Source of the DNA: an uncultured Mycoplasmatota bacterium
GTDB taxonomy: Bacteria; Bacillota_I; Bacilli_A; RF39; UBA660
Reading direction: 5' to 3'
NCBI GenBank assembly: GCA_946490195.1
Contig: CAMLWN010000001.1
Coordinates: 238 to 64,237, forward strand
Length of the DNA stretch: 64,000 bases
Each line of letters starts with the position of its first letter. Within the stretch, counting starts at the first letter, position 1. The translations under genes were made by a program, and so were the position numbers. This document shows, in pieces, positions 1 through 64,000 of this stretch. The notes below the pieces were generated by a model that saw only the letters and a list, made by a program, of their open reading frames with translations, was not told the DNA's origin and made no database searches.

Positions 1-21
1 GAAAAAAAATTAATAATTTTA

Positions 22-186
22 ATGAATAAAAATACAAAAAAAAGAATTATAAAAAAATTAAATAAATTACAAAAAAGAAAAAGTAACAAATATCCTTTAG
101 TTAAAGCAAGCTATAAAGGATATATTATAAATTGTCATTGCAATGGCTTTTTATATAGACATAAATGGTTTAAAAAAGAAACGTAA
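22..186 (+). CDS. small basic protein (54 aa, MNKNTKKRIIKKLNKLQKRKSNKYPLVKASYKGYIINCHCNGFLYRHKWFKKET), hypothetical
   Basis: Open frame from ATG 22 to TAA 184-186, followed by a hairpin terminator. It is too short for the ORF track. Lys-rich with a CxC motif. Confidence 0.25.
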   Translation: MNKNTKKRIIKKLNKLQKRKSNKYPLVKASYKGYIINCHCNGFLYRHKWFKKET

Positions 187-212
187 AAACAGGTGTAAAA
201 AACCTGTTTTTA
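187..212 (+). terminator. rho-independent terminator
   Basis: aaacaggt-gtaaaaa-acctgttt stem-loop followed by a T-run. Confidence 0.5.
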
Positions 213-304
213 AATTGTTTTAAATAGAATTTAAAGTTGTGAATTACTAAGATTTATGTTAAATTATTCATAGAAAATAGTAAAAGTTCTAATACTAAGA
301 ATGG

Positions 305-2041
305 GTGAGAAAAATGAGCAAAACAAAAAAAATAACTTTAGGAGTTATTGGAGTATTATTAATTTTTTCATTAGTAATAGGAATAAGTTATGCTGCTTGG
401 AGATTAACTTTAACTCAAACAAATCAAAACACACTTGCTTCAAGCTGTTTTGATATTACTTTTGAAGAAGAAAATCCGATTCTCCTTGAAAATACTTTTC
501 CAATGTATGATGAAGATGGAAAAACATTAACTCCATATACATTCACAATAACAAATAATTGTAGTGCCTATGCAACATATCAAATTCAATTAGAAATCAT
601 AAATACTTCAACATTAAAGGATGAATATTTAAAGATTATGATTGATGAAAAAAATCCAGTAATTTTAAACACATTACAATCAGGAGAAAAAACACTAAGT
701 GAAGCAAGTAGAGCATACATCATTGACAATAATGCCTTAGATGTTAACGAAGAAAAAACATATAATATAAGAGTATGGTTAGATGAAAATGTTACAACTG
801 AAACAGAAGGAGTACAAAATAGTAGTTGGAGTGCAAAAATTACAATTAATGCACAATATGCCGACCACTTGCCAACAGATTACGAAAAATGTGTAGCCAA
901 CTATGGAGAAGAAAATCCACAATGCCAAATTCTTGCCCAACTAGATACAACAGGAAAGTGTGCTGAAGTAGAAAGTGATGGAACAGTAAATTTAAATAGA
1001 AACTATGAAAATGAAGAAATAAATGAAGGAAATATGCAAACAATAATGAATGAGCTAATAGAAACAGAAGAAGGATATGTTTGCAGTGCTCCAGATGATT
1101 ATGGAACGAGTTATTACTTCAGAGGAAATGTAGAAAATAACTGGGTAAAATTTGCAGATTCCTATTGGAGAATTATCAGAGTAAACGGTGACGGTTCAAT
1201 TAGGCTACTATACAATGGAGAAGCAAGCGTAATAGATGCCCTAGATCCAGAAGTAAAAACACAAGTATTATCTAATGGATATAATGATTCTAGTACGAAA
1301 TATACAATCATTGGAGAAAGCGCATATAATGAATCATACGATGACAATACTTATGTTGGATACATGTACGGAAACGCTGGTTCAAGTAGCTATGAAGAAA
1401 CACACCAAAATATTCATGATAGCACTATTAAACAGTATATTGACACATGGTATGAAGAAAAGATAAGAAATACCGAATATGAAAATTTTATTAACGATAC
1501 TTTATTCTGTAATGATCGAAACTTAATAAGTGAAGAGCCATTTACTTTGAATGATGTAAACTATACCCAATTAGGATATGGAACAGAAATTACTGAATAT
1601 CGAGGAGATGGAGATCCTGGATTTTTCTTGATGGCAGCCATGAAACCAAGTTATGCTGATGTAGTAAATATCGTGACCAAAAATCCAACATTAAAATGTG
1701 CTAGACAAGATGATAGATTCACAGTAAAGGATACCAACCTAGGAAATGGAGATTTAACTTATCCAGTAGCCTTGCTAACAATTGATGAAATCTATTTAGC
1801 AGGAGGATCAACAATATCTCCAAATGAAAATTATTATTTATATAATGGCGAGGCGTATTGGTCTTTGTCTCCTAGCGTCTTCCTCAGTGGTCATGCTAAC
1901 GTGCGGGTCATCAATGGTGATGGTAGTGCGCTCTCCGTCGATGTGGATAACAGTCGTGGTGTTCGGCACGTTCTCAATCTGAAGTCTGGTAGTCTAAAAA
2001 ATGGCTCAGGAACGGCCAATGATCCATATCAAGTATCATAA
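305..2041 (+). CDS. membrane-anchored surface protein, distant member of the DGR-target family (C-terminal CLec-like VR-type domain)
   Basis: N-terminal signal-anchor (LGVIGVLLIFSLVIGISYAAW), likely start ATG 314. It shares the internal YWRIIRV/LWRIIGV module and the C-terminal architecture (SVF...N-V-V...LNLKSG) with the paralogs at 26585 and 49338. The 3' ~140 bp (1861..2000) are markedly GC-rich relative to the rest of the gene. Confidence 0.6.
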   Translation: MRKMSKTKKITLGVIGVLLIFSLVIGISYAAWRLTLTQTNQNTLASSCFDITFEEENPILLENTFPMYDEDGKTLTPYTFTITNNCSAYATYQIQLEIINTSTLKDEYLKIMIDEKNPVILNTLQSGEKTLSEASRAYIIDNNALDVNEEKTYNIRVWLDENVTTETEGVQNSSWSAKITINAQYADHLPTDYEKCVANYGEENPQCQILAQLDTTGKCAEVESDGTVNLNRNYENEEINEGNMQTIMNELIETEEGYVCSAPDDYGTSYYFRGNVENNWVKFADSYWRIIRVNGDGSIRLLYNGEASVIDALDPEVKTQVLSNGYNDSSTKYTIIGESAYNESYDDNTYVGYMYGNAGSSSYEETHQNIHDSTIKQYIDTWYEEKIRNTEYENFINDTLFCNDRNLISEEPFTLNDVNYTQLGYGTEITEYRGDGDPGFFLMAAMKPSYADVVNIVTKNPTLKCARQDDRFTVKDTNLGNGDLTYPVALLTIDEIYLAGGSTISPNENYYLYNGEAYWSLSPSVFLSGHANVRVINGDGSALSVDVDNSRGVRHVLNLKSGSLKNGSGTANDPYQVS

Positions 2042-2047
2042 TTTAAA

Positions 2048-2086
2048 ATGATAAATATTTTAACAAAGATATTTATCATTTTTTTG
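2048..2086 (+). terminator. bidirectional rho-independent terminator between convergent genes
   Basis: Perfect 11-bp stem atgataaatat/atatttatcat followed by TTTTTTG. Confidence 0.6.
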
Positions 2087-2097
2087 TTTTAAAAATT

Positions 2098-3210
2098 TTA
2101 TTTTATCTTCTTCTTAGTACTTTGAAAAATAATCCCTAGAAAGATAAATAGAACAATAGTTGAAGAGCCTCCATAACTAATGAATGGAAGAGGAATTCCT
2201 ATAATAGGAAAGATTCCAATATTCATACTAATGTTAATAAGTTGACTAAGAATAAAAATAACTAAAAATGCATAAAGAAATAATCGATATTCTTTTTTCT
2301 TAATTTTTTTAGCATAATGAATAAAATAAAAATCTAAAAGTAAAAAAGCAAGTAAAATAAGAATATTACCAGTAATACCTAAAACGTTACTTGTCAAAGC
2401 AAATGCAAAATCAGTTGGAGCTTCAGGTATGTAAATTCCTGTTTCAGTAGGTGAAAATCGCCATAAAGGAGCACTTCCAATCGCGATTAAAGCATTTTCA
2501 ATCTGCATCCCACTACCTAACGAAAATAATCGATCCACGCGGTAAAAGAAAGTTGTACCAATTAAAGAGATAAGTAAGTCTTTTTGCCAAAAATACAAAT
2601 AGAAAAAGCCACCTATGAGACTAATTACAAGAATTCCAAAAATAACAAACCATCTTTTATGAATTCGTGAATTCCAAAGTAAAATAAGAGTAATAAAAAA
2701 ATAAAAGATAATCGCTCCAGTATCAGGTTCTAAAAAAACTAAAACAGTTGGAATAGCAAAAAGAAGTAAAACATATAAAAGAAATTTTATTTCATCTCGC
2801 CAACGAAAAAATTTCTTTTTAGAACACAAATAAGCAAGATATAAAGAATAGGAAACTTTCATGAATTCACTAGGCTGAAAACTAAAATATTTCAAATCAA
2901 TCCATGCTTTCGCACCATTGATATTCTTACCAATAAATAAAACTAAAATAAGTAAAAGAACATTAAAAATATAAAAGAATAAACTATATTTGAAAAGATA
3001 TTGAATAGGAAAAAAATGAAAAAAGATAAGCACAAGAAAACCAATTCCAAACCATAAAAGTTGCTTTTCAAAATGATTTTGATAAAGATTACTAACAAAA
3101 CCAGCATGATACATTAAAAGCAAACTAATACTTATTAGAAGTAAAAAAGGAACAATAAAAAATAAATTTTTCCAATCAAATTTCTTTTCCATATTTTTAT
3201 TATGGTACAA
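2098..3210 (-). CDS. SEDS family peptidoglycan glycosyltransferase (FtsW/RodA/SpoVE)
   Basis: Ten-TM profile. The C-terminal motif PLPFISYGGSS and overall SEDS-like sequence (GIPLPFISYGGSSTIVLF). Confidence 0.8.
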   Translation of the reverse strand: MYHNKNMEKKFDWKNLFFIVPFLLLISISLLLMYHAGFVSNLYQNHFEKQLLWFGIGFLVLIFFHFFPIQYLFKYSLFFYIFNVLLLILVLFIGKNINGAKAWIDLKYFSFQPSEFMKVSYSLYLAYLCSKKKFFRWRDEIKFLLYVLLLFAIPTVLVFLEPDTGAIIFYFFITLILLWNSRIHKRWFVIFGILVISLIGGFFYLYFWQKDLLISLIGTTFFYRVDRLFSLGSGMQIENALIAIGSAPLWRFSPTETGIYIPEAPTDFAFALTSNVLGITGNILILLAFLLLDFYFIHYAKKIKKKEYRLFLYAFLVIFILSQLINISMNIGIFPIIGIPLPFISYGGSSTIVLFIFLGIIFQSTKKKIK

Positions 3211-3255
3211 GATAAAAAGATTTAATCATAAAATAGAGTAGAGAGGGGAAATTTT

Positions 3256-3546
3256 ATGAAAGAATTACCAAAAGTATTTGTAAGTCCAATTGAAAAAAAG
3301 ATTCAAAACAACAAAGATTTATTTTATAGTAAATTATTAGGAGATAGAAGTAGTACACGAAACATTTTAAATGATATTGATGCAATTTTTCATAGCAAAG
3401 ACTTTGTTTACAAAAGTCAGGTAGAAATTATAACGAAAGATGGAGTACAAGAAGAAACGTTAGTAGGAAAAACAGGAACATCGCTTTTAACTATGGACGG
3501 TAAAGTGATTCCAATTTCAGAAATTAAAGAAATTAAAAAAATCTAA
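3256..3546 (+). CDS. hypothetical protein
   Basis: ORF with RBS gagaggggaaatttt-ATG. No recognisable motif. Confidence 0.4.
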   Translation: MKELPKVFVSPIEKKIQNNKDLFYSKLLGDRSSTRNILNDIDAIFHSKDFVYKSQVEIITKDGVQEETLVGKTGTSLLTMDGKVIPISEIKEIKKI

Positions 3547-3568
3547 GAACCATGTGTTCTTTTTTTTG
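3546..3568 (+). terminator. weak terminator (agaac..gttct + T8)
   Basis: Short stem plus an 8-T run directly after the stop. Confidence 0.35.
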
Positions 3569-3577
3569 GAAAATTAT

Positions 3578-3607
3578 TATAAAAAAAACATGATAAAATT
3601 CATGTTT
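3578..3607 (-). terminator. rho-independent terminator for the minus-strand gene
   Basis: 8-bp stem aaacatga/tcatgttt with an A8/T8 run on the minus strand. Confidence 0.5.
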
Positions 3608-3924
3608 TATAACAATTGATCAATATATTTTTTTAATTGTTTAGCATCTTTGCCAAAAATAATTTTTAATTGATTATCAATTTCTACGATACCTTTCGCA
3701 CCTAATTTCGTAATACCGTCCTTATCCACTTTAGAAACATCTTTTAAAATAACTTTAAATCTAGACATATTACATTCAGCATTGACGATATTATCTTTAC
3801 CTCCTAAATATCCCAAAAGCTTATTTGCTTCTAAATGAAAGTCTTTTTGCATAAGTTTTACAACGACCAAAGAGATAAAAAGTAAAACAACTGCAATAAT
3901 TAAATATATTAACCATTGATCCAT
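3607..3924 (-). CDS. membrane-anchored PTS EIIB-like domain protein
   Basis: N-terminal TM, then LGGKDNIVNAECNMSRFKVILKD, which resembles the glucose-type PTS EIIB motif LGGKENI...C(I)TRLR. Likely start is MDQW, which has its own RBS. Confidence 0.45.
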   Translation of the reverse strand: MDQWLIYLIIAVVLLFISLVVVKLMQKDFHLEANKLLGYLGGKDNIVNAECNMSRFKVILKDVSKVDKDGITKLGAKGIVEIDNQLKIIFGKDAKQLKKYIDQLL

Positions 3925-4028
3925 AAATATCAACCTCATAAAAATTATACTATAAATTTTATAAAAATGCACGTATTTTAAAAATTTACATAAATTAATA
4001 GTGAGAATACAGGAAAGGGGAATATATT

Positions 4029-4445
4029 ATGTGTAATAATGACGGAACATCTAATTGCATTTCAGAAATACTTAATGTAATTTTGGTTTTACAACAAAAC
4101 GCTTGTCCAAATTCATGCTTAGATTCATGTGATCGCCCAGTATTAGGCGGAGGACCAAATTGTTTGATTTGTAATACTAGACCAATTCAAATCTTTACAT
4201 GTGGATCAAACGGAGTTGCCTTAAGTATGCCAACATCTAAAGACCCAGTAGTCGGTGGTACAACATCTACAGTATTTCGTGTAGAAAAAGTAGATAACAA
4301 TTGTTGTACTTGCCGTGTTTTAGAAGAAAACCCAGATTCAACAAGTTTAAATCCATATGTAGCAACAAACTCATTCTTCACAATTAATTTATCATGTGTT
4401 TGTGCAATACGTTGCTTAACAGATACGTTTGTAGAATGCGTTTAA
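4029..4445 (+). CDS. Cys-rich spore coat/exosporium protein, CotY/CotZ/ExsY family
   Basis: MC..C..EIL..I..LQ..C...C...CDRPVLG...C..TRP...FT..., then FRVEKVDNNCCTCRVL and a C-terminal LSCVCAIRCLTD. This matches the ExsY/CotY pattern RPF..FRVE..DD.CA.LRVL...SC.CAIQCL. Confidence 0.75.
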   Translation: MCNNDGTSNCISEILNVILVLQQNACPNSCLDSCDRPVLGGGPNCLICNTRPIQIFTCGSNGVALSMPTSKDPVVGGTTSTVFRVEKVDNNCCTCRVLEENPDSTSLNPYVATNSFFTINLSCVCAIRCLTDTFVECV

Positions 4446-4513
4446 AAAAGGAGCAAAAGCTTCTTTTTTTTTGAAAATCTCTATGATATAATAAAACAAG
4501 AATAGGTGAGAAT

Positions 4514-6253
4514 ATGATAAGTGTGCTTTTAAACAAAACGGAAGAATTAATAAAAAATTGTGAAAAAATTCCTCAAGAGGAAAAGCAAACAAAAATTATG
4601 GAACAAGAAAAAGATTTACTAGCTAATCCTAAAGAAAAAAAGCCAGATTTTTCCATAAATGACTTTAGAAAAGCTTTGAAAAAAATAGAAGAAGAGCTAG
4701 CTAAAGGCATAAAAGATATTAGAAATACAATAGCTGAAGAGGAAAAAAGAAAAAAAACGGAAGAGCTTTTAAGCTATCTTAGTCAATATTTAGACTGGAT
4801 AGAGGGATGCCAAAAGATAAGCGAACAAATAGAGCTAACAAATTGTTCTAAAATAAAAGAATGCTTCCAACTTGTTCAATTTTTAACAATTTTTAATCAA
4901 AGAAAAAATAATATACACTATACAAATAATGTAGAAGGACAGATTGCAACACTAAAGAGAATTTTGAGAGAAATGAATAAATTTTATCAAGCACTATTTA
5001 GCACTTCAGAAGATCTGATTTCCGAAGATATTTTGCCTAGAGAAAAGAATGTTTATGAAACACTAGAAGAATATGAAAAAGAAATTCAAGAATTTATGGA
5101 AAAAACAACAAAGGAAAAAATAGAGAGTTTTATAAATCAAATAAATAATGCCGAAAAGAATAGAGAAGAAAGCATAAATGAAGTAGTGTCAGAAACGCAA
5201 AGAAATGAACAAAGTTATCTAAAACAAGAAGACAGTGTGTTTTTTGAAGCTGGAAATATAGAATCAACAATTGAAGACAAGTTAAGCTTTATGCCTGAAA
5301 AAGAAATGACTGAAGAGACTATAAATCAAGTCACGTCAAATAAAAATATTCCTGATTTTTTAAAACCTTATGTTCTAAAATCTAAAGAAGAACAAATTCG
5401 AAGAGATAACGAATTTATTCAAAAAAGAATTCAAGCGATTACAAATTATCAAGAAAAATTATATAAGCAAATGAATTTTTATGAGCAACGACGTAAAAGC
5501 AAAAATACTTCTATGGGAGCATCAGAAATTTATCAACTAACCCTTCCTTATCAAGAAGCATGCGCTCAAGAAATTAAAAGACTACATGCTTTAACTGTAG
5601 AAATGATATATAATCCTGAAATCGATTTAAACATTCCTGATGAAAATATACCGGTATATGAAGTTTTAGAAAAGATAATACAAAAAAAGGCTTTAAATAC
5701 CACGAACAATCCTTCAAAAGCTTCTTCACTTTTACATTCCGAAAAAAAGTTGGAATATGTTCCTATAACTAAAAAGTCTTATGAAAAAAAAGGAAAAGCA
5801 AGTCCAAATTTAAAAAGAATTATTAAGCAGAGAATTCGTGAATTAGCATTTGCTTCAGTACTTGCTTTGTTAGCCGGACCATCTTTACCAGCAAAAGCTC
5901 AAACTTTAGAAAAAGGATTATTCATAGAAAAAAATGTAGAACCAGAAATAAATTTTGATGATTACATAAACTTAGGAGATTTCGTTAATTTAAAAAATTT
6001 TAACGTCTTTGCATATAATTCTCCTATCCTTGCCGAAGATACTCGTAAAAAGCCTTTATATAATTCAGAACTCCCAAGAATTGTTGAAAAAGTTTTTATG
6101 GAATCTCCAAACCAAGAAATAATAGAAATTCATGAAGAAAGAGAAAGAAATTATTATTTAGAACAGGGATATAAAATAATTAGTGTAAAGTTGATAGATG
6201 GTTACTATTCAATAAATGACATTAACCTTTTAGAAAAGGAGCGAAAAAGATAA
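4514..6253 (+). CDS. coiled-coil K/E-rich hypothetical protein
   Basis: Long ORF with heavy heptad-like K/E content and no catalytic motif. Confidence 0.4.
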   Translation: MISVLLNKTEELIKNCEKIPQEEKQTKIMEQEKDLLANPKEKKPDFSINDFRKALKKIEEELAKGIKDIRNTIAEEEKRKKTEELLSYLSQYLDWIEGCQKISEQIELTNCSKIKECFQLVQFLTIFNQRKNNIHYTNNVEGQIATLKRILREMNKFYQALFSTSEDLISEDILPREKNVYETLEEYEKEIQEFMEKTTKEKIESFINQINNAEKNREESINEVVSETQRNEQSYLKQEDSVFFEAGNIESTIEDKLSFMPEKEMTEETINQVTSNKNIPDFLKPYVLKSKEEQIRRDNEFIQKRIQAITNYQEKLYKQMNFYEQRRKSKNTSMGASEIYQLTLPYQEACAQEIKRLHALTVEMIYNPEIDLNIPDENIPVYEVLEKIIQKKALNTTNNPSKASSLLHSEKKLEYVPITKKSYEKKGKASPNLKRIIKQRIRELAFASVLALLAGPSLPAKAQTLEKGLFIEKNVEPEINFDDYINLGDFVNLKNFNVFAYNSPILAEDTRKKPLYNSELPRIVEKVFMESPNQEIIEIHEERERNYYLEQGYKIISVKLIDGYYSINDINLLEKERKR

Positions 6254-6492
6254 TGAACGAAGAAGAATTTGAAATAATAGGGATGGATGATAAAGAATAC
6301 GTTATTTTAAAAAAAATTAATTTGAATGATAAAAACTATTTTTTATTAAATGAGATAGAAAATGATACACTAACAGAAAATACACTTGTATTAGAGGAAA
6401 AGGATGGATTTTTGAATAGTGTTGAAGATGAAAAAGAAAAAGTAGAACTAACAAAATATATTTTAAGCGAAATAAAAAGTGTAGAAGAATAA
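6253..6492 (+). CDS. small acidic hypothetical protein
   Basis: ORF translationally coupled to the previous gene (ATGA overlap). Confidence 0.35.
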   Translation: MNEEEFEIIGMDDKEYVILKKINLNDKNYFLLNEIENDTLTENTLVLEEKDGFLNSVEDEKEKVELTKYILSEIKSVEE

Positions 6493-6511
6493 AACTTCTA
6501 CGCTTTTTATA

Positions 6512-7408
6512 TTATTCACAATTATATAAACGATAGAGTGTGATAGAAGGAATATTAAAAAAACGAAAACTAAGATTTTCTGTACCAATACCATTAGAAA
6601 CGTACATTGTAGAATTTCCATTTTCAAATTTTCCAACCTCATAATCACCAACGTTATCTTTTTTTACTAATCCTCCAACAAAAGGAATACGTACCAATTC
6701 TCCTAGAGAATGTCCAGCCAAAACTAAATTTGTTTTTGATTGTACTTGTTTCCAAATAATAGGTTCATGAGTAAGTAAAATTTGAAAAAAATTTCCATCA
6801 ACTTCTTTAGTAAAAGCTTTAGTAAAGTCTTGTCCTCCCTGGGTTACAGAAGGAATTCCACTAAGATAAATAGGTGTAGTATCCTTATAATAAATAGGAA
6901 CATTTAAATTATCTAAAATGGTAAAACCAGCTGCCTGCATAATTTCTTCAAATTTATCAATATGTAAATAATCGCTGTCTCCACGAATCGCATATTTACC
7001 GATAGTCGCGGTAGTTTTACTCAATTCTTCTTTTAAAAAGTTAACATTATCTTCGGAGAGATTAATATAAGAATCAAATAAGTCACCAGTAAAAACAAGT
7101 AAATCAGGTTTAGCAATATTAATTTCTTGAACAACTTTTGTTACTTCAACTTCGTTAGTGGTTCTTCCAAAATGAATATCTGAAAATTGAACAATTTTAA
7201 ATCCATTAAATGAATCAGGTAGAGAAGGATCTACAATAGCAACTTCATGAGTAATGCAAAGTTTAGGTTCAATAAAATACATATAAGAAATCAAAAGAAG
7301 AATAAAAATAAGTAAAATGAAAAAAAACTTAGCAAAAAATCCAAATTTTTTTTTCTCTTCGTTAATAACAACTTCTTCTTCCATACTATACTCCAAAAAT
7401 AACGACAA
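6512..7408 (-). CDS. membrane-anchored metallophosphoesterase (calcineurin-like, YkuE-type)
   Basis: QFSDIHFG, FTGDLFD, GDSDY and LAGHSLGE metal-binding motifs after an N-terminal TM. Confidence 0.75.
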   Translation of the reverse strand: MSLFLEYSMEEEVVINEEKKKFGFFAKFFFILLIFILLLISYMYFIEPKLCITHEVAIVDPSLPDSFNGFKIVQFSDIHFGRTTNEVEVTKVVQEINIAKPDLLVFTGDLFDSYINLSEDNVNFLKEELSKTTATIGKYAIRGDSDYLHIDKFEEIMQAAGFTILDNLNVPIYYKDTTPIYLSGIPSVTQGGQDFTKAFTKEVDGNFFQILLTHEPIIWKQVQSKTNLVLAGHSLGELVRIPFVGGLVKKDNVGDYEVGKFENGNSTMYVSNGIGTENLSFRFFNIPSITLYRLYNCE

Positions 7409-8078
7409 TTACAGATAATGTATTATGAATAATATGTGCAAAAGTACTGGTAAAAATATTGTTGGTTTGAAGATAGGCTTTTGCAAAAAAATATCCAAAA
7501 CCAGCATAGGGAATAATAAATAAAAGTTGTGTCCACTCAAAATGAGTCGGATCAAATGCTGCAAGCAAATGAGCTGCACCAAATAATAAAGAACTAAAAA
7601 TCAAGAAAAACTTGTCATTAGAAAATGCTTCTTTAAAACCTTTTCTAAATAATATTTCTTCCAAAAAAGGTCCTAAAATAGACATGGATAAAATAGCAAA
7701 GATAGGAGAGGCATCAATAATCAACCGATTGCCTTCTTCATTTGCAGCAATTCCACCGGTTAAAGCAATTAAAATTGTATTGGTTAAAAGCATAAAAACT
7801 AAGCCTTGTAACCAATAAGTTATACCAACTTTTCCATAAGAACGGAAGTTTTTCAAAAAATCCTTAAATTCTTTAAAAATAGTTTTTCGATAAACAATAA
7901 GTAAAAGAATAAAACTAATAACATAAACAGACAAATTTAGTGCTATATAGATAATGTCATTAGTAATATCTAAATGAAACGATTGAAAAAGCCTAAGTAA
8001 AACTAAAGGCAAAATGAACATGTAGATAAGAATAAGTACAACACCAATGCATAATTTTTTTAAATTAATGTTTTGCAT
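7386..8078 (-). CDS. CPBP family intramembrane metalloprotease (CAAX protease/Abi)
   Basis: EEILFRKGF and FGAAHL motifs in a polytopic membrane protein. Likely start is MQNINLKK, which has an AGGATG RBS. Confidence 0.75.
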   Translation of the reverse strand: MQNINLKKLCIGVVLILIYMFILPLVLLRLFQSFHLDITNDIIYIALNLSVYVISFILLLIVYRKTIFKEFKDFLKNFRSYGKVGITYWLQGLVFMLLTNTILIALTGGIAANEEGNRLIIDASPIFAILSMSILGPFLEEILFRKGFKEAFSNDKFFLIFSSLLFGAAHLLAAFDPTHFEWTQLLFIIPYAGFGYFFAKAYLQTNNIFTSTFAHIIHNTLSVIVVIFGV

Positions 8079-8182
8079 TATGATCACATCCTGTAAAAAA
8101 ATATACCATAAATAAAAGAGAATATCAATTGCAAAAAAAAGATAGAAAAGGTATAATAAAAAAGAAATAGAGGAGTCTTGAG

Positions 8183-9367
8183 ATGAAAGAAAGAAGCGTT
8201 TTATTTGTTTTTGCTTTATTAAGTACAGCACTTTTAATTTATCTTTCCATTCCTAATTTCTTGGAAAATAAAAAAATCAATGCTTTATTAGAAAAAATCG
8301 ATTTTTTGTCTGAAAACAATGAAGAAAAACCAGGTGGAAAAGTAGATTTCGAAGAAGAAAATAATAATGATAATAAAAATGGCGAGGAAGAAAAAGAAGA
8401 AACAGAGCCAAATAATCCCACAGAGGAACCACCAAAAAAAGAAGAAGAAAAAGAGCCTCCTAATAATGACAATCAACATGAAGAACAATTGCCTTCTAAA
8501 ACAACTTTTCATGCGTATTTTAATGCTAATGGTGCAGAAGGAAAGACACCATCAACTGTAAGCTGTGAAACAACAGGCAACTCATGTACAATAACACTGC
8601 CTAACATGGAAACAGATCGAGAATTTTTAGGGTGGAGTTTAAATAAAGATTCTACAGCACCTACGTTAACATCGGGTACAAGTGTAATACTAAGTGCCAA
8701 TAGAACTTACTATGCAATTACTAGAAAAAACTACACAGTTACATTAGTTGGAAATGGTTCGTTTGTTGGAAACGAAAAAAAAGTTTGCAGTGTCTATAAC
8801 ACGAATACAACATGTCAAATAACTTTACCGGATTTAAAAAAGGATTTCTATACAAGTTGGGGATACAACTTCGATCCAAGTAGTGACTCCATAGAATATG
8901 GAATAAATACAACTTTAAGCGTAAATAGTGACCAAACTCTTTATGCAATAAGAAAAATTGATACATCAATTTATGATAAATATTCAAATGTTGCTTTAGA
9001 TGTATTTAATAAAATAAATGCATTACGAACTTCAAGAGGATTGCCAGCCTTAAACTACAGTAAGTCTTTAGAATTGAGTGCTATGCTCCGAATTTCAGAA
9101 ATTGCTCAAAACTATAACTATACAGTAAATGGAGACCGGCACATAAGAATAAGCAATAATGAGCCATTTTATACAGTAAATGAACTTGCCTATGGCGAGA
9201 ATTATTTTAGAGGATATGGTTGTGATGCGGCATATTTTCATGACTCTTTTGTTGCCTCACCAAGCCATTTAGAAAACATGTTAAGAACAGATATAAATAT
9301 CGCAGGTATAAGCGTTGGAGTAAAGGAGGGACAATGTTATATAGTGGAGTTATTTGGAATTCAATAA
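8183..9367 (+). CDS. secreted/anchored protein with E/K/N/P low-complexity linker, two Listeria-Bacteroides-type repeats and a C-terminal CAP/SCP (YkwD-like) domain
   Basis: Signal-anchor. Repeats (YTVTLVGNGSF...GYNFDP...TLYAI). CAP-like C-terminus (ALDVFNKINALRTSRGLPAL...HLENML...). Confidence 0.6.
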   Translation: MKERSVLFVFALLSTALLIYLSIPNFLENKKINALLEKIDFLSENNEEKPGGKVDFEEENNNDNKNGEEEKEETEPNNPTEEPPKKEEEKEPPNNDNQHEEQLPSKTTFHAYFNANGAEGKTPSTVSCETTGNSCTITLPNMETDREFLGWSLNKDSTAPTLTSGTSVILSANRTYYAITRKNYTVTLVGNGSFVGNEKKVCSVYNTNTTCQITLPDLKKDFYTSWGYNFDPSSDSIEYGINTTLSVNSDQTLYAIRKIDTSIYDKYSNVALDVFNKINALRTSRGLPALNYSKSLELSAMLRISEIAQNYNYTVNGDRHIRISNNEPFYTVNELAYGENYFRGYGCDAAYFHDSFVASPSHLENMLRTDINIAGISVGVKEGQCYIVELFGIQ

Positions 9368-9457
9368 AAAACTTATAATTTACATAAAAGTATTTTATTG
9401 AAATAAATAAGAGGTTGTGATACAATTTTATTATTGAATGATTAGGTTGGTGAAAGA

Positions 9458-10201
9458 ATGAAAGGAAAAGGAAAAATTTTGTTTGCAATTATCTGCTTTT
9501 TTGGGTTTATAGCAAATACGCTCGCAGCTTGTGATTATGAAACACAGGTAAGACTAGCAACTGAAGCATCAAATGTCAATATAACATATGAAATTCGACA
9601 CGAAATTATAAATGCAAATACAGGTCAAATTGCACCAGAAGCTACAGATGAAGATGTAGAATTTGATAGTGAATATACATATCAAGATTTTATTTATATA
9701 ACGATAATGAATGTGACAGAAAACATTTATGTGGAGTTAATTGGAAGCGATGGAAGTACACAAAGTATTTATTTTAGCGACACCAATGAAGGGACAATTG
9801 AATTAGACGGTGGATTAGGAGAAAATATTATTACTTACACTGTAAATATTCGCAGTAACAACTCAAATTGTAGCAGTGATATGTTAAGAACATTTGAATT
9901 TGTTACTCCAAAATGGAATCCATATAGTGCTTTAATAGCATGTGAAGGAATAAATGAATATTACTGTGAACCATATGTGACTTATGAAATTGATTTAACT
10001 GAAGGTGAAATTATCGATCGTGCATCAGAAGCAAAAAAAGAAGAAACAAACGTTCCACAAGATGAAGAAAATTCGAATTGGTGGACAGAATGGTTAAATA
10101 ATAATCCATGGTTTATTCCAACAGCAATTGGAGTAATTGTTTTAGCAGGGGTTGCTACTACCGTGATAATTATTAAAAAACGGAGGAGTAAAGTATTATG
10201 A
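9458..10201 (+). CDS. surface protein with signal peptide and C-terminal TM anchor (KKRRSKVL stop-transfer)
   Basis: Signal peptide ending ANTLAAC, then a C-terminal hydrophobic helix plus basic tail. Translationally coupled to the next gene. Confidence 0.5.
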   Translation: MKGKGKILFAIICFFGFIANTLAACDYETQVRLATEASNVNITYEIRHEIINANTGQIAPEATDEDVEFDSEYTYQDFIYITIMNVTENIYVELIGSDGSTQSIYFSDTNEGTIELDGGLGENIITYTVNIRSNNSNCSSDMLRTFEFVTPKWNPYSALIACEGINEYYCEPYVTYEIDLTEGEIIDRASEAKKEETNVPQDEENSNWWTEWLNNNPWFIPTAIGVIVLAGVATTVIIIKKRRSKVL

Positions 10202-13200
10202 GAAAAAAAATAGTAGGGATAATGCTATTAACACTGAGCTTAATAGTTTTTCCAACAAAAACAAATGCTGAATTATCTTGCGATAGAAGTGTTCAATATA
10301 ACATTACAACAGTAGACCAGCAATGTATTCAATTAAATGGAATAGCATATCGAATGAACCTTTATACAGCAACTTTAAATGGATCACCAATAAAAACATA
10401 CTGTATTGATCCAGTATTAAGAAATGGTTCTGGTGTAAACAGGTGCGTAAGAAGAATAGATCCATCAAGCAATGCAAACGGAGCTTATACACAAGCTTAT
10501 GATGTTGCAGTTACAAAAGCTTATCAAATCCTAACAGAAGATGGAAGAAACACAACTTCAACTGCTGATAGAATACTAGGTGAAGTAATCTTTAGATGGT
10601 TAGGAGCAAATTATGGTCAGATGACAAGCTCATCACATCCAAATGCAGTAGCAACTTCTGGATGTGGATACCGAATCGTACCTTCACAATTAGTAAATAT
10701 TTTTAGCAATCCTTTTCTAACTGCCTATTGGAATACAGGAAACCCTGATTTTGAATATGGAAAATCCGTATTTAGTGAAGCAGTAGCTGCCGGAAATATG
10801 ATTCTAAGTGGCTCTACTTATGAACAGGTAGTTGAAGCAACCAGCTTATGGAATGATGAATATAATTTTAATACGACATATGAAACACGTGACGGCGTAA
10901 CCTATGCAACTGTAAACATGACTTTAGCGAACGATGTTCAAACGGTTTACTGGAGTCAATTTAGAGGCGGATGTAGTAATAACACAGTAAAATGTACAAC
11001 TATAGAAGCTTCAGGAAGTGGAAATACAGGAAAAGTAGTAATTCAAGTTACAGAAGCAGCAAACTATGATGGCCAACCTTATGGAATTTATATAGATTCA
11101 GCAATTTATGATATTAGATCATCATCAGCAAATATGATTATAGTTCAAGGATCTTCAAGAAATCAAAGAATGCTTTTAGTTGCTGATGGTTCATCAAATA
11201 TCACAAGTAATCCGGATTTCCCATCAGGTGGTGGAAGACATCATACCGATGACAATGGAAATAGGAATTACTGTATTTGTGACGAATCAACAGGATATTA
11301 TGTATATACAGATGAGAATGGAAATAAAACACAATGGCCAGAAGGCTCATCAAGACCAAGTAATGTACCAAGTGATGTATCATGTCCAGGAACATGTACA
11401 AAAAATCCAGAAGAAGAAAAACATATATGTGAAATTGTAGATAATCAACATTATTGTGAAGATGGAGAACCATGTGATGAAGAGGAATACATTAAAGATT
11501 GTTTATGTAATCCAGTAGTAACAATTCCATCAGATTGTAACAATTTCGATACTGCCTCAACAGAAAATGGATATATAAGTGATATTGCTACTACGGGTAA
11601 AAATTGTAATAATTCAAATGTTGTAAATCAAATAAAACAATGTGTTATTGATAATGATGATGCAACAGGTGAGTCGTTTGAAGCTACAAATGAATTAAGT
11701 GGCAATCCATATTGTAAAGTTTGGTGCTCAGAGTCATATGATTTTGAACTTCCAACAGCGCAATATTCAACAAGTGGTGGATATTTCACATTATCAACAA
11801 CAATAACAGGCCAAAGAGACTGTTATGTGAGTAGTGCAGATGATCCAACAAAACCAATTGATGAAGAAAAATTTAATCGAGATTTAGAAGAAGCTCAAAA
11901 GGCTGTAATTGATGCTTGGAATACATATGAATACTGGAAACAAGCTGCAGCTATATCTGCTAATGAAGAGGATTCTTCATGTTCAGGACCTGGTGATTCT
12001 TGGGAATGTGGAACTGAAGAATCACCAGAAACTTGTAGCTGTGACGGATGTAGTGCAACAGGAAAAGTAGTTACTAAACATTGGTCTTATAAAAAGTATG
12101 ATTATTCAGGTGATTATGTAGAATTAAGCGATGATTATTCTGATGGTTCAGCAGCTTCATGTAGCACATGTTCATGTAGTGGTTCTATAGGACATAATCC
12201 TGATGCGGATCACAGACAAAACCGTGACCAAGCAAAAAATGCTTTAAAAGATGCTATTACAAATTTAAATAATGTTATTTCTCAATATAATAGTTGTACA
12301 GGAGCTATTAATAACAACTCTAATACAGATTTATCTGATGTAAAAGATGCTTCTTCGACAGACTCATCTAGTTGGGATAATGATATGCAATTTGAACCAA
12401 CTGTAGATTTTGAGTATAACGAAGATTATATGAATCAAATGACCGGAAAATTTAAACAAATTAATGACGATGAATCTTCTGATTACATGTATTGTTCAGG
12501 AGATACTGATAATCAATATAATTGTCAATCTGGAAGTACTTCTTCCATAGTGACATCTCCAAAAAGGGTATTAACATGTGATGATGATAGTTGTAGCTGG
12601 AAAAACTTTAATGTTAGCACGGCTAATTGGATTAGAAAAACAAAAAAACATGAAGCAGATTACATTGTTGATGATCAGTTCTCAACCTATACTCAATATG
12701 GAACTATTAAAGTAAAATGGGATAAATGTAACGGAAATGATTGCTTATGGACAAATCTTCCTGAGGGATCTTTACCAATATCATTAATTACAGAAACAGG
12801 CGTTTTCCCATTTAAATTTACTTTTGGAAATATTGGTCAATCAAATAGTACAACATCTTTAGGACGATTAATTGGAAATGACGTAAGCGTTTTAACTGCA
12901 TATAACAATTTAGATAAAAAATATCAATGTAATGGTGATGTTTCGTCAACAACTGATGGAGGTTATGTATGTCATTACATAAATAACTGTCCAGGATGTG
13001 ACTTTGTTTGTGATGATGATAACAATTGTGAAATTGAAGAATGTGAAGATGGTTACTGTGTCATAACTTGTACTGATGAAAATGACTGTCATTTCATCTA
13101 TGATGGAGCTAATACAACATACAATTTTAGAACCGTTTCTTTAAACAACTTATTCCCAAATGACAGAGATATCGGTTATAACTGGAGTAAAACTTCTAAA

Positions 13201-13605
13201 GCAGAAGCTACTCTTAACGAGATAAGCAAGGGATTAGATGATTCAAATCCAGAAAGTATTTATGAGACACCACAATATTCATTCACTTTAACACCAACTA
13301 ATTTAAGAAATATTCGTGAATATAATGATGAAGCAGGTTCATTTACAAATAGTACAATGCCAGAAGCGGTAAACAATGTGACTGCAGCTACTGTATGTGA
13401 ACAAAAAACAATTAACGGGAAAATTTATCCTGTAAAATGTCAAAGTACTTTCTTAGATTTGATTGAAACATCTGGAAATAAATATGCAACAAATGTTGTA
13501 AGACCAGATCCAGATGATAATAATAGCTGGACTTTATTTAGCGATACTGACTATTGTCCTAACGGAAATTGTTTAGGCGATGGTATAGGACCAGCGTGGA
13601 AGTAG
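10198..13605 (+). CDS. giant Cys-rich secreted protein (1135 aa), candidate adhesin/pilus-associated substrate
   Basis: Signal peptide (..PTKTNA/ELS). More than 60 Cys residues, many in CxC/CxxC clusters. No TM or LPXTG motif. First gene of the Tad-like block. Confidence 0.5.
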   Translation: MRKKIVGIMLLTLSLIVFPTKTNAELSCDRSVQYNITTVDQQCIQLNGIAYRMNLYTATLNGSPIKTYCIDPVLRNGSGVNRCVRRIDPSSNANGAYTQAYDVAVTKAYQILTEDGRNTTSTADRILGEVIFRWLGANYGQMTSSSHPNAVATSGCGYRIVPSQLVNIFSNPFLTAYWNTGNPDFEYGKSVFSEAVAAGNMILSGSTYEQVVEATSLWNDEYNFNTTYETRDGVTYATVNMTLANDVQTVYWSQFRGGCSNNTVKCTTIEASGSGNTGKVVIQVTEAANYDGQPYGIYIDSAIYDIRSSSANMIIVQGSSRNQRMLLVADGSSNITSNPDFPSGGGRHHTDDNGNRNYCICDESTGYYVYTDENGNKTQWPEGSSRPSNVPSDVSCPGTCTKNPEEEKHICEIVDNQHYCEDGEPCDEEEYIKDCLCNPVVTIPSDCNNFDTASTENGYISDIATTGKNCNNSNVVNQIKQCVIDNDDATGESFEATNELSGNPYCKVWCSESYDFELPTAQYSTSGGYFTLSTTITGQRDCYVSSADDPTKPIDEEKFNRDLEEAQKAVIDAWNTYEYWKQAAAISANEEDSSCSGPGDSWECGTEESPETCSCDGCSATGKVVTKHWSYKKYDYSGDYVELSDDYSDGSAASCSTCSCSGSIGHNPDADHRQNRDQAKNALKDAITNLNNVISQYNSCTGAINNNSNTDLSDVKDASSTDSSSWDNDMQFEPTVDFEYNEDYMNQMTGKFKQINDDESSDYMYCSGDTDNQYNCQSGSTSSIVTSPKRVLTCDDDSCSWKNFNVSTANWIRKTKKHEADYIVDDQFSTYTQYGTIKVKWDKCNGNDCLWTNLPEGSLPISLITETGVFPFKFTFGNIGQSNSTTSLGRLIGNDVSVLTAYNNLDKKYQCNGDVSSTTDGGYVCHYINNCPGCDFVCDDDNNCEIEECEDGYCVITCTDENDCHFIYDGANTTYNFRTVSLNNLFPNDRDIGYNWSKTSKAEATLNEISKGLDDSNPESIYETPQYSFTLTPTNLRNIREYNDEAGSFTNSTMPEAVNNVTAATVCEQKTINGKIYPVKCQSTFLDLIETSGNKYATNVVRPDPDDNNSWTLFSDTDYCPNGNCLGDGIGPAWK

Positions 13606-13617
13606 GGGTGATTAGAT

Positions 13618-14055
13618 ATGAGAGAAGCTTATTGGGGATACTGGTTAATTTTATTAGGTATTTTCGTTATTGTAATTATGATGTTAGTATCTAATCTTAC
13701 TACCACAAATACTCAAGACTATTATTTAATTAAAGAAGTAACCGAGGCATCAATGGTCGATGCCGTTGACCTCGCTTACTATCGCCAAAGTGGCGAACTA
13801 AAAATTAATCGTGAAAAATTTGTTGAAAGTTTCTTAAGAAGATTTGCTGAAAATGTTGCCTTAAATACCTATAAAGTTGACTTTTACGGTATTTATGAAG
13901 CTCCACCAAAAGTAAGCGTTCGCGTTACATCTCAAACATCAACATATACAGTTGCAGCTGATCCAACTTCATTTGATATTATAAATGAAATTGATGCCAT
14001 TCTAGAATTAGATAATACAATTACATCTTCAGGAACCCAGGATAATAACATTTAG
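13618..14055 (+). CDS. TadE/pseudopilin-like protein with prepilin-type leader
   Basis: N-terminus MREAYWG followed by a 22-residue hydrophobic helix. It shares the M[RK][EQ]A..G leader with four other proteins in the block. Confidence 0.5.
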   Translation: MREAYWGYWLILLGIFVIVIMMLVSNLTTTNTQDYYLIKEVTEASMVDAVDLAYYRQSGELKINREKFVESFLRRFAENVALNTYKVDFYGIYEAPPKVSVRVTSQTSTYTVAADPTSFDIINEIDAILELDNTITSSGTQDNNI

Positions 14056-14088
14056 TTAAGATGCTTTAACTTAGAAGGAGGAATAAAA

Positions 14089-14943
14089 ATGGGGAATATA
14101 ATGGTAAAAATCAAAAGGTTTTTTCAAAACAAAAACACAGTCACAATTATCTGTGTATTAGCCGGAATTTTAGTTTTGTATGTGGGCTACAATTGGAGAG
14201 TTAATTCAGCAACTGCACCAGTTTCTATTCCTTATGCAAGAAATGTGTTAGAATCTCAACATGTTATTACAAGTGAAGATATTGGCTTTGTAGAAGTAGC
14301 AAATACAGTTTTGGAAAAAATGCCAAACATTATAAGAAGTTCAAGACAGTTGGTTGGACAAGAAGTTGCTTACGGAAATACTATTCAAGCAAATAGCTTC
14401 TTTTTTACCACCGATATAGCTGATCCTGTTACCAATCAAGAAAACTCTTCAAAGCTTTTAGGAATGGAGGATGGATATTCGCCTATTACTATTGAGGTAG
14501 ATCTTCATTCAACCTATGGTAATGCAATGTATCCAGGAAATTACATTGATTTGTGGTTTAGAGGAGAAGATGAAGCAGGAAGATTGATTTATGGAAAATT
14601 CATTCAAAGTATCAAAATCCTTGATGTAGATGATGATGAAGGAAATTCTGTATTTGAATCGACAGCAACTTCTCGTACGCCATCTCAGTTAGTTTTTGCT
14701 GTACCAGATGATCTAAGAGCTTTAATAAATAATGCTCAAGAAATTGGGGAATTAGTACCAGTACCAAGAAATAAATCTTACACAGCAAATCCTGGAGAAA
14801 CAATCGTTGCAAGTACATATTTACAAAATTATATTTTATCTCAAACAGCAATTATTACAGATGATAACAACAATAGCAATAATAACAACAATAATAATTC
14901 AAGTACAAATAATAATACAACGACAGGAAATGAAGGTGAATAA
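14089..14943 (+). CDS. Flp pilus assembly protein CpaB/RcpC-like (SAF domain), copy 1
   Basis: N-terminal TM, then a SAF-like segment (PYARNVLESQHVITSEDIGFVEV). Poly-N/T C-terminal tail. Paralog of the next gene. Confidence 0.6.
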   Translation: MGNIMVKIKRFFQNKNTVTIICVLAGILVLYVGYNWRVNSATAPVSIPYARNVLESQHVITSEDIGFVEVANTVLEKMPNIIRSSRQLVGQEVAYGNTIQANSFFFTTDIADPVTNQENSSKLLGMEDGYSPITIEVDLHSTYGNAMYPGNYIDLWFRGEDEAGRLIYGKFIQSIKILDVDDDEGNSVFESTATSRTPSQLVFAVPDDLRALINNAQEIGELVPVPRNKSYTANPGETIVASTYLQNYILSQTAIITDDNNNSNNNNNNNSSTNNNTTTGNEGE

Positions 14944-14945
14944 AA

Positions 14946-15743
14946 ATGGGAAATTTTATAACAAAAGCAAAGCGCTTTATCAGTAATAAAAATACCGTAA
15001 CCATTATCTGTGTGATTTTAGGAGTACTTGTTCTTTATATAGGATATAATTACCGAGTTCAATCAGCTTTAAATCCAACAAGAGTTCCTTACGCAAAAGT
15101 TCCATTAGAAGCAAGGCATGTAATTGAACCTGAAGATATCGGTTTTATTGAAGTAAATAGTGATGTAATTTCAAGAGCCACTAATTTAATTACGAACCAA
15201 AATGATTTGATTGGTAAAGAAGTTACTTATGGAAATACTATACCTGCGAATGGTTTATTCTATGAAGGAGATGTTACCGATCCAGCTTTATCTCCAGATT
15301 ATGTTTTAAATGATATTCAAGATGGATATACAGCATTTTCTTTATCGGTAGATTCAGCAAGCACATATGGAAATTCTATTCATAAAAGTGATTACATTGA
15401 TTTATGGTTTAAAGGAGAAGATGACACCAACAAAATTATCTATGCTAACTTAGTTGAAAGTATTAGAGTTTTAGATGTTCGCGATGATAATGGAGTGTCA
15501 CTTGAAAATTCTGAAACAGGAATACCTAGTGAATTATTATTTGCGGTACCAGATGATCTTTACAGTTTATTAGTTAAAGCAGAGTCTATTGGCGAACTAG
15601 AAGCTGTGCCAAGAAATAAATCATATACTGCTAATCCAGGGGAAACAAGAGTAGCTAGTGAATATGTAAAAAACTTTATTTTATCAAAATCCGCAACTAT
15701 ACCAGAAGAAAATATTACAAATAATACAACGACAGAAGAATAA
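14946..15743 (+). CDS. Flp pilus assembly protein CpaB/RcpC-like, copy 2
   Basis: Same architecture and clear sequence similarity to 14089..14943. Confidence 0.6.
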   Translation: MGNFITKAKRFISNKNTVTIICVILGVLVLYIGYNYRVQSALNPTRVPYAKVPLEARHVIEPEDIGFIEVNSDVISRATNLITNQNDLIGKEVTYGNTIPANGLFYEGDVTDPALSPDYVLNDIQDGYTAFSLSVDSASTYGNSIHKSDYIDLWFKGEDDTNKIIYANLVESIRVLDVRDDNGVSLENSETGIPSELLFAVPDDLYSLLVKAESIGELEAVPRNKSYTANPGETRVASEYVKNFILSKSATIPEENITNNTTTEE

Positions 15744-15763
15744 AAAGAAAGGGATGAGGAGTA

Positions 15764-16885
15764 ATGAATGATGCAATATTTTCCCAATTAGACTTTGGCC
15801 CTCTTGATGAATTTTTAAAAGATGATAACATTACCGACATTTCCTATAGTAATGGAGGCCAAGTCTGGTTAAAATCTTTGGATAAAGGAGTCTATCAGTC
15901 AAATAGACCAGAAATTAACAATGCACTTATGGAAAAATTAGCTTTTCAATGCGCTAATGTAATGGGAAAAACGTTCAATATGGCTCATCCTTTTTTGGAT
16001 GCTGAAAGTGCAGAACTACGTTTAAATTTCGTTCATGAATCCATCGCAACAAATGGAATTGCATGCGTTATTCGTAAAACACCAGCAAAAATTCGTTTAA
16101 ACAGGGAAAAGTTAATTAATGAAAAATATGTTTCAGCAGATTTATTAGATTTTCTTTTAAAATGTGTTGAAGGTCATGCCAATATTATTGTTAGTGGTGA
16201 AACCGGATCTGGTAAAACAGAACTAGTTAAATATTTAGCTTCACACACAAGAGAAAACGAAAAAATTATTACTATTGAAGATACCTTGGAATTACACTTA
16301 GACCGAATTTTTCCACATAGAGATATTGTCGCGATGAAAACAAACAACATTGCAAGTTATTCAGATGTGCTAGTTACCTGTATGCGACAAAATCCAATAT
16401 GGATATTATTGTCCGAAGTTCGTAGTGCCGAAGCAGTTATGGCTGTTCGTAACTCAATATCTTCTGGACACCACATTTTATCTACAATCCATTCAGATAA
16501 AGCAAGTCTAATTCCAATGCGTATGTTTGCTCTTATTGAAAGTAATATAGATGTTGAACAATTTGTTACGACAATTCATCGTTATGTTCAAATAGGAATA
16601 TATGTTAAAGGATATATGAGTAAAGAATTAGGAAGATTTCAAAGAGAAATTTTAGAAGTTTGTGAGTTTTATGTTGATGACAACAACAAACCACAAGTAA
16701 ATACGATTTTTAAGAAAACTTTAACCGGAGAAATTACTATGAATAATCCAACAAAATATTTAAGAGATTATCTAGGAATCAGTGGAATTACTTTAGATGA
16801 AGATATTTTTCATTTAGATGGCAAAAAAGATGAGTCTTCATCAAGTGCTCCATCGGCTGCCCCAGCAGCAATTGAAACTTTATAA
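15764..16885 (+). CDS. CpaF/TadA-type secretion ATPase (VirB11/GspE superfamily)
   Basis: Walker A VSGETGSGKT, Asp box, RQNPIWILLSEVR and His box SGHHILSTIH. Confidence 0.85.
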   Translation: MNDAIFSQLDFGPLDEFLKDDNITDISYSNGGQVWLKSLDKGVYQSNRPEINNALMEKLAFQCANVMGKTFNMAHPFLDAESAELRLNFVHESIATNGIACVIRKTPAKIRLNREKLINEKYVSADLLDFLLKCVEGHANIIVSGETGSGKTELVKYLASHTRENEKIITIEDTLELHLDRIFPHRDIVAMKTNNIASYSDVLVTCMRQNPIWILLSEVRSAEAVMAVRNSISSGHHILSTIHSDKASLIPMRMFALIESNIDVEQFVTTIHRYVQIGIYVKGYMSKELGRFQREILEVCEFYVDDNNKPQVNTIFKKTLTGEITMNNPTKYLRDYLGISGITLDEDIFHLDGKKDESSSSAPSAAPAAIETL

Positions 16886-16904
16886 AAGAAAGAAGGAGTT
16901 GAAA

Positions 16905-17801
16905 ATGCTTGAATTAATAATATTGATTGGATTAGCGGTTTTTGCTTTAACCTATCGATTTAATAATGGAGAAAATGTTTATAGATTTTTCGTGTCGCAA
17001 GCATCATCTGTATATGATAAATATGCTCCATATAGTTTTAAAGAAGTAAGAGCAAAAACAAAAGAATTAGGACAGGAATATACTCCAAAACAATACATGA
17101 CCCAAGTAATTGTATTTGCAGTTGTCGCATTTGGAATAACATATTTATATTTTTACAATATTATTATTTCAATCATTTACGCATTAATTGCAATTGCATT
17201 TATTCCATATCTTGCTTATCTAAGATGCCAAAAGGTATATAGTGAATTTATATTCGAACAAATTCAAATTTATACAACAAATGTTATTATGGAATTTAAT
17301 ACCACACAAAGTTTTGTTAAAGCTTTAGAAGGTGTAAGAGATTCAGGTATTTTAGAGGATCCTGTTTTGCAAGATGTAAAAACAATGGTCGATATGTCTT
17401 ATCAAAATGGTACAATTGATGAATCGATTGAATTTTTCAACGCAAAATACCCTTATTATATGGTTAAAAATATGAATCAGCTTTTCTTACAAATAACGAA
17501 AGAAGGAGCAAAAGATTCAGGCCAAGCATTAGAAAATATGTCCATGGATATCGATGCTTTAGTAGAAGGTGTTTATCGTGACCAGATTGATCGTAAAGAA
17601 TTTCACCGCCGGTTTATTACTTTCGGTTTAGCCCTTTTTTTACTAGTTATGGCAATGCAGTTTTTACTAGGAACAGATTCCTATATTGAATTATTAGATA
17701 TGTGGTACGTTCAATTAATACTACATGCCATCATCATTGTTAATAGTTTTTTCCTTATAACAGGTGAAAAATTCTATTATGAAGATGTGGGGGTGGAATA
17801 A
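16905..17801 (+). CDS. TadB-like inner-membrane platform protein (T2SS-F domain)
   Basis: TM-cytoplasmic domain-TM topology typical of GspF/TadB. Likely start is MLELII after an AAGGAG RBS. Syntenic after the ATPase. Confidence 0.6.
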   Translation: MLELIILIGLAVFALTYRFNNGENVYRFFVSQASSVYDKYAPYSFKEVRAKTKELGQEYTPKQYMTQVIVFAVVAFGITYLYFYNIIISIIYALIAIAFIPYLAYLRCQKVYSEFIFEQIQIYTTNVIMEFNTTQSFVKALEGVRDSGILEDPVLQDVKTMVDMSYQNGTIDESIEFFNAKYPYYMVKNMNQLFLQITKEGAKDSGQALENMSMDIDALVEGVYRDQIDRKEFHRRFITFGLALFLLVMAMQFLLGTDSYIELLDMWYVQLILHAIIIVNSFFLITGEKFYYEDVGVE

Positions 17802-18589
17802 TGTACTGGGAAGTCTTTGCATTAGCCGGAATTTTACTTTTCTTGCTAAATTATACAGGAAAGATAAGTGCCAATCGTTTTGTTGCCGATAACGAAGTAT
17901 ATTTTCGAAAATTAAAAGAAAGCGACTGGGATTTCTATGTAAAAGCCAAATATGGAGATACTCAAAATCCAGATTTCCTTTTTAATAAACGAATTAAAAA
18001 CGGATTAATTACCATATTTGTGGTGCTATGTTTTATGATTTCAAATTTATCATATATAACTATTTTGTTTAGTGTACTAGCTGGTTATTTAGTATTTAAA
18101 ATGGATTACTCAAATATTAAAAAGTATTACAAAAGACATTTAAATGAAATTGATGCAATGTTACCACACTATTTGAAAAGTTTAGAAATTTTAATTCAAC
18201 ATTATACAGTTCCTGTAGCCCTTGGAAAATCAATTGATGATGCACCAGGAATATTTAGAGAGGGATTACAAGAATTAATTAATCAAATAAATGAAGGCGA
18301 TGATACCATTCAGCCTTATATGCAATTTGCTAAAACCTATCCAGTTCGTGATTCTATGCGAATGATGCGACTTTTATATCGTTTGTCATTAGGACGTCAA
18401 GAACATAAACAAGAACAATTATTAACATTTTCTAGAACAATTTCAAATTTACAGCAAAAAGCAAGAGAATTAAAATACAAACAACGTTTGGAAAAAATGG
18501 AAGGAAAAACCATGAAAATGTTAATAACAACAGGTTTAGGAGTTATGGTTTTACTAATTTTTGCAGTTTTAATGTTAATGAATATGTAA
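17801..18589 (+). CDS. TadC-like inner-membrane platform protein (T2SS-F domain)
   Basis: Same topology as the previous gene. ATGA-coupled to it. Confidence 0.6.
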   Translation: MYWEVFALAGILLFLLNYTGKISANRFVADNEVYFRKLKESDWDFYVKAKYGDTQNPDFLFNKRIKNGLITIFVVLCFMISNLSYITILFSVLAGYLVFKMDYSNIKKYYKRHLNEIDAMLPHYLKSLEILIQHYTVPVALGKSIDDAPGIFREGLQELINQINEGDDTIQPYMQFAKTYPVRDSMRMMRLLYRLSLGRQEHKQEQLLTFSRTISNLQQKARELKYKQRLEKMEGKTMKMLITTGLGVMVLLIFAVLMLMNM

Positions 18590-18651
18590 TTCGTTGATAT
18601 TTTTGAAAAAAAAAGTTATAATAATAAACAGAGTAGGAGGTTTTATAATAT

Positions 18652-18888
18652 ATGAAAGAAGCAACAGGTGAATTAAATATGACAGTTGTAACTGTTGTAG
18701 CAATTGCTGCGGTAGCCGCATTCTTCTATGCATTTATTTGGCCATCAATTCAGGCAAATATTGAAAATAGTACAAAATGTTCAAGTGCTACAAATTGTAC
18801 AGATTGTAATGGAAGCACATGTAAATGTACTTATATGGATGGAGATACAGCAGAAACTGTTACTTGTCCTGACAACTCAAATACGTAA
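18652..18888 (+). CDS. Flp/Tad-type pilin 1 (Cys-rich C-terminus)
   Basis: MKEATG/ELNMTVVTVVAIAAVAAFFYAFIW is a class-III-like leader plus hydrophobic helix. It is 78 aa with 6 Cys in the C-terminal 40 residues. Confidence 0.65.
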   Translation: MKEATGELNMTVVTVVAIAAVAAFFYAFIWPSIQANIENSTKCSSATNCTDCNGSTCKCTYMDGDTAETVTCPDNSNT

Positions 18889-18909
18889 AGCTAAAAGGAG
18901 AATTAAAAA

Positions 18910-19149
18910 ATGAAAGAAGCTACAGGAGAATTAAATGCTACTGTGTTCGTGGTTATAGCCGTAGCTTCTCTTGTAGTTTTTTTCTATACAACTATTTGGC
19001 CACTTATTAAAAATAACTTGAATGAAAATGTTGCATGTAGTCGTGCTATCTGTGCCAGCGAACCGAATTCAGACGGTCGAACTGTTGATTGTTATGTTAT
19101 GGAAAACGGCAAAAAATCGGATGAATTTACGTGTGTTTGGAAAGGGTAA
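18910..19149 (+). CDS. Flp/Tad-type pilin 2 (Cys-rich C-terminus)
   Basis: MKEATG/ELNATVFVVIAVASLVVFFY. Paralog of pilin 1. Confidence 0.65.
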   Translation: MKEATGELNATVFVVIAVASLVVFFYTTIWPLIKNNLNENVACSRAICASEPNSDGRTVDCYVMENGKKSDEFTCVWKG

Positions 19150-19165
19150 TAGGAGGTAGAAAAAT

Positions 19166-19678
19166 ATGAGAGAAGCCATAGGTGGAACATGGTTATTTCA
19201 AATAGTCATTGTTTTTATTCTATTATTTACGGGCTTTATGTGCCTTACTATTAATCGTTCTAAAGCATTTAACGTAAAAGATCAAATTATCCAAACAATT
19301 CAAAGTTATAATGGGATTGATCTCGGATCTTCTGCTGAAAATTCTGAGGCGTTGGCTGAAATAGTAAATTATATCCAAGACAACTCATATCGAACTGCAG
19401 GAAATGTTCCAGCGGATGAAAAAGTTAACGGAGAAAAGGTCCCTTATACTTGCTATAATCGAGACGGAAGAGAAGATAAGGATAATCCAGTTTTTTGTAT
19501 AGCTAAAATGCCGGCAGACAAAGATGCATGCGCTGGAGATACATGTTTTAATGAACTTCCAGATATGAGTTATTACCGAGTAGTTGTATTTTATCAATTA
19601 GATTTACCAATATTTAAAGAATTATTTAGTTTTAAAATTGTTGGTGATACCAAAACCATGTATGGAGGTCCAAAATGA
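19166..19678 (+). CDS. TadE/TadF-like minor pilin
   Basis: MREAIGG/TWLFQIVIVFILLF leader. Confidence 0.5.
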   Translation: MREAIGGTWLFQIVIVFILLFTGFMCLTINRSKAFNVKDQIIQTIQSYNGIDLGSSAENSEALAEIVNYIQDNSYRTAGNVPADEKVNGEKVPYTCYNRDGREDKDNPVFCIAKMPADKDACAGDTCFNELPDMSYYRVVVFYQLDLPIFKELFSFKIVGDTKTMYGGPK

Positions 19679-20160
19679 GACAAGCAATAGGAACAACCTG
19701 GATTCTCCAATTAGTAATCATTTTTATGTTGATTTTCGTTGCATTTCTAGCATTAAGCATTAATTATACAAAAGCATTCAAAATTAAAAATGAATTGGTT
19801 ACTATTGTTGAAAAATACGAAGGAGTAACTCAAGGAGAAAATAGTCCAGTATATCTTTTAAATAACTATTTAAGATATAATAATTATACGGTAATGGGAA
19901 AATGTAACGAAGGAGATTGGGGAAATCAAAATTTAGATGAACCAATATTAGAAGAAGTAAAAACAAATGAGCGTTACTATTATTGTGTGAGAAAGATAGA
20001 CGACTCAACAGAATCATCACCTTATAAAGCTAAGTATAAAGTACGAATATTTTTTAAATTTAGTCTTCCAGTTATAGGAGATATATTTACATTCTCTGTA
20101 GAAGGAACAACTGTTTCAATAAAAGAATCTTCAAATGATATTGATGTAATGAGTGATTAG
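19675..20160 (+). CDS. TadE/TadF-like minor pilin
   Basis: MRQAIGT/TWILQLVIIFMLIF leader. ATGA-coupled to the previous gene. Confidence 0.5.
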   Translation: MRQAIGTTWILQLVIIFMLIFVAFLALSINYTKAFKIKNELVTIVEKYEGVTQGENSPVYLLNNYLRYNNYTVMGKCNEGDWGNQNLDEPILEEVKTNERYYYCVRKIDDSTESSPYKAKYKVRIFFKFSLPVIGDIFTFSVEGTTVSIKESSNDIDVMSD

Positions 20161-20174
20161 AAAGGAAGAAATTT

Positions 20175-21203
20175 ATGAACGTAAAAATCGTAAATAAATA
20201 TGCAAGTTTATTAGCTAATCTTGATTTGGATTTTATTAAAAGTGTTGAAGGAGAATTTACTCCAGAAGAAATTATTATGCAATTTCAAAACTTCTTTTTT
20301 AATAAAATGATTTTAGATATTACAGCTATTAAAAATTATGAAGATATTACAAAAATTCAAGAATTATCTGTAAATATGGATATGAGCAAAGTTATTCTTT
20401 TATTAGATGATTCAGAAATTGTAAATAGTCCAAGATATTTATCACAATTAGTATCTATGGGAATTTATAACTTTACGAGAAATGTAGATGCAATTAAGTT
20501 TTTAATTGACAATCCAAATTCTTATAAAGATGTCGCTCAATATCATCAATTAAATAATGTTATGGTAGCAAATGATTCAACAAATCAAGAAGAAAGTTCT
20601 GGAGGTAAAATGCCAGCTCCAACCGTTATTTATGAACAAAGAGAATTACGAGTAATTGGAATAAAAAATGTCACAGAACATGCTGGAAGTACAACATTAA
20701 CATATTTATTAAAAAAACAATTAGAGAAAAAATACAAAGTGGTAGCCGTTGAAGTAGACGATAATGATTTTGTTTTCTTAAACGATAAAACCCTAAAACA
20801 TACAAGCCATCTAGAACTTCAAAATTTTATTGCATCAAACTATAATTTAGATGTGATTTTAGTGGATTTAAATGATAAAGGTTCAGAATCTTCTTGTACT
20901 GAGGTTCTATACTTAATTGAACCTGGTTTAATTAAATTAAATAAGCTGATTCGTAAAGATCGCAACGCTTTTGAAAAATTAAAAGGTAAAAAAATCGTTT
21001 TAAATCGAAGTGTATTAAACAATACAGATATAGCGGATTTTGAATATGAATCAAGAAGTAAAGTATATTACAATGTTCCTTATGTAGATGATAAATTAGA
21101 AAACAATCATGTTTTAAATGAATTGTTAATTCGCATGGGATTTACAAGATTAGATGAAGAAAATTCAGAAAAAGGTGGCAAATTATTTAGTATTTTTAAA
21201 TAA
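20175..21203 (+). CDS. TadZ/CpaE-like protein (receiver-like N-domain + degenerate ParA/MinD ATPase fold)
   Basis: IGIKNVTEHAGSTTLT occupies the position of the deviant Walker A KGGxGKTT but lacks the Lys. The N-terminal receiver-like segment contains LLLDDSEI. Confidence 0.5.
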   Translation: MNVKIVNKYASLLANLDLDFIKSVEGEFTPEEIIMQFQNFFFNKMILDITAIKNYEDITKIQELSVNMDMSKVILLLDDSEIVNSPRYLSQLVSMGIYNFTRNVDAIKFLIDNPNSYKDVAQYHQLNNVMVANDSTNQEESSGGKMPAPTVIYEQRELRVIGIKNVTEHAGSTTLTYLLKKQLEKKYKVVAVEVDDNDFVFLNDKTLKHTSHLELQNFIASNYNLDVILVDLNDKGSESSCTEVLYLIEPGLIKLNKLIRKDRNAFEKLKGKKIVLNRSVLNNTDIADFEYESRSKVYYNVPYVDDKLENNHVLNELLIRMGFTRLDEENSEKGGKLFSIFK

Positions 21204-21381
21204 AAGAGATTGTTGAAAAACATTCTTTTTTTTTGATGGTAAGAAAAAAATTGAGGAACTTTTTATAATCTAAGATTTTATCATAAAAACAAAGATTAAA
21301 CAAAACCATTTTTGACTGCAAGAACCATGGACTTTAGTTAGACAATTTGTTAAAATAAATACATGATGAGGTGGTGGTACA

Positions 21382-23355
21382 GTGGACGATTTTAATGAAG
21401 AAGAACTTACTGAAGAAGAAATGGCAAATAAGGCCGCAGCAGAAGAAGTACCAGAACCACCTGAAGATACTTCAGAAAATACAGAAGGAGAGTTTGAAGC
21501 AGACACTTTTGGAAAAACTTTAGTTGCTGTAGGAAGCAAAAGTTTAATCAATTTCCTTTTAAAAAAATATAAATTTGTTATTGCAATAGCTTTAGGGGCT
21601 ATTGGATTGTTTTTTATAATATTAGCGGTAATCACTGGTTCCGGAGTTCCTGAATATGAATATGTTGAACCAAATTGTGAACAAGTAACAGTTATATATG
21701 AACCATATGGGTCTGATGAAGAAAGAACCGTAGTTATGGATATGGAAGAATACGTAAAAAAAGCACTTTATGCATATACAGAGGATCTTCCATCAAAGAG
21801 TTTATATTACCTATACTCATCCTTATCAATTGCTCTTCGAACAGAAGCACTAAACAATAACTGCCGAGTAACTTATCGTGATAAAGTATTAAGAGAACCA
21901 AGCGCAAAAGATGCAGATATTGAACGAGCTTTAAAAAATACAGCAGGCGTAGTTATGGTGGATAAAAATAATGACTTTATTAATGCATCTGTATCAGATT
22001 TTTGTTGGAATTCTCAAACTGAGGACAATTATCAATTATATCAAAACTTAGCAGTACCATTAGAATTTGCTGGAGCAAATTTCAGTAACGAAATTTATAC
22101 GTTTTGTCCATGTAACGATGAACAAGGCGATCCAACAGATGAAGAAAATGAATATTCTATGTGTTGGAGTAGTAATGAAGAAGATGCAGAATGGTTACAC
22201 CAGGATGAAACAAACGGCTATAGTGTTTATGGTGCATATTATTTAGCAATTGGATATGCTTACTTAGATGACAATATTCTTAATCATTTTTTTGGTGAAG
22301 ATATTTATTTAAAAACAATAATTAAATCGAATGCAAAAAAAGATGACGATACGCTTGATGTAAATAGTAGTGATTGTATGTGGTGGCCAATCGGTAGTGA
22401 TGAGACTACTACTGAAAATGGAGTAGTACTTGCGAGTGGAAAACCATCTACTACAGCAATCACAAGTTACTTTGGAAACCGTGGTGCTCCAATTGCTGGA
22501 GCAAGTACATATCACCGTGCTATCGATATTGGAAACGGAGTTGAAGGAAAAACCAATATAATTGCCGCTGCATCAGGAAAGGTTATCGCAGTAAACACAG
22601 GATGCACAGCAGGAAACTATTCATGTGGAGGACAATTAGGAAATTATGTAAAAATAGAACATCCTGATGGAACAGTTACCAGATATGGACATATGTATAG
22701 TGTTACTGTTCAAAATGGCGATAGTGTAGTTCAAGGTCAGGTTATAGGGACCATGGGTAATACAGGAAACTCAACTGGTCCACATTTAGATTTTCAGATT
22801 TTAGTAAATGGTACAGCTGTTAATCCACTAGACTATGTAAGTACTACCAAACCAAGACCTACTGGATGTACTTCACATGTTCCTGGATATTCTGGATCAG
22901 GAAATCAAGAGTTTATTGATTTTATTGTGCCTTATGCAGTTGAAGATATGAAAACTTCTAATATTTTAGCTTCGGTAACGATAGCTCAAGCAATATTAGA
23001 AAGTGGTTGGGGAAGTAGTGGACTAGCCAGAAATTACAATAATTATTTTGGAATGAAAGCAGGAAGTTCATGGACTGGAGAAACAGTAGATTTACCAACT
23101 AGAGAATGTAACAGTAATGGATGTTATGCAACAACTGCAACATGGAGAGTCTATTCAAGTCCACTAGAATCTTTAAAAGATCATTCAAGATTATTAGCAA
23201 ATAATAGTCGATACAATGGCGTAGTAGGAGAAAAAGACTATGTCACAGCAATTACGATTATCAAAAATGGAGGCTATGCCACAGATCCAGACTACGTTAA
23301 CAAAATTGTTGCTATCATTGAAAACAACAATTTAACGCAGTATGATAATGGATAA
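21382..23355 (+). CDS. membrane-anchored bifunctional peptidoglycan hydrolase (M23/LytM peptidase + GH73 glucosaminidase), PrgK/VirB1-like
   Basis: GTG start with RBS gaggtggtgg. Acidic cytoplasmic N-terminus, one TM, M23 motifs (HRAIDIG...G..GNTGNSTGPHLDFQI) and a C-terminal GH73 motif (QAILESGWGSS...YFGMK...YATDPDY). Confidence 0.75.
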   Translation: MDDFNEEELTEEEMANKAAAEEVPEPPEDTSENTEGEFEADTFGKTLVAVGSKSLINFLLKKYKFVIAIALGAIGLFFIILAVITGSGVPEYEYVEPNCEQVTVIYEPYGSDEERTVVMDMEEYVKKALYAYTEDLPSKSLYYLYSSLSIALRTEALNNNCRVTYRDKVLREPSAKDADIERALKNTAGVVMVDKNNDFINASVSDFCWNSQTEDNYQLYQNLAVPLEFAGANFSNEIYTFCPCNDEQGDPTDEENEYSMCWSSNEEDAEWLHQDETNGYSVYGAYYLAIGYAYLDDNILNHFFGEDIYLKTIIKSNAKKDDDTLDVNSSDCMWWPIGSDETTTENGVVLASGKPSTTAITSYFGNRGAPIAGASTYHRAIDIGNGVEGKTNIIAAASGKVIAVNTGCTAGNYSCGGQLGNYVKIEHPDGTVTRYGHMYSVTVQNGDSVVQGQVIGTMGNTGNSTGPHLDFQILVNGTAVNPLDYVSTTKPRPTGCTSHVPGYSGSGNQEFIDFIVPYAVEDMKTSNILASVTIAQAILESGWGSSGLARNYNNYFGMKAGSSWTGETVDLPTRECNSNGCYATTATWRVYSSPLESLKDHSRLLANNSRYNGVVGEKDYVTAITIIKNGGYATDPDYVNKIVAIIENNNLTQYDNG

Positions 23356-23367
23356 GAAGGTGAATAA

Positions 23368-24267
23368 ATGCAAGGAGAAAAAAGTAAAATCATTATATGG
23401 GGAGTATTATTACTTTTTGTAGTCATCATAGTTTTAATTGCAATGGTATTTAATAAAGAAGAGACGAACAATGATGATGGACATGAAATTCTGGACAATA
23501 CGTATAATTATTCGGAAGTTTATGATTATAGTACTTATCAAACTGTGTATCAATCTCTTTTTAACTACTATACTCAAGTAAATAGCAATTTTAATCAAGT
23601 ATTACCGCTACTATCAGAAATTTATAAAAAACGTTATAATATTTCATCTGATAATATAGAAAACTATATTGAAGAGGCTTATGGAAATTTTCTTTATCAA
23701 ATAACGGATATTCATGTAATTCAAAATTCATATTTTTCTATTTATTATGTAGAAGGTACGTATGCGATGGAACTTTTAGATTCCAATGCTAATGAAATTA
23801 TAGTTAAAGATCTTGTCTTTTTTGATACTGCTAATAACACATATGCAATATTACCAATTATGAATCAAAATACTACATTCGAAGAAATTATAGAAGAGTA
23901 TGGTTTAATGTCTTATAATCAAGAAATTCTTACGAATGAATACAATACTATTCCTAGTGTAGTAGTCTCTAATTTCAGAGAAGCGAGTGATTATTTTAGC
24001 GAGTTCCTTAATAAAATTCATACGGATTGTTACGAAGCTTATGAATTATTAGGAGAAAGTACAAAAAATACTTATCCGACTTTTGAACAATTTCAAAGTC
24101 TTTGTGAAAGCTATGTAACAGATTATCCATCATCAACAATACAAGATTATCAAATTAATTATGAAAATGAGCAAAAACTTATAACGATAACAGATAATTA
24201 CTCAATAAGATATAATTTTCGTATTCAAAGTGTTAAGAACTATTATGTAGATATAAGTATGAATTAA
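23368..24267 (+). CDS. membrane-anchored hypothetical protein
   Basis: N-terminal TM. N/Y-rich with no motif. Confidence 0.4.
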   Translation: MQGEKSKIIIWGVLLLFVVIIVLIAMVFNKEETNNDDGHEILDNTYNYSEVYDYSTYQTVYQSLFNYYTQVNSNFNQVLPLLSEIYKKRYNISSDNIENYIEEAYGNFLYQITDIHVIQNSYFSIYYVEGTYAMELLDSNANEIIVKDLVFFDTANNTYAILPIMNQNTTFEEIIEEYGLMSYNQEILTNEYNTIPSVVVSNFREASDYFSEFLNKIHTDCYEAYELLGESTKNTYPTFEQFQSLCESYVTDYPSSTIQDYQINYENEQKLITITDNYSIRYNFRIQSVKNYYVDISMN

Positions 24268-24322
24268 TTATTTTAAAATCATATATTTTATAGTATAATT
24301 AAAAGCAAATGGAGGTTTTTTC

Positions 24323-26488
24323 ATGAAATTTCGTGTCTCATCAAAAGATTTTATAATATTTGTAATATTTTGCATTTTTTTACTTTATTTATGTGCAATT
24401 GCTGTTTTGAATTTTTCATCTTTTGCTGAAGATGGTTCTTTCTATGGGCTAAATCCTTTTCCAGCATTTACAGGCGATTATTTATTATTAACCATATTCA
24501 TGTTTGTTGTAGCTTTAATTATTATTTTTTCTAGTGTATCATCTTATATTTTCGATCGAGATAAAAGTGCAAAAAAGCTATTAACAATTGGGGAAAAAGA
24601 AGAAAAAGGGTATTCTAGGTGGGCTAAAGAAAAAGAAATCAAAGAAGCGAAAGATGTAAAACATGTTAAAGCTATTGATCAACATGTTGATGGAGCAGGA
24701 GTACCATTAATTAATAATGGAACAGATATTTGGGTAGATGATGGAGAATATCATACAATGATTATTGGTTCTACAGGTTCAGGTAAAACAGAATGTATCG
24801 TAAAGCCAATGGTAAACCTTTTAGCTAAAAAAGGCGAGAGTATGATTATTAACGACCCAAAAGGAGAGTTATATAAATACTGTGGCGATTATTTAAAAGA
24901 ACAAGGATATAATATTGTTGTTTTAAACTTTCGTGAACCAGATCAAGGAAATTCTTGGAATCCATTAACCATGCCTTATTATTATTTTAAAAATGGAAAT
25001 GTTGACAAAGCAACAGAATTACTAGAGGATATTGCCAACAACATTTTGGTTGATCCAAAAAATAAGGATTCTGCTTTCTGGGAAAAGTCAGGTGCAGACT
25101 ATTTTTCAGGATTAGCAATCGGATTATTTAGAGATGGTAAAGAAAACGAAATAAATTTAAATTCTATCAATTTAATGAGTACAGTAGGTGAAGAAAGATT
25201 AGGCGCAAAAACATATATTCAAGAGTACTTTAATATGAAAGGAGAAGCATCTCCAGAATACATTTTTGCTTCAACAACTTTTAATGCACCATCTGATACC
25301 AAAGGAGGAATCCTTTCAACATTTAGACAAAAAATCCGAATTTTTGCTTCACGTGAAAAACTTTCAGAAATGCTTTCTTACAGTGATTTTGATATGCGAA
25401 GCATTGGAGAAAGAAAGACAGCTGTATTTTTAATTATTCATGATGAAAAAACAACTTATCATAGTTTATTAACTGTTTTCTTAAAGCAATGTTATGAAAC
25501 ATTAGTTGAAGTGGCCCAAGCAAACGGTGGAAAACTAACATATCGAACAAACTTTATTTTGGATGAGTTTGCCAATATGCCACCTTTATCTGATGTAGAT
25601 TCAATGGTATCGGCTGCAAGAAGTAGAAATATAAGATTTTCATTTATCATTCAAAACTTTGCTCAGTTAAATGATGTTTATGGTAAAGAAGTTGCAGCAA
25701 CTTTACGCGGAAACTGTGGAAATACGATTTACTTAATTAGTACCGAAATGGCAGCTTTAGAAGAAATTAGTAAAATGTGTGGAGAAGTAAAAAGTAAAGA
25801 AAAAGATAAAACAGCTTCAACCCCTTTAGTAACGGTAACCGATTTACAAAAAATGAAATTATTTCAAGCCATTATCATGCGTATCCGAATGAGTCCTTTC
25901 AAAACTCAATACGAACCAGACTTTAAAATTAATTGGGGAATTGAACGACGAGAGCTTGCGTTACCAACTAGAGAACAACGACCTGTGGCTACATTCGATT
26001 TAAAAACATATGTTTCAGAAGAAAAAAGAAAACAAATGGCGAACAATGCGCAAAATGGAATTCCTAATCCTGGAGGATTTAATCCGTTCATGCCATCATC
26101 AAATCCATTTATGGGTGGTGGTTTTGGAGGAATGGCCCCAAATCCTTTTATGGGAAATGATTCAAATCCTGCATTTCCATCGCCATCACAAAAGCCGATC
26201 TCTAGTCTAACAAATGATGAAATCGATAAAATGATTGCTGATATTGACAAAAAATTAAAAGAATTAGATGAGGAAGAAGCTAGAGAAAAAGAAAAATTGG
26301 CAAAACAAAACAATATGGAATTACCAAAATTGGAAACACAAAAACCAGTTGAACAGAATATAGAAATGCCACTTCCTAAAACGGAAGAAAAACCAAAAAT
26401 TAATGTGGATGCCGACTCAATTATCATGGATGACAACGTAATCACGGATGATGAGTTCTTTGATGACTTTTTCCACGACGATGAATAA
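24323..26488 (+). CDS. type IV coupling protein-like ATPase (VirD4/TraG/TraD family)
   Basis: Two N-terminal TMs, Walker A IIGSTGSGKTE, Walker B FILDEFANMP, and an all-alpha domain in between. The low-complexity C-terminus carries NPFMG x3. Confidence 0.65.
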   Translation: MKFRVSSKDFIIFVIFCIFLLYLCAIAVLNFSSFAEDGSFYGLNPFPAFTGDYLLLTIFMFVVALIIIFSSVSSYIFDRDKSAKKLLTIGEKEEKGYSRWAKEKEIKEAKDVKHVKAIDQHVDGAGVPLINNGTDIWVDDGEYHTMIIGSTGSGKTECIVKPMVNLLAKKGESMIINDPKGELYKYCGDYLKEQGYNIVVLNFREPDQGNSWNPLTMPYYYFKNGNVDKATELLEDIANNILVDPKNKDSAFWEKSGADYFSGLAIGLFRDGKENEINLNSINLMSTVGEERLGAKTYIQEYFNMKGEASPEYIFASTTFNAPSDTKGGILSTFRQKIRIFASREKLSEMLSYSDFDMRSIGERKTAVFLIIHDEKTTYHSLLTVFLKQCYETLVEVAQANGGKLTYRTNFILDEFANMPPLSDVDSMVSAARSRNIRFSFIIQNFAQLNDVYGKEVAATLRGNCGNTIYLISTEMAALEEISKMCGEVKSKEKDKTASTPLVTVTDLQKMKLFQAIIMRIRMSPFKTQYEPDFKINWGIERRELALPTREQRPVATFDLKTYVSEEKRKQMANNAQNGIPNPGGFNPFMPSSNPFMGGGFGGMAPNPFMGNDSNPAFPSPSQKPISSLTNDEIDKMIADIDKKLKELDEEEAREKEKLAKQNNMELPKLETQKPVEQNIEMPLPKTEEKPKINVDADSIIMDDNVITDDEFFDDFFHDDE

Positions 26489-26493
26489 AATTA

Positions 26494-26521
26494 CTGTTGA
26501 AAAAACTTTCAACAGTTTTTT
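26494..26521 (+). terminator. rho-independent terminator
   Basis: 9-bp stem ctgttgaaa/tttcaacag followed by T6. Confidence 0.7.
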
Positions 26522-26524
26522 AAC

Positions 26525-26553
26525 TTGTAAAAGAAAACGAAAAACGATACAAT
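26525..26553 (+). promoter_or_regulatory. sigma-A-like promoter (TTGTAA-17-TACAAT)
   Basis: Near-consensus hexamers with 17-bp spacing upstream of the 26585 gene. Confidence 0.4.
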
Positions 26554-26584
26554 ATATAGAGAAAATAGAAGAGGAATAAAGGAA

Positions 26585-27862
26585 ATGAAACTAGAAAAAT
26601 TTAAACAAAAAGACCCAAAGAAAATAGGCATAACCACATTTACAGTAGTATGTATTCTATTAATCGCTGGCGTATTTTTCTACACTTCATTTGCTTCCTT
26701 TGAAACTCATGACGAATTTAATATCATTGAAGGTACAGTAGGAGACAATGGAGACCTATATTTCTCTTTTTACGTAGATGATGAAATATCAAAGACAATG
26801 CCTCAGAAAGGAGAAGGGTATGTCTTAGATAAAGAAAAAACAAACTGCACCAAAGGAGCAAGTATCGAATTTAATGAAACAGACTGGTCAGTTAAAGTTT
26901 TAAATATGACTGAAACAAGAACAAAATGTACGTTGTATTTCAGAAGACCAACTTTTAGCGATATTATACAAGCATGTAACGATACAGCAGCAAATTGTTT
27001 AAAGGATAATGCCAATCTAAATACAGTAGAGCTTGCTTATGATGAAACAACAGATAATAATCTAAGATATATTGGAGCAAATCCAAATAATTATGTTTTA
27101 CTTAATAATGAATTATGGAGAATCATTGGGGTATTTAATAATATCGATGATGGCACAGAAAATAAAGAGACTAGATTAAAAATCATAAGAGATGAGTCCT
27201 TAGGAGAATACAGTTGGGATTATGATGCGATTGGAAATTACGATAATGATTGGAGTACATCAACGCTTATGAATTTATTAAATTCTGGAGCATATTATAA
27301 TCGAACAACGGGAAGTTATTACAATGGTAGTACAACTGCAACGAACGTTGACTTTAGTTCTAATGGCTTAACAGAAGAAGCAAAGAATATGATAGGAGAT
27401 GCAATATGGAACCTAGGAGGAACAACAAAGTATACAAGTAGTAGTATGGACTAAGCCACTGGTACACATATGAAAGAAACACAGAAGTATATAGTGGAAG
27501 ACCAACAGAGTGGATAGGAAAAATAGGACTTATATATCCAAGTGATTATGGCTATGCAACAAGTGGAGGAAATACAACAGATCGAGAAACATGTCTAAAC
27601 ACTGAACTATATAATTGGGATGATTATGATGATTGTAGAAATAACGACTGGTTATATGATAGCTCTAATGCTCAATGGATACTAACACCTTATTCAAGCG
27701 ATAAGCACAGCATCTTCTATGTATACAATTATGGGAATGTGAATGGCATCGCTGTGAACAGAGCGTCCAGTGTAGTTTTTCCAGCATTATATCTGGTCTC
27801 TAACGTTAAAATAATTAGAGGAGAAGGAACTTCAAGTAATCCATATCAATTAAGTTTATAAA
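26585..27862 (+). pseudogene. frameshifted paralog of the DGR target gene (decayed VR)
   Basis: The first ~330 nt are ~85% identical to 49338... The reading frame breaks near 27440-27480, where small indels occur relative to the intact paralog, and the remainder continues in another frame to 27862. The VR-equivalent region is AT-rich and does not match the TR. Confidence 0.7.
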
Positions 27863-27934
27863 AATAATAAAAACAACCATTTATTTAGGTATATATTATA
27901 TGCGAAGTGAAAAAAAATGCATACTTTATCATAG

Positions 27935-28198
27935 GTGATAGTTATGAAAAGAATTAAAGTAAGCGAGTATAACAAAAGTATGGGAACACTTTTCGACCTT
28001 TCTAGTCCAGAAACCTTTCTTTTTGAGCATCATCCAGATGCTGTAAATTTTCCTTATCAAAAATTCATGTTATATTATGATCAATATTTAAAAAAAGAAA
28101 CTCCTTATTTCTTTATTTGTTCACAAGGACTTCATAGTGGAAAAGTGGTTAAGATGCTTGAATATTTTGGTTACAATGTTACACAAGTTGTAAAATAA
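27935..28198 (+). CDS. single-domain rhodanese-like sulfurtransferase
   Basis: 87 aa with the active-site loop FICSQGLHSG. Confidence 0.55.
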   Translation: MIVMKRIKVSEYNKSMGTLFDLSSPETFLFEHHPDAVNFPYQKFMLYYDQYLKKETPYFFICSQGLHSGKVVKMLEYFGYNVTQVVK

Positions 28199-28252
28199 AA
28201 AATCTTTTTGTAGATATCCTAGGCTAGGTTTACACAGACCTAGTCTTTCTTA

Positions 28253-29389
28253 ATGAAAATAGTTAAAAAAACAAGTATAATATGTGTAGGATGTGATTTT
28301 ATGGAATATATAATAATTGCCTTATTAGGAGTACTTATACTTTTACTCATATTTTTACTTATTAAAATAAACAAAAACACTCAAAATGATTTAGCAGTAA
28401 CTGAAAAACTAGGAACTTTTCAGAATTCTTTAACGAAAGAAATTGGCGATTTTAAATATGAGTTTTCAAGTAATTTAAAAAAAGATTTTGATGCATTAAA
28501 TGATCGTATGGAACAAAGGCTAATTTTAATAAATGAAAAAGTAAATACAAGATTAGATGAAAATTTTGAAAAAACAAACAAGACATTTACAAACGTTTTA
28601 GAAAGACTTTCAAAAATTGATGAAGCCCAAAAGAAAATTGACAGCTTATCTACAGAAATTGTTTCTTTACAAAGTGTTTTGACGGATAAAAAAACAAGAG
28701 GAATATTTGGTGAAGTAAATTTAAATTATATTTTAACAAGTGTTTTTGGTGAGAAAAATGACCGGCTATATGAAATACAATATAAGTTGCCAAACGGATA
28801 TATTGCCGATTCAATTTTACATGCACCAGAGCCATTAGGAAATATTTGTATTGATTCAAAATTTCCTTTAGAAAATTATGAAAAAATGACCAACAAAAAC
28901 TTATCTAAAGAAGAAAGAGATATGGCTACAAAATTATTTAAAATAGATGTCAAAAAACACATTGAAGCGATAAGCAGTAAATATATTATTGCTGGAGTAA
29001 CTGCAAACCAAGCAATTTTATTCTTACCTGCTGAAGCAATATTTGCAGAGATAAATGCATATCATCCAGATTTATTAAAAGAAGCGTACAACAAACATGT
29101 TTGGATAACTTCTCCAACAACTTTAATGAGTACTTTAACGACACTTGCAATGATTATCAAAAATATGGAAAGAGATAAATACGCAAAAGTAATCCAAGTA
29201 GAGTTAAATAAATTAGCTATAGATTTTCAAAGATATAAAGAACGCTGGGATAAATTATCAAGAAGTATTGATACAGTAAGCAAAGATGTCAAAGATATTC
29301 ATGTAACAACAGAGAAAATTACCAAAAGATTTGATTCAATTAATCAAGTAGAGATTCCAGAAATTTCTTATTCAGAAAACAATGAATAA
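28253..29389 (+). CDS. rmuC: DNA recombination protein RmuC
   Basis: N-terminal TM, a long coiled coil, and a conserved RmuC C-terminal region (FLPAEAIFAEI...WITSPTTLM). Confidence 0.7.
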   Translation: MKIVKKTSIICVGCDFMEYIIIALLGVLILLLIFLLIKINKNTQNDLAVTEKLGTFQNSLTKEIGDFKYEFSSNLKKDFDALNDRMEQRLILINEKVNTRLDENFEKTNKTFTNVLERLSKIDEAQKKIDSLSTEIVSLQSVLTDKKTRGIFGEVNLNYILTSVFGEKNDRLYEIQYKLPNGYIADSILHAPEPLGNICIDSKFPLENYEKMTNKNLSKEERDMATKLFKIDVKKHIEAISSKYIIAGVTANQAILFLPAEAIFAEINAYHPDLLKEAYNKHVWITSPTTLMSTLTTLAMIIKNMERDKYAKVIQVELNKLAIDFQRYKERWDKLSRSIDTVSKDVKDIHVTTEKITKRFDSINQVEIPEISYSENNE

Positions 29390-29393
29390 AAAA

Positions 29394-29427
29394 ATAAGCC
29401 TCAAGAAATAAAAAGGCTTATTTTTTT
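29394..29427 (+). terminator. bidirectional terminator between convergent rmuC and uppP
   Basis: 8-bp stem ataagcct/aggcttat flanked by A and T runs. Confidence 0.6.
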
Positions 29428-30247
29428 AACGGAAATAAAATAATACAAACAAAGATAAAAAGAAACAATAAATAGAAAATTTCCAAAGCTTACCATTTTG
29501 AACAAGTTTAGATAGCCATCGATAAGAAAAGTAGGTAACGATTCCAGCAGCAATTAATCCTAATGTATATGGAATAAATAATGTAGCTAAATTTCCGCTT
29601 TCTAATAAATCAACCACTCCAAGTCCCATAGAAGCAACACTGACTGGCAGATATAACATAAAAGTATATTTTAAAGAAGCTTTACGAGAAATTTTACAAA
29701 GAAGACAACCGACTAACACAGTTCCACTACGACTAATTCCTGGTATCAAAGCAACCATTTGCATAAGTCCAATAATAATTGCATCTTTATAAGTAATATC
29801 GTAATCTTCTTTCTTACCATTACATTTCCTTACTAGGAAAAGCATAAATGCTGTGATCATAAAAGAAATACCTAAAAGTGTCATATTACCTGACCAAGCA
29901 TCAACGGTATCTTTAAATAAAAGTCCAGCTATTCCAACAGGAATACTTCCAAGGATAATAAGTAAACAATATTTAAAATCTTTTTGATACTCTTTTCTTT
30001 TTTTCTTTTGAAAAATATATCCAAAAAAAGCAGTTAAAAGCTTGAAAATATCTTTCCAAAAAATCAAAAAAATCGCAATAAACGAACCAAAATTAACAAC
30101 AATTTCAAAATTCACATCATTTAACATATTTGTATTAAAAAGATTTTTGATCAAGACTAAATGTCCACTGCTTGAAATAGGAAGAGGTTCAGTAAAACCT
30201 TGAATAATTCCCAAAATAATATAAATTAAGTAATCCACAACTATCAC
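29426..30247 (-). CDS. uppP: undecaprenyl-diphosphatase
   Basis: PISSSGHL and GISRSG signature motifs in an eight-TM protein. Confidence 0.85.
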   Translation of the reverse strand: MIVVDYLIYIILGIIQGFTEPLPISSSGHLVLIKNLFNTNMLNDVNFEIVVNFGSFIAIFLIFWKDIFKLLTAFFGYIFQKKKRKEYQKDFKYCLLIILGSIPVGIAGLLFKDTVDAWSGNMTLLGISFMITAFMLFLVRKCNGKKEDYDITYKDAIIIGLMQMVALIPGISRSGTVLVGCLLCKISRKASLKYTFMLYLPVSVASMGLGVVDLLESGNLATLFIPYTLGLIAAGIVTYFSYRWLSKLVQNGKLWKFSIYCFFLSLFVLFYFR

Positions 30248-30305
30248 CTTACAACATTATATACTAAAAAAGGAAAATAAGAAATAAAATATTTAAGAGG
30301 ATGAA

Positions 30306-30509
30306 ATGAAAAAAGTTGGATTTTTAATTTTAGGCATTGTATTGACAATCTTAGGAATTTTTTTTAACGTTTTATATGTCAATATTTTAGTTTTAGGGTA
30401 TAGTTTTGGGGATTATGTTCATTTTATTAGTAATAGAATAGAATTTTATTTTTTATGGTTAGGTATTCTATGTTTAATAATTTACTTGAAAAGAAAGGAA
30501 AGAAAATAA
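30306..30509 (+). CDS. small membrane protein
   Basis: Two hydrophobic helices. Confidence 0.35.
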   Translation: MKKVGFLILGIVLTILGIFFNVLYVNILVLGYSFGDYVHFISNRIEFYFLWLGILCLIIYLKRKERK

Positions 30510-31144
30510 TGCACTATTATTATGATTTATTAGTAAATCTAGATGAAACGCCTTGGGAATTTTATGAATGGGACAAAAGAGATACAATTATTTCTATAAA
30601 AAAGATTCCAATTATAAGAATAAAAGAACAAGATTTTTTAAAAATTTATTGTTATGAAGGACAAATAGAAGAAGAATGGATAAAAATATATCAAAAGAAA
30701 ACGATACTAAAAGGAAATGTCCAAAACCCAACTATGCTTCTAATTTCTTCAACAAAAAATAGCCTAGTTCTTGAAATAGCTAATGATGGAAAAATTATAA
30801 ATCGTTCAAAACTATTAATTGAGGATGAGAATAACGCAAACGAATTAGCAACGACATTAAAAGAAATTTCAATTCCTTTTAAAAAAACAAAGCAAATAAA
30901 AAAAAGAACGGAATTTAGACAAGCTTTAGAAGAAAAAAAATTAATTAAAATAGAATTAAAAACTTTAAAAGAAAAAGAAAACACCTCTAAATGTGCTTAT
31001 TTATATTATGAATGGTTTGGCAAACTAGAAACAGATTTAGATAAAATGATTGAAAAATGTTCACAAGAATTAAAAAAACCATACTCTTTAAAATTTCATG
31101 AAATTGCATCCTTGATTCGTTTATCTTACAAGGAACGATTATGA
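30509..31144 (+). CDS. hypothetical protein
   Basis: ORF with RBS aaaggaaag. Start is MHYYYD. Confidence 0.4.
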   Translation: MHYYYDLLVNLDETPWEFYEWDKRDTIISIKKIPIIRIKEQDFLKIYCYEGQIEEEWIKIYQKKTILKGNVQNPTMLLISSTKNSLVLEIANDGKIINRSKLLIEDENNANELATTLKEISIPFKKTKQIKKRTEFRQALEEKKLIKIELKTLKEKENTSKCAYLYYEWFGKLETDLDKMIEKCSQELKKPYSLKFHEIASLIRLSYKERL

Positions 31145-31650
31145 AAAAATGTGTGGTTGTAGTACTATGCTGTATATTGTTATGTGGATGTACAAAAATC
31201 CATGCAAAAGATGCAGTCATAAGTTATTTAGAAAAATATCGAAATTTTACAACAGAAATAGAACAATCTCTTATAGATACATTAGATGAAGAAAAGTTTA
31301 CTAAAGAACAAAGAGAACAATATATTCTTCTTATGAAAAAACAATTCGTGAACTTAACGTATAAAATAAAAGAGGAAATATATAATGGGGATAAAGCAAC
31401 GATTTTTGTTGACATAACTGTATATGATTATCACCATAGTATCAGAGAGGCTTTAAAAGAAAATAGTGCTGAAGAAAACTATATAAATTTACAATTAGAA
31501 AAAATGAGTAAAGAAAAGAAAAAAACAACTTATACAATCGCTATGAAAACAAGATATGAAGGAAATTCTTGGATAGTGGAACAACCAGACGAAGATACTA
31601 TCAAAAAAATTCAAGGAACATATTATGCTTCAGATGAACTTTTAGATTGA
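31141..31650 (+). CDS. lipoprotein
   Basis: Signal peptide with lipobox LLCGC. Confidence 0.6.
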   Translation: MKKCVVVVLCCILLCGCTKIHAKDAVISYLEKYRNFTTEIEQSLIDTLDEEKFTKEQREQYILLMKKQFVNLTYKIKEEIYNGDKATIFVDITVYDYHHSIREALKENSAEENYINLQLEKMSKEKKKTTYTIAMKTRYEGNSWIVEQPDEDTIKKIQGTYYASDELLD

Positions 31651-32005
31651 TGTGGAAATGGTGCTAGCGACGGAAGTTCAAATACTGCTTATGGGATAGG
31701 ATATGGAAGAGAAATACTAAAAATTTATGAGGATAGGGAATATCCAAACCAAGTTAGAAATTCTTCTGATACAACTGTTTTTTATAAAGTTAGTTTACTC
31801 AAAAAATTATAGATGTTGCCGACATAAATGTTGGTAACTAAAAATTGAGGGTAGCCTTAGTGGTTACTCTCTTTTTTTGTGCGATAAACTTTACTTTCAA
31901 AGCAAAATATGTTAGGGTATGTACACTATTTTATAAATTTACTATTTTTTCATTTTGTAAAATTCAATAAAATATGATATAGTTTAATTAGAATAGGAGG
32001 GCTTA

Positions 32006-32203
32006 TTGATGAACAAACAAGAGTATATTGCTTCTCAAAAGGATTGTGCAAAACTACTCGGAATCTCGCTTGAAGAATATAATAAAAGTTTAAAGCAAAT
32101 AAAAAGTAATCAATTTTTTGAAACGCCTTCTGAGAAGAAACAAAACGAAGTCTTAAAAAAATTAGGACTAACTGAAAAAGATTTAAAGAAAAGAGTGTGT
32201 TAA
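32006..32203 (+). CDS. putative antitoxin of MazEF-like pair
   Basis: 65-aa ORF immediately upstream of the MazF-like gene and ATGA-coupled to it. Confidence 0.45.
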   Translation: MMNKQEYIASQKDCAKLLGISLEEYNKSLKQIKSNQFFETPSEKKQNEVLKKLGLTEKDLKKRVC

Positions 32204-32611
32204 ATGACTAAACCAAGTATAGGGGAAATATGGATAGTTGCCATTCCAATAATATATTATGATGAAAATTCGGATATAATGGTTCAAATACAGAGAAGAC
32301 CAGTTTTAGTTCTTGATGATGGCAGAGGTTTGATAGTTGAAGAAGATAAAAGAAATTTTCATGTATTTAAACTTACTACTCAGAATGATCCATATAAAAG
32401 AATACCAATAAAAAACTGGAAGAAACTCGGTTTAAGATATAAATCTTATGTTAGAATTGAAATGCCAATTAAAATAGAAGCTCAGCAGTTTCAAAATAAA
32501 ATAACAGAAATACCACCAGAAGAGCTTTTAGAGTATTATAAAGAACTATATAATATTTTAAATATTGAAGCCCTAGAAAAAATGGTTAAGTCAGATAAAA
32601 TAGTATCCTAG
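32204..32611 (+). CDS. MazF/PemK-family endoribonuclease toxin
   Basis: GEIWIVAIP...RRPVLVLDD matches the MazF core G(D/E)I(Y/W)xV....RPVLV(I/L). Confidence 0.6.
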   Translation: MTKPSIGEIWIVAIPIIYYDENSDIMVQIQRRPVLVLDDGRGLIVEEDKRNFHVFKLTTQNDPYKRIPIKNWKKLGLRYKSYVRIEMPIKIEAQQFQNKITEIPPEELLEYYKELYNILNIEALEKMVKSDKIVS

Positions 32612-32613
32612 AA

Positions 32614-32643
32614 AGAGAATAGCGAAATCTATTCTCTTTTTTT
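32614..32643 (+). terminator. rho-independent terminator
   Basis: 9-bp stem agagaatag/ctattctct followed by T7. Confidence 0.7.
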
Positions 32644-32752
32644 GAGGTGAAAACTACGATATATATTGTCGAACGACTTTTTTTACAAATTGTATATTAT
32701 AGATTAAGGACTAATTTTTAGTCTTTTTTCATACATTTTTATAGGTGATTTC

Positions 32753-33814
32753 ATGAAAAAAATCCTCTTTTGCTTACTAATTCTTTTTTTTCCAATAACA
32801 GCTCATGCCATAAGCGCAGAAAGCTATGTAGTCATGGACTATGATTCAGGAAGAGTTCTTTTAAGTAAAAATCCCGAAAAAGAAAAATTAATTGCTAGTA
32901 CTACCAAAATAATGACTGCAATTGTAGCAATTGAAAATGGAGACATAAATTCTACAAGAAAAGTAGGTGAAGAGGTATTAAAAGCCTATGGAAGTGCGAT
33001 TTACTTAAGCTTAGATGAAGAAATAACTTTAAAAGATTTATTATATGGGTTAATGCTTCGAAGTGGTAATGATGCTGCAATAGAAATTGCTTATCATGTA
33101 AGTGGAAATATGGAAAAATTTGTGGAATTAATGAATAAAAAAGCTTATGAATTAGGAATGAGCAACACAAAATTTTTAAACAACCATGGTCTAGAAGAAA
33201 GCGATGGTTCTGGAAATACTTCCACTGCTTATGATATGGCTATATTAATGCGTTATGCTCTAAAAAATGATACGTTTAGAAGTATCATCGGTACAGAAAC
33301 ATATGAAGCCAAAACTTCTGGAAAAACTTACGTTTGGCAAAATAAAAATAAGCTTTTAAAAATGTATGAATATAATATAGGTGGAAAGACGGGATTTACC
33401 AAAAAAGCAAAAAGAACATTGGTTACTGCTTCAAAAAAAGAGGATAAAACCTGTATTGTTGTTACTTTAAATGATGGAAATGACTTTGAAGATCATAAAA
33501 ATTTATGCGAAAAAGTTTTTGAAGAATATGAACGAGTAGCAATATTAGATAAAGAATCCTTAGTAATCGATGCTCAAAATCCTCAGAAATATTATATTAA
33601 AAACGATTATTATGCATTATTAACGAAAGAAGAAATGGACCAAGTAAAAATTGATTTTAAAATAAATTCTGAACAAAAAGAAGAAGAGGTAGGTGTAGCC
33701 GAAGTTTATTTAAATAATGAAATCTTAACATCTGAAAAAATTTATCAAAAAATTGAAGAAGAAAAAAAAGCAAATTTTTTTCAAAAATTTTTAAGGTGGT
33801 TGTTTAGATGGTAA
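32753..33814 (+). CDS. dacB: D-alanyl-D-alanine carboxypeptidase (S11), sporulation-type
   Basis: SxxK (ASTTK), SGN and KTGFT motifs. The conserved dacB-spmA-spmB order. Confidence 0.8.
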   Translation: MKKILFCLLILFFPITAHAISAESYVVMDYDSGRVLLSKNPEKEKLIASTTKIMTAIVAIENGDINSTRKVGEEVLKAYGSAIYLSLDEEITLKDLLYGLMLRSGNDAAIEIAYHVSGNMEKFVELMNKKAYELGMSNTKFLNNHGLEESDGSGNTSTAYDMAILMRYALKNDTFRSIIGTETYEAKTSGKTYVWQNKNKLLKMYEYNIGGKTGFTKKAKRTLVTASKKEDKTCIVVTLNDGNDFEDHKNLCEKVFEEYERVAILDKESLVIDAQNPQKYYIKNDYYALLTKEEMDQVKIDFKINSEQKEEEVGVAEVYLNNEILTSEKIYQKIEEEKKANFFQKFLRWLFRW

Positions 33815-34386
33815 GTATTATATGGCTTATATTCATAGCAGTAGGTTCATTTTTCTTTATCGCCACCGGAAATATAGATATTTTAAATGAGGAAATACTA
33901 AAAGGTGGAGCTGGGGGAATTAAACTCTTAACAGAAATGCTTCCCTTACTTGTTTTATGGACAGGAATTATGCAAATCGCTGAAGATGCTCATTTACTAG
34001 ACATTTTTGCCAAATTAGTACGTCCAGTTTTAAGTAAGTTATTTCCAAGTTTGCCAAAAGATCATCCAGCTTTAGGTTATATTGCCAGTAACATAGCCGC
34101 GAATGCCCTAGGATTAGGAAGTGCAGCTACTCCTTTTGGATTAAAAGCAATGGAATGTTTGCAAAAAGACAATCCTAAGAAAGATACAGCGACAGAAGCT
34201 ATGGTCACATTTTTAGTATTAAATACGGGCGGAGTTACAATTGTCCCGACAACAGTAATTGCTCTTCGACTGATGTATCAAAGTGCCAATCCTTCAGAAA
34301 TTATTATCACAAGTATTTTAGCTACTTTGTGTTCAAATGTTTCAGGTCTTTTATTTGACTATTATAAAAGGAGAAAGAAAAAATGA
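33808..34386 (+). CDS. spmA: spore maturation protein A
   Basis: Nucleoside-recognition-domain membrane protein with strong similarity to SpmA (TGNI...LWTGIMQIAE...LGLGSAATPFGLKAM). Confidence 0.8.
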   Translation: MVSIIWLIFIAVGSFFFIATGNIDILNEEILKGGAGGIKLLTEMLPLLVLWTGIMQIAEDAHLLDIFAKLVRPVLSKLFPSLPKDHPALGYIASNIAANALGLGSAATPFGLKAMECLQKDNPKKDTATEAMVTFLVLNTGGVTIVPTTVIALRLMYQSANPSEIIITSILATLCSNVSGLLFDYYKRRKKK

Positions 34387-34901
34387 ATCTATCCAATTAT
34401 ATTGTTCCAGTTTTTGTGTTATTTATCATTCTTTATGGATATCATAAAAAAGTAAATATTTATGATTCTTTTCTAGTCGGAGCAAAAAATGGGTTAATAA
34501 CAGTTTTCAACATTGCTCCAGCAGTGATTGCAATGGTGTTTGCTACCAATCTTTTCCTAAATTCTCATTTTTTAGAATTTGTTTTCTCATTCTTTAATCC
34601 AGTCTTAGAAGCTTTAAATATTCCTGTCAGTGTCTTACCAATGGCGATGGTAAGACCAATTTCCGGGACAGCTTCTTTAGCAATCATGAGTAACATTTTT
34701 GAATTATATGGTCCAGATTCCTTTGTAGGCCGTCTTGCTTCGAACTTGCAAGGATGTACAGATACAACAATTTACGTATTAGCCTTATATTTTGGGTCAA
34801 TAAAAGTTACCAAGACAAAACATGCTTTATCCGCAGGTTTATTTGCCGATGCTGTTGGAATTATTGCAGCATTTGTGATAACTTTTCTCTTTTTTGGCTA
34901 A
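34383..34901 (+). CDS. spmB: spore maturation protein B
   Basis: Follows spmA with ATGA overlap. SpmB-like membrane protein. Confidence 0.75.
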   Translation: MNLSNYIVPVFVLFIILYGYHKKVNIYDSFLVGAKNGLITVFNIAPAVIAMVFATNLFLNSHFLEFVFSFFNPVLEALNIPVSVLPMAMVRPISGTASLAIMSNIFELYGPDSFVGRLASNLQGCTDTTIYVLALYFGSIKVTKTKHALSAGLFADAVGIIAAFVITFLFFG

Positions 34902-35050
34902 AAAAAGAATTCTAAATTCTTCTTTATTTAAAGGAAAAAAGCACAAAAGCAAATACAAATGTACGTGTCAAAAAGTGAAAAAATTTGACATTTCAACATA
35001 AAATATAGTATAATGGTTTCACTTTCCGGAAAAGAGAAGGATGGTTTGAA

Positions 35051-35710
35051 ATGAAAAAATTACCCTCGATTAAAGCTATCTGTTTAGCCTTAATCGTAAT
35101 CTGTAGTATCCAGTTAGTTTCAGCTATAGTCAAAAGCATCACAATCTTATCAATGGATAGTGCAATATTTTCAACAGGAAGTAAACTTGTTGAGTCAATC
35201 ATGGTAAAGAATAAGCGTGCGAGCTTTGAAAAAATAAATTATGAAGATGAAAGCTTAAGACAAGAAATTGAAATTGTTAGTCTAAAAGCTTCCTCACCAG
35301 TTATTGTCTATGATGGCATGACGATGGAAGAACTTGCAGCTAAACTTGAATTAAGCTTAAACAGTGATTTACAAGGTTATGGTATGAGTTTTGCAAAATA
35401 CTCAATTGAATACGGAGTAGATCCATATTTAGCATTAGCTATTACATTACATGAAACGGGATGTACTTGGAATTGTAGTAGCCTTGTGAAAAAGTGTAAT
35501 AATGTTGGAGGTATGAAAGGTTCAGGATGTGGATCTTACGCAGCATTTTCTAGTTTAGATGAGGGAATTGAAGCTATGATAAGAAACTTAGCAAACAATT
35601 ACATTAGTGTAGGTTTAACTACTCCGGAAACAATCGGTAGAAAATATGCGGCAAGTGAAACGTGGCCAGTAAAAATTCAATATTATATGAACAAAATCAG
35701 AAATGCTTAG
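35051..35710 (+). CDS. secreted GH73 glucosaminidase-domain protein
   Basis: Signal peptide plus the FlgJ/LytD-like motif (ALAITLHETG...GGMKG). Confidence 0.55.
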   Translation: MKKLPSIKAICLALIVICSIQLVSAIVKSITILSMDSAIFSTGSKLVESIMVKNKRASFEKINYEDESLRQEIEIVSLKASSPVIVYDGMTMEELAAKLELSLNSDLQGYGMSFAKYSIEYGVDPYLALAITLHETGCTWNCSSLVKKCNNVGGMKGSGCGSYAAFSSLDEGIEAMIRNLANNYISVGLTTPETIGRKYAASETWPVKIQYYMNKIRNA

Positions 35711-35856
35711 GAAAAAAATCCTAAGTTTTTTTATGAAAAATAACCAAAGCATAAATAAAAAATATATCTGATAATTTGATTTATTTTAAAAAATTTTTGA
35801 CTTTGTTATAAAAAACTAGTATAATAATCTCATGTATAGAATAAGAGGGTAGAATT

Positions 35857-37293
35857 ATGAATATGAATAATGAATCAAACAATCAAAATTTTAATGGTGG
35901 CATGGAAAATTTAAGCAATGGAAACAATATGATGAATCAAAATGGAATGCCAAATCCGAATCCTATACCTAATAATCAAGGATTTAACACACCTAATCCT
36001 AACATGATTCCAAATCCTACTCCAATGCCTGAGCAAAATATGGGAACAGGAAATACAAATATTCCAAATCCAATGCCTATTCCACCAGCAGGAGAAAATA
36101 TAAACTTAGAACCCGCTGGAATGGTACCACAAACGCCACAACAAGTGAATAACAATGTGGCACAACCTTTGGAAGCTACTTCATTAAATGCTCAAACTGT
36201 AATGAATCCAGCACCTAATCAAATGGGAATGATGGATCAAAACAATATGGAAACAATGAATAGTGCAAATCCAAATATGATGAATAATACTCCAACAGGA
36301 GCTCCTAACCCAAATAACAATATTGATATGATGGGAGGAATTCCAGTACCACCACCTATTCCAGAAGAACCTAAAAACAAAGGAAAGAAAAAGCCAATTA
36401 ATACTCCATTACTCATTATTTTAATTGTAGTTTTAATTGCAGCGATTGGATACGGAGTTTACTACTTTTTAACGACAAGTAAGTCTGCATCTAATACAGT
36501 AACAGTAACACCAACTTTATCTGAATTAGAATTGGGAGCAGAGATTGGTACAGGAGCAGAATTTTATGGACGTATTTCTCCAAGTTCTGCAGCTAGCAGT
36601 TGTACAGTTGATACAGATTTAGATACATCAAAAGTAGGAACATATGAATATACAATAACTTGCGATGGAAAAACAACAGAGCCTCATATTATAGAAGTAA
36701 AAGATACAATCGCTCCTGAAGTAGAAGTAAAAGAAGTAATCGTAACTCCTGGTACAACAGTAGAAGCAGATGATTTTATTGAATCTGCCATAGATGAATC
36801 AGATGTAACTTTTACATTTGAAGAAGAAATTGACACCAGTGTTGAAGGAGAATATGAAGTAAATATTATAGCTAGTGACGAATACGAAAATACGACAACT
36901 GTAGTTGGACGTTTAATTGTAGATGCAAATGCACCTCAAACATTTATGTATTGTAATAGAGATGAAACTACTGATCAACCTGCTACAGCATATTCTGAGT
37001 ATCGTTTTGGAATTGATAATCAAGGATTATTTTATAACGGTCAAAAAACAATCACTTATGAATTTGAAACAGAAGCCGATTATTTGGCAGCTGTAGAAAC
37101 TATTGAAACTGATGGTTCATTAGACGGATATGAAGGAAGAGTTTACATGGATGATGACAGCTATCTAATTACGATCAAAGTTGATATGAGTGAAGAAGAT
37201 TTAGCAACAGATTTTAATCTAGATACATTCCCTACAGGAGAAGGAGATATAGAAGGGTTATTTGATAGTCCTTGCGAATATGGAGATGAGTAA
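35857..37293 (+). CDS. membrane protein with N/P/M-rich cytoplasmic low-complexity region and extracellular beta-rich domain
   Basis: NPNPIPN / IPNPTPMPE / IPNPMPIPP repeats, a single TM (LLIILIVVLIAAIGYGVYYFL), then an acidic ectodomain. Confidence 0.4.
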   Translation: MNMNNESNNQNFNGGMENLSNGNNMMNQNGMPNPNPIPNNQGFNTPNPNMIPNPTPMPEQNMGTGNTNIPNPMPIPPAGENINLEPAGMVPQTPQQVNNNVAQPLEATSLNAQTVMNPAPNQMGMMDQNNMETMNSANPNMMNNTPTGAPNPNNNIDMMGGIPVPPPIPEEPKNKGKKKPINTPLLIILIVVLIAAIGYGVYYFLTTSKSASNTVTVTPTLSELELGAEIGTGAEFYGRISPSSAASSCTVDTDLDTSKVGTYEYTITCDGKTTEPHIIEVKDTIAPEVEVKEVIVTPGTTVEADDFIESAIDESDVTFTFEEEIDTSVEGEYEVNIIASDEYENTTTVVGRLIVDANAPQTFMYCNRDETTDQPATAYSEYRFGIDNQGLFYNGQKTITYEFETEADYLAAVETIETDGSLDGYEGRVYMDDDSYLITIKVDMSEEDLATDFNLDTFPTGEGDIEGLFDSPCEYGDE

Positions 37294-37359
37294 GCATATG
37301 CTTACTTTTTTTTGGCAATTTTTTAAAAAGTGCATAAACTAGATTAGGAGGAAAAAATT

Positions 37360-38433
37360 ATGAAAGTAATTGTTTATGCTATTGCTAAAAATGAAGAAAA
37401 ATTTGTGGATCGGTGGGTAGATTCTATGCAAGAGGCAGATGAGATTATAGTTTTAGATACAGGTTCTACAGATAAAACCGTTGAGAAATTAAAGAAAAGA
37501 AATGTCAAAGTTTATGAAGAAAAAATTTATCCATGGCGTTTTGATACAGCCAGAAATGAATCACTTGCCAAAGTTCCAAAAGATGCAGATATCTGTGTTT
37601 GTACAGATTTAGATGAAGTATTTGTTCCTGGATGGCGAGCTATTTTAGAAAAGTGTTGGGAACAAGAACATCCAACTAGAGCCAAATATACATTTAATTG
37701 GAAATTAGATGAAAACAATAATCCGCGTGTAACCTTTTTATCTAATAAAATTCATAATCGAACAGACTATCACTGGCAAAATGCTGTTCATGAAGTTTTA
37801 GCAAGTAAAAATGAAGAAAAGGAAATTGAAGTACCGATTACTTTAAATCATTATCCTGATGCAACAAAATCACGAAGCTCATACTTACCTTTATTAGAGA
37901 TAAGTGTTGAAGAAGATCCAGAAAATGATCGAAATTTGCATTATCTAGGAAGAGAGTATATGTATTATGAACGATGGGATGACTGTATTAAACTCTTGCA
38001 TCGCCATTTAAAATGTAAAAATGCAACATGGAAAGATGAGAGATGTGCATCTATGAGATTTATGGGTCGTGCATACCAAGCAAAAGGATATCTAGAAGAA
38101 GCAGAGAATTGGTGGAAATTGGCCATTAATGAAGCACCTTATTTAAGAGAGGGATACATTGAGTTAGCAGGCCTTTATATTTCTGAAAACAAATATAATG
38201 AAGCGTATGAACTATTAAACCAAGCCTATCAAATAAAAGAAAAAAGCAAATCCTATATCAATGAAGAATTTGCTTGGAATGATGCATTTTATGATTTGTT
38301 TTCTCTAGCGGCATTTTACACAGGACATTATAATGAAGCAATTTCCTATGTGAAAACAGCCATTGAAATGAATTCGAATGAAAAAAGATATCAAGATAAT
38401 TTAAATCTTATGATTCCGTATCAGATGAACTGA
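37360..38433 (+). CDS. family-2 glycosyltransferase with C-terminal TPR-like domain
   Basis: N-terminal GT-A motif (IVYAIAKNEEKFVDRWVDS...VLDTGSTD) and TPR-like helices at the C-terminus. Confidence 0.6.
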   Translation: MKVIVYAIAKNEEKFVDRWVDSMQEADEIIVLDTGSTDKTVEKLKKRNVKVYEEKIYPWRFDTARNESLAKVPKDADICVCTDLDEVFVPGWRAILEKCWEQEHPTRAKYTFNWKLDENNNPRVTFLSNKIHNRTDYHWQNAVHEVLASKNEEKEIEVPITLNHYPDATKSRSSYLPLLEISVEEDPENDRNLHYLGREYMYYERWDDCIKLLHRHLKCKNATWKDERCASMRFMGRAYQAKGYLEEAENWWKLAINEAPYLREGYIELAGLYISENKYNEAYELLNQAYQIKEKSKSYINEEFAWNDAFYDLFSLAAFYTGHYNEAISYVKTAIEMNSNEKRYQDNLNLMIPYQMN

Positions 38434-39967
38434 TTCTTTTCGCATGAATAACAAGTCGTTCATTATTACCTGTACAAGTAGATAAAGTTAATAAATAATC
38501 ATCATGAGTAACGGAAATATCAAAATTATGTATACTACGTGATTGTGTCATGGAAATATAATTGTTTTTTTCTTCATCACTACTAAATGACACTTGTAAA
38601 TAATCACTAGTTTTAGGAATAGTGTAGATTGAATATATTTGCCATTTCATAGACTCATACATCGTATCAAAAGTAATAACCAAATTTTCTGGATTTGTAT
38701 ACCAAGAAGAATTTAAAGCACGATGTAAAGTTCCAAACATAACACCACTATAATACATATTATGTCCATAAATAATAGTATTGTCATTTAAGTTTTTATC
38801 AGAGTTTCGAAAATCCATAAAAATCCAACCATTTTTATCATCTTCTTGATATAAATTCTTTTTTAAATAATATTGATTATCATCAGCTGTAACAACTGGA
38901 TAATCCACATTCGTATTATTAACCTTGAGATAACCAATAACATCAGGATTAATCGTTGTTAAAGAAGCTACATAAGGGTTTTTAATAACTAGTCCATCAT
39001 CAGTTTCTCCATTTTCCTCAAAATTTCCACTTTCAATTACAGAAGCTACTTCATCTTGAATAGAACTAACTTCTTGCATAGCATAATAATTTTGAACAAA
39101 AATATAACCCACAGAACCAACAATAAAAAATACAATTAAAAATCCACAAAGTTTTAAAGTATTTAAACAAACTTGCTTCATGAGATTATTTTCTAAATAT
39201 TCTTTAGAATAAACTAAATCGATAACAAGTTTGTTTTTTTTATACTTTTTATTTAAATTTTTTAAATATAAAATATCTTGAGAGGAATTTATATTAACAT
39301 GTAATCTGATTAAAACATTTTTTAAATGATAATTTTTTAGGTTTTCTAGAACAAATTCTAAATCTTCTCGGTCAAAGAGAAAAAAATCAATAATTTTCAA
39401 ATATCGATTAATTTTAAAAAAGGTAAGTAAATCCTCTTGGTCTTCCGTAGATAGTTTTTGATAAATTTTAATTTGTTTTTGATAATATATTTTGGAATAA
39501 TCCTGCAAATTATTTTGTTGCATAAATTGTGAAATATAAAAAACTTCACTATGTGTAGTCACTTTAATGTGATGATTGTCTAAGAAATCAAAAGCAAAAT
39601 TTGCAATAGAATAACAATCAAGTTCCCGAATATTTTTATAGTGAACTAATTCTTCACAAAAAGTATACGAAACAGTCTCATTTTTCTTAATTTTAATTTT
39701 ACTAACAGAAGTATTTTTAAAAAAAGAAAGTAAAAAACTAGCAATTTCTATATTTTGAAAAACAAGAGTATCAATATGATTCATAATACACAATTCTCTG
39801 AAAAAGGGAACTACAATTTTTTGATTTTCAGAAATATAATCATCCGTAAATACAAGCTCACTATCACTAATGATATTGGTGTTCATTAAATCTTCACGAA
39901 TCGCGTGATTCCGTTTATAAGAAAAAAATAGAGAAGAATTTTGAATCAAAACTAGAATTTTTTTCAA
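38408..39967 (-). CDS. srtB: class B sortase with ~290-aa N-terminal cytoplasmic extension
   Basis: The C-terminal catalytic domain has IYGHNM and LTLSTC motifs and is preceded by a TM. The N-terminal domain is of unknown function. Confidence 0.65.
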   Translation of the reverse strand: MKKILVLIQNSSLFFSYKRNHAIREDLMNTNIISDSELVFTDDYISENQKIVVPFFRELCIMNHIDTLVFQNIEIASFLLSFFKNTSVSKIKIKKNETVSYTFCEELVHYKNIRELDCYSIANFAFDFLDNHHIKVTTHSEVFYISQFMQQNNLQDYSKIYYQKQIKIYQKLSTEDQEDLLTFFKINRYLKIIDFFLFDREDLEFVLENLKNYHLKNVLIRLHVNINSSQDILYLKNLNKKYKKNKLVIDLVYSKEYLENNLMKQVCLNTLKLCGFLIVFFIVGSVGYIFVQNYYAMQEVSSIQDEVASVIESGNFEENGETDDGLVIKNPYVASLTTINPDVIGYLKVNNTNVDYPVVTADDNQYYLKKNLYQEDDKNGWIFMDFRNSDKNLNDNTIIYGHNMYYSGVMFGTLHRALNSSWYTNPENLVITFDTMYESMKWQIYSIYTIPKTSDYLQVSFSSDEEKNNYISMTQSRSIHNFDISVTHDDYLLTLSTCTGNNERLVIHAKRISSSDTES

Positions 39968-40109
39968 GATTTATCACCACCAATTCATCCTACTATATTA
40001 TAATACCATATTTTTGCAAAATTATTGTAAAAAAAGAAGAAATATGTAGAATTTTAGTATTTTTATGATATAATAAAACCATAATATGAAAGGAAAAGAG
40101 GTTTATAGT

Positions 40110-40799
40110 ATGAAAAAGAAAAGTCTTGTATTGAGTTTTATTATGTTATTGTGTGTAGCGTTCTACCCAACTGTAGCAAATGCAGCTAGTGGTACAATTT
40201 TCGGTTCAAGTGTAACTGTATCTGATTCAATGGATTTATCAAATACAACATTAAACGGAAATCGAGTAAGTATTGCAAATAACGGGACAAATACAGTAAT
40301 TTATTTAGGATTACAAGTTTCTTCTGGAACAATTACCCGATATAATGCAACATTAAAATTGGGAAATTCAAATTTCACATTTAGAAGCGCAACAAGAAGT
40401 TCAGGATGGAGTGGTACAATTACTCAAGATGAATCAGATCCTTCAATTGTTCATGTAAGTTTAACAAATGAAAGTGGTGTAACAACAGGTCTTCATCAAG
40501 TAGCTACAATTCGTTTAAACGTTAATGAAAGTGCTTCATCTACAGAAACATGTCAAATTGATTTAGAGGTAGCAGATGCTCCTACTAATCCAGAAAATCC
40601 AACTTGTGAAATAGTAGATGGTAAATATTATGATGACAATGGTGTAGAAGTAACTAAAGAAGAATATGAAGAAATTTGTTTAAATCCAGAAAATCCTCAA
40701 ACAGGCTCATTCTTACCATATGCAGTAATCATTGGTGGAATTGTTGTCGCAATTGGTCTATATATGTTTACAAAGAAAAATAAAATTTATCATATTTAA
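40110..40799 (+). CDS. sortase-B substrate surface protein (NPQTG sorting signal)
   Basis: Signal peptide. C-terminal NPQTG followed by a hydrophobic helix and a KKNK tail. Confidence 0.65.
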   Translation: MKKKSLVLSFIMLLCVAFYPTVANAASGTIFGSSVTVSDSMDLSNTTLNGNRVSIANNGTNTVIYLGLQVSSGTITRYNATLKLGNSNFTFRSATRSSGWSGTITQDESDPSIVHVSLTNESGVTTGLHQVATIRLNVNESASSTETCQIDLEVADAPTNPENPTCEIVDGKYYDDNGVEVTKEEYEEICLNPENPQTGSFLPYAVIIGGIVVAIGLYMFTKKNKIYHI

Positions 40800-40925
40800 A
40801 AAGAGGCAATAGCTTCTTTTTTTTATGTCAAAAAGAAAAATGAAGAAGAAATCAAAAAGATAAAATGATTTCTTTTTTAGTATTATTTAAAATTTTTTCA
40901 TCATATACTTTTTTAGGTGAACACT

Positions 40926-43532
40926 ATGCAACTAAATGGACTAAAGGATGTAGAAGTAGAAGTTCAAAGAAAAAAATATGGCTCAAATAGTTTAACAGAA
41001 ATAAAGAAAAAAGGATTCTTAAAACTTTTGATTGAATCCTTAGGAGACCCGATAATTAAAATTCTTTTAGTAGCTTTAGCTGTAAAAGTTGTTTTTTTGT
41101 TTCGAGATTTTGATTGGTTTGAAACTCTAGGGATTCTTATCGCGATTTTTCTTGCATCTTTCATATCTTCAATAAGTGAATATGGTAGTGAAGAAGCATT
41201 TAAAAAGCTTCAAGAAGAAAATGAAAGTATGAAAGTAAAGGTCAAAAGAAATGGTCAAATTAAAGAGGTTAAAATAGAAGAGATTGTTGTTGATGATGTG
41301 GTCTTACTAGAAAGTGGCGATGGCATACCAGCAGATGGCTATTTAGTAGAAGGAGCATTAAGCATTGATGAATCAAGATTAAATGGAGAAACAAAAGAAC
41401 GAAAAAAACTCCCTTTGGGAAGAGAAAAGGAAGAAGCAAAACTCCTTCGTGGATCAGTAGTCTATGAAGGAACAGGCGTGATGATTGTCACGAGCGTTGG
41501 GGATAACACCGTCTATGGTTCACTTGCTAAAGAAGTTCAAGAAACAGAGCCAATAAGTCCATTAAAACTACGTCTTCGAGGACTTGCTAAAACCATCAGC
41601 AAAATAGGATACATTGGAGCAGTTCTAGTAACTCTTTCCTATTTATTTTCAGTAATTGTCTTAGAAAACAATTTTGAGATGGATAAAATTTTAGCAACAA
41701 TCACCAATTTCCCAGTAATGATGGATCATCTAATTTATTCATTAACTCTTTCCGTAACGATTATTGTTGTTGCTGTGCCAGAGGGTTTACCAATGATGAT
41801 TACTTTAGTTTTATCAAGTAATATGAAAAGGATGTTAAAAAGTAATGTTTTAGTAAGAAAACTTGTAGGCATTGAAACCACCGGTTCACTAAATATTTTA
41901 TTTACCGACAAAACGGGAACATTAACCAAAGGAAAATTAGAGGTATTAGAAATTGTCAGTGGAGATTTAACATATTATAAAAAAGAAAAAGATTTAAATA
42001 AAGTTCCAAAATATGAAGAGATTGTCAAAAAAAGCCTAATTTGGAACAATAAGAGTATGCTAAGTGCTGATGGTACTGTAATTGGAGGAAATTCAACAGA
42101 TCGAGCTCTTTTAAGTTTTTTTCAAAATACTCTTTTAGCAAAGCCAAAAATTTTAAAAGAAACACCATTTGATAGTTCGAAAAAATACTCCTCTCTGACT
42201 GTAGAAGAAAATTATGGAAAAAGAACTTTTGTTAAAGGGGCAAGTGAAAAACTATTACCAAATTGTATTCGTTTTCTAAATAAAAATGGAGAAGAAAAGC
42301 CATTTTTAAATAAAAAACACATCGAAGAAGAAATCAATCGCTTAACAACCAATGGCTGCCGTGTTTTAACAATCGCCTTTAGCCATGATGAAGAATTAAA
42401 AAATTTAACTTTTGTTGGCTTAATTGCAATAAAAGATGATTTAAGAGAAGAAGCTAAAGAAGGTGTTTCTTTAATTCAAAATGCGGGAATTCAAGTAGTT
42501 ATGATTACCGGAGATGCGAAAGAAACCGCGACCAGTATTGCTAAAGAAGTAGGAATATTACAAAGTAAAGACGATATAGTTCTTACAAGTAGCGAATTAA
42601 ATAGTATGAGTGAGTTTGATTTAGAACAACTTCTCCCAAGAATTAAAGTAATTGCCAGAGCTCTTCCCCAAGATAAGAGTAAACTAGTGAAAATAGCCGA
42701 GAATAGAGATTTAGTCGTTGGAATGACAGGCGATGGTGTAAATGATGCGCCAGCCCTAAAAAAAGCAAATGTCGGATTTGCGATGGGAAGTGGTACAGAA
42801 GTAGCCAAAGAAGCAAGCGATATAGTAATACTAGATGATAACATTTTATCAATTAGTGAAGCCATACTTTATGGTAGAACAATTTTTAAAAGCATCAGAA
42901 AATTTATTATTTATCAATTAACATGTAATTTTTGTGCGCTATTTTTATCCATCATCGGTCCATTTGTAGGAGTAAATACCCCAATTACTATTATTCAAAT
43001 GCTTTGGATTAACATGATTATGGATACTTTTGCCGGACTTGCATTTTCCTTTGAACCAGCCTTAAAAGAAACCATGCAAGAAAAACCTAAAGATAAAAAT
43101 GAACCAATCATGAATAAATATATGTATTCAGAAATTATTTGGACAGGACTTTATTCAGCATTGCTTTGTTTATTCTTTTTAAAGTCTCCTTGGGTGCGTT
43201 CCTTAATAAGACCAGATGATGATTTTAAATACTTAATGACAGCTTACTTTGCCTTATTTATCTTTATTGGAATAGGTAATGCTTTCAATGCGAGAACACA
43301 TCGTCTAAACTTATTTGCTCATTTAAAAGAAAATATTGTCTTTGTTTTTACAATTATTTTTATTGCCAGTGTTCAAATGATTTTGATTTATAAAGGTGGA
43401 ACCGTATTTAGGACATTTGGTTTAACTCCTTATGAACTCATGTTTGTTATTCTCCTTGCTTTAACAGTTATACCAGTCGATTTTTTAAGAAAAGTTCTTC
43501 TAAAGAAAAAAGAAATAAAATTAGGAGTGTAA
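40926..43532 (+). CDS. Ca2+-transporting P-type ATPase (type IIA-like)
   Basis: DKTGTLT phosphorylation motif, TGDGVNDAPAL hinge and ten TMs. Confidence 0.8.
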   Translation: MQLNGLKDVEVEVQRKKYGSNSLTEIKKKGFLKLLIESLGDPIIKILLVALAVKVVFLFRDFDWFETLGILIAIFLASFISSISEYGSEEAFKKLQEENESMKVKVKRNGQIKEVKIEEIVVDDVVLLESGDGIPADGYLVEGALSIDESRLNGETKERKKLPLGREKEEAKLLRGSVVYEGTGVMIVTSVGDNTVYGSLAKEVQETEPISPLKLRLRGLAKTISKIGYIGAVLVTLSYLFSVIVLENNFEMDKILATITNFPVMMDHLIYSLTLSVTIIVVAVPEGLPMMITLVLSSNMKRMLKSNVLVRKLVGIETTGSLNILFTDKTGTLTKGKLEVLEIVSGDLTYYKKEKDLNKVPKYEEIVKKSLIWNNKSMLSADGTVIGGNSTDRALLSFFQNTLLAKPKILKETPFDSSKKYSSLTVEENYGKRTFVKGASEKLLPNCIRFLNKNGEEKPFLNKKHIEEEINRLTTNGCRVLTIAFSHDEELKNLTFVGLIAIKDDLREEAKEGVSLIQNAGIQVVMITGDAKETATSIAKEVGILQSKDDIVLTSSELNSMSEFDLEQLLPRIKVIARALPQDKSKLVKIAENRDLVVGMTGDGVNDAPALKKANVGFAMGSGTEVAKEASDIVILDDNILSISEAILYGRTIFKSIRKFIIYQLTCNFCALFLSIIGPFVGVNTPITIIQMLWINMIMDTFAGLAFSFEPALKETMQEKPKDKNEPIMNKYMYSEIIWTGLYSALLCLFFLKSPWVRSLIRPDDDFKYLMTAYFALFIFIGIGNAFNARTHRLNLFAHLKENIVFVFTIIFIASVQMILIYKGGTVFRTFGLTPYELMFVILLALTVIPVDFLRKVLLKKKEIKLGV

Positions 43533-43591
43533 ATTGTTGACAATAAGAAGATAATTCTATAAAATATTCTAGCACGAAAGGAAGAAAAAAA

Positions 43592-44104
43592 ATGACTAGA
43601 GAAGAACTATTAAGCATAAGAGAAATAATTAAGAGTGTTCAACAAGAACGCAGTATAGAAAATATGATTTTAGCTTATCAAACAACAATTAATTTAGAAT
43701 TACAATTTGGAAAAGAAAGGTTTTTGAAAGCTTTATTTCAAAGAGGAATTGCTGATGAAGATGCAAGTGTTTTGATGAAAAAAATAGAGAAAGATAATTA
43801 TAATTTTCGAAATCGTATGCTTCATAAATTTTGGCAAGTTATGTTAAACAAACAAAAAATATCGAATTCAGAAAGTAAAATCCTTTTGTTAGAACCAGAT
43901 ATTTGTCCACACGATGATATATTTTCTTTTGAATTTAGTCCTATTCCTGGAGAAAATTCAATAGAAGGATATGTAAGAAAACAAAGACTTTTAAAATCTT
44001 TAGAAAATTTAGGATATACGCCAAATGATTTTACTAGGGAAAACAATCTTTTTCAATTAGAAATTCCTCAAAGTTCAATTTATACGATAAGTCTAAAAAA
44101 ATGA
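43592..44104 (+). CDS. hypothetical protein
   Basis: ORF with RBS ggaag. No motif. Confidence 0.4.
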   Translation: MTREELLSIREIIKSVQQERSIENMILAYQTTINLELQFGKERFLKALFQRGIADEDASVLMKKIEKDNYNFRNRMLHKFWQVMLNKQKISNSESKILLLEPDICPHDDIFSFEFSPIPGENSIEGYVRKQRLLKSLENLGYTPNDFTRENNLFQLEIPQSSIYTISLKK

Positions 44105-44312
44105 GTCAATTATGTTGGCTCATTTTTCATGTGTAATACTTGTGCTTTTTTATCTCCCTCAAAATAAATATCGCTGGTTGTTATGGTAATAAGATAATAA
44201 TTCATATATATCGTAAAAGATAAAACTTCTTACCAGGAATTTTCTTACAAAATTGTCAGGAATTTTTTTTATGAAGTATGCTATAATAGGTTCATGAGCT
44301 GGTGATTTTTAT

Positions 44313-46676
44313 ATGAAAAGATATGAACCAAAAAAAGATATTGGACTTACCAAAGAACAAGTAGCAAAAAGAATTTCCGAAGGATTAGTGAATTATGATG
44401 ATCAACCAAAAACCAAATCCATAAAACAAATCATTGCGAGCAATTTTTTTACGTATTTTAATTTTTTAAATATTGCTTTAGGAGCTGCTGTACTAACCGC
44501 AGGCATTTTAAACAACCAATTATTTGAAGGATTGAAAAACTGCTTATTTATGGGAGTAATCATCATTAATTCGATTATAAGTATTATAGAAGAAATTATA
44601 TCGAAAAAAATTATTGATCGCTTATCCGTAATTTCTGAATCAAAGGTAACAACAATACGTGAAGGAAAAAAAGAAGAACTATCCCTAGATGAACTAGTTT
44701 TAGATGATGTAACGATTCTAACAGTAGGTCATCAAATTGTCGCCGATTCAATCATTTTAGATGGCGAAGTAGAAGTAAATGAATCTTTTTTGACAGGAGA
44801 ACCAGATGCTATTTTAAAGAAAAAAGGAGATATGCTTCTATCAGGCTCTTTTATTGTAAGTGGGAGCTGTACAGCTAAAGTAGAGCACGTTGGACAAGAA
44901 AATTATGTGGCGACGATATCTAAAGAAGCAAAATATCAAAAAAAAGCCAATTCAGTGATAATGGATTCATTTGAAAAACTTTTAAAAATTTTATCTATTT
45001 TTATCATTCCAATTGGTATTATCATGTATTTTAGTCAAGTAAATGCCACAGATGGGAATGTTCCACAAGCGATATTTGGCACCGTAGCTTCTTTAATTGG
45101 AATGATTCCAGAAGGATTAGTGTTACTCACTAGTTCAGTCATGGCTGTAAGTGTAATTAGGCTTTCAAAATATAAAGTATTAGTGCAACAATTATATTGC
45201 ATGGAAACATTAGCGAGAGTAGATGTGATTTGTTTAGACAAAACAGGAACTTTAACAGAAGGGCGTATGCAAGTAGTAGATTTTACACCCGTAGAAAAGC
45301 ACACGAAAGAAGAAATGAAAGAAATCATAAATGCTTTTGCAGAAAACTCATTAGATACAAATGCGACAATGACAGCCATTAAAGAATACTTTACTAAACA
45401 AAGTACTTGGAAAAAATCAAAAGCCATTGCTTTTTCATCGGAGCGAAAGTTTTCAGCCATTTCTTTTAAAGATAAAGATGCTTACTATATAGGAGCACCA
45501 GAAGTTCTTTTAAAAGAAAAAAATAAAGTTTTAAAAGAAATAAAAAAATATCAAACGGATTACCGAGTTTTACTTTTGGGGAGTCAAAAAGTATTAAGTG
45601 ATAAACCAGAAAAAATAGAAGCAATTGGCATTATTTTAATTGAGGATATTGTTAGAAAAGAAGCCAAAGCAACCTTGGATTACTTTAAAAAACAAGGAGT
45701 TATGGTAAAAATCATTTCCGGAGATAATGTATCTACGGTTTTAAATATTGCAAATAAAGTAGGATTAAAAAATGTTAAAGGATTAGATATTGTAGACTTA
45801 AATAAAGACGAATTAGAAAAAGTGGTTCAAGAATATGATGTGTTTGGAAGAGTAACACCAAAACAAAAAAAATGGATTATTGAAATTTTACAAGAAAGTG
45901 GTAGAACAGTTGCAATGACAGGCGATGGAGTAAACGATGTGTTAGCTTTAAAGAAAAGTGACTGTGCTATATCAATCGCGAGTGGCTCAGATGCCGCGAG
46001 AAATGTTTCTCAACTTGTCCTTTTAAACGACAACTTTGATGCTTTACCAGAGGTAGTTGCTGAAGGAAGAAGAACAATAAACAACATAGAAAGATCTTCA
46101 TCACTTCTTTTAGTGAAAACCATTTATACAGTTCTTTTAATTCTATTTAGCATCATCATTTCTTCAAAGTATTTCTTTATTCCAATACAACTTACATTAA
46201 TTACAGGATTTACGATTGGAATTCCATCTTTTATTTTAGCCTTAGAACCAAACAATGATTTAGTAAAAGGAAAATTTCTATTAAAAATTGTAAGCAAAAG
46301 TTTACCAACAGCCTTAACAGTAGTTTTTAATATCATCCTAGTTACAATATTTGCAAATGTCTTTCATTTAGATGAAGGGCTAGAAACTTCTCTCTGCGTA
46401 TTTTTAACAGCAATTACAGGCTTTATTCATTTATACAAAATTTGTAAACCATTTAACGTAATTCGAGTATCTCTACTAACTCTGATGATTTTAGGTTTCC
46501 TATATTGTGCAATTTTTCAAAATGAATTCTTTAGTCTTAGTCCAATGACTGCAACTTCATGTCTGATAGGCTTTGTTTTAACTATTGATTCTCTTTACAT
46601 ATTTAGAAGACTAAATTATTTCATTTCAAAAGCCTTTCATAAATTAGACCCAACAATAAACATAGAGTATGAATAA
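44313..46676 (+). CDS. cation-transporting P-type ATPase
   Basis: CLDKTGTLTEG and MTGDGVNDVLALKKSD motifs. Confidence 0.8.
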   Translation: MKRYEPKKDIGLTKEQVAKRISEGLVNYDDQPKTKSIKQIIASNFFTYFNFLNIALGAAVLTAGILNNQLFEGLKNCLFMGVIIINSIISIIEEIISKKIIDRLSVISESKVTTIREGKKEELSLDELVLDDVTILTVGHQIVADSIILDGEVEVNESFLTGEPDAILKKKGDMLLSGSFIVSGSCTAKVEHVGQENYVATISKEAKYQKKANSVIMDSFEKLLKILSIFIIPIGIIMYFSQVNATDGNVPQAIFGTVASLIGMIPEGLVLLTSSVMAVSVIRLSKYKVLVQQLYCMETLARVDVICLDKTGTLTEGRMQVVDFTPVEKHTKEEMKEIINAFAENSLDTNATMTAIKEYFTKQSTWKKSKAIAFSSERKFSAISFKDKDAYYIGAPEVLLKEKNKVLKEIKKYQTDYRVLLLGSQKVLSDKPEKIEAIGIILIEDIVRKEAKATLDYFKKQGVMVKIISGDNVSTVLNIANKVGLKNVKGLDIVDLNKDELEKVVQEYDVFGRVTPKQKKWIIEILQESGRTVAMTGDGVNDVLALKKSDCAISIASGSDAARNVSQLVLLNDNFDALPEVVAEGRRTINNIERSSSLLLVKTIYTVLLILFSIIISSKYFFIPIQLTLITGFTIGIPSFILALEPNNDLVKGKFLLKIVSKSLPTALTVVFNIILVTIFANVFHLDEGLETSLCVFLTAITGFIHLYKICKPFNVIRVSLLTLMILGFLYCAIFQNEFFSLSPMTATSCLIGFVLTIDSLYIFRRLNYFISKAFHKLDPTINIEYE

Positions 46677-46693
46677 AATCATATTCTTTTTTT

Positions 46694-46802
46694 TGACTAA
46701 TTTAAAATGTATAACCTGACTTTTTTAAAACGAATGTCCCGACTAATTTAAAGTGAATACCCTGACTAATTTAAAACAAACAGTTTGACTTTTTTAAAAT
46801 CA
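46694..46802. repeat. five degenerate ~22-bp direct repeats (YTGACTAATTTAAAR / YTGACTTTTTTAAAA)
   Basis: Visible tandem iteration in the intergenic region upstream of the DUF4143 ATPase gene. It ends at a TATAAT box (46807). Confidence 0.6.
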
Positions 46803-46827
46803 AACGATATAATACAGAGGAAAGAAG

Positions 46828-48051
46828 GTGCTTTTTATGTTTGAAAGAGAAGCAAAAAAGATTATTGATGAGATTAACAACAATTTTAAAATTTTTTTAG
46901 TGACAGGACCTAGACAAGTAGGAAAAACAACTTTATTATTAAGTCTAAAACCTAAAAATATGGAATATGTTTCGTTAGATGATGAAGTTTTACGTAATCA
47001 AGCAAACAAAGATCCAAAATTATTTTTAGAAGAACATCCCTATCCTTTATTGATTGATGAAGCAGAGTATGCTCCAAATCTTTTTACTTATTTAAAAATG
47101 AAAGTGGATGAAGTAGAAGAATATGGGATGTATTGGTTAACTGGTTCTCAACAATTTCATCTAATGAAAAAAGCATCAGAATCCTTAGCTGGTCGTGTAG
47201 GAATCATTAATTTAAATAGTTTTACGTATTCAGAAATAAAACAAAATACAAATAAAACTTTATTTGATCCAACTGATTTAAAAAAAGCTCCACCAATTGA
47301 AGCAAATGAATTATTTGAAATTATTTATAAAGGTGGAATGCCTGAATTATATAAAAATAAAAATTTAAAAAGAGAATTATACTTTCAAAGTTATATCGAT
47401 ACGTATATTTCTAGAGATGTCAGAGAAATCACTAAAATAGGTAATTTAGAAGCTTTCAAAAAATTCATTGTCAGTGTAGCAAGTAGAACGGGTGAACCGT
47501 TAAACTATACTGCTCTTGCGCTTGATGCAGGAGTAACTGTTCCGACATCAAAGGCGTGGCTATCTATTCTTGTATCATCAGGATTAGTCTATTTACTAGA
47601 ACCTTACTTATCGTCGGAATTAAAAAGACTAACCCATATTCCTAAAATTATCTTTATGGATACAGGTCTCGCATGCTTTTTAGCAGGTTGGGAAAGTGCC
47701 AAAGAATTACAATTAAGTTCCAATGCTGGTCATTATCTAGAAACGTTTATAGTAAGTGAAATCATAAAATCTTATAATGCAAGAGGTATCAAGCCTAACA
47801 TAAGTTATTATCGAGATAAAGAAAAAAATGAAATTGATTTGATTTTATATAAAAACAATACTTTATATCCGTTTGAAATAAAAAAAACAGCTTCTCCTAA
47901 CAAAACAATGATTAAGGATTTTGAAAAATTAAATCAATCTAAAAAAAATATTGGAACAGGTGGGATAATTTGTTTTTATGATAAATTATTAAAGTTAGAT
48001 GAAAAGAATTATATTATTCCAATTTCATCGGTAATTAACATTTCAAAATAA
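46828..48051 (+). CDS. AAA ATPase with C-terminal DUF4143 domain
   Basis: Walker A LVTGPRQVGKTTLL. Typical architecture of the DUF4143 ATPase family. Confidence 0.65.
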   Translation: MLFMFEREAKKIIDEINNNFKIFLVTGPRQVGKTTLLLSLKPKNMEYVSLDDEVLRNQANKDPKLFLEEHPYPLLIDEAEYAPNLFTYLKMKVDEVEEYGMYWLTGSQQFHLMKKASESLAGRVGIINLNSFTYSEIKQNTNKTLFDPTDLKKAPPIEANELFEIIYKGGMPELYKNKNLKRELYFQSYIDTYISRDVREITKIGNLEAFKKFIVSVASRTGEPLNYTALALDAGVTVPTSKAWLSILVSSGLVYLLEPYLSSELKRLTHIPKIIFMDTGLACFLAGWESAKELQLSSNAGHYLETFIVSEIIKSYNARGIKPNISYYRDKEKNEIDLILYKNNTLYPFEIKKTASPNKTMIKDFEKLNQSKKNIGTGGIICFYDKLLKLDEKNYIIPISSVINISK

Positions 48052-48118
48052 AAATTGTGTGCACACCCAAACAACATTTAAAAACTCGAGTAGAATACCT
48101 ATGAAGGAGGAAAAGAAA

Positions 48119-48565
48119 ATGTTGTTTGATAACTCAGATTTTGATTATGAAATTAGCTTTTTTAAAATTCCAGGAAGCGATTTTAATAAAGAAATACGAG
48201 AAGAAAAATTTTTAAGTCCTGAAGAAGGATTTTTAAGAGGAAATTTAATGAAAGATGAATATGAGCCATACAAAAATTTAACGTATTTTAAATTGACTCC
48301 TAAAAATGAACAAGAAGCAAAATTATTTAATTTAATGGCTTATTCATTTGCAATCAATGATTTAAATCTTTATTTAGACTTACATCCAGAAGATCAAAAT
48401 GCTTATGAACTTTTCAAAAAATATGCTAAAGAAAAAAATAAGTTAGAAGAGTCCTACAGTGAAAAATATGGTCCAATGACAATAACAGAAACACAAGGTT
48501 CAAAATACAACTGGATAAAAAATCCGTGGCCTTGGGATAATACAGGAGGTAGTATGTATGTTTAA
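48119..48565 (+). CDS. cotJB: spore coat protein CotJA-CotJB fusion
   Basis: The N-terminal part contains the CotJA-like motif (SPEEGFLRGNLMKDEYEPYK). The C-terminal part contains the CotJB motif (LNLYLDLHPEDQNAYELFKKYAKE...KYGP). Confidence 0.65.
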   Translation: MLFDNSDFDYEISFFKIPGSDFNKEIREEKFLSPEEGFLRGNLMKDEYEPYKNLTYFKLTPKNEQEAKLFNLMAYSFAINDLNLYLDLHPEDQNAYELFKKYAKEKNKLEESYSEKYGPMTITETQGSKYNWIKNPWPWDNTGGSMYV

Positions 48566-49115
48566 GTATGTAAAACACCTAAATTATCCAATAAACATTA
48601 AAAAGAAAGATGTAAAAATGGCCAAATATTTACTCACACAATTTGGTGGGGCAAATGGAGAACTCGCTGCTTCATTGAGATATTTCAGTCAAAAATTTTC
48701 CATGCCAGATGAAAAAGGAAAATCGCTTTTAAATGATATTGCTACCGAAGAATTAGGTCATTGCGAAATGATTTGTACAATGGTTCATCAATTGACCGAA
48801 AATGCAACAATTGAAGAACTAAAAGCAGAAGGCCTAGGTTCGATGTACACTGAACACGGAAAAGGAGTATATCCATCTGATTCATTTGGAAATCCATTTA
48901 CTGTAACTTACTTTGCAGTTACAGGAGATGTATTAGCCGATTTATCAGAAGATATGGCAGCAGAACAAAAAGCAAGAGCAACCTACGAAAACTTAATAAA
49001 TATGACAGATGACCAAGATATAATAGGAATACTACTTTTCTTAAGACAAAGAGAAATCGTTCATTTTAATCGTTTCAAAGAACTATACGACTATTACAAG
49101 AAAAAAGGATATTAA
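48558..49115 (+). CDS. cotJC: spore coat protein CotJC (Mn-catalase-like ferritin fold)
   Basis: MFKYVKHLNYPINI...AKYLLTQFGGANGELAASLRYFSQ aligns with the CotJC N-terminus. Confidence 0.8.
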   Translation: MFKYVKHLNYPINIKKKDVKMAKYLLTQFGGANGELAASLRYFSQKFSMPDEKGKSLLNDIATEELGHCEMICTMVHQLTENATIEELKAEGLGSMYTEHGKGVYPSDSFGNPFTVTYFAVTGDVLADLSEDMAAEQKARATYENLINMTDDQDIIGILLFLRQREIVHFNRFKELYDYYKKKGY

Positions 49116-49276
49116 AGGAAAAAATTTTAATCAAGAATAAGTAAAGAAAATAAAGTACTTATTCTTTTTTATTGAAAAAAAATAGGAAACACGTTACAAT
49201 GTATATAGAAAACTATATAAGGATATAATAAAATTGAAACAAAAAAATAAAAATTTTAAAAAAACACCCACACCCA

Positions 49277-49309
49277 TTGACAAATGGGGGGGGGGTTGTG
49301 TGATATAAT
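49277..49309 (+). promoter_or_regulatory. promoter of the DGR target gene: -35 TTGACA, 21-bp spacer containing G10 (49286..49295), extended -10 TGaTATAAT
   Basis: Consensus hexamers read directly from the sequence. The homopolymeric G tract makes the spacing 21 bp. Loss of 3-4 G would give an optimal 17-18 bp. Confidence 0.55.
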
Positions 49310-49337
49310 AAAAACATAAATAGAAGGGAATAAAAAA

Positions 49338-50603
49338 ATGAAACTAGAAAAATTTAAACAAAGAGATCCAAAGAAAATAGGAATAACGATATTTACCGTA
49401 GTATGTGTATTACTAGTAGCAGGAGTATTTTTCTACACATCATTTGCATCATTTCAAACTCAACAAGAATTTAATATTATTCATGGTACAGTAGGAAGTA
49501 ATGGAGATCTTTACTTTGCATTTTACGTAGACGATGTTATATCAAAGACAATGCCCCAAAAAGGAGAAGGATATGTTTTAGATAAAGAAAAAACAAATTG
49601 TACAAAGGGAGCAAGTGTCGAATTTAATGAAAACGATTGGTCTGTGAAAGTCTTAAACATGACAGAAACAAGAACAAAATGTACATTGTATTTTGAAAAG
49701 GAACCAACAGCAGCAGATACTATTTTAGCTAAAGGAGAAACAGAAGAGTTAGCCTATGATGGTACAGTTGATAACAATTTAAGATATATCGGAGCAAATC
49801 CAAATAATTATGTATCCTTCAATAATGAATTATGGAGAATCATCGGAGTATTTAATAATATAGATGATGGAACAGGAAAAAAAGAAACGAGATTAAAAAT
49901 CATAAGAGATGAACCTATAGGAAAATATAGTTGGGATAATAAAGCAAGTGGTACTGGATCATCTACTTCATCATCTGGAAGTAATGATTGGAGTGATAGT
50001 ACCCTACAAATCGTATTAAATGAAGGAGCATATTGGAATCGAACAAGTGGAGAATGTCCATATGGGCGAAACGGAGCTACAACGTCTTGCAACTTTAGTG
50101 CTACTGGCTTAACAGAAGAAGCAAAATCTATGATAAGTAATGCCAAATGGAACTTAGGAGGAACAGCAAGTTATACAAGTAGTAGTAATGGATTAGCAAG
50201 TCATTGGTACACATATGAAAGAGGCACAACGGTATATAGTGGAAGACCAACAGAATGGATAGGGAAAATAGGATTAATGTATCCAAGTGACTATGGCTAC
50301 GCAACAGCAGGAGGAAGTACAACAAATAGACAAACATGTCTAAATACTGAGTTATACAATTGGAGTGGTTATGATGATTGTTTCAATAACGACTGGTTAT
50401 ACACAGGATCATATCAATGGACCTTAACTCCCTGTTCCAGTTATGCGCACAGCGTGTTCTTTATGTACAGTCGTGGCGGCGTGAACGTGCTCGCTGCGTA
50501 CAGCACGAATGACGCGGTTTCCCCCGCCTTATATCTAAACTCTAACGTTAAAATAAGTGGAGGAGATGGTTCTTCTAGTTCACCGTTTATTTTAAGTCTA
50601 TAG
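49338..50603 (+). CDS. DGR target protein: membrane-anchored surface protein with C-terminal CLec-like variable domain
   Basis: Signal-anchor. The C-terminal VR (50426..50528) matches the TR except at TR adenines. The VR is GC-rich in an AT-rich gene. Confidence 0.85.
   Translation: MKLEKFKQRDPKKIGITIFTVVCVLLVAGVFFYTSFASFQTQQEFNIIHGTVGSNGDLYFAFYVDDVISKTMPQKGEGYVLDKEKTNCTKGASVEFNENDWSVKVLNMTETRTKCTLYFEKEPTAADTILAKGETEELAYDGTVDNNLRYIGANPNNYVSFNNELWRIIGVFNNIDDGTGKKETRLKIIRDEPIGKYSWDNKASGTGSSTSSSGSNDWSDSTLQIVLNEGAYWNRTSGECPYGRNGATTSCNFSATGLTEEAKSMISNAKWNLGGTASYTSSSNGLASHWYTYERGTTVYSGRPTEWIGKIGLMYPSDYGYATAGGSTTNRQTCLNTELYNWSGYDDCFNNDWLYTGSYQWTLTPCSSYAHSVFFMYSRGGVNVLAAYSTNDAVSPALYLNSNVKISGGDGSSSSPFILSL
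50426..50528 (+). repeat. DGR variable repeat (VR)
   Basis: 103-bp gap-free alignment to the TR. Of 22 mismatches, 20 fall on TR adenines. Aligned VR codons include TTT, TAC, CGT, GGC, CTC, GCT, TAC, AGC and GAC. Confidence 0.85.
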
Positions 50604-50621
50604 GATACCTAAAAATGGGGG

Positions 50622-50647
50622 CCCAGCCACGTGTAAAAGTGGCAGGG
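50622..50647 (+). other. GC-rich hairpin downstream of VR (candidate DGR homing-associated stem-loop)
   Basis: cccagccac-gtgtaaaa-gtggcaggg, a 9-bp stem with one mismatch. It is the only GC-rich non-coding stretch in the vicinity. Confidence 0.4.
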
Positions 50648-50741
50648 GAACGACTTCAGTTATCCACATCAAGATCAAGAAATGTAATAATACCTTTGAG
50701 TTTTTCAAAGTTATTATAAGGTAAATCTGTTATATAAAGGG

Positions 50742-50844
50742 AACTCCCAATTCCAGTAATTCGAACAACGTGTTCAATGTGAACAGTAATGGCAACGTGA
50801 ACGTGAACAATGCGAACAACACGAATAACGCGGATTCCCCCGCC
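50742..50844 (+). repeat. DGR template repeat (TR)
   Basis: Non-coding and rich in AAC/AAT triplets in the frame corresponding to the VR. It is 81/103 identical to the VR. Confidence 0.85.
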
Positions 50845-50937
50845 AGTCCTTATTATGATGAGTAAATATAGTTAAGGCTATATTTGAGAGTGAATAAGGC
50901 CAAGATTTGTCTTTGGTTTACAACCTAAATATACAGT

Positions 50938-51363
50938 ATGGATGGAGAGTATACGTACAAACCTATACACCATACTTTTTTAGAAAGGATAGAGTTTACT
51001 GTGAGTAAATATATTAAGCTTAAAAGAAAAGGAAAATTTTATGAAGTAAAACATGAAGATGATTATATTTTATGGTATTTATTAAGATATAAAATTCATA
51101 ATAATAAAGTAGGTTTTCCAGAAAGTTCTTTATTTAAAGTATTAGATATTTTAAAAGAAAATCAAGTAGGATATCGTTTATCTTTAGATGATGATTTAGG
51201 TTATATAAAAAGTACTACAGAAAATAAATATAAAGAAATTTTAGAAAAAGCTAAAAAAGAATGGATAAAAGAGAAAAAAGAAAAAGATTTATTAGAAAAA
51301 ATAAAAAAAGCTAAACAAGAAGATTTAGAAAAAGTTTTAAGTTATATAGAAAGTGTCTTATGA
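50938..51363 (+). CDS. DGR-associated accessory protein of unknown function (basic, helical C-terminus)
   Basis: ORF between the TR and avd. K/E-rich C-terminus. Confidence 0.4.
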   Translation: MDGEYTYKPIHHTFLERIEFTVSKYIKLKRKGKFYEVKHEDDYILWYLLRYKIHNNKVGFPESSLFKVLDILKENQVGYRLSLDDDLGYIKSTTENKYKEILEKAKKEWIKEKKEKDLLEKIKKAKQEDLEKVLSYIESVL

Positions 51364-51680
51364 AAGAAGAATTAAAAATATTTATTGAAGCAAAATCTTT
51401 TTTAGAAAAAATAACAGAATATAGTATCTATTTTTCAAAAAGAGAAAATATTTTTAAAAATAAAATTATGGAAACTAGTTTTTCTTTTTTAGAAAATTTA
51501 TATATTTATAATTATAAAAAAGAAAAGATAGAAATTTTATTTAAAGATGTAGCTATGTTAAATTATTATATAGAGTATGCTTATAAGAAAAGAATCATTT
51601 CTCATAAAATAAATAATGAATTAACTAATAAACTTTCTTTTATTTTAAGACTACTTTATGGTTTAAAAAATGTTTCTTGA
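51360..51680 (+). CDS. avd: accessory variability determinant (Avd)-like four-helix-bundle protein
   Basis: 106 aa, helical and basic. It ends in LSFILRLLYGL, which resembles the bAvd C-terminus (IAEVGRILG). It lies immediately upstream of the RT. Confidence 0.55.
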   Translation: MKEELKIFIEAKSFLEKITEYSIYFSKRENIFKNKIMETSFSFLENLYIYNYKKEKIEILFKDVAMLNYYIEYAYKKRIISHKINNELTNKLSFILRLLYGLKNVS

Positions 51681-51740
51681 ATTGTTACATATTTATAAAA
51701 AGAAATCAGAAAAAATACAAAAAATAAAAGAAAAGTTTAT

Positions 51741-52721
51741 TTGTTTGAAATATATAAAATGAGTTATATAAAAGAAATTGAAAATATTTTAGAAAGTAGT
51801 TATACATATAGTTGTAAATATCAAATCTTTTTAATTTTTGAACCTAAAGTAAGAGTAGTAATGAGTTTACCTATTAAAGATAAAGTATTAAATCATTATG
51901 TTACTAGATATATATTGATACCTAAATTGAAAAAATATTTAGATGAAAGAAATGTCGCGACTAGAAAAGATATGGGAGTAGGGTTAGCTAGAAAACTTTT
52001 TAAAAAATATTTGTGTAAAATGAAAAATAAAAATTTTTATATTTTAAAAATGGATATAGAAAAATACTTTTATCGTATAGATCATGAAGTATTAAAGAGG
52101 TTGTTAAAAGACAAATTAAGCGAAAAAGAATTTACTTTAATAAAAGATATTATAGATAGTACAAACAGGGAATATATTCATAAGAAAATTGAATTTTTAG
52201 AAAAGAAATATGGGATAGAGTTACCTAAATATGAGTATGGAAAAGGGTTACCTATAGGGAATATGACAAGTCAATTTTTAAGTGTTTTTTATTTATATAA
52301 ATTAGATCACAAAATCATCCATGATTATCATTTGAAATACTATATGAAATATATGGATGATTTTGTGATACTTCATGAAAATAAACAGTATTTAGAAAAC
52401 ATATTTTTAAAAATAAAAGAAGAATTAGAAACAGTATATAAATTAAAAATAAATAAAAAGAAAAGTTTAATTGTAAATAGTAAAGAAGGGATTACTTTTT
52501 TAGGAATTCATTATAAAATAAAAAAGAATAAAATAGTTGAGTTTTTACCAAATAAAAAGAAACAAGCAATAAGAAAGAAAATCAAGAAAAATTTTTTTGA
52601 ATTTAAGAATAATATGAAAAATATTGAAAGTTTATTTAGTAGTAGAGAATGCTTTTTACATAGTTATAAAGTGAGTAGAAAGTATATAAAAGAATTAATT
52701 TATGAAATGGAAAAGAATTGA
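51741..52721 (+). CDS. DGR reverse transcriptase
   Basis: RT motifs 1-5 are present: PIKDKVLNHYV, LKMDIEKYFYRIDH, GLPIGNMTSQF (the DGR-specific SQ motif) and YMDDFVIL. Size (326 aa) is similar to the Bordetella phage bRT. Confidence 0.9.
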   Translation: MFEIYKMSYIKEIENILESSYTYSCKYQIFLIFEPKVRVVMSLPIKDKVLNHYVTRYILIPKLKKYLDERNVATRKDMGVGLARKLFKKYLCKMKNKNFYILKMDIEKYFYRIDHEVLKRLLKDKLSEKEFTLIKDIIDSTNREYIHKKIEFLEKKYGIELPKYEYGKGLPIGNMTSQFLSVFYLYKLDHKIIHDYHLKYYMKYMDDFVILHENKQYLENIFLKIKEELETVYKLKINKKKSLIVNSKEGITFLGIHYKIKKNKIVEFLPNKKKQAIRKKIKKNFFEFKNNMKNIESLFSSRECFLHSYKVSRKYIKELIYEMEKN

Positions 52722-52974
52722 ATATCTAGAAAAATATTATTATGATAGTGTGATTTTATTTTTAGAAAAAAATAAATTGATAAGTTATGATGAAATATTC
52801 TATTTTTTTAAAACAAAAGAAGAGTTAGAAAAATATCAAATTTCTTATATAATTATTGAAAATTTAAAAATTATTCATTTTACTTTTTATAAAGAAAATC
52901 AATATTTTCTTTATAAAAATCTATTTTATTTATTAAAAAAGGAAAATGAAGTTTTCTTGGGAATATATAAGTAG
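52702..52974 (+). CDS. small hypothetical protein overlapping RT 3' end
   Basis: 90-aa ORF with no motif. Confidence 0.3.
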   Translation: MKWKRIEYLEKYYYDSVILFLEKNKLISYDEIFYFFKTKEELEKYQISYIIIENLKIIHFTFYKENQYFLYKNLFYLLKKENEVFLGIYK

Positions 52975-52986
52975 GAGGAAAACTTT

Positions 52987-53850
52987 ATGAATGAAATTGT
53001 AGAAGAATTAAAAATAGAAAAAATGATTTATGAAATAAGAGGAAAACAAGTGATGCTAGATAGTGATTTAGCTAAACTTTATCAAGTAGAAACAAAAAGA
53101 ATAAATGAAGCTGTAAGCAGGAATAAAGAAAAATTTCCTGTTAGATTTAGTTTCACAATTAGTGAGAAAGAATATAATCTTTTGAAGTCGCAAATTGCGA
53201 CTTCAAAAGGAGGCTCGAGAAAAGGTCATAGAGTGTTTACAGAACAAGGAGTAGCAATGCTAGCAACTATTTTAAAATCGAAAATTGCAACAGAAGTAAG
53301 CATTAGAATTATGGATGCCTTTGTAGCTATGAGAAAATATATTGGAAATAACTTGATTGAACAAAGATATATTAATCATTTAGTTATTGAACATGAAGAT
53401 AAGATTAAACTTTTAGAAACCAGTTTTGAAAAATTAGAAACAAAGAAAAATGAAATTTACTTTAATGGACAAATTTATGATGCCTATTCAAAGATTTTAG
53501 ATATATTAAGTGAAGCAAAAGAAGAAATTATAATCATTGATGGCTATGCAGATAAAAGTGTATTAGATATGATACGAAATACAGAAGTGAAAGTAATCTT
53601 AATTATTAAAAACTGTGGGAATTTAAAAGAGCAAGATATTTTAAAATATCAAGAACAATACAATAATTTAAATATTATTTATGATACTTCTTTTCATGAC
53701 AGATATATCATTTTAGATAAAAAAGTATTTTATCATTGTGGAGCTTCATTAAATCATGCTGGAAGTAAAACTTTTTCTATAAATACATTAGAAGATGAAA
53801 TGGTTCAAAAACTTTTAATAGATAAGATAGGAGAATTAGAATATGAATGA
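52987..53850 (+). CDS. ORF6N-domain protein with C-terminal HDRYIILD/ASLNHAG domain (copy A, intact)
   Basis: IRGKQVMLDSDLAKLYQVETKRINEAV...RVFTEQGVAMLATILKS is the ORF6N signature. The C-terminal domain contains FHDRYIILDKK...YHCGASLNHAGSK. Confidence 0.7.
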   Translation: MNEIVEELKIEKMIYEIRGKQVMLDSDLAKLYQVETKRINEAVSRNKEKFPVRFSFTISEKEYNLLKSQIATSKGGSRKGHRVFTEQGVAMLATILKSKIATEVSIRIMDAFVAMRKYIGNNLIEQRYINHLVIEHEDKIKLLETSFEKLETKKNEIYFNGQIYDAYSKILDILSEAKEEIIIIDGYADKSVLDMIRNTEVKVILIIKNCGNLKEQDILKYQEQYNNLNIIYDTSFHDRYIILDKKVFYHCGASLNHAGSKTFSINTLEDEMVQKLLIDKIGELEYE

Positions 53851-54358
53851 AATTGTAGAAGAGTTAAAAATAGAAAAGATGATTTATGAAATAAGAGGAA
53901 AGCAAGTGATGTTAGATAGTGATTTAGCTAAACTTTATCAAGTAGAAACAAAAAGAATAAATGAAGCTGTAAAAAATAATTTAGAAAAATTTCCATCACG
54001 TTTTTGTTTCATCCTAGACCAAGAAGAAATGTTTTTTTTGAAGTCGAAATTTTCGACCTCAAATACAAAGCAACGTGGTGGACGTAGGTATAATATAAGA
54101 GTTTTTACAGAGCAAGGAGTAGCAATGCTAGCAACTATTTTAAAATCCAAAATCGCAACAGAAGTAAGCATTCGAATTATGGATGCCTTTGTAGCTATGA
54201 GAAAATATATTGGAAATAACTTGATTGAACAAAGATATATTAATCATTTAGTTATTGAACATGAAGATAAGATTAAACTTTTAGAAACTAGTTTTGAAAA
54301 ATTAGAAACAAAAAGAATAAATGAAACTGTAAAAAATAATTTAGAAAAATTTCCTTAA
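53843..54358 (+). pseudogene. ORF6N gene copy B, truncated by internal deletion/recombination
   Basis: N-terminal ORF6N domain intact. After LETK the frame jumps back to the N-terminal sequence RINETVKNNLEKFP and stops. Microhomology at the junction is gaaacaaa.agaataaatgaa. Confidence 0.55.
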
Positions 54359-54400
54359 AGATTTTCTTGGAAATTAACGGATGAAGAAAGCAAAGTTTTT

Positions 54401-54625
54401 TTGGTCGAAATTTTCGACCAAAAAATAGAACGACGTGGTGGAAGATATAAAGAGCCTAGAGTTTTTACAGAGCAAGGAGTAGCAATGCTAGCAACTGTTT
54501 TAAGAACTAATGCAGCAGAAGAAGAAATCATAATCATTGATAGCTATGCATATAAAAAGCGTTTTATCGATGAAATAGTTAAAAATCTTTTAATAAATAA
54601 GATAGGAGAATTACAAAATGAATGA
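54401..54625 (+). pseudogene. ORF6N gene fragment C (central + C-terminal remnant)
   Basis: Encodes RRGGRYKEPRVFTEQGVAMLATVL, then jumps to EEEIIIIDSYAY...KIGELQNE. Confidence 0.5.
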
Positions 54626-55487
54626 AATTGTAGAAGAGTTAAAAATAGAAAAGATGATTTATGAAGTAAGAGGAAAACAAGTGATGCTAGATAGTGATTT
54701 AGCTAAACTTTATCAGGTAGAAACAAAAAGAATAAATGAAGCTGTAAAAAATAATTTAGAAAAATTTCCTGAAAGATTTTCTTGGAAATTAACAGACGAA
54801 GAAGTAAAAGGTTTTTTAGTCAAAAATTTTGACCGAAAAATAGAACGACGTGGTGGAAGATATAAAGAGCCTAGAGTTTTTACAGAACAAGGTGTAGCAA
54901 TGCTAGCAACTATTTTAAAATCGAAAATTGCAACAGAAGTAAGCATTCGAATTATGGATGCCTTTGTAGCTATGAGAAAATATATTGGAAATAACTTGAT
55001 TGAACAAAGATATATTAATCATTTAGTTATTGAACATGAAGATAAGATTAAACTTTTAGAAAATAGTTTTGAAAAGTTAGAAACAAAGAAAAATGAAATT
55101 TATTTTAATGGACAAATTTATGATGCCTATTCAAAGATTTTAAATATATTAAGTGAAGCAAAAGAAGAAATTATAATCATTGATGGTTATGCAGATAAAA
55201 GTGTTTTAGATATGATACGAAATACGAAAGTGAAAGTAATCTTAATCATTAAAAACTGTGGGAATTTAAAAGAGCAAGATATTTTAAAATATCAAGAACA
55301 ATACAATAATTTACATCTTATTTATGATACTTCTTTTCATGACAGATATATCATTTTAGATAAAAAAATATTCTATCACTGTGGAGCTTCATTAAATCAT
55401 GCAGGAAGTAAAACTTTTTCTATAAATACATTAGAAGATGAAATGGTAAAAAACAGTCTTTTAGAAAAACTTGCAAAAATCACTTGA
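54618..55487 (+). CDS. ORF6N-domain protein, copy D (intact)
   Basis: Full-length paralog of copy A (289 aa). Confidence 0.7.
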   Translation: MNEIVEELKIEKMIYEVRGKQVMLDSDLAKLYQVETKRINEAVKNNLEKFPERFSWKLTDEEVKGFLVKNFDRKIERRGGRYKEPRVFTEQGVAMLATILKSKIATEVSIRIMDAFVAMRKYIGNNLIEQRYINHLVIEHEDKIKLLENSFEKLETKKNEIYFNGQIYDAYSKILNILSEAKEEIIIIDGYADKSVLDMIRNTKVKVILIIKNCGNLKEQDILKYQEQYNNLHLIYDTSFHDRYIILDKKIFYHCGASLNHAGSKTFSINTLEDEMVKNSLLEKLAKIT

Positions 55488-55532
55488 CTTAGAGTCTACT
55501 TCAAATGTTATGATTTTATTGGGGATGAAAAA

Positions 55533-55907
55533 ATGACAATAAAAGAAGTTTCAGAACAATATAGTCTTTCAAAGGATACGTTGAGATATTATGAAAAAGA
55601 AGGCTTGATTGGACCAGTTTTAAAAGGAAGTAATGGGCAAAGAGATTATCAAGAAGAAAATCTTCGCCAAATCGAATTTATTAAATGTATGCGGAGTATC
55701 AATATTCCAATTTCAGAACTAAAAAAATATATGGATTTATATGCTTTAGGAGATGAAACATTAGAAAGTCGTAAAGAAATTTTAGAAAGACAAATGGATT
55801 CTATTAATAAACAAATGAAAGATTTAGAACTTGCTAAAGAAAGATTAATAAAAAAATTAAAATTATATTACGAAGAATTAATCAAGAAAAGGAAAGGTAA
55901 ATCATAG
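55533..55907 (+). CDS. MerR-family transcriptional regulator
   Basis: N-terminal HTH MTIKEVSEQYSLSKDTLRYYEKEGLI and a C-terminal coiled coil. Confidence 0.75.
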   Translation: MTIKEVSEQYSLSKDTLRYYEKEGLIGPVLKGSNGQRDYQEENLRQIEFIKCMRSINIPISELKKYMDLYALGDETLESRKEILERQMDSINKQMKDLELAKERLIKKLKLYYEELIKKRKGKS

Positions 55908-55954
55908 ACTTTGCCTTTTTTTTCTGCTATAATTTCTGTAGATAGGAGAGTACT

Positions 55955-56551
55955 ATGGAAAAGAAAAAGATAGAAGAAAAAAAGCAAAAAAATAAAAAGA
56001 AAATGGAAAAAGAAAAAATAAGTGACGAAAAGAAAATTGAAGAATTTTTCTCACCAAATAAATATATTGTCGTGGGCATTCTTTTGCTGGGTGTAGTATT
56101 GGTTGCTTTAACTTTAGCTAGAATTTATGGAAGTACACAAAATATTGATTATTCAAAAAGTTATCTAGTGGATAAAGAAATCGTTCCAGAAATCACTTGT
56201 AATGATTTAGCTAACTCTATAAGCGGAGAAAGAAGTTTTATCTTTGTTACTCACTATGACTCTGAAGAAGAATATGAATTAGAAAAGGATTTAAAAGGGG
56301 TTATTGGAGAATATCGATTAAAAGATGATTTCTTTGTTTTTAAAGATGACCAAGAATGTGGCTCTATTAAAAATATAGAAGAAGGAAGTATTAAAGAAGC
56401 TTTAAAATTATCAGAATCCATTGACACAGTTCCTACCATTTTATATTATAAAGACGGTGAATTTGTTGACTATGTAAAAAGAGAAGATCCTAAGATGATA
56501 GAAGCAGCAGATTTTGTAAAATTATTAGATATTTATGAGATAACGAAATAA
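55955..56551 (+). CDS. membrane-anchored hypothetical protein (K/E-rich N-terminus)
   Basis: Single TM after a K/E-rich leader. Confidence 0.4.
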   Translation: MEKKKIEEKKQKNKKKMEKEKISDEKKIEEFFSPNKYIVVGILLLGVVLVALTLARIYGSTQNIDYSKSYLVDKEIVPEITCNDLANSISGERSFIFVTHYDSEEEYELEKDLKGVIGEYRLKDDFFVFKDDQECGSIKNIEEGSIKEALKLSESIDTVPTILYYKDGEFVDYVKREDPKMIEAADFVKLLDIYEITK

Positions 56552-56581
56552 AGTTATTTCTTTTTTTAAGAGGGTGAACTT

Positions 56582-57112
56582 ATGTTAAATATTGTTTTAT
56601 TTGAACCAGAAATACCGGGAAACACAGGAAATATCATGCGTACTTGTGTAGCAACGCATACACGTCTTCATTTAATCGAACCATTAGGTTTTTCCTTAGA
56701 TGAAAAATATATTCGCAGAAGTGGTGTGAATTATATCGATAATTGTGAGTATACAGTTTATAAAAATTGGGAAGATTTTATTAGTAAAAACAATGGTACA
56801 ATGTACTTTTTTACGAGATATGGTCATCATCCTCATTCAGATTTTGATTATAGTGATACCAAAGAAAATATTTATTTAGTATTTGGTAAAGAAAGTACAG
56901 GAATTCCTAGAAGTATTCTAAAGCCTCATTTACAAAATTGTGCAAGAATTCCTATGACAGATAAAGTTCGGGCTTTAAATTTATCAAACTCGGTAGCTAT
57001 TGTTCTTTATGAAGCTCTAAGACAACAGAATTATTTGGATTTATTTCGAGAAGAACCTAGTGAAGAAGGACATAAAGGAAATCACTTTATTGAAGATTAC
57101 GAAGGAGAATAA
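56582..57112 (+). CDS. trmL: tRNA (cytidine/uridine-2'-O)-methyltransferase TrmL (SpoU/TrmH family)
   Basis: LFEPEIPGNTGNIMRTC...LHLIEPLGF is the SPOUT signature. Confidence 0.8.
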   Translation: MLNIVLFEPEIPGNTGNIMRTCVATHTRLHLIEPLGFSLDEKYIRRSGVNYIDNCEYTVYKNWEDFISKNNGTMYFFTRYGHHPHSDFDYSDTKENIYLVFGKESTGIPRSILKPHLQNCARIPMTDKVRALNLSNSVAIVLYEALRQQNYLDLFREEPSEEGHKGNHFIEDYEGE

Positions 57113-57114
57113 CT

Positions 57115-57378
57115 ATGCATTGTAAAAGATGTGGTAAAGCAATTGGAACCGATCGAGGAATTTGTCCTTTCTGCGGGGCTATGCTATCCAAAGACCAAAT
57201 GGAGATTTATAAACAAGATAAAAAAGAGAATATGTTAAAGCCAGAAATGCTGACCGAAAAATTTGGGGAAAAACCACAATTTTATGAAAAAAGAGAAAAC
57301 AACACAAACTACTTATGGATATTTGTATTCCTTGGTTTAGCCCTTATAATTGGCTTAATCATTTTAATTTTTGTATGA
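57115..57378 (+). CDS. zinc-ribbon membrane protein
   Basis: CKRCG...CPFCG followed by a C-terminal TM. Confidence 0.5.
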   Translation: MHCKRCGKAIGTDRGICPFCGAMLSKDQMEIYKQDKKENMLKPEMLTEKFGEKPQFYEKRENNTNYLWIFVFLGLALIIGLIILIFV

Positions 57379-57418
57379 AATAGAAAAAACTTTCCACACT
57401 AAAAGTAAGAGGGATATT

Positions 57419-57934
57419 ATGGAAATATTTTTACTTTGTGGAAAGATTTTTTTTGCAAGAATTTTAGATGTAACCATTTCAACATTCAGACAAAACATTA
57501 TGTTAAAAGGAAAAAATTTAATTGGTGGCTGTCTAGCTTTTTTAGAAATACTCATTTGGTTTTTTGTGGCTCGTGAAGCCTTACTTATTCCAATCGAAAA
57601 CATTTTTATTCCAATTTCTTATGCATTAGGCTATGCGACAGGAACCCTTTTGGGGGCTTTTTTATCAAAAAACTTAATTAAAGGAGTTATTGGTATCCAA
57701 GTAATTACCGATGAAGATAAAAAAGAACTTGTCAATGCTCTAAAAATAAGAGGATATAGTTTTAATATTCTTGCTTTAGAAAACAATTATAATACAACAC
57801 CCAAAATAATGATTTTTTTAGAAGTAAATAAAAAAAGTTTAAAAAAAGTTCAAAATTTGATTCAAAAAAATGATCCAGATGCTTTTATAGCTATCAGTGA
57901 TACTAAACAAGTTTACAATGGTTCATTAAAATAA
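57419..57934 (+). CDS. UPF0316/DUF2179-family membrane protein
   Basis: ILDVTISTFRQNIMLKGK...GFLEILIW matches the UPF0316 N-terminus, followed by the C-terminal DUF2179 fold. Confidence 0.55.
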   Translation: MEIFLLCGKIFFARILDVTISTFRQNIMLKGKNLIGGCLAFLEILIWFFVAREALLIPIENIFIPISYALGYATGTLLGAFLSKNLIKGVIGIQVITDEDKKELVNALKIRGYSFNILALENNYNTTPKIMIFLEVNKKSLKKVQNLIQKNDPDAFIAISDTKQVYNGSLK

Positions 57935-57993
57935 TTTCCTTTTCTCTTCATAAAATGGTAGAATAAGAAAACCAAAGAAAGGAAGAGGCTTAG

Positions 57994-58656
57994 ATGAGTT
58001 TGATTTATCAGAATATTGGACTAGATTTAGATGGCGTTTTAACAGAACATTCAAAATTTCAATTAGAAAAAGGAATTCCTTATTTTTGTCACAAATACAA
58101 CCTTCCAAGGGATAAAGTAATAAAAGATATCAGAGGAATGGATATAGAAGAAATATTCGGATGCACTCATCAAGAACGTTTCTTATTTTGGGCAAAATAT
58201 ATTTGGGAATATTGTACAATAACTAAGCCAAGAAATGGTGCTAAAGAAGTAACCCAAAAATGGTTAGCAGAAGGCAGAAATATTTTTATAATAACTGGTC
58301 GAAAAGAAAGAGAAGAATTTTTCTTGGTTTCTAAAATGCTTATGCTTCTGACAAAATATTGGTTAAATCATCAGAATATTGGCTATTCAGAAATTGTTTT
58401 TTGCTCAAATTCAAGTTCAGAAATTGAAAAAAAAGCAATTTGCCAAAAATTAAATATTGAAATTATGGCCGAAGATCGCATCAATGTTTTAAATTCTCTT
58501 CAAGAAACTTGTGATATAGTATGCTTTGAAAATATGTATAATATGGGTTTAAATGATAAAATTCCTAATTTCAAAACTTTTTACGAAATGGATGAATATA
58601 TAAGAGAAATAGAGAAAAAGAAAAATATTTTACAAAAAACAAAAAAGCTGTTATAA
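57994..58656 (+). CDS. HAD-superfamily hydrolase (putative 5'(3')-nucleotidase-like)
   Basis: N-terminal GLDLDGVL (the DxDGV motif). Confidence 0.5.
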   Translation: MSLIYQNIGLDLDGVLTEHSKFQLEKGIPYFCHKYNLPRDKVIKDIRGMDIEEIFGCTHQERFLFWAKYIWEYCTITKPRNGAKEVTQKWLAEGRNIFIITGRKEREEFFLVSKMLMLLTKYWLNHQNIGYSEIVFCSNSSSEIEKKAICQKLNIEIMAEDRINVLNSLQETCDIVCFENMYNMGLNDKIPNFKTFYEMDEYIREIEKKKNILQKTKKLL

Positions 58657-58722
58657 TACGTTTATCAGATTTAAGTGGGCAGAAATTCCCACTTTTGTTA
58701 TTGGAAAGGGTGAGGAAGAAAA

Positions 58723-58971
58723 GTGTTAGAAAAAATTAAAGATGCCATTAAAGAGCCTTTAGCCAAAATGGAAATTGTGGTAGACGATATTTCTTTTGAA
58801 AAAGAAGGATCATATTATTTTTTACGAATTACATTAGATAAAGTAAATGGATTGGATTTAGATACAGTAGTTGAAGCAACCAATATTATTAACCCAATTT
58901 TAGATGAACTAGACATAATTGAAGAATCTTACATTTTAGATGTATCAAGTAAGGAAAGAGGAGGAGTATAA
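58723..58971 (+). CDS. rimP: ribosome maturation factor RimP (N-terminal domain only, 82 aa)
   Basis: YFLRITLDK..GLDLDT...LD...ILDVSS matches the RimP N-domain. The position is upstream of nusA. Confidence 0.65.
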   Translation: MLEKIKDAIKEPLAKMEIVVDDISFEKEGSYYFLRITLDKVNGLDLDTVVEATNIINPILDELDIIEESYILDVSSKERGGV

Positions 58972-58972
58972 A

Positions 58973-60094
58973 ATGAATGCAAAAGAATTTATAAGAGCAT
59001 TAGATCATATAACAGCAGAGAAAAATATTAGCAAAGATGTTGTCTTTGAAGCAATGGAACTTGCATTAGCTACTGCTTATAAAAAAAATTTTAATTCAAA
59101 AACAAACGTAAAAGTAAAAATCAATCGAGACACAGGAGACATTCGTGTATATTCATATTATGTAGTTGTAGATGACTATGATGATGGAACAGAAACAACC
59201 GATGAAGAAGGAAATATCGTAAGAATCCCACCAGAGATTAATGTGGACGCTCAAATACTTTTAGAAGATGCAAAGGAAATTGATCCAACAATTAAAGTGG
59301 GAGAAATGATTGAAAAAGAAGTTACTCCAAAAGATTTTGGACGTGTAGCAGCTGGAACAGCTAAGCAAGTATTAACTCAAAAGATAAGAGAAGCTGAACG
59401 GGCAGTAATCATGGAAGAATTCCAAGATAAAGCTGGCGAGATGATGGTTGGAATGCTTGCTATGGAAGATCAAAAAAATTACTATGTAGATTTAGGAAAA
59501 TCAAGAGGAATTTTACCAAAAAGTGAAATGATTCCTGGCGAAGTAGTAAAAATGGGAACAAGCATCAAAGTCTATATTACAAAAGTAGAAGAAACTACTA
59601 AAGGGCCTTTAATTCTTTGTTCAAGAAAACATTATGGCTTTGTAAGAAGATTATTTGAAACAGAAATTCCAGAACTTGTTGATGGAACAATCGAATTGTA
59701 TGCAGTAGTAAGAGAAGCAGGAATTCGTAGTAAAGTAGCTGTCTTCTCAAGAGATGAACGAGTAGATCCAATCGGAGCCTGTATCGGAGCTGGTGGAAGT
59801 AGAATTGCCAACATTTTAAAAGAATTAAATGGCGAAAAAGTTGACTTGATTCGCTATTCAGAAAATCCAGAAGAGTTTATCGCAAACGCGTTATCTCCAG
59901 CTAAAAATGTTACAGTAAATATTATTGACCCAATGAAGAAAGAAGCACTAGCTATAGTAACAGATGACAATCTTTCTTTAGCAATTGGGAAAAAGGGATC
60001 AAATATCAAATTAGCAAGCAAATTAACAAAATATAAAATTGAAATTAAAACTCTTGCTCAAATAAACGAAGAAGGAAATAAAGATAGTGATTAA
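58973..60094 (+). CDS. nusA: transcription termination/antitermination factor NusA
   Basis: N-terminal domain, S1 and KH motifs (GACIGAGGSRI). Start at ATG 58973 after RBS aggaaagaggagg. Confidence 0.9.
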   Translation: MNAKEFIRALDHITAEKNISKDVVFEAMELALATAYKKNFNSKTNVKVKINRDTGDIRVYSYYVVVDDYDDGTETTDEEGNIVRIPPEINVDAQILLEDAKEIDPTIKVGEMIEKEVTPKDFGRVAAGTAKQVLTQKIREAERAVIMEEFQDKAGEMMVGMLAMEDQKNYYVDLGKSRGILPKSEMIPGEVVKMGTSIKVYITKVEETTKGPLILCSRKHYGFVRRLFETEIPELVDGTIELYAVVREAGIRSKVAVFSRDERVDPIGACIGAGGSRIANILKELNGEKVDLIRYSENPEEFIANALSPAKNVTVNIIDPMKKEALAIVTDDNLSLAIGKKGSNIKLASKLTKYKIEIKTLAQINEEGNKDSD

Positions 60095-60096
60095 GC

Positions 60097-61011
60097 TTTT
60101 TACCCATAGGGATGATCCAGATGGCATAGGTAGTGTTATTTTAACACGCATGCTTACAGAAGATTTGATTTTACCTTATGTAAAGGCATAAAAGAGCTAG
60201 ATGAGCATATAAAAGTATTTTTAAAAAATCAAGAATGTAAAAATTATGATCAAGTTTTATTACGGATCTATGTCCAAGTGATAAAACTTTACAAGAGATT
60301 GAAAAAGACCAAAACTTATCTAAAAAACTTAAAGTTTTTGATCATCATCAAAGTTCAATGGATGAAATGACAAAAAAATATTCTTTTGTAACTTCAATGG
60401 TCAAGAAAAAAGATACGCCGTGTTGTGGAACAAGCTTGTATTATGAATACTTACTAAATGAAACCAAAAATGCTCTTTTACAAAAGAAAAGTGTCATGGA
60501 ATTCGTAGAAAAAACAAGATTACATGATACTTGGGAATGGAAAAAAGAAAATGATCTTATTGCCTTTCATTTACAAACTCTTTTTCAAGTATTAGGTCCC
60601 TATGGATATTATTATCATTTTTTTGATAAACTTTCTAAAGCTGATGATTTTTCTTATACAAAACAAGAAGAAAATTGGATAAAAACTCAAGAAAGAACAA
60701 ATCAACAACTAATTGAAGAACTTGCTAAGCAAATATCTTCTAAAAGTTATCAAAATCATCAAGTAGGAATTGTATTTGGAAGTTATAGTGTTCGAAACAA
60801 TTTGGCTGAGTTTTTAAGAGAAAAAAGAAAAGACTTAGATATCTTAATGCTAATTGCAGTAGATAACCAAAGTGTTTCGTTCCGTTCTTTAAAAGATGAT
60901 GTAGAAGTAAGAAGTTTAGCTGAAAAATATGGCGGTGGTGGACACGAAAAAGCCGCATCATGTCTATTTCAAGACATTGAACCTCTTTTACTTGAACGAG
61001 TTTTAAAATAA
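60097..61011 (+). pseudogene. DHH-family phosphoesterase (NrnA-like) disrupted by frameshifts
   Basis: DHH motif I (FTHRDDPDGIGS) is in frame 1 without a start codon and ends at a stop. The motif VFDHHQS lies in another frame. Only the C-terminal 217 aa (DHHA1, GGGGHEKAAS) form an intact ORF (60358..61011). Confidence 0.6.
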
Positions 61012-61029
61012 AAAACAAGGAGGAACCTT

Positions 61030-61305
61030 ATGAAAACAAGAAAAATTCCCATGCGAACTTGTGTTGTGACTAAAGAAAAATACGAAAAAAGAGAGTTAAT
61101 TCGTATTGTCAGAACACCAGAAGGAAATGTTGAAATAGATTCTCATGGTAAAAAAAATGGAAAAGGTGCATATTTAAAGCTTTCAACAGAAGTTATTGAA
61201 AAAGCCAAGAAAACAAAAGCTTTAGATAGAGCTTTAGAAGTACCTGTTCCAGATAGTATTTATGAAGAATTAGAAAGTATGGTAATAGATGAAGAAATAA
61301 AATAA
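61030..61305 (+). CDS. ylxR: YlxR/DUF448 family RNA-binding protein
   Basis: MRTCVVTKEKYEKRELIRIV is the family signature. Position between nusA and infB. Confidence 0.8.
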   Translation: MKTRKIPMRTCVVTKEKYEKRELIRIVRTPEGNVEIDSHGKKNGKGAYLKLSTEVIEKAKKTKALDRALEVPVPDSIYEELESMVIDEEIK

Positions 61306-61328
61306 ATTTTAGAAAGGATGTGTTATTT

Positions 61329-63437
61329 ATGACGGTTAAAGAATATGCAGAAAGCGTATCATTATCAGTAGCCGAAATTTTAAAAAAGTGTGAAAGTTTA
61401 GGAATCGAAGTCCGCGATGCCGAAGATGTATTATCTGATGATGATGTAATTAATTTAGATATTGCAATAAATCTAATCAGTACAGAAAATGATTCGACTT
61501 ATGAAGAAGAGGATAGCATGGATGAAGTCGTAGAAGATTTAGTAGCAAGTACGAATGTTCATACAATGAATCCAGAAACTAAAAAACAAAAACTAAAAAA
61601 ACGTAGTGTATTAGAGTCTAGCAAATCTGAATATTTTAACAAGCGAAAAGAAATGTATAAACATAAAGAAAAATTGATGAATAATCAAGTTCGTGAGGAT
61701 ATAGTTCTTTACAAAAATGGTATGACAGTTTCAGATTTAGCAAATGAATTAAATATCAGCGGAACCGATATTATTAAAAAACTTATGTCTTTAGGATTAA
61801 TGGTCGCATTAAATCAAGAGATAAGTTTCGAAAATGCAGAAATTATAGCTTTAGATTATGGGAAAACATTAAAAAAAGAAGAGACACAAGATATTTCTAA
61901 TTTTGAAGAGTTTGAAGTAACAGATAATGAAAGTGATTTAATAAATCGTCCAGCAGTTGTTACAATAATGGGACATGTTGACCATGGTAAAACAACACTT
62001 TTAGATTATATTCGTCATAGTAAAGTAGTAGATACAGAATTTGGAGGAATTACACAACATATCGGAGCCTATCAAATTGAACATAATGGCGAAAAAATTA
62101 CATTTATTGATACTCCAGGCCATGCAGCATTTACAGAGATGCGTGCCAGAGGAGCAAGTGTAACCGATATCGTTATTATTATTGTTGCCGCTGATGACGG
62201 TGTTATGCCCCAAACAAAAGAAGCCATTGATCATGCTAAAAGTGCTGGAGTTCCAATAATTGTAGCCATTAACAAAATTGATAAACCAAATATCAATATT
62301 GAACGTGTAATGCAAGAAATGAGCGAAAGTGGAATCACACCAGAAGAATGGGGTGGAGATGTTCCATTTGTAAAAATTTCAGCTCAAACAGGTGAAGGTA
62401 TAGACTTGTTGTTAGAAACGATTCAAACCATCAGTGAAATTAATGGATATAAAGCAAATCCAAATAGATATGCGATTGGAACTGTAATTGAATCTAAAGT
62501 AGACAAAAACATTGGAGGAGTCGCGTCACTTTTAATTCAAAATGGAACTTTAAGAATTGGAGATCCAATTGTAGTTGGTACGACATTCGGAAGAGTAAGA
62601 ACGATGAAAAACGATTTAGGAATGTCTATCGTAGAAGCCGGACCATCCATGCCAGTTGAAATAACCGGATTATCAGATAATCCAAGTGCTGGAGATAAAT
62701 TCATGGCATTCGAAACAGAAAGTGAAGCCAAACATGTCGCAGCTAAAAGAGCAGATGCTGCTAAATTAAACAAGAATAAAAAAGATGTAGTATCTCTTGA
62801 CGATTTATTTGCGAAAATCAAATCAGGTCAAAAAGAAATCAACGTTGTTTTAAAAGCTGATGTTCGTGGTAGCGAAGAAGCTGTCAAAAATGCTTTAGAA
62901 AAAATTGATGTTGAAGGCGTACGAATTAATGTTATAAGAAGTGGAATTGGAACAATAACTGAAAGTGATGTAGTTTTAGCCAATGCTTCAAATGCCATTA
63001 TTATTGGATTCAATGTTATTCCATCAGCTATTACAAAAGAAGTAGCAAAAGAATACAATGTAGATATTCGTTTATACACAATTATCTATAAAGTTATTGA
63101 AGAAATGGAATTAGCAATGAAAGGATTATTAGATCCAGAGTTTGAAGAAAATATTTTAGGAAATGCAGAAATTAGAAAAATATTTACTTTTTCAAAAATT
63201 GGCAAAATTGCTGGTTGTTATGTAGCCGATGGTATCATGAAAAGCGGAGCTAATGCTCGAGTTATTCGTGATGGCGTAATTGTTTATGATGGTCGTATTG
63301 CTTCAGTTCAAAGAGAGAAAGATTCTGTAAAAGAAGTAAAAAAAGGCTTTGAATGCGGAATTACTTTAGAAAATTTCAGTGATATTAAAGAAGGAGATAT
63401 CATTGAAAATTATGAAATGGTGGAAATTAAAAGATGA
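61329..63437 (+). CDS. infB: translation initiation factor IF-2
   Basis: G-domain motifs [17 protein letters not shown] and NKID. Start ATG 61329 with RBS aaagga. Confidence 0.95.
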
Positions 63438-63781
63438 GTATAAAAATAGAAAGAATTAATTCTGAAATAATAAAAAATATTTCTGAAATTCTAGCAAATG
63501 AAACCAGAGACAAACTTATGCGTACAATCACAATAACTGCTGCAGACACATCTAAAGATTTATCTTTTTCAAAAATTTATTTTACAAGTATGGAAAACTT
63601 ATCGAAAGAACAATTAGAAAAAGAAATGAATGAAGCAAGTGATTTTGTACGAAAAAAATTAGCTGAAAAAATGGATTTAAGACAAACTCCAAAACTAAAG
63701 TTTATTTTTGATGAATCGATTGAATATGGAAATAAGATAGAAAAAATTATTGAAGAAATTCATAATCAGGAAAAAGCATAG
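63434..63781 (+). CDS. rbfA: ribosome-binding factor A
   Basis: 115-aa KH-like protein directly after infB with ATGA overlap. Confidence 0.85.
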   Translation: MSIKIERINSEIIKNISEILANETRDKLMRTITITAADTSKDLSFSKIYFTSMENLSKEQLEKEMNEASDFVRKKLAEKMDLRQTPKLKFIFDESIEYGNKIEKIIEEIHNQEKA

Positions 63782-63801
63782 AAAAATTTATGCTTTTTTT
63801 T
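63773..63801 (+). terminator. rho-independent terminator
   Basis: aaagcat/atgcttt stem followed by T8. Confidence 0.55.
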
Positions 63802-63874
63802 CATTTTCTAGGATATTCGCCAAGTCAATTTTAGAAATTTGGAATAAAAATATTACTGAAAGGAGAAATTTTAA

Positions 63875-64000
63875 ATGAATTTAGAAGAATATGAAACAGA
63901 ATGTAAAAACGACAGCTTATGCGATGTAGTTGAATGTTTAGTAGACCGTTGTAAAGTAGGACCAACAGGACCAAGAGGACCTATTGGACCAACCGGACCA
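63875..64000 (+). CDS. collagen-like (G-P-T/G-P-R/G-P-I triplet) protein, 5' partial, BclA-like exosporium candidate
   Basis: MNLEEYETECKNDSLCDVVECLVDRCKVGPTGPRGPIGPTGP. It runs off the window. Confidence 0.55.
   Translation, partial: MNLEEYETECKNDSLCDVVECLVDRCKVGPTGPRGPIGPTGP

Follow-up and report, generated by a model that had tools for sequence, protein, structure and literature searches.

The conjugation operons of pLS20 and pBMB68 (pAW63-like) combine a Tad-like module with T4SS genes. On the transfer side, pBMB68 encodes MobP3, a VirD4 protein of the CD1115 family, TrbL, PrgI, a DUF87/VirB4 protein, and a hydrolase; its pilus side consists of a surface protein, DUF5411, an SAF/CpaB protein, an AAA ATPase, a T2SS/T4P ATPase, two hypothetical proteins, and DUF4320. 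The pLS20 gene set comprises Tie, a VirB11-like protein, genes 38-41, VirD4, VirB6, VirB4, a hydrolase, and MobP2. In the literature on pLS20-type systems the ATPase is named "VirB11" and a pilus is said to be lacking, and a filament is unreported. In Listeria LGI1, cpa/tad genes lie beside virB4, virD4, and virB11, an organization that has been likened to the pXO1-encoded system (PMC2834635). DUF5411 proteins have been associated with CpaF/PilC-type systems in Clostridia (PMC9523054).

A homologous combination is found on contig CAMLWN010000001.1 of assembly GCA_946490195.1, from an uncultured Mycoplasmatota bacterium (Bacilli_A; RF39; UBA660), of which a stretch of 64,000 nucleotides (the window) was analyzed. 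An earlier note had described positions 13618 to 26488 as one co-directional block of Tad-like, hydrolase, and coupling-protein genes, and an ORF check found every ORF in place and on the plus strand. The pilus side of the block encodes a DUF5411 protein, two CpaB-like proteins, a CpaF/VirB11-family ATPase, paralogous TadB/TadC-like proteins, two Cys-rich pilin-like and two minor-pilin-like proteins, and a TadZ-like protein; the secretion side encodes a hydrolase, a 299-aa membrane protein, and a VirD4-type coupling protein (T4CP). The unit probably starts upstream of the block, at about 9458, with the genes of two secreted proteins of 247 and 1,135 aa that are syntenic in relatives; a promoter-like site is present at 9398-9426, ahead of the first of these. 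The layout is operon-like, with a terminator-like hairpin straight after the T4CP gene. The features are as follows.

8183..9367, +, 394-aa secreted protein with a CAP domain and Listeria-Bacteroides repeat (Pfam CAP, Flg_new)
9458..10201, +, 247-aa secreted protein, TM-anchored at the C terminus; syntenic genes of the pilus module begin here
10198..13605, +, 1,135-aa Cys-rich secreted protein, candidate pilus-associated adhesin
13618..14055, +, DUF5411 protein (Pfam DUF5411, E 4e-57)
14089..14943, +, CpaB/RcpC-like protein 1 (Pfam RcpC, 28.9 bits, cutoff 28.8; TIGR03177, E 6e-8)
14946..15743, +, CpaB/RcpC-like protein 2, tandem paralog (Pfam RcpC, 30.1 bits; also TIGR03177)
15764..16885, +, CpaF/TadA/VirB11-family secretion ATPase (Pfam T2SSE, 7e-26)
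16905..17801, +, TadB-like platform protein, 298 aa (longest ORF from 16818)
17801..18589, +, TadC-like platform protein, 262 aa (hhalign to canonical T2SSF/TadC, 78.6%, E 1.7e-5)
18594..18622, +, promoter-like site, TTGATA-17-TATAAT, just upstream of the first pilin gene
18652..18888, +, 78-aa pilin-like protein (MKEATGELN, hydrophobic helix, 4-Cys head)
18910..19149, +, 79-aa pilin-like paralog, aligning with the 78-aa protein
19166..19678, +, 170-aa minor-pilin-like protein (MREAIGGTW, then a TM helix)
19675..20160, +, 161-aa minor-pilin-like protein, forming with the 170-aa protein a paralog pair kept in relatives
20175..21203, +, TadZ-like two-domain protein, 342 aa (AF2 model, pLDDT 74)
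21382..23355, +, membrane-anchored peptidoglycan hydrolase (Pfam Peptidase_M23, 9.7e-26; Glucosaminidase [GH73], 5.5e-38; N-terminal TM segment)
23368..24267, +, 299-aa bitopic membrane protein, its position between hydrolase and T4CP conserved
24323..26488, +, VirD4-type coupling protein, 721 aa, CD1115 family (NCBIfam conju_CD1115, 289.5 bits, cutoff 250)
26493..26516, +, terminator-like hairpin, 10-bp stem and T run (consensus match only), end of the unit

At its 5' edge, the gene for the 394-aa secreted protein is co-directional with the block and directly upstream but has no counterpart in the loci of relatives; its product is possibly an accessory surface protein, of uncertain membership in the unit. 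Homologs of the 247-aa protein in three related loci (L010, L012, and L089) precede a large surface protein and DUF5411. The 1,135-aa protein had no match in Pfam and NCBIfam searches and evolves fast (dN/dS 0.42-0.46), and its position is that of the large surface proteins of pBMB68 (851 aa), pAW63 (CDS26), and pLS20 (Tie). The DUF5411 protein, whose gene has an equivalent position on pBMB68, has a pilin-like N terminus (MREAYWGYW, followed by a TM helix).

The earlier note's labels for the assembly proteins (CpaB, CpaF/TadA, TadB, TadC, and TadZ) held up in family, profile, or structure matches. The two CpaB-like copies share a 179-nt direct repeat and barely exceed the Pfam RcpC cutoff; both matched the pBMB68 SAF protein (tblastn E 2e-15 for copy 1 and 4e-17 for copy 2). 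The secretion ATPase scored 111 bits against the NCBIfam VirB11 model, 100 against the TadA-family conjugal transfer-associated ATPase, and 97 against TrbB, all below cutoffs, and was 27.6% identical to the pBMB68 ATPase (tblastn E 7e-38). Its homologs occur on 661 plasmids, 364 of them typed conjugative. The TadB-like protein, annotated at 298 aa in public contigs, aligned with the canonical Firmicute (Carboxydocella) TadB (hhalign 94.6%, E 6.5e-8) and with a 316-aa pBMB68 protein (tblastn E 2e-6), and the TadB- and TadC-like proteins are paralogs of one another (94%). In the TadZ-like protein, for which 6,310 homologs were found, the model pairs a MinD/ParA fold, whose Walker A motif is degenerate, with an alpha/beta domain at the N terminus that was read as receiver-like; Foldseek matched the protein to HypB/MinD/ParA/FlhG (E 1e-5 to 1e-3) and to TadZ 3fkq (E 4.5e-4).

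The labels "Flp-like" and "TadE-like" did not survive. Between the 78/79-aa and 170/161/145-aa proteins and canonical Flp/TadE, hhalign detected no homology, and the G/XXXXEY motif is absent from them; they are pilin-like by architecture and position only. The N terminus and Cys pattern of the 78-aa protein are invariant across 11 homologs, and it weakly matched the archaeal Pilin_N family (Pfam E 0.003). The promoter-like site ahead of its gene matches 11 of 12 consensus positions, a consensus match only.

On the secretion side, the hydrolase has both catalytic domains and the membrane anchor that had been claimed for it, and it is predicted to have a VirB1/PrgK-type role. In most relatives it is encoded directly upstream of the T4CP, with the catalytic domains swapped (SpoIID or NlpC/P60 plus CHAP). 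The 299-aa protein was modeled by AF2, at low confidence, as a TM helix followed by two repeats, each of helices and then four strands, and Foldseek returned just weak, nonsignificant NTF2-like matches; with two alpha+beta repeats, it is possibly VirB8/TcpC-like. The T4CP matched T4SS-DNA_transf (183 bits, 9e-54), TrwB_AAD_bind, and TraG-D_C in Pfam, and pBMB68 by tblastn (1e-64). It has two N-terminal hydrophobic segments, intact and invariant Walker A/B motifs, an NPF-rich linker, and an invariant acidic-aromatic C-terminal tail (DEFFDDFF) that is lineage specific, the T4CPs of pLS20 and pBMB68 being without it. In line with the note, this two-TM ATPase is a true T4CP and not an FtsK/HerA-type protein; FtsK_SpoIIIE scored just 17 bits.

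The operons of pLS20 and pBMB68 also have VirB4, VirB6, and a relaxase. In agreement with the earlier note, VirB4, relaxase, integrase, and prepilin peptidase were not found in the 64-kb window, within the sensitivity of Pfam, NCBIfam, and tblastn searches; nor were VirB6, VirB3, and VirB2-like homologs. Relaxase, oriT, and prepilin peptidase were sought without success in the window and in 160 related loci, so that a conjugative function is only putative even for complete superclusters.

Comparison with relatives accounts for the missing channel. In most of them the TadZ-like gene is separated from the hydrolase by a VirB2-like/VirB6/VirB3/TraC-like/VirB4 set. The order in L067 and L074 is p342, c9, c9, VirB6, VirB3, TraC, VirB4, HYD, T4CP; L089 is a colinear supercluster; and L088, whose chromosomal context is that of the window, has Pfam matches to PrgI, TraC-like, and P-loop_TraG/DUF87. 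Of the 50 metagenome loci that either extended 7 kb or more past VirB4 or had a T4CP match, 44 have a T4CP 2 to 5 kb downstream of VirB4. The T4CP tree gives an adjacent VirB4 as the ancestral state and places the window clade among at least four derived clades without it. The ancestral locus is a single colinear supercluster, running from surface proteins, DUF5411, and CpaB through the CpaF/VirB11-type ATPase, TadB, and TadC to the pilins, minor pilins, and TadZ-like protein, and then through VirB2-like paralogs, VirB6, VirB3, TraC-like, and VirB4 to the hydrolase, bitopic protein, and T4CP. The T4SS parts are linked in evolution with the Tad-like module, the two forming one system. In the window clade the segment from VirB2-like to VirB4 is gone from the locus, leaving the TadZ-like gene next to the hydrolase. 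Because most relatives have the channel set in between, this junction is a derived deletion or relocation and not the direct fusion of Tad and hydrolase genes that the note had seen. VirB4, VirB6, VirB3, and VirB2-like genes are absent from all window-clade loci examined (L006, L009-L013, L016, L017, L019, and L090).

Relocation is likelier than loss, since stand-alone VirB4 clusters of matching tree position exist in metagenomes. One of them (L092) lies between housekeeping genes, and in the VirB4 tree L092, L093, L094, and L096 are sister to L018/L088, mirroring the T4CP tree. By regression, their T4CPs would share 71 to 74% identity with the L018 T4CP; the value for the window clade is 69 to 74%. 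We lean toward channel genes located elsewhere in the window's genome, the clusters being linked to the clade by tree congruence and the divergence regression only.

The locus is chromosomal. It is flanked by RmuC, BacA, DacB-SpmAB, and NusA-IF2-RbfA, and 72 of 86 sequences (85 loci and the window) keep this position and the conserved housekeeping genes around it; no tRNA, flanking/att repeats, or integrase was found at the locus. At least 324 species genomes were confirmed to hold a relative of the T4CP, located at the same chromosomal site, and in its host, an uncultured spore-forming low-GC gut Bacilli lineage, the system is a fixed part of the chromosome. Purifying selection is strong on the T4CP (dN/dS 0.03-0.09); values were 0.03-0.05 for the secretion ATPase, 0.02-0.08 across the ATPase, TadB, and TadC, 0.06-0.09 for the TadZ-like protein, and 0.03-0.08 for the flanking RmuC. 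In 111 of 120 pairs, VirB4 showed higher conservation than RmuC. The hydrolase and the fast-evolving 299-aa protein had values of 0.3-0.8.

We consider it probable that the block consists of the pilus/adhesin module and the VirB1-(VirB8?)-VirD4 module of one Gram-positive conjugation-type T4SS of the pLS20, pAW63/pXO2 (pBMB68), pXO1, and Listeria LGI1 family; the note's proposals of an apparatus outside described MPF classes, or of a pilus with captured T4SS parts, give way to the homologous combination on pLS20 and pBMB68. By homology, the ATPase and TadB/TadC-like platform, with the TadZ-like organizer and CpaB-like proteins, would polymerize the 78/79-aa proteins into a thin surface filament, in which the 170/161-aa and DUF5411 proteins may be minor subunits. 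The large Cys-rich secreted proteins, judged from position only, would be adhesins. The R64 type IV thin pilus joins mating cells in liquid matings, and the filament is likened to it in the proposal that it would bring partner cells together or hold them. The hydrolase, as a homolog of PrgK/TcpG/CwlT-type enzymes, would then locally open the wall, and a T4CP hexamer could recruit a DNA or protein substrate, perhaps via the invariant tail, and pass it to a VirB4/VirB6 channel.

That the channel genes are missing from every window-clade locus, beside a T4CP under such strong selection, could instead mean that the genome has no VirB4/VirB6 and that a new translocator of DNA or protein is formed by the T4CP, the hydrolase, and the 299-aa protein in direct cooperation with the Tad-like ATPase and platform. 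The Tad and T4CP modules remain close through several arrangements, and no terminator-like site separates the TadZ-like gene from the hydrolase gene. We regard this as unlikely, however: less than 5% of the genome (size assumed) is covered for any clade member, stand-alone VirB4 clusters of the expected tree position and divergence exist, and we know of no VirB4-less conjugative T4SS with a VirD4-type T4CP. Unlinking is also common, as T4CPs of other clades stand apart from VirB4, hydrolase, and Tad genes (for example, in L036, L039, and L072), and the Tad cluster of L090 has no hydrolase or T4CP beside it. This last arrangement, together with the Tad cluster lying downstream of the T4CP in L010, L012, and L013, shows that adjacency is unstable among close relatives. 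It would fit an adhesion or colonization pilus locus that accidentally adjoins, with no functional link, a hydrolase and T4CP left by a decayed integrated conjugative element, as would the fast evolution of the hydrolase and 299-aa protein and the occurrence in Roseburia, Ruminococcus, and Eubacterium of DUF5411/CpaF-type pilus clusters with no T4SS described (PMC9523054). Such an accident is equally improbable, given that the T4CP is not decaying (its motifs, selection, and recurrence at one chromosomal site all being retained), that homologous modules form one operon-like supercluster in relatives, pLS20, and pBMB68, and that the locus showed no integrase, att repeats, or tRNA.

A system that is chromosomal in a gut Bacilli lineage, conserved like a housekeeping system, and without channel genes VirB4/VirB6 in the window is unusual. 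Conjugation machinery is not typically inherited vertically or conserved at the level of housekeeping genes, as this system is, which hints at a different, host-beneficial role. The pilus and T4SS may no longer mobilize an element and may serve the host, for example in DNA uptake or release, kin chromosomal DNA exchange, or contact-dependent protein delivery. We hold this only tentatively, at less than even likelihood. It is favored by the fixed position and housekeeping flanks, the occurrence in many species, the VirB4 conservation exceeding that of RmuC, the lineage-specific T4CP tail, and the failure to find a relaxase or integrase in any supercluster; a relaxase could, however, be encoded elsewhere in the genome, and the analysis found neither a substrate nor an effector or immunity gene. 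Precedents are H. pylori ComB in DNA uptake, the N. gonorrhoeae GGI in DNA release, and the Xanthomonas/Stenotrophomonas T4SS in killing. A domesticated role of this kind concerns the purpose of the system and is compatible with the structural assignment to the pLS20/pAW63 family.

The block is a series of co-directional genes in which a Tad-like pilus module is followed by a cell wall hydrolase, a 299-aa protein and a 721-aa ATPase. It lies within a longer run of closely spaced genes, in a window with a GC content of about 30%.

9458-26516, + strand: run of closely spaced genes
13618-26488, + strand: the block
13618-14055, + strand: DUF5411 protein, identified by family search
21382-23355, + strand: hydrolase with M23 and GH73 domains
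24323-26488, + strand: 721-aa VirD4-type coupling protein (T4CP)

The 721-aa protein is a true coupling protein. It contains the Pfam domains T4SS-DNA_transf (PF02534, 183.4 bits against a cutoff of 20.1), TrwB_AAD_bind (PF10412, 96 bits) and TraG-D_C (PF12696, 83.6 bits), and it scored 289.5 bits against the NCBIfam model conju_CD1115 (NF045973, "VirD4-like conjugal transfer protein, CD1115 family"), which has a curated cutoff of 250. Because that cutoff is exceeded, because both Walker motifs, A (GSTGSGKT) and B (FILDEF), are intact and do not vary among 14 homologs, and because the FtsK_SpoIIIE score is only 17 bits, the earlier note was right to see a VirD4/TraG-like protein here and not an FtsK/HerA ATPase. 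Two N-terminal hydrophobic segments, judged from the sequence itself, would form its membrane anchor. The nearest plasmid matches, about 30% identical, are VirD4 proteins of the CD1115 family from plasmids of Enterococcus, Bacillus and Clostridium (the T4CP of pLS20 matches with an E value of 1e-43), and the relatives at 60 to 100% identity fall into more than 120 protein clusters. The C-terminal 160 residues comprise a Gly/Pro-rich linker with NPF repeats and an invariant acidic-aromatic tail, DDEFFDDFF, which is kept by all of the chromosomal homologs and is missing from the T4CPs of plasmids pLS20 and pBMB68. This tail recalls that of TraD, which in the F plasmid docks TraM.

The gene block itself was found as first described, with the ORF families and the T4CP identified using Pfam and NCBIfam and the platform proteins identified using hhalign. 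Two tandem RcpC/CpaB copies both score at the Pfam threshold. The block ATPase has a T2SSE domain but is not resolved to a family by NCBIfam: the VirB11, TrbB and TadA models score about equally, each under its cutoff (100 bits against 373 for TadA-family TIGR03819 and 111 bits against 250 for VirB11 TIGR02788). The 298-aa protein aligned with canonical Firmicute TadB (hhalign, 94.6%), the 262-aa protein aligned with canonical TadC (78.6%), and the two aligned with each other (94%) as paralogs; neither has a T2SSF match in Pfam, and from the profile alignments they are TadB/TadC-like platform paralogs. The AF2 model of the 342-aa TadZ-like protein (pLDDT 74) consists of an N-terminal alpha/beta domain and a MinD/ParA fold, with Foldseek matches to HypB, MinD, ParA and FlhG and to TadZ (3fkq) at an E value of 4.5e-4. 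Its Walker A motif is degenerate, and its N-terminal domain may be read as receiver-like from the alpha/beta pattern only. A profile search of PDB sequences with the TadZ-like and TadB-like alignments gave no useful match.

The small proteins of the block have a pilin-like architecture without homology to Flp or TadE. Those of 78 and 79 aa begin with an invariant MKEATGELN, followed by a hydrophobic helix and a head with four Cys residues, and contain no EY motif of the G/XXXXEY processing type. The 170-aa, 161-aa and DUF5411 proteins share the start M-R-E-A-x-G/W-x-x-W and a TM segment. Comparison by hhalign found no homology of these families to canonical Flp (1% probability) or TadE (0.3%), and the "Flp-like" and "TadE-like" labels of the earlier note are not borne out. 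Consensus matching alone placed a strong promoter-like site 5' of the first pilin gene and a terminator-like hairpin directly 3' of the T4CP stop codon, and a consensus scan revealed no terminator-like site between the TadZ-like gene and the hydrolase.

The hydrolase starts with a TM segment and carries both a Peptidase_M23 and a Glucosaminidase domain; it is thus a membrane-anchored multidomain wall hydrolase, as in the VirB1 role. The position of this gene 5' of the T4CP is kept among related loci from other genomes and metagenomes (designated L followed by a number), and its catalytic domains differ by lineage, the variants being M23+GH73, SpoIID, NlpC/P60+CHAP and 900-aa forms with M23.

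Window, 21382-23355: hydrolase gene
L088, 6724-9177: hydrolase gene
L089, 20131-21002: hydrolase gene
L044, L059, L061 and L068: hydrolase genes of cluster c29

For the 299-aa protein, the AF2 model (pLDDT 57, low confidence) suggests two alpha+beta repeats, and Foldseek returned only weak NTF2-like matches, the best at a nonsignificant E value of 0.03.

Searches with Pfam, NCBIfam and tblastn detected neither VirB4 nor VirB6 across the 64 kb, and likewise no relaxase, integrase or prepilin peptidase, confirming what the earlier note had reported for four of these. For the TadV/CpaA peptidase, there was no Peptidase_A24 match in Pfam or NCBIfam among the window ORFs scanned, which were all but a few of those of at least 90 aa and none of the shorter ones, and no tblastn match with CpaA. 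The MobP2 and MobP3 relaxases and CpaA were also searched by tblastn against the window and all of the related loci without a match; other relaxase families were covered through Pfam and NCBIfam on the window ORFs, and no relative of the T4CP locus was found to have a relaxase. VirB6-like and VirB3/PrgI-like channel proteins are absent from the window, although they occur at the homologous locus in relatives. A 705-aa ORF at 61320 and its neighbors were considered as the missing VirB6 and VirB3 and were ruled out, being IF2, YlxR and RbfA. The locus is chromosomal and has conserved flanks, with FtsW/SpoVE and CotZ on the 5' side and rhodanese, RmuC, BacA, DacB-SpmA-SpmB, P-type ATPases, CotJB/CotJC and NusA-YlxR-IF2-RbfA on the 3' side. 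Neither tRNA genes nor att-like or flanking direct repeats were found around the block, and no plasmid or phage matched its DNA in searches at near identity. Look-ups of two flanking proteins of the window by exact sequence gave no record.

A scan of one genome per species yielded at least 324 confirmed relatives of the T4CP. The best 80 of these are almost all from metagenome-assembled genomes (MAGs) labelled uncultured Bacilli, Tenericutes, Mycoplasma or Erysipelotrichaceae or Candidatus Ventrenecus or Caccenecus, and clustering the ORFs of these loci revealed a conserved chromosomal frame in which the hydrolase, a bitopic protein and the T4CP are followed by rhodanese, a DedA-like protein, RmuC, BacA and further genes. 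Most loci have an additional gene set 5' of the hydrolase.

c9/c40: small proteins with a C-terminal T4SS_pilin-like domain
c8: about 730 aa, polytopic, VirB6-like
c6: about 104 aa, PrgI/VirB3-like
c5: TraC-like
c7: 595 aa, P-loop_TraG/DUF87, VirB4

The c7 protein is 30% identical to the VirB4 of pBMB68 (E value of 1e-87). In L067, L074 and L089 a TadZ-like gene lies immediately 5' of the channel set, and in L089 the whole forms a colinear supercluster in which 248-aa and 966-aa surface proteins, DUF5411, CpaB, the ATPase, platform proteins, pilins and the TadZ-like protein are followed by VirB6, VirB3, the TraC-like protein, VirB4 and the hydrolase. In a neighbor-joining tree of the T4CP rooted with pLS20 and pBMB68, a neighboring VirB4 is the ancestral state, and the clade of the window (with L006, L009 to L013, L016, L017, L019 and L090) is among the derived clades, at least four in number, that lack such a neighbor. 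Within the window clade the Tad module lies upstream in the window, L006 and L011, 3' of the T4CP in L010, L012 and L013, and beside unrelated genes in L090. Four to five tandem paralogs of 129 to 404 aa precede VirB6 in several loci (L092, 2311-6697; L088, 1-1546; L089, 11066-14775; and L095); they share a C-terminal domain of about 100 aa with a weak match to Pfam T4SS_pilin (VirB2-like), and such an expansion is unusual for a Gram-positive T4SS.

VirB4, VirB6-like and VirB3/PrgI-like channel genes are possibly encoded elsewhere in the genome from which the window derives. A metagenome scan with the VirB4 alignment recovered 80 loci, in 44 of which the T4CP lies 2 to 5 kb 3' of VirB4; six others extend at least 7 kb downstream and have no T4CP. 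In one of these six, L092, five VirB2-like paralogs, VirB6, VirB3, the TraC-like gene and VirB4 form a stand-alone cluster between an M18 aminopeptidase gene and genes for phosphoglucosamine-mutase-like and PBP proteins. In the VirB4 tree the loci L092, L093, L094 and L096 are sister to L018/L088, which is the position that the window clade occupies on the T4CP tree. When T4CP identity was regressed on VirB4 identity (r = 0.89), the T4CPs belonging with these four loci were predicted to be 71 to 74% identical to that of L018, and the window clade was observed at 69 to 74%. Since the tree positions match and the regression predicts the observed identity, this circumstantial evidence suggests that the channel genes were probably relocated rather than lost.

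The combination of a Tad-like module with a T4SS is already known from pBMB68, pLS20 and LGI1, and so the proposal that the block falls outside the described MPF classes does not stand: at the sequence level it essentially matches the pLS20/pAW63/LGI1-type combination, a type (pLS20/pAW63-pXO2) that by our own reading is MPF_FATA-like and for which the PLSDB/MOB-suite label is MPF_T. In pLS20 of Bacillus subtilis (genes 34 to 54), the order of functions is that of the block: a large adhesin (Tie) and a small TM protein precede an ATPase of the CpaF/VirB11 family (gene 37, 33% identical to the block ATPase with an E value of 5e-31), which is followed by bitopic/polytopic genes 38 and 39 at TadB/TadC-like positions and small hydrophobic genes 40 and 41, and a CD1115-family VirD4 and a cell wall hydrolase come after the pilus-type genes. 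Unlike the block, pLS20 is a plasmid that keeps VirB6, VirB3-like, VirB4 and VirB8-like proteins and a MobP2 relaxase within one operon, has no annotated CpaB, DUF5411 or TadZ-like genes and places the T4CP 5' of the channel genes. Plasmid pBMB68 (NZ_CP010581.1; pAW63/pXO2 family) shares with the block a CD1115-family VirD4, a hydrolase and, 3' of a large surface protein, DUF5411 and SAF/CpaB proteins, ATPases of the MinD-like AAA and T2SS/T4P types, two proteins of platform size and small TM proteins; the window proteins show significant sequence homology to those it encodes. It differs in being a conjugative pAW63-like plasmid with a MobP3 relaxase that has kept VirB4/TrbL/PrgI, in having the MinD-like gene 5' of the ATPase rather than 3' of the pilins and in having an NlpC/P60 hydrolase. 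Homologs of the block ATPase occur on 661 plasmids, chiefly of Bacillus, Listeria and Enterococcus, including Listeria plasmids and pXO1-size plasmids of B. anthracis. The pXO1-encoded putative secretion system of Grynberg et al. 2007 reportedly combines, from bioinformatic analysis, virB4, virD4, virB11 and virB6 with cpa/tad pilus genes. LGI1 of Listeria monocytogenes, in which cpa/tad genes lie beside virB4, virD4, virB11 and virB6, has been likened to the proposed pXO1-encoded system (PMC2834635). On published description, both are horizontally acquired, as island or plasmid, unlike the lineage-wide chromosomal locus of the window. A DUF5411/CpaF/PilC system has also been predicted in Clostridia (PMC9523054).

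The block resembles the canonical Tad/Flp pilus (Aggregatibacter, Caulobacter, Carboxydocella pCCELLA01) in its CpaB, TadZ-like organizer, secretion ATPase, two TadB/TadC-type platform paralogs and small pilin and minor-pilin-like genes in one operon; it differs in that it has no G/XXXXEY motif, no TadE/F homology and, in the window, no TadV/CpaA peptidase, in that its ATPase scores below the VirB11, TrbB and TadA cutoffs and in that T4SS genes are linked to it. In R64 (IncI1), a type IV pilus encoded beside a conjugative T4SS stabilizes mating pairs in liquid. The thin pilus and liquid-mating genes of R64 are mentioned in PMC4027160. This is a functional analogy only, as R64 is Gram negative and its pilus is a type IVb PilQ/PilR/PilS system that is not Tad-like. 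The pXO16 tip locus and the pCP13 Pcp locus were dropped as kin, a Tad-like module not being evidenced in the papers examined on either, and we found no relevant published work linking RFN20/RF39 with a T4SS.

The window was compared with L006, L010, L011, L012, L013 and L090 for selection; synonymous sites are near saturation, and the dN/dS values are therefore approximate.

T4CP: 0.03-0.09
ATPase, TadB-like and TadC-like proteins: 0.02-0.08
TadZ-like protein: 0.06-0.09
RmuC (housekeeping reference): 0.03-0.08
1135-aa protein, first pilin, hydrolase and 299-aa protein: 0.25-0.8

Neither the Tad-like module nor the T4SS module is decaying. In deeper pairs (loci L018 to L166 for VirB4), the median identity is 78.8% for VirB4, 70.5% for RmuC and 66.4% for the T4CP, and VirB4 identity exceeds that of the housekeeping protein RmuC in 111 of 120 between-species pairs.

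In our view the block probably represents the pilus/adhesin module and the VirB1-(VirB8?)-VirD4 module of a pLS20/pXO-type T4SS that is split and fixed in the chromosome. Judging from homology and position, the pilin-like proteins would form a thin filament assembled by the ATPase, platform, TadZ-like and CpaB-like proteins; the filament, carrying or cooperating with large Cys-rich secreted proteins, would mediate cell-cell contact; the hydrolase would open the wall locally; and the T4CP would feed a substrate into a VirB4/VirB6 channel. The coupling protein and the lack of VirB4 in the window thus stand, but the apparent anomaly of a coupling protein joined to a Tad pilus with VirB4 missing becomes a piece of a known architecture, and what is new here is a chromosomal, split and strongly conserved form of it. 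It may instead be that the T4CP, hydrolase and VirB8-like protein have been rewired onto the Tad-like ATPase, platform and pilus as a VirB4-independent translocator of DNA or protein, the channel genes being gone. Such a device would be maintained as a core chromosomal function, but we consider it unlikely. Accidental adjacency of unrelated modules appears equally improbable.

For the split T4SS, a further possibility, which concerns its purpose and which we hold tentatively, is that the system is domesticated and now serves its host, whether by exchanging DNA, by taking it up or releasing it, or by delivery on contact, since relaxase and integrase are absent and conservation is vertical and lineage-wide. 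An uncultured gut Bacilli lineage, with relatives in at least 324 species genomes, keeps a T4SS and a pilus at a fixed chromosomal site; this fixed site, the lack of a relaxase or integrase nearby and a VirB4 more conserved than a housekeeping gene point to a T4SS that has been domesticated for one of these roles at the level of the host, in bacteria not yet culturable. The comparison also bears on the plasmids. Gene 37 of pLS20 has been named VirB11, with genes 38 to 41 of no known role, and pLS20-type systems have been described as having no pilus components, the genes beside "VirB11" being without an assigned role (PMC8557374); the pAW63 counterpart of the block ATPase is likewise named VirB11 (PMC1196294). 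The "VirB11" of pLS20/pAW63-type operons sits within a complete Tad-like filament module (CpaB, TadZ-like, platform paralogs and pilin-like proteins), a point not made in the pLS20 and pAW63 papers examined. If this module builds a filament, the claim that Gram-positive conjugation lacks a pilus needs to be revisited.

Several other genes in the window were of interest. Two paralogs, at 26585-27454 (directly after the T4CP; 289 aa, compared with 311 aa in L003 to L005) and 49338-50603, share an N-terminal TM anchor of almost the same sequence and the motif NNLRYIGANPNNYV..NNELWRIIGVFNN. The protein at 305-2041 has a similar anchor, and a protein of L089 matches both it and the one at 49338; none of the three belongs to a Pfam or NCBIfam family. 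MAGs that bear the label "Tenericutes" or "Mycoplasma" in public databases contain genes for sporulation (SpoVE/FtsW family, CotZ, DacB-SpmA-SpmB, CotJB-CotJC and YutH); the lineage is evidently a walled spore-former.

Window, 2098-3210, 4029-4445, 32753-34901 and 48059-49115: sporulation genes
L090, 12355-13281: sporulation gene

A sortase with a long N-terminal extension adjoins an LPXTG surface protein, and the window also encodes a MazF/PemK-like toxin and a DUF4143 AAA ATPase; this set (38408-39967, - strand; 40086-40799, + strand; 32204-32611, + strand; and 46828-48051, + strand) appears to be unrelated to the block. An RVT_1 reverse transcriptase of 326 aa (51741-52721) lies where the GC content of the window is lowest (0.218 at 52 to 54 kb). 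Its neighbors (50938-51680, 52987-53850, 53843-54358 and 54618-55487) are small unannotated ORFs and ORF6N-domain (KilA/antirepressor-like) proteins, two of the latter matching in Pfam and a third (53843-54358) resembling them by eye only, and the region could be a retron/defense island or a prophage remnant.

Follow-up and report, generated by a model that had tools for sequence, protein, structure and literature searches.

The 64-kb stretch of DNA analysed here, which we call the window, very probably carries a genuine chromosomal diversity-generating retroelement (DGR) of the MSL-containing architecture, in a copy that was most likely disabled recently. The element is a member of an already known kind of DGR, a system of targeted hypermutation, in an uncultured, low-GC gut bacterium assigned to the Bacilli, which may be Erysipelotrichales-like to judge from the best structural relative. 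The original prediction had recognized a DGR from an adenine-specific signature, an Avd-like protein, a DGR-type RT and a lectin-like C-terminus, all of which hold, and had given the gene order target-TR-accessory-avd-RT correctly. Its description of the element as complete is not borne out, because the RT gene lacks one base at codon 10 (a deletion at 51696/51697 that cuts off 24 conserved N-terminal residues), and the element as assembled is thus not complete. The full order along the + strand is target-VR, TR, MSL, avd, RT and mini-MSL. Three parts were absent from the prediction: a truncated MSL paralogue after the RT gene, a covarying RNA of about 135 nt located 3' of TR, and a long-range duplex that brackets TR. 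The cassette has a GC content of 16-21%, lower than that of the surrounding DNA. Its features are as follows.

49277..49309, + strand: promoter-like region of the target gene, as read from the sequence
49338..50603, + strand: target (variable-protein) gene, 421-aa ORF
50426..50528, + strand: VR, codons 364-397 of the target, from alignment with TR
50622..50647, + strand: post-target hairpin just 3' of the target stop, CCCAGCCAC / GTGGCAGGG with an 8-nt loop
50718..50729, + strand: upstream duplex arm AAGGTAAATCTG, just 5' of TR, pairing with 50902-50913
50742..50844, + strand: TR, intergenic between target and MSL, with 36 adenines
50846..50983, + strand: Sp-like structured RNA element 3' of TR, from covariation and a covariance model
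50846-50854 with 50893-50901, + strand: second (adjacent) duplex, inside the Sp-like RNA element
50863-50886, + strand: P1 hairpin, part of the Sp-like RNA element
50902-50913, + strand: downstream duplex arm, partner of 50718-50729
50915-50925, + strand: P2, part of the Sp-like RNA element, followed by UAAAU
50935-50941 with 50970-50976, + strand: P3, enclosing a UACG-capped hairpin
51001..51363, + strand: MSL accessory gene, MutS-domain-I-like, about 120 aa from GTG 51001
51360..51680, + strand: avd gene, 106 aa, pI 9.4, four-helix bundle
51670..52721, + strand: RT gene, its ATG at 51670 overlapping the avd stop, from alignment with intact homologues
52702..52974, + strand: mini-MSL gene, encoding a 90-aa truncated paralogue of MSL, with a 20-nt overlap at the RT stop

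The VR and TR align without gaps over 103 nt at exactly the coordinates predicted, and 20 of the 22 mismatches fall on TR adenines (TR>VR: A>T 8, A>G 8, A>C 4); with 36 adenines in the 103-nt TR, the hypergeometric probability of at least 20 of 22 by chance is 1.1e-9. An independent repeat search returned the same pair as the largest direct repeat, and this is the only VR in the 64-kb window that matches the TR. Read in the VR frame, the TR is, as had been claimed, rich in AAC/AAT (15 of 34 codons, with adenine present in 20 of the 34), and the residues that vary in the target protein family fall on these AAC/AAT codons. The GC-rich 3' end of the VR, TCCCCCGCC (50520-50528), is common to TR and resembles an IMH. 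At non-A positions the VR matches its own cognate TR in the window and in loci L007, L001 and L010. The two non-A mismatches in the window (TR 50761 T / VR 50445 G and TR 50779 G / VR 50463 A) alter otherwise nearly invariant scaffold residues, S370A and V376M, which fits some drift following inactivation; RT-intact loci have 0-1 such mismatches and RT-disrupted loci 2, a separation that is not clean.

The target protein comprises a hydrophobic anchor or signal (approximately residues 14-36), a beta-rich region and a large C-type-lectin-like domain with the VR at its end. Structural matching identifies the C-terminus as a CTLD fold, in keeping with the earlier description of a membrane-anchored protein with a CLec-like C-terminus. 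The best structural match, to the N-terminal domain of the Thomasclavelia ramosa IgA peptidase (PDB 9qa6; PMC12237041), covers 198 aligned residues at 2.8 A and 23% identity. The two domains share an enlarged CTLD-like alpha/beta fold, but that of the IgAse is N-terminal, undiversified and dispensable for catalysis, whereas that of the target is C-terminal and bears the VR. A profile search with target-family sequences did not pick up the IgAse.

Flanking elements accompany the target gene on both sides. On the 5' side, TTGACA (49277-49282), a G10 tract (49286-49295) and an extended -10 TGATATAAT (49301-49309) make up a putative promoter with a hexamer spacing of 20-22 nt. This layout is also found 5' of the closest target genes, where the tract occurs as G10, G11, GGAGGGGGGG and GGGAGGGGGG; L019 and L020, the same gene in two samples, have G11 and G10, respectively. 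On the 3' side, the post-target hairpin has a folding energy of about -7.5 kcal/mol as DNA, and its stem shows compensatory changes (GTCAC/GTGAC in L001, L010 and L019; GCCGC/GCGGC in L018), with analogous hairpins in L014 and L015. Because it is found after the stand-alone target L018, the hairpin belongs with the target and not with TR.

The RNA surrounding TR is conserved in structure. Of 39 distinct loci, all but one, which was without upstream sequence, have an unbroken run of 10-12 pairs in the long-range duplex (38 loci), compared to a mean run of 6.6 in shuffled controls; the upstream arm of this duplex occurs in many covarying variants, always immediately 5' of TR. The second duplex has weaker support. 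RNAalifold applied to 16 loci gave 27 pairs, 25 of them with compensatory changes, and 90.9% of cells were paired, whereas shuffled alignments reached 64% and slid ones 41-48% (0/500). The covariance model, R1, finds a single copy in the window and in each of 41 loci (42 sources), every time on the same strand as the RT, and matches the window at 50848-50983 with 113.9 bits; over 39 distinct sequences the Sp-like element is 95% paired. A search of Rfam returned no family matching it.

The prediction was also right about the positions of the 141-aa and 106-aa ORFs. By its sequence, the 141-aa "accessory" ORF is an MSL protein, a known DGR accessory class whose cassette architecture has been described (PMC5758913). 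The longer ORF begins at ATG 50938 and overlaps the RNA element, and this is probably not the real start: most of 243 MSL relatives of about 120 aa align from query residue 22-26 on, and the position of GTG 51001 is an ATG in L001 and L010. Pfam MutS_I matches 30 of 52 MSL homologues (best E 3e-9), and the protein contains the motif GKFYE. In 28 loci, the start of the mini-MSL gene (family range 77-97 aa) shares 7-19 nt with the end of the RT gene; in about 12 more it lies 225-270 nt downstream of the RT stop, after TR. In hhalign the mini-MSL profile is collinear with that of MSL, with a 21-residue internal deletion (97% probability, E 1.2e-10), as against 0.25% probability for the equally AT-rich Avd profile used as a negative control. 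Searches of Pfam, NCBIfam and PHROG gave no match to mini-MSL. The Avd-like nature of the 106-aa protein is borne out by its fold: the AF2 model (pLDDT 91.8) has Avd or S23-IVS family members as its top 22 PDB matches (TM 0.75-0.88, including 2gsc, 2rld, 8ub7 chains B-E and 4dwl), followed by a sharp drop. HMM matches, all under curated cut-offs, are to NCBIfam DivGenRetAVD (E 6e-4; E 4e-7 for the L001 orthologue) and, for L001, Pfam bAvd (E 6e-6).

We considered whether the repeat, the RT and the genomic setting could be explained otherwise. An ordinary duplication, diverged by mutation or gene conversion beside an unrelated RT, is scarcely credible. The repeat exists and the target family has many chromosomal paralogues, scattered among housekeeping genes and including a pseudogene in the window at 26585-27858, and nothing else speaks for duplication, which the adenine bias (P 1e-9) refutes. 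The non-coding TR nevertheless keeps the VR frame with its 15 AAC/AAT codons, the pattern recurs in the same RT clade (A-biased TR/VR pairs in 43 of 101 fetched loci, mostly RT-homologue loci), sister strains differ almost solely at TR-adenine positions, and the pseudogene at 26585-27858, a true paralogue, agrees with TR at just 63% of the non-A positions and is without the GC-rich end. We give equally little credence to a group II intron, retron or defence (DRT/Abi) RT with a repeat nearby by coincidence. The best NCBIfam matches are indeed group_II_RT_mat (77 bits, cut-off 300), Drt3a and retron St85, all far under their cut-offs and with no DGR RT model among the matches listed. However, the nearest solved relative is the Bordetella phage bRT 8ub7 (E 1.6e-15 from the single sequence), and the profile ranks bRT first (E 2.9e-30, 108 bits) and a group II maturase next (2.8e-15, 59 bits); the protein has the IGNxxSQ motif typical of DGRs, neither intron RNA nor retron msr/msd nor any Rfam match was found, and TR/VR pairs, Avd and MSL are closely associated with the clade. 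The RT is thus of the DGR type, as predicted. A phage-borne DGR for tropism switching, with the target as a phage receptor-binding protein, is very unlikely. Three genes with ORF6N domains, which are common in prophages, follow the cassette, its GC content is below that of its surroundings, and the target has one weak PHROG match. Against this, the neighbours are housekeeping and sporulation genes (P-type ATPase, CotJB, CotJC, MerR, SpoU methylase; pnp and rpsO for the L010 cassette), no phage structural genes were seen, RT matches in a phage collection are all below 35% identity, and the target, with its N-terminal membrane anchor or signal, comes from a large chromosomal paralogue family. 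The cassette is chromosomal, not phage.

The state of the RT gene is a different matter. Translation and alignment with intact homologues (P0001, P0002, P0004, L007 and L021) place the lesion as a missing G between 51696 and 51697 that breaks the frame at codon 10. The intact proteins start MFLELLxIYEKEIRKNTKNKRKVYLFEIYKM... at the ATG overlapping the avd stop. The prediction placed the RT at 51741..52721, where GLPIGNMTSQF (IGNMTSQ) and YMDDF (YMDD) are indeed found in 326 open codons, but TTG 51741 is the first start codon after the frameshift rather than the true start, and an ORF from it is missing 24 N-terminal residues, near-invariant ones included. A fully active element, its frameshift an assembly or sequencing error or bypassed in vivo, is a tenable if somewhat doubtful reading. 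The proposed routes of bypass are internal initiation at TTG 51741 or ATG 51759, or a -1 ribosomal slip on AAA AAG, the sequence read in the frame upstream of the break, where such a shift (51697-51702) would give back an RT of homologous length and sequence. Consistent with activity, the ORF is unbroken past the lesion and shares 94% identity with intact homologues, and the VR is in frame and heavily diversified. The L001 lineage, in which a stop codon interrupts the gene two codons beyond this point, nevertheless occurs in 8 contigs, mostly from different samples, with the remaining ORF open, a hint that N-terminal lesions are tolerated or reversible. The lost base, however, is a G preceding an A5 run and not a change in homopolymer length. 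The lost segment corresponds to profile positions 1-29 (by alignment offset, approximately bRT residues 9-37) and includes E, K, N and K conserved at at least 90%, with 71 RT ORFs extending to the N-terminus; in bRT these residues are part of the N-terminal extension, which touches Avd and, via Lys29, the template. The two non-A mismatches at scaffold positions also weigh against activity. Most likely, then, the window copy was recently disabled and its VR is a record of past activity; the absence of further lesions in the 326-codon remainder counts against long-standing decay.

The element resembles the prototype DGR of Bordetella phage BPP-1 (mtd / avd / TR / brt) in its adenine-specific transfer from TR to VR in the 3' end of a C-type-lectin-fold gene, the GC-rich 3' boundary common to TR and VR, a four-helix-bundle Avd partner, and an RT with IGxxxSQ and YMDD motifs. 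Its RNA brackets TR by forming two adjacent duplexes with a downstream Sp-like segment and has stem-loops after TR, the same arrangement as the Sp:TR and Sp:avd duplexes and stem-loops that have been reported in BPP-1 and predicted in 207 DGRs (bioRxiv 10.1101/2023.10.23.563531). In contrast to phage-borne BPP-1, ordered mtd-avd-TR-brt, the chromosomal window element is ordered target-TR-MSL-avd-RT-miniMSL, and the 5' flank of TR is therefore intergenic rather than avd coding sequence. It also has two extra MutS-I-like genes, a frameshifted RT gene with only ~25-30% identity to the BPP-1 RT, and a post-target hairpin 93 nt after VR with an 8-nt loop, compared with a GRNA tetraloop at 4-34 bp from the end of VR in the BPP-1 type. 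Also among the closest known systems are two variable proteins of chromosomal DGRs with solved structures, TvpA of Treponema denticola and TaqVP of Thermus. The prediction had rightly located TR upstream of both accessory genes, but this is only mildly unusual, since MSL-containing cassettes are an already described class ('Architecture D', Wu et al., 2018, PMC5758913; Bacteroides Bfr/Bth/Bun with Msl, bioRxiv 10.1101/2024.11.15.621889). As in those, the cassette combines avd with a small MutS-domain-I-like gene (MSL of ~120 aa, FYE motif kept). Unlike them, the window clade adds the internally deleted MSL paralogue of 77-97 aa overlapping the RT stop, for which we found no description in the DGR literature examined; its MSL is basic (pI ~9, reported mean 7.2), and its hosts are low-GC Bacilli rather than Bacteroides or Legionella.

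Two sister strains with intact RT, L007 and L021, share 97% identity over 3.2 kb and have identical TRs, and of the 21 positions that distinguish their VRs, 20 are TR adenines; this type of element is therefore active in nature. By analogy with BPP-1, a transcript covering TR and its flanks would be made and would fold so that the duplexes 50718-50729/50902-50913 and 50846-50854/50893-50901 bracket TR, with the multi-hairpin 3' RNA element presumably serving as the docking place of RT-Avd. The RT would copy TR into cDNA, misincorporating opposite adenines, and the cDNA would replace VR (50426-50528), with the 3' boundary at the common GC-rich TCCCCCGCC. We infer the details of priming and the role of the post-target hairpin in this scheme, and suggest that MSL and mini-MSL, having the MutS-domain-I-like module only, may handle or shield the mismatch-rich cDNA:VR heteroduplex. 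The outcome would be the recoding of up to 20 codons (~10^20 possible peptides) at the lectin-like tip of a surface-anchored protein.

Diversity-generating retroelements (DGRs), which reach their highest density in the human gut, are the only targeted hypermutation system for proteins known from prokaryotes. The DGR recognised in the original prediction is real, and the locus is an additional member of a kind that is already known. Its parts lie in the window as follows.

49277-49309, promoter-like region with a G tract, just upstream of the target gene
49338-50603, target gene (421-aa ORF)
50426-50528, variable repeat (VR)
50622-50647, hairpin after the target stop
50742-50844, template repeat (TR)
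50848-50983, conserved RNA element, RT strand
51001-51363, probable extent of MSL, a MutS-domain-I-like accessory gene
51360-51680, avd (106-aa ORF)
51741-52721, reverse transcriptase (RT) ORF as originally read; homologous start at 51670
52702-52974, fifth gene (mini-MSL)

Exactly as had been predicted, the VR and TR form an ungapped alignment of 103 nt. It has 22 mismatches, 20 of them at TR adenines (A>T in 8 cases, A>G in 8 and A>C in 4; P 1.1e-9 for at least 20 of 22, the TR having 36 adenines). The remaining two are TR 50761 T against VR 50445 G and TR 50779 G against VR 50463 A. The same pair is the largest direct repeat from a separate repeat search, and no second VR for this TR was found within the 64-kb window. 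The VR corresponds to residues 364-397 of the target, in frame and at the 3' end of the gene. Read in this frame the TR is rich in AAC or AAT codons, as expected (15 of 34), and its 20 A-containing codons would permit about 10^20 peptide variants. Both repeats close with TCCCCCGCC, right after which homology ends; in a window of 30% GC, this is a GC-rich boundary common to VR and TR that resembles the IMH, the 3' boundary element of a VR, with a putative function as such.

Between the window and three related loci (L007, L001 and L010) the TRs differ at non-adenine positions, with each VR tracking its own TR; templated transfer therefore went on after these lineages split. Variation almost confined to TR adenines, the population signature that the original prediction asked for, is found in the sister strains L007 and L021, in both of which the RT is intact: the loci are 97% identical over 3.2 kb and their 99-nt TRs are identical, and of the 21 positions at which their VRs differ, 20 are TR adenines. 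The VRs of L010, L011 and L012, from three samples, are identical. Over 66 target homologues, hypervariability falls on the columns of the TR AAC/AAT codons, surrounded by a fixed scaffold (WTLTP.SS.S..VF.V.S.G.V....A.....VSPALYL). Both non-adenine mismatches of the window alter scaffold residues (S370A and V376M), which is compatible with some drift after loss of the RT, though too little for proof. The number of non-adenine mismatches was dropped as a marker of RT disruption because the counts are small and overlapping (0-1 versus 2).

The RT ORF matches Pfam RVT_1 and carries IGNMTSQ and YMDD, in agreement with the DGR-type enzyme originally described, and its best solved relative is bRT, the RT of the prototype Bordetella phage DGR BPP-1 (8ub7; E 1.6e-15 with the single sequence). 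The NCBIfam matches of the RT are to group II, Drt3a and retron models only, and all lie far under their cut-offs (TIGR04416, 77 against 300 bits; Drt3a, 58 against 200; retron St85, 50 against 235). Rfam gave no family for an associated ncRNA such as intron domains or msr/msd, at gathering score over the window or at E of 1 or less over 50500-51100, and assignment to group II intron, retron or defence RTs was rejected. With a profile of 38 clade members, bRT scores 108 bits (E 2.9e-30) and the next match, a group II maturase, 59 bits (E 2.8e-15). The strongest evidence for membership in the DGR clade is linkage: an A-biased TR/VR pair, with adenines at no fewer than 70% of its mismatches, is present on the RT strand in 43 of 101 sequences, comprising the window region and 100 loci found via RT or target homologues, most of them fetched as RT homologues. 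Motif, profile match and linkage together argue that the RT belongs to the DGR clade.

The original prediction had called the element complete and placed the RT at 51741-52721; neither statement holds for the sequence as assembled. The closest RT homologues are 350 aa long, against 326 aa, and start MFLELLxIYEKEIRKNTKNKRKVYLFEIYKM... The homologous start in the window is ATG 51670, which overlaps the avd stop. Relative to the homologous proteins P0001 and P0002 and to L007 and L021, one G is absent between 51696 and 51697 (TATGAAAAAG in L007 and L021, TATAAAAAG in the window), so the frame breaks at codon 10, and TTG 51741 had been taken as the start because it is the first start codon past the break. 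The 24 N-terminal residues lost include positions that are at least 90% conserved in the RT clade. By alignment offset they correspond to about residues 9-37 of bRT and are probably part of a bRT-type N-terminal extension, which in the cryo-EM structure touches two Avd protomers and, via Lys29, a template phosphate (bioRxiv 10.1101/2023.10.23.563531). The missing G may be genuine or an artefact of assembly, and we infer that a -1 slip on AAA AAG at this site would give back the full protein. In practice, the element of this genome should not be called complete, since its RT gene is broken as assembled.

Among RT ORFs that could be judged, 71 of 89 reach the N-terminus. In L001-L006 codon 12 is changed from GAA to TAA (L001 2350-2430), in a protein that occurs on 8 contigs, mostly of different samples, and L053 has a frameshift in the same A-rich 5' stretch of the gene (3900-3990). 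The three lesions in this stretch (window 51670-51740, the L001 lineage and L053) are independent, and the remainder of the ORF is open in each; they could mark a mutational hot spot or a recurrent off-switch.

The 106-aa ORF preceding the RT encodes a basic protein (pI 9.4), and its stop overlaps the RT start. It had been described as Avd-like, a description that holds at the level of fold and falls short at the level of HMM scores, all of which are under curated cut-offs. NF033474 gives 20 bits against a cut-off of 80 (E 6e-4) for the window copy, which has no Pfam match; the L001 orthologue reaches 30 bits with NF033474 (E 4e-7) and 27 bits, against a cut-off of 40, with PF22296 (bAvd; E 6e-6), and bAvd is matched by two of ten family members. 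PDB searches with the single sequence and with a 10-sequence family profile found no Avd chain. An AlphaFold (AF2) model is a four-helix bundle (pLDDT 91.8) whose best 22 PDB fold matches are all Avd-family chains (2gsc, 2rld, 4dwl and the Avd chains of 8ub7; TM 0.75-0.88), with unrelated bundles following at TM 0.66 or less. Fold comparison of the model alone decided the assignment, and by it the protein is a predicted Avd.

The 141-aa ORF between the TR and avd has 243 relatives of about 120 aa, and homologues are present in 62 of the 101 sequences. Per-member Pfam scans decided its identity as an MSL: MutS_I (PF01624) is matched by 30 of 52 homologues (best E 3e-9), and not directly by the window copy itself, and GKFYE, a mismatch-binding-type motif, is present. 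Run on the PDB, the MSL profile found only a marginal match, MSH6 (E 0.18), in the company of kinases. Wu et al. distinguish four DGR accessory classes, of which MSL is one, a small MutS-domain-I homologue in a cassette that also holds avd (PMC5758913), and it is also known from Bacteroides DGRs (bioRxiv 10.1101/2024.11.15.621889). Homologues align only from residue 22 of the ORF on, L001 and L010 have ATG where the window has GTG 51001, and the conserved RNA element covers the initial 21 codons of the long ORF, from which it follows that the true gene is probably 51001-51363.

A fifth gene overlaps the RT stop by 20 nt. It belongs to a family of 77-97 aa that starts 7-19 nt ahead of the RT stop in 28 loci and lies directly after the TR in the sub-clade where the TR comes after the RT. 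The family was collected by iterative HMM search with a threshold of E 1e-6, and the position of the genes and hhalign served as checks; at E 1e-3 the search drifted to 99 matches. Against the MSL profile, hhalign gives a collinear alignment at 97% probability (E 1.2e-10) with a 21-residue internal deletion, compared with 0.25% for the equally AT-rich Avd profile as a negative control, and three loci hold a full-length MSL at the same post-RT position. By these profile comparisons the fifth gene is a shortened MSL paralogue, which we call mini-MSL. No description of a second MSL-like gene was found in the DGR literature examined.

About 150 nt 3' of the TR are more conserved than coding sequence. 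A 16-locus alignment of this region supports 27 base pairs in five helices, 25 of the 27 with compensatory changes; the paired share of cells is 90.9%, compared with 64% in shuffles and with 41-48% for slid partners, and none of 500 shuffles reaches the observed values. Scanned with a covariance model, 42 sources (the window plus 41 loci) each yield a single copy, always on the RT strand and beside the TR, with 95% of cells paired over 39 distinct sequences and a score of 113.9 bits for the window element. Rfam gave no match at gathering score over the whole window, nor at E of 1 or less over 50500-51100. Twelve nucleotides just 5' of the TR (50718-50729) pair with 50902-50913 inside the element, a long-range duplex that recurs as 10-12 contiguous pairs in 38 of 39 loci, over many sequences (control mean, 6.6); an adjacent duplex of 50846-50854 with 50893-50901 has weaker support.

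In the BPP-1 RNP, and by prediction in 207 other DGRs, the downstream RNA (Sp in BPP-1) forms two neighbouring duplexes, with the TR 3' end and with an upstream segment (bioRxiv 10.1101/2023.10.23.563531). The window clade has this pair of duplexes in common with BPP-1, together with a stem-loop directly after the TR, a second stem-loop followed by adenosines, and a UNCG-capped hairpin. The predicted RNA of the window is, on this comparison, a clade-specific version of a known design. In a sister sub-clade (L022, L023, L025-L027, L043, L045, L054 and L075) the order is MSL, avd, RT, TR, RNA element, mini-MSL and target: the TR and 3' RNA element move as one unit, and mini-MSL stays immediately downstream.

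BPP-1-type target hairpins or cruciforms lie 4-34 bp downstream of the VR and have a GC-rich stem and a GRNA tetraloop (PMC3240598). No hairpin was found within 34 bp of the VR in the window, because this stretch encodes the conserved C-terminus. The hairpin after the target stop differs from the BPP-1 form in its distance from the VR, 93 nt, and in its 8-nt loop. Its stem covaries (GCCAC/GTGGC, GTCAC/GTGAC and GCCGC/GCGGC), it also follows a stand-alone target gene, and by analogy it may be the counterpart of the BPP-1 hairpin.

The target begins with a signal anchor or else a long signal peptide (KKIGITIFTVVCVLLVAGVFFYTSFASF; helix at 11-34 in the model), and no sortase motif was found in the protein. 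The proposed CLec-like C-terminus is supported at the fold level, the VR being borne on a CLec/CTLD fold. Sequence profiles reach no solved structure: a profile of the 66 homologues had no match in the PDB, Pfam and NCBIfam scans of the target had none, and PHROGs gave one weak match of unknown function. The family is very large, with about 8000 matches, mostly in assembled metagenomes, and human gut samples are the main source of the related RT loci. Family members lie dispersed among housekeeping genes, and those of L017 and L018 stand alone. These two end in the same TCCCCCGCC, with the post-target hairpin present in L018 and absent from L017, and they may be acted on in trans. In L019 (5800-6280) and L020 the target and its hairpin remain, as do the TR and the 3' RNA element, without the MSL, avd and RT genes; theirs is a decayed or split cassette.

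A paralogue in the window (26585-27858), about 70% identical to the target in amino acids, is split into ORFs 26585-27454 and 27454-27858 and is probably a non-targeted pseudogene. Its C-terminal region (27684) matches the TR at 63% of non-A positions and has no GC-rich end, hairpin or G tract. This match was rejected as a further VR, since such agreement is ordinary paralogy in a split gene.

The neighbours of the cassette encode a P-type ATPase, an AAA_14/DUF4143 ATPase, CotJB, CotJC (Mn catalase), three ORF6N paralogues, MerR and a SpoU methylase; no tRNA was found in the window. In L010 and L011 the same five-gene cassette sits between pnp and a VCA0040-like gene, which makes the cassette the unit that is conserved, and its setting is chromosomal. 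RT matches in a phage collection are all under 35% identity, and a syntenic locus at 89% identity occurs in a MAG labelled 'uncultured Bacilli bacterium'. Directly 3' of the cassette (52987-55487) the three ORF6N paralogues (287, 171 and 289 aa) are in tandem, with near-identical N-termini and partial copies between them, and a shorter version of the array is present on the syntenic MAG contig L008. The AAA_14/DUF4143 ATPase gene (46828-48051) lies 1.3 kb upstream of the target, and in the more distant loci L015 (2648-3850) and L016 (1698-2900) such a gene is directly 3' of mini-MSL, a recurrence that may be coincidental. MSL, avd, RT and mini-MSL (50938-52974) have 16-21% GC, compared with 30% over the window, 36% in the target gene and 58% in the VR, and this composition suggests an enzyme module of different origin, or under different constraints, than the target. 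A code-4 reading (TGA as Trp), considered for the low GC, was rejected in view of long code-11 ORFs, the same stops in homologues and the presence of sporulation genes.

Just upstream of the target, TTGACA is followed by a G10 homopolymer and then by an extended -10 (TGATATAAT), a layout kept in 7 of the 8 closest target genes (window, L007, L010, L018, L019, L020 and L021). Tract variants are G10, G11, GGAGGGGGGG and GGGAGGGGGG, and the same gene from two samples has G11 in L019 and G10 in L020. The tract could give slipped-strand phase variation of target expression on top of DGR variation, an effect made uncertain by the hexamer spacing of 20-22 nt. A promoter and terminator scan of the AT-rich region was uninformative, with fewer promoter-like sites than in shuffles.

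Host MutS suppresses retrohoming 5-10 fold in Bacteroides. We considered a previously undescribed three-layer control of surface variation in this DGR clade, which we regard as improbable. MSL and mini-MSL would act as decoys or clamps that shield the mismatch-dense cDNA:VR heteroduplex from host MutS; slipped-strand mispairing in the poly-G tract that separates the -35-like from the -10-like element would toggle target expression; and the A-rich RT 5' end, with its independent lesions in three lineages, would be a recurrent on/off site for hypermutation.

The locus provides a well-dissected DGR example from poorly studied, uncultured low-GC Bacilli, of specialist interest for its second MutS-I-like gene, well-supported RNA architecture, IgAse-like lectin scaffold and the conserved poly-G tract in the target promoter region. 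The second MutS-I-like gene is a candidate for a role against mismatch repair, and the compact, covariation-supported RNA model independently supports the view that the RNA architecture of the BPP-1 cryo-EM structure is general. Among solved structures, the enlarged lectin-like domain has its closest relative at the N-terminus of an IgA protease from a gut commensal, a domain of that enzyme, which suggests that the ligands of the variable protein may be host- or glycan-facing.

Follow-up and report, generated by a model that had tools for sequence, protein, structure and literature searches.

A conserved, length-variable poly-G tract in the promoter spacer of a DGR target gene and its relatives in uncultured low-GC gut Bacilli

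The window, by which we mean the whole stretch of 64,000 nucleotides (64 kb; GC content 29.7%) analysed here, carries a cotJB-cotJC operon followed by a promoter region, a gene for a variable protein and the remaining parts of a DGR. The features of this locus are listed below; those between 49244 and 49337 were assigned by reading the sequence.

Ending at 49115: cotJB-cotJC operon, identified by Pfam, upstream of the target gene
49133–49171, plus strand: intrinsic terminator of cotJB-cotJC, an 11-bp AT-rich stem (49133–43/49156–66) followed by a T run
49172–49200, plus strand: distal promoter P1, TTGAAA (49172–77)-17 bp-TACAAT (49195–200), a sigma-70-like match at 10/12 positions
49244–49276, plus strand: A-rich (UP-like) stretch, then a C-rich segment (CACCCACACCC) abutting the −35 hexamer
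49277–49282, plus strand: −35 hexamer TTGACA of promoter P2
49286–49295, plus strand: G10 homopolymer, the length-variable element within the P2 spacer
49299–49309, plus strand: extended −10 of P2, TGTG-a-TATAAT (TRTGn −16 motif and consensus −10)
49310–49337, plus strand: short leader, kept across loci, with the RBS GAAGGGA at 49323–29
49338–50603, plus strand: target gene, an ORF encoding a 421-aa DGR variable protein with the VR at its 3′ end
50426–50528, plus strand: DGR variable repeat (VR), inside the target ORF near its 3′ end
50742–50844, plus strand: DGR template repeat (TR), which pairs with the VR
50938–51363, plus strand: conserved 141-aa protein of the DGR cassette
51360–51680, plus strand: 106-aa Avd-like accessory protein (weak NCBIfam match)
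51741–52721, plus strand: DGR reverse transcriptase (RT), recognised by RVT_1, PHROG and its motif

The ORF at 49338–50603 is a real DGR target, as a preliminary description of this DNA had claimed, and the DGR downstream of it is complete. VR and TR differ at 22 of 103 positions, and 20 of these 22 differences fall on TR adenines. The RT matched RVT_1 (E = 9e-19) and the PHROG reverse transcriptase family (E = 5e-52) and carries the sequence IGNMTSQ, which corresponds to the DGR-type (I/L)GxxxSQ motif. Homologues of the TR are present in L010 and L086, two of the homologous loci described below. L086 also contains a 141-aa ORF at the position of the conserved cassette protein, for which family searches gave no match, and a 108-aa ORF in the place of the 106-aa ORF. 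The latter matched DivGenRetAVD (NF033474) weakly (E = 6e-4, 20 bits versus a cut-off of 80 bits). With its IGxxxSQ-type RT and adenine-specific TR/VR pair, and perhaps also in its Avd-like gene, the cassette resembles the known DGRs of BPP-1 (Mtd), Treponema (TvpA) and Legionella (LdtA). No record was returned by exact-protein look-ups of CotJC, of the 141-aa protein, of P0002 and of the RT with either of two alternative starts. Searched at the protein level, viral contigs, phages and plasmids yielded zero homologs, so there is no obvious sign that the cassette is carried by a phage or plasmid.

The target protein is anchored in the membrane through its N-terminus, belongs to a very large family (>7,900 matches) and probably exposes a C-type-lectin-like ectodomain. 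Its AlphaFold model reached a pLDDT of 68 overall and of 39–51 across the VR segment. The sole significant PDB match of the model was the IgA peptidase of Thomasclavelia ramosa (9qa6; E = 3e-7 over 307 columns, region unspecified). The N-terminal domain of this peptidase is an enlarged CTLD (PMC12237041), so the match would fit a DGR variable protein; it also points to an Erysipelotrichales-like host. A further likeness to the DGRs named above is that the VR lies 3′-terminally in the gene of a surface protein whose fold may be of the C-type-lectin kind.

Upstream of the target gene, the terminator of the cotJ operon, in which cotJC is a gene of the Mn-catalase family, forms the boundary of the promoter region. 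Its hairpin folds at −9.6 kcal/mol (z = −2.5) and is kept in L010, L081 and L087. P1 is the top canonical promoter match in the region and lies ~105 bp upstream of P2. It is kept with its 17-bp spacing in L007, L010, L081, L083 and L087, has a similar counterpart in L086 and is missing from L084, L085 and L113. No terminator was predicted between P1 and the target gene, which may thus be transcribed at any length of the G tract.

P2 has the layout TTGACA-AAT-G10-TTGTGTGA-TATAAT, with AAT between the −35 hexamer and the tract. A TG (49301–02), which is part of TGTG (49299–302), is separated from the −10 hexamer (49304–49309) by a single base, and the spacer measures 21 bp. This agrees with the preliminary description, which had reported TTGACA and TGaTATAAT on either side of a G10 run at this distance. 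Transcription from P2 would start near 49316, and the ATG of the target gene is at 49338. Since an in-frame stop codon (TAA, 49317–19) lies between the G tract and the ATG, the tract is not translated in the window. The C-rich segment next to the −35 hexamer is kept in window-type loci only and is missing from L086 and L113.

The claim that a G10 run is improbable by chance was borne out: the tract is the sole run of G or C longer than 5 in the 64 kb, and ~0.001 runs of at least ten G are expected from the composition of the window. As a control for the spacing, the same −35 and −10 words were scanned with a free gap in public genome, metagenome and viral collections. Spacers of 16–18 bp were found in 67 of 77 unrelated loci carrying these words, which makes 21 bp an outlier for this word pair. 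The scans of metagenome and viral collections returned ordinary promoters only and zero further tract loci. A tract-centred scan of viral sequences gave 25 matches, all of them unrelated.

A paralog of the target gene lies at 26585. As previously described, it is frameshifted (the ORF is split over two frames) and is preceded by a tract-free promoter, TTGTAA (26525–30)-17-TACAAT (26548–53). P1 aligns with this sole promoter of the paralog, and the segment of ~105 bp from P1 to the leader, which holds the A-rich stretch, the −35 hexamer, the tract and the extended −10, behaves as an extra module, P2. Locus L007 is syntenic with the paralog locus of the window, with a flanking gene that is 97.5% identical. 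The copy in L007 is intact and has both P1 and P2 (G11), in contrast to the frameshifted copy in the window, which has lost the P2 module.

The comparison with homologous loci that the preliminary description had called for was carried out on homolog DNA from independent assemblies of different studies and hosts. It comprised nine DNA-verified tract loci including the window, in which the tract is conserved with a length of G9, G10 or G11; these lengths come from short-read metagenome assemblies, where homopolymers are error-prone. For each locus we give the tract length, the spacer length and the context.

Window: G10, 21 bp; cotJ context, DGR downstream
L007: G11, 22 bp; synteny with the paralog locus of the window
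L010: G11, 22 bp; cotJ plus an insertion of three genes, both VR and TR there
L081: G11, 21 bp; cotJ, −10 TATAAT mutated to TGTAAT
L083: G11, 22 bp; short contig
L084: G9, 20 bp; far-upstream sequence different, without P1
L087: G11, 21 bp; cotJ
L086: G10, 21 bp; preceded by rpsO-pnp and followed by a full DGR, diverged flanks
L113: G10, 20 bp; GntR-glycosyltransferase (GT2) upstream, flanks unalignable

The design of TTGACA, G9–11 and −10 thus recurs at nine loci in three promoter lineages that cannot be aligned with one another (window type, L086 and L113), and the chromosomal contexts of the tract number five or more (cotJ, rpsO-pnp, GntR-GT2, the paralog locus in L007 and recombinase-adjacent). 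The part of the spacer that is not G varies between 10 and 11 nt among lineages. TTGACA is identical in all nine tract loci. L085 alone has lost it; there, an element carrying a large serine-recombinase gene abuts the tract, and the tract itself is interrupted (GGGAGGGGGG). The extended −10 is kept in the window-type loci and in L086 (TGTGgTATACT). In L113 the TG directly abuts TATAAT, leaving no canonical extended −10. The distance from the −10 to the ATG is 25–31 nt in all three lineages. In further lineages, over-called database ORFs (P0109, P0144 and P0156) read the tract as Gly-Gly-Gly. Paralogs in a ThiI-Ham1 context (L080, L114 and L115) have ordinary promoters and no tract. Over-called ORFs were also mined for in-frame short alleles, which gave few informative proteins; the sole hint of a short allele is a protein with two Gly codons (P0058), at the protein level only.

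The tract is genuine and not an artefact, because it is internal in nine assemblies, with conserved sequence on both sides. Selection maintains it, given that the G run has been retained together with TTGACA and the −10 in at least five contexts where the surroundings have diverged. It is also the fastest-changing site of the locus. Over 1,414 nt (1377 nt downstream and 37 nt upstream), L083 and L084 differ in nothing but G11 versus G9, and the shared stretch spans the whole CDS along with the VR and eight further homopolymers, all of which are unchanged. Lengths of G9, G10 and G11 among relatives, even in otherwise identical sequence, are what marks a contingency repeat prone to slippage. The contig of L082 starts inside the tract, and this break is only a hint of high-frequency length change. 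Changes expected to disable the promoter while the CDS is unchanged, namely the −10 TGTAAT of L081 and the lost −35 and interrupted tract of L085, fit fluctuating selection on expression.

We propose, with a probability of roughly 0.55, that slippage in the tract tunes P2 transcription of a membrane-anchored, lectin-like surface protein, by phase or by volume. According to this model, the tract sits in the P2 spacer of a surface-protein gene family of uncultured low-GC gut Bacilli, which are probably Erysipelotrichales-like, and replication slippage would add or remove G residues. Each change would alter the distance and the helical phase between the consensus −35, with its A-rich UP-like flank, and the −10, and P2 output would differ heritably but reversibly between cell lineages (phase or 'volume' variation). 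In the window, the tract would set the amount of protein and the DGR would set which binding surface it carries. At G9–11, that is at 20–22 bp, the −35 would be too distant for normal simultaneous contact with the −10, so that the common state is probably one of low or basal expression. Such basal expression would come from the extended −10 alone, plus P1 where present. Stronger expression would need contraction of the tract; alternatively, the true optimum may lie near 21 bp.

Promoters with an extended −10 of the TRTGn type can generally function even if their −35 is degenerate or absent (PMC6524683). P2 may thus be largely independent of its −35, which would blunt the effect of tract length. 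Together with the upstream P1, from which no predicted terminator shields the gene, the TRTGn motif speaks against the clean ON/OFF switch envisaged in the preliminary description. The ON form that had been suggested there, reached by loss of 3–4 G, found no counterpart among the natural alleles: spacers of 16–18 bp occur in 0/9 loci, and no allele resembles G6–G7. What stands of the candidate for phase variation is a real, conserved and length-variable promoter repeat, while the proposed ON state and the strict switch do not. The notion of two variation mechanisms stacked on one gene likewise survives in part. It holds for the window, L010 and L086, but not as a special link between tract and DGR, as the tract-bearing module appears to drive family members without an adjacent DGR too. 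Neither a VR/TR pair nor an RT lies within 4.3 kb in L113, and L007 lacks an adjacent DGR by synteny. In a reconstituted BPP-1 DGR, the strength of the target promoter only mildly affected adenine mutagenesis (PMC12875486); the tract thus probably governs expression and not diversification.

Several characterised promoters offer a comparison. In porA of Neisseria meningitidis, as in the present loci, G9–11 makes up most of a sigma-70-type spacer in front of a gene for a major surface protein, and alleles with 9, 10 and 11 G occur. With this poly-G run between −35 and −10, expression is high at 11G, 2-fold lower at 10G and 13-fold lower at 9G, and thus graded instead of strictly ON/OFF (PMC3639595). 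The two systems differ in that 11G of porA corresponds to the optimal 17 bp, with the alleles at or just below it, whereas G9–11 here corresponds to 20–22 bp, with none near 17. Further differences from porA are the extended −10, the second promoter often found upstream, the Gram-positive host and, for some copies, a DGR that acts on the same gene. Poly-G tracts of variable length (7–11) are likewise found in promoters of surface genes of Treponema pallidum, tp0126 and tprE/G/J/L (PMC7864442). The tract of tp0126 lies between −35 and −10 with an optimum of 17 nt, while in the tpr genes ≤8G is permissive, yet the non-permissive 9G predominates in vivo; tract lengths vary within and between isolates, and ORFs were mis-annotated to include the tract, as they are in the present bacteria (PMC7864442). 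In contrast to our loci, the tpr tract immediately precedes the start site and works jointly with a CRP-like factor. The present alleles lie 2–5 bp beyond canonical spacing. Natural alleles here do not straddle 16–18 bp, unlike those of porA or tp0126, and membership in the porA type, contradicted on this one feature, is not proven.

Poly-A tracts lie in the −35/−10 spacer of the vlp genes of Mycoplasma hyorhinis, with an ON length that gives a spacing of 17 bp, as reportedly described by Citti and Wise in 1995. Promoter ON/OFF switching is stacked there on repeat-number size variation in Vlp. The vlp system and the present one have in common a spacer homopolymer, variable surface proteins, a host from the low-GC Bacilli/Mollicutes radiation and a second variation mechanism. 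They differ in the base of the tract (poly-A, not poly-G) and in the second mechanism, which is repeat-number size variation in vlp and a DGR here.

The main rival to slippage-tuned expression as set out above is an activator-dependent or otherwise unconventional sigma-A promoter with a long spacer and an optimum of ~21 bp, in which case the G9–11 alleles would be a mixture of ON and OFF forms; a structural or RNA role, an artefact and a translational switch rank lower. RNA polymerase or a helper would bind the TTGACA/UP region, a compensating factor would be needed, and the tract would toggle the promoter by ±1 bp. Such promoters have precedents. In the spoIIG promoter of B. subtilis, sigma-A-like hexamers lie 22 bp apart and Spo0A~P is required, MerR-type promoters have spacers of 19–20 bp, and the fim promoters of B. 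pertussis contain a C tract between the BvgA site and the −10. P2 is like these promoters in its consensus-like hexamers 19–22 bp apart, with the fim homopolymer setting the register between a protein site and the −10. It is unlike them in that no activator site was found, the spacer contains no dyad and the tract makes up half of it.

A long-spacer optimum would explain why the spacers cluster at 20 (two loci), 21 (four) and 22 bp (three) despite differing non-G parts and unalignable flanks, a scatter of ±1 like that seen in classical systems around the ON length (PMC3639595). Perfect conservation of TTGACA at this distance would be hard to explain if the hexamer were almost never used, and L113, having no canonical extended −10, would otherwise be nearly dead at 20 bp. 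However, the best that the search for an activator site offered was the similarity of ATTGACA to the reversed 0A box TTCGACA at 5/7 positions, judged by eye. The spacer is, again by eye, a plain G run without a MerR-type dyad. Moreover, the small proteins of the DGR cassette show no match to a DNA-binding family, the tract occurs without an adjacent DGR as well, and nine alleles are a small sample. We consider the long-spacer promoter possible but not probable. A more specific version, a poly-G-tuned sigma-A promoter with a set-point of ~21 bp, four bp past the canonical optimum, in which slippage by a single G flips P2 between a poised and a productive state, seems to us rather unlikely. The polymerase, or else a helper factor, would here be kept by the consensus −35/UP region in a position that is out of register relative to the −10. 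The whole would act as a portable module before lectin-like surface genes of Erysipelotrichales-like gut bacteria, and copies stacked on a DGR would vary display and binding independently.

Other ways of reading the promoter were tried and rejected. An alternative −10, TGTGAT, would give spacers of 15–17 bp; its second position is not the A that a −10 requires, and L113 offers no equivalent hexamer at that spacing. None of the consensus sequences for sigma-B, E, K, H, ECF or sigma-54 fits (by eye), and a minus-strand promoter using the palindromic TTGTCA would find no usable −10 in the window.

A function that does not depend on length, with the length variation being incidental, we regard as doubtful. 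The tract could, as rigid A-like poly(dG)·poly(dC), be bound by a protein or form a structural insulator of P2 from P1, or it could pair with upstream pyrimidines in a hairpin of the P1 transcript. The tract would be inside P1 transcripts, and pyrimidine stretches upstream of it (CACCCACACCC, CUCUUUUCUU and CUUUCC) can pair with the G run in three lineages, placing the −35 in the loop. The narrow range of G9–11 could also mean that a minimum length is required. However, these pairings are no better than those of dinucleotide shuffles (z = −0.46, −1.69 and +0.66). The pyrimidine arms are non-homologous, with loops of 10–21 nt, and a hairpin of C-rich arm and G run was rejected as the main explanation on account of the shuffles and of arms that are not kept in L086 and L113. 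At the loci without P1 (L084, L085 and L113) there would be no such transcript, an Rfam scan of 49000–51800 revealed no known RNA family, and no U run follows the hairpin, which is thus not a terminator. Finally, a length-independent role leaves the conserved flanking TTGACA and −10 unexplained.

An artefact of sequencing or assembly, arising from the poly-G of two-colour chemistry or from a homopolymer miscall, had been named in the preliminary description as a possible refutation and is very improbable. All data are short-read metagenome or MAG assemblies, homopolymers of 9–11 are error-prone, and the contig of L082 begins with the G run. Against this, the nine assemblies with the internal tract are independent and hold conserved promoter sequence on both sides of it, paralogs in the same kinds of assemblies lack it, and the 2-nt difference between G9 and G11 in identical sequence exceeds a typical consensus error. 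A translational (frameshift) switch in an N-terminally longer ORF can practically be dismissed: the called ORF of L113 does begin at the TTG of TTGACA and stays in frame through G10, with similar over-called proteins in P0109, P0144 and P0156, but the in-frame TAA before the ATG rules such a switch out for the window, the MKLEKF start and its RBS are conserved 25–31 nt past the −10 in all lineages, and the 'extensions' are conserved as promoter DNA, not as protein.

Repeats in promoter spacers are already known as switches; the present one belongs to uncultured Gram-positive gut commensals, and some of its copies are stacked on a DGR. A literature search found no published DGR target whose promoter holds a simple-sequence repeat. 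Phase variation through repeats has been described in detail for a few pathogens, namely Neisseria, Haemophilus, Campylobacter, Helicobacter, Treponema and mycoplasmas, and hardly at all for Gram-positive gut commensals; no case emerged in which it controls the variable protein of a DGR. For the annotation of this family it matters that assemblies break at the tract and that gene callers are led to ORFs starting at the −35 hexamer. The conserved geometry of 20–22 bp provides a natural test case for the interplay of promoter spacing, extended −10 and homopolymer structure. If the tract does tune expression, a single surface lectin would be hedged along two axes, its amount by a stochastic process and its binding specificity by a retroelement. 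Such two-axis hedging, if true, would be relevant to evasion of immunity (IgA), masking of phage receptors and colonisation.

At the homologous locus L010 (1915-4031), three additional genes lie between the Mn-catalase family gene cotJC and the block made up of the terminator, the distal promoter P1, the proximal promoter P2 with its poly-G spacer tract, and the target gene. By eye, two of the inserted ORFs resemble the dCTP-deaminase type and one, a small ORF, the cytidylyltransferase type. The block of L010 showed 91% identity to the window (49133-49345), indicating that the promoter module and the target travel together as a unit. The features of the window discussed here are as follows:

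26585-27858, frameshifted paralog of the target gene, with its promoter at 26525-26553
49201-49222, AT-rich inverted repeat TATATAG-AAAA-CTATATA, directly 3′ of the P1 -10 element
50610-50660, GC-rich island ATGGGGGCCCAGCCACGTGTAAAAGTGGCAGGGGAACGAC, between VR and TR, just beyond the stop codon of the target gene
50938-51363, 141-aa ORF between TR and the Avd-like gene
52987-53850 and 53843-54358, tandem pair of ORF6N-domain genes, just downstream of the DGR

Comparison of the paralog with a syntenic locus in another assembly (L007 6270-7800; flanking gene 97.5% identical) revealed that the copy in L007 is intact and preceded by a complete P1 and P2 module with a G11 tract, whereas the window copy has a P1-type promoter only and is split over two frames at about 27445-27454, a site that is not a homopolymer. 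The window paralog thus looks like a decayed copy that has lost the P2 segment of roughly 105 bp.

Two further loci differed in the promoter itself. At L085 (1918-4000), the end of a large serine-recombinase gene (Resolvase, Recombinase, Zn_ribbon_recom and DUF4368 domains) lies about 100 bp 5′ of the target ATG. The tract reads GGGAGGGGGG, and the -35 element is gone because the sequence upstream of the tract has been replaced by a different one. Possibly, a mobile element inserted at or beside the poly-G tract and thereby locked the promoter. At L081 (3939-4000), the -10 element is TGTAAT as opposed to TATAAT in L082-L084, so that position 2 lacks its key A. Three additional changes separate L081 from these loci, every one of them in the promoter and leader, while the coding sequence shows 0 differences and the 420-aa protein is exactly the same. 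L081 thus looks like an otherwise unchanged gene carrying a promoter-disabling mutation. As for P1, the inverted repeat adjoining its -10 element is kept in window-type loci and could be an operator for P1 control.

The promoter also surfaced in annotated proteins. The called starts of L113 1977-3329 and of the database proteins P0068, P0109, P0144, P0156 and P0058 fall either on the -35 hexamer, at its TTG, or on an ATG followed by the G-run, so that these entries bear a spurious N-terminal extension of translated promoter (e.g., MTVGGGV...). The extension of P0058 contains only two Gly codons; read from the protein alone, it might represent a short-tract (G6-7) allele. Phages, too, showed a recurrent poly-G tract adjoining a -35-like hexamer: TTGACA-T-G10-TGTTACGA... 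was common to several unrelated low-GC IMG/VR contigs, upstream of a conserved region, at the following positions:

L104, 129-146
L109, 8915-8932
L110, 1324-1341
L112, 1055-1072

For the target protein model (m677f02e3cd13, window 49338-50603), the single significant structural match was to the IgA peptidase of Thomasclavelia ramosa (9qa6), probably to its lectin-like N-terminal domain. Sequence similarity of the target protein to PDB chains was not detectable for any chain.

Downstream of the target, the GC-rich island holds a hairpin, GCCAC-N8-GTGGC, which may be a DGR target-recognition hairpin or cruciform despite its distance of about 90 nt from the VR end. The ORF6N-domain genes agree exactly in their N-terminal residues (about 43) and over a long internal block, suggesting a recent tandem duplication or rearrangement. 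The 141-aa ORF, which matched no family, occupies the same place in the cassettes of the window and of L086 (4703-5128), a diverged locus with a full DGR, and its product appears to be a conserved, putative DGR accessory protein of this lineage.
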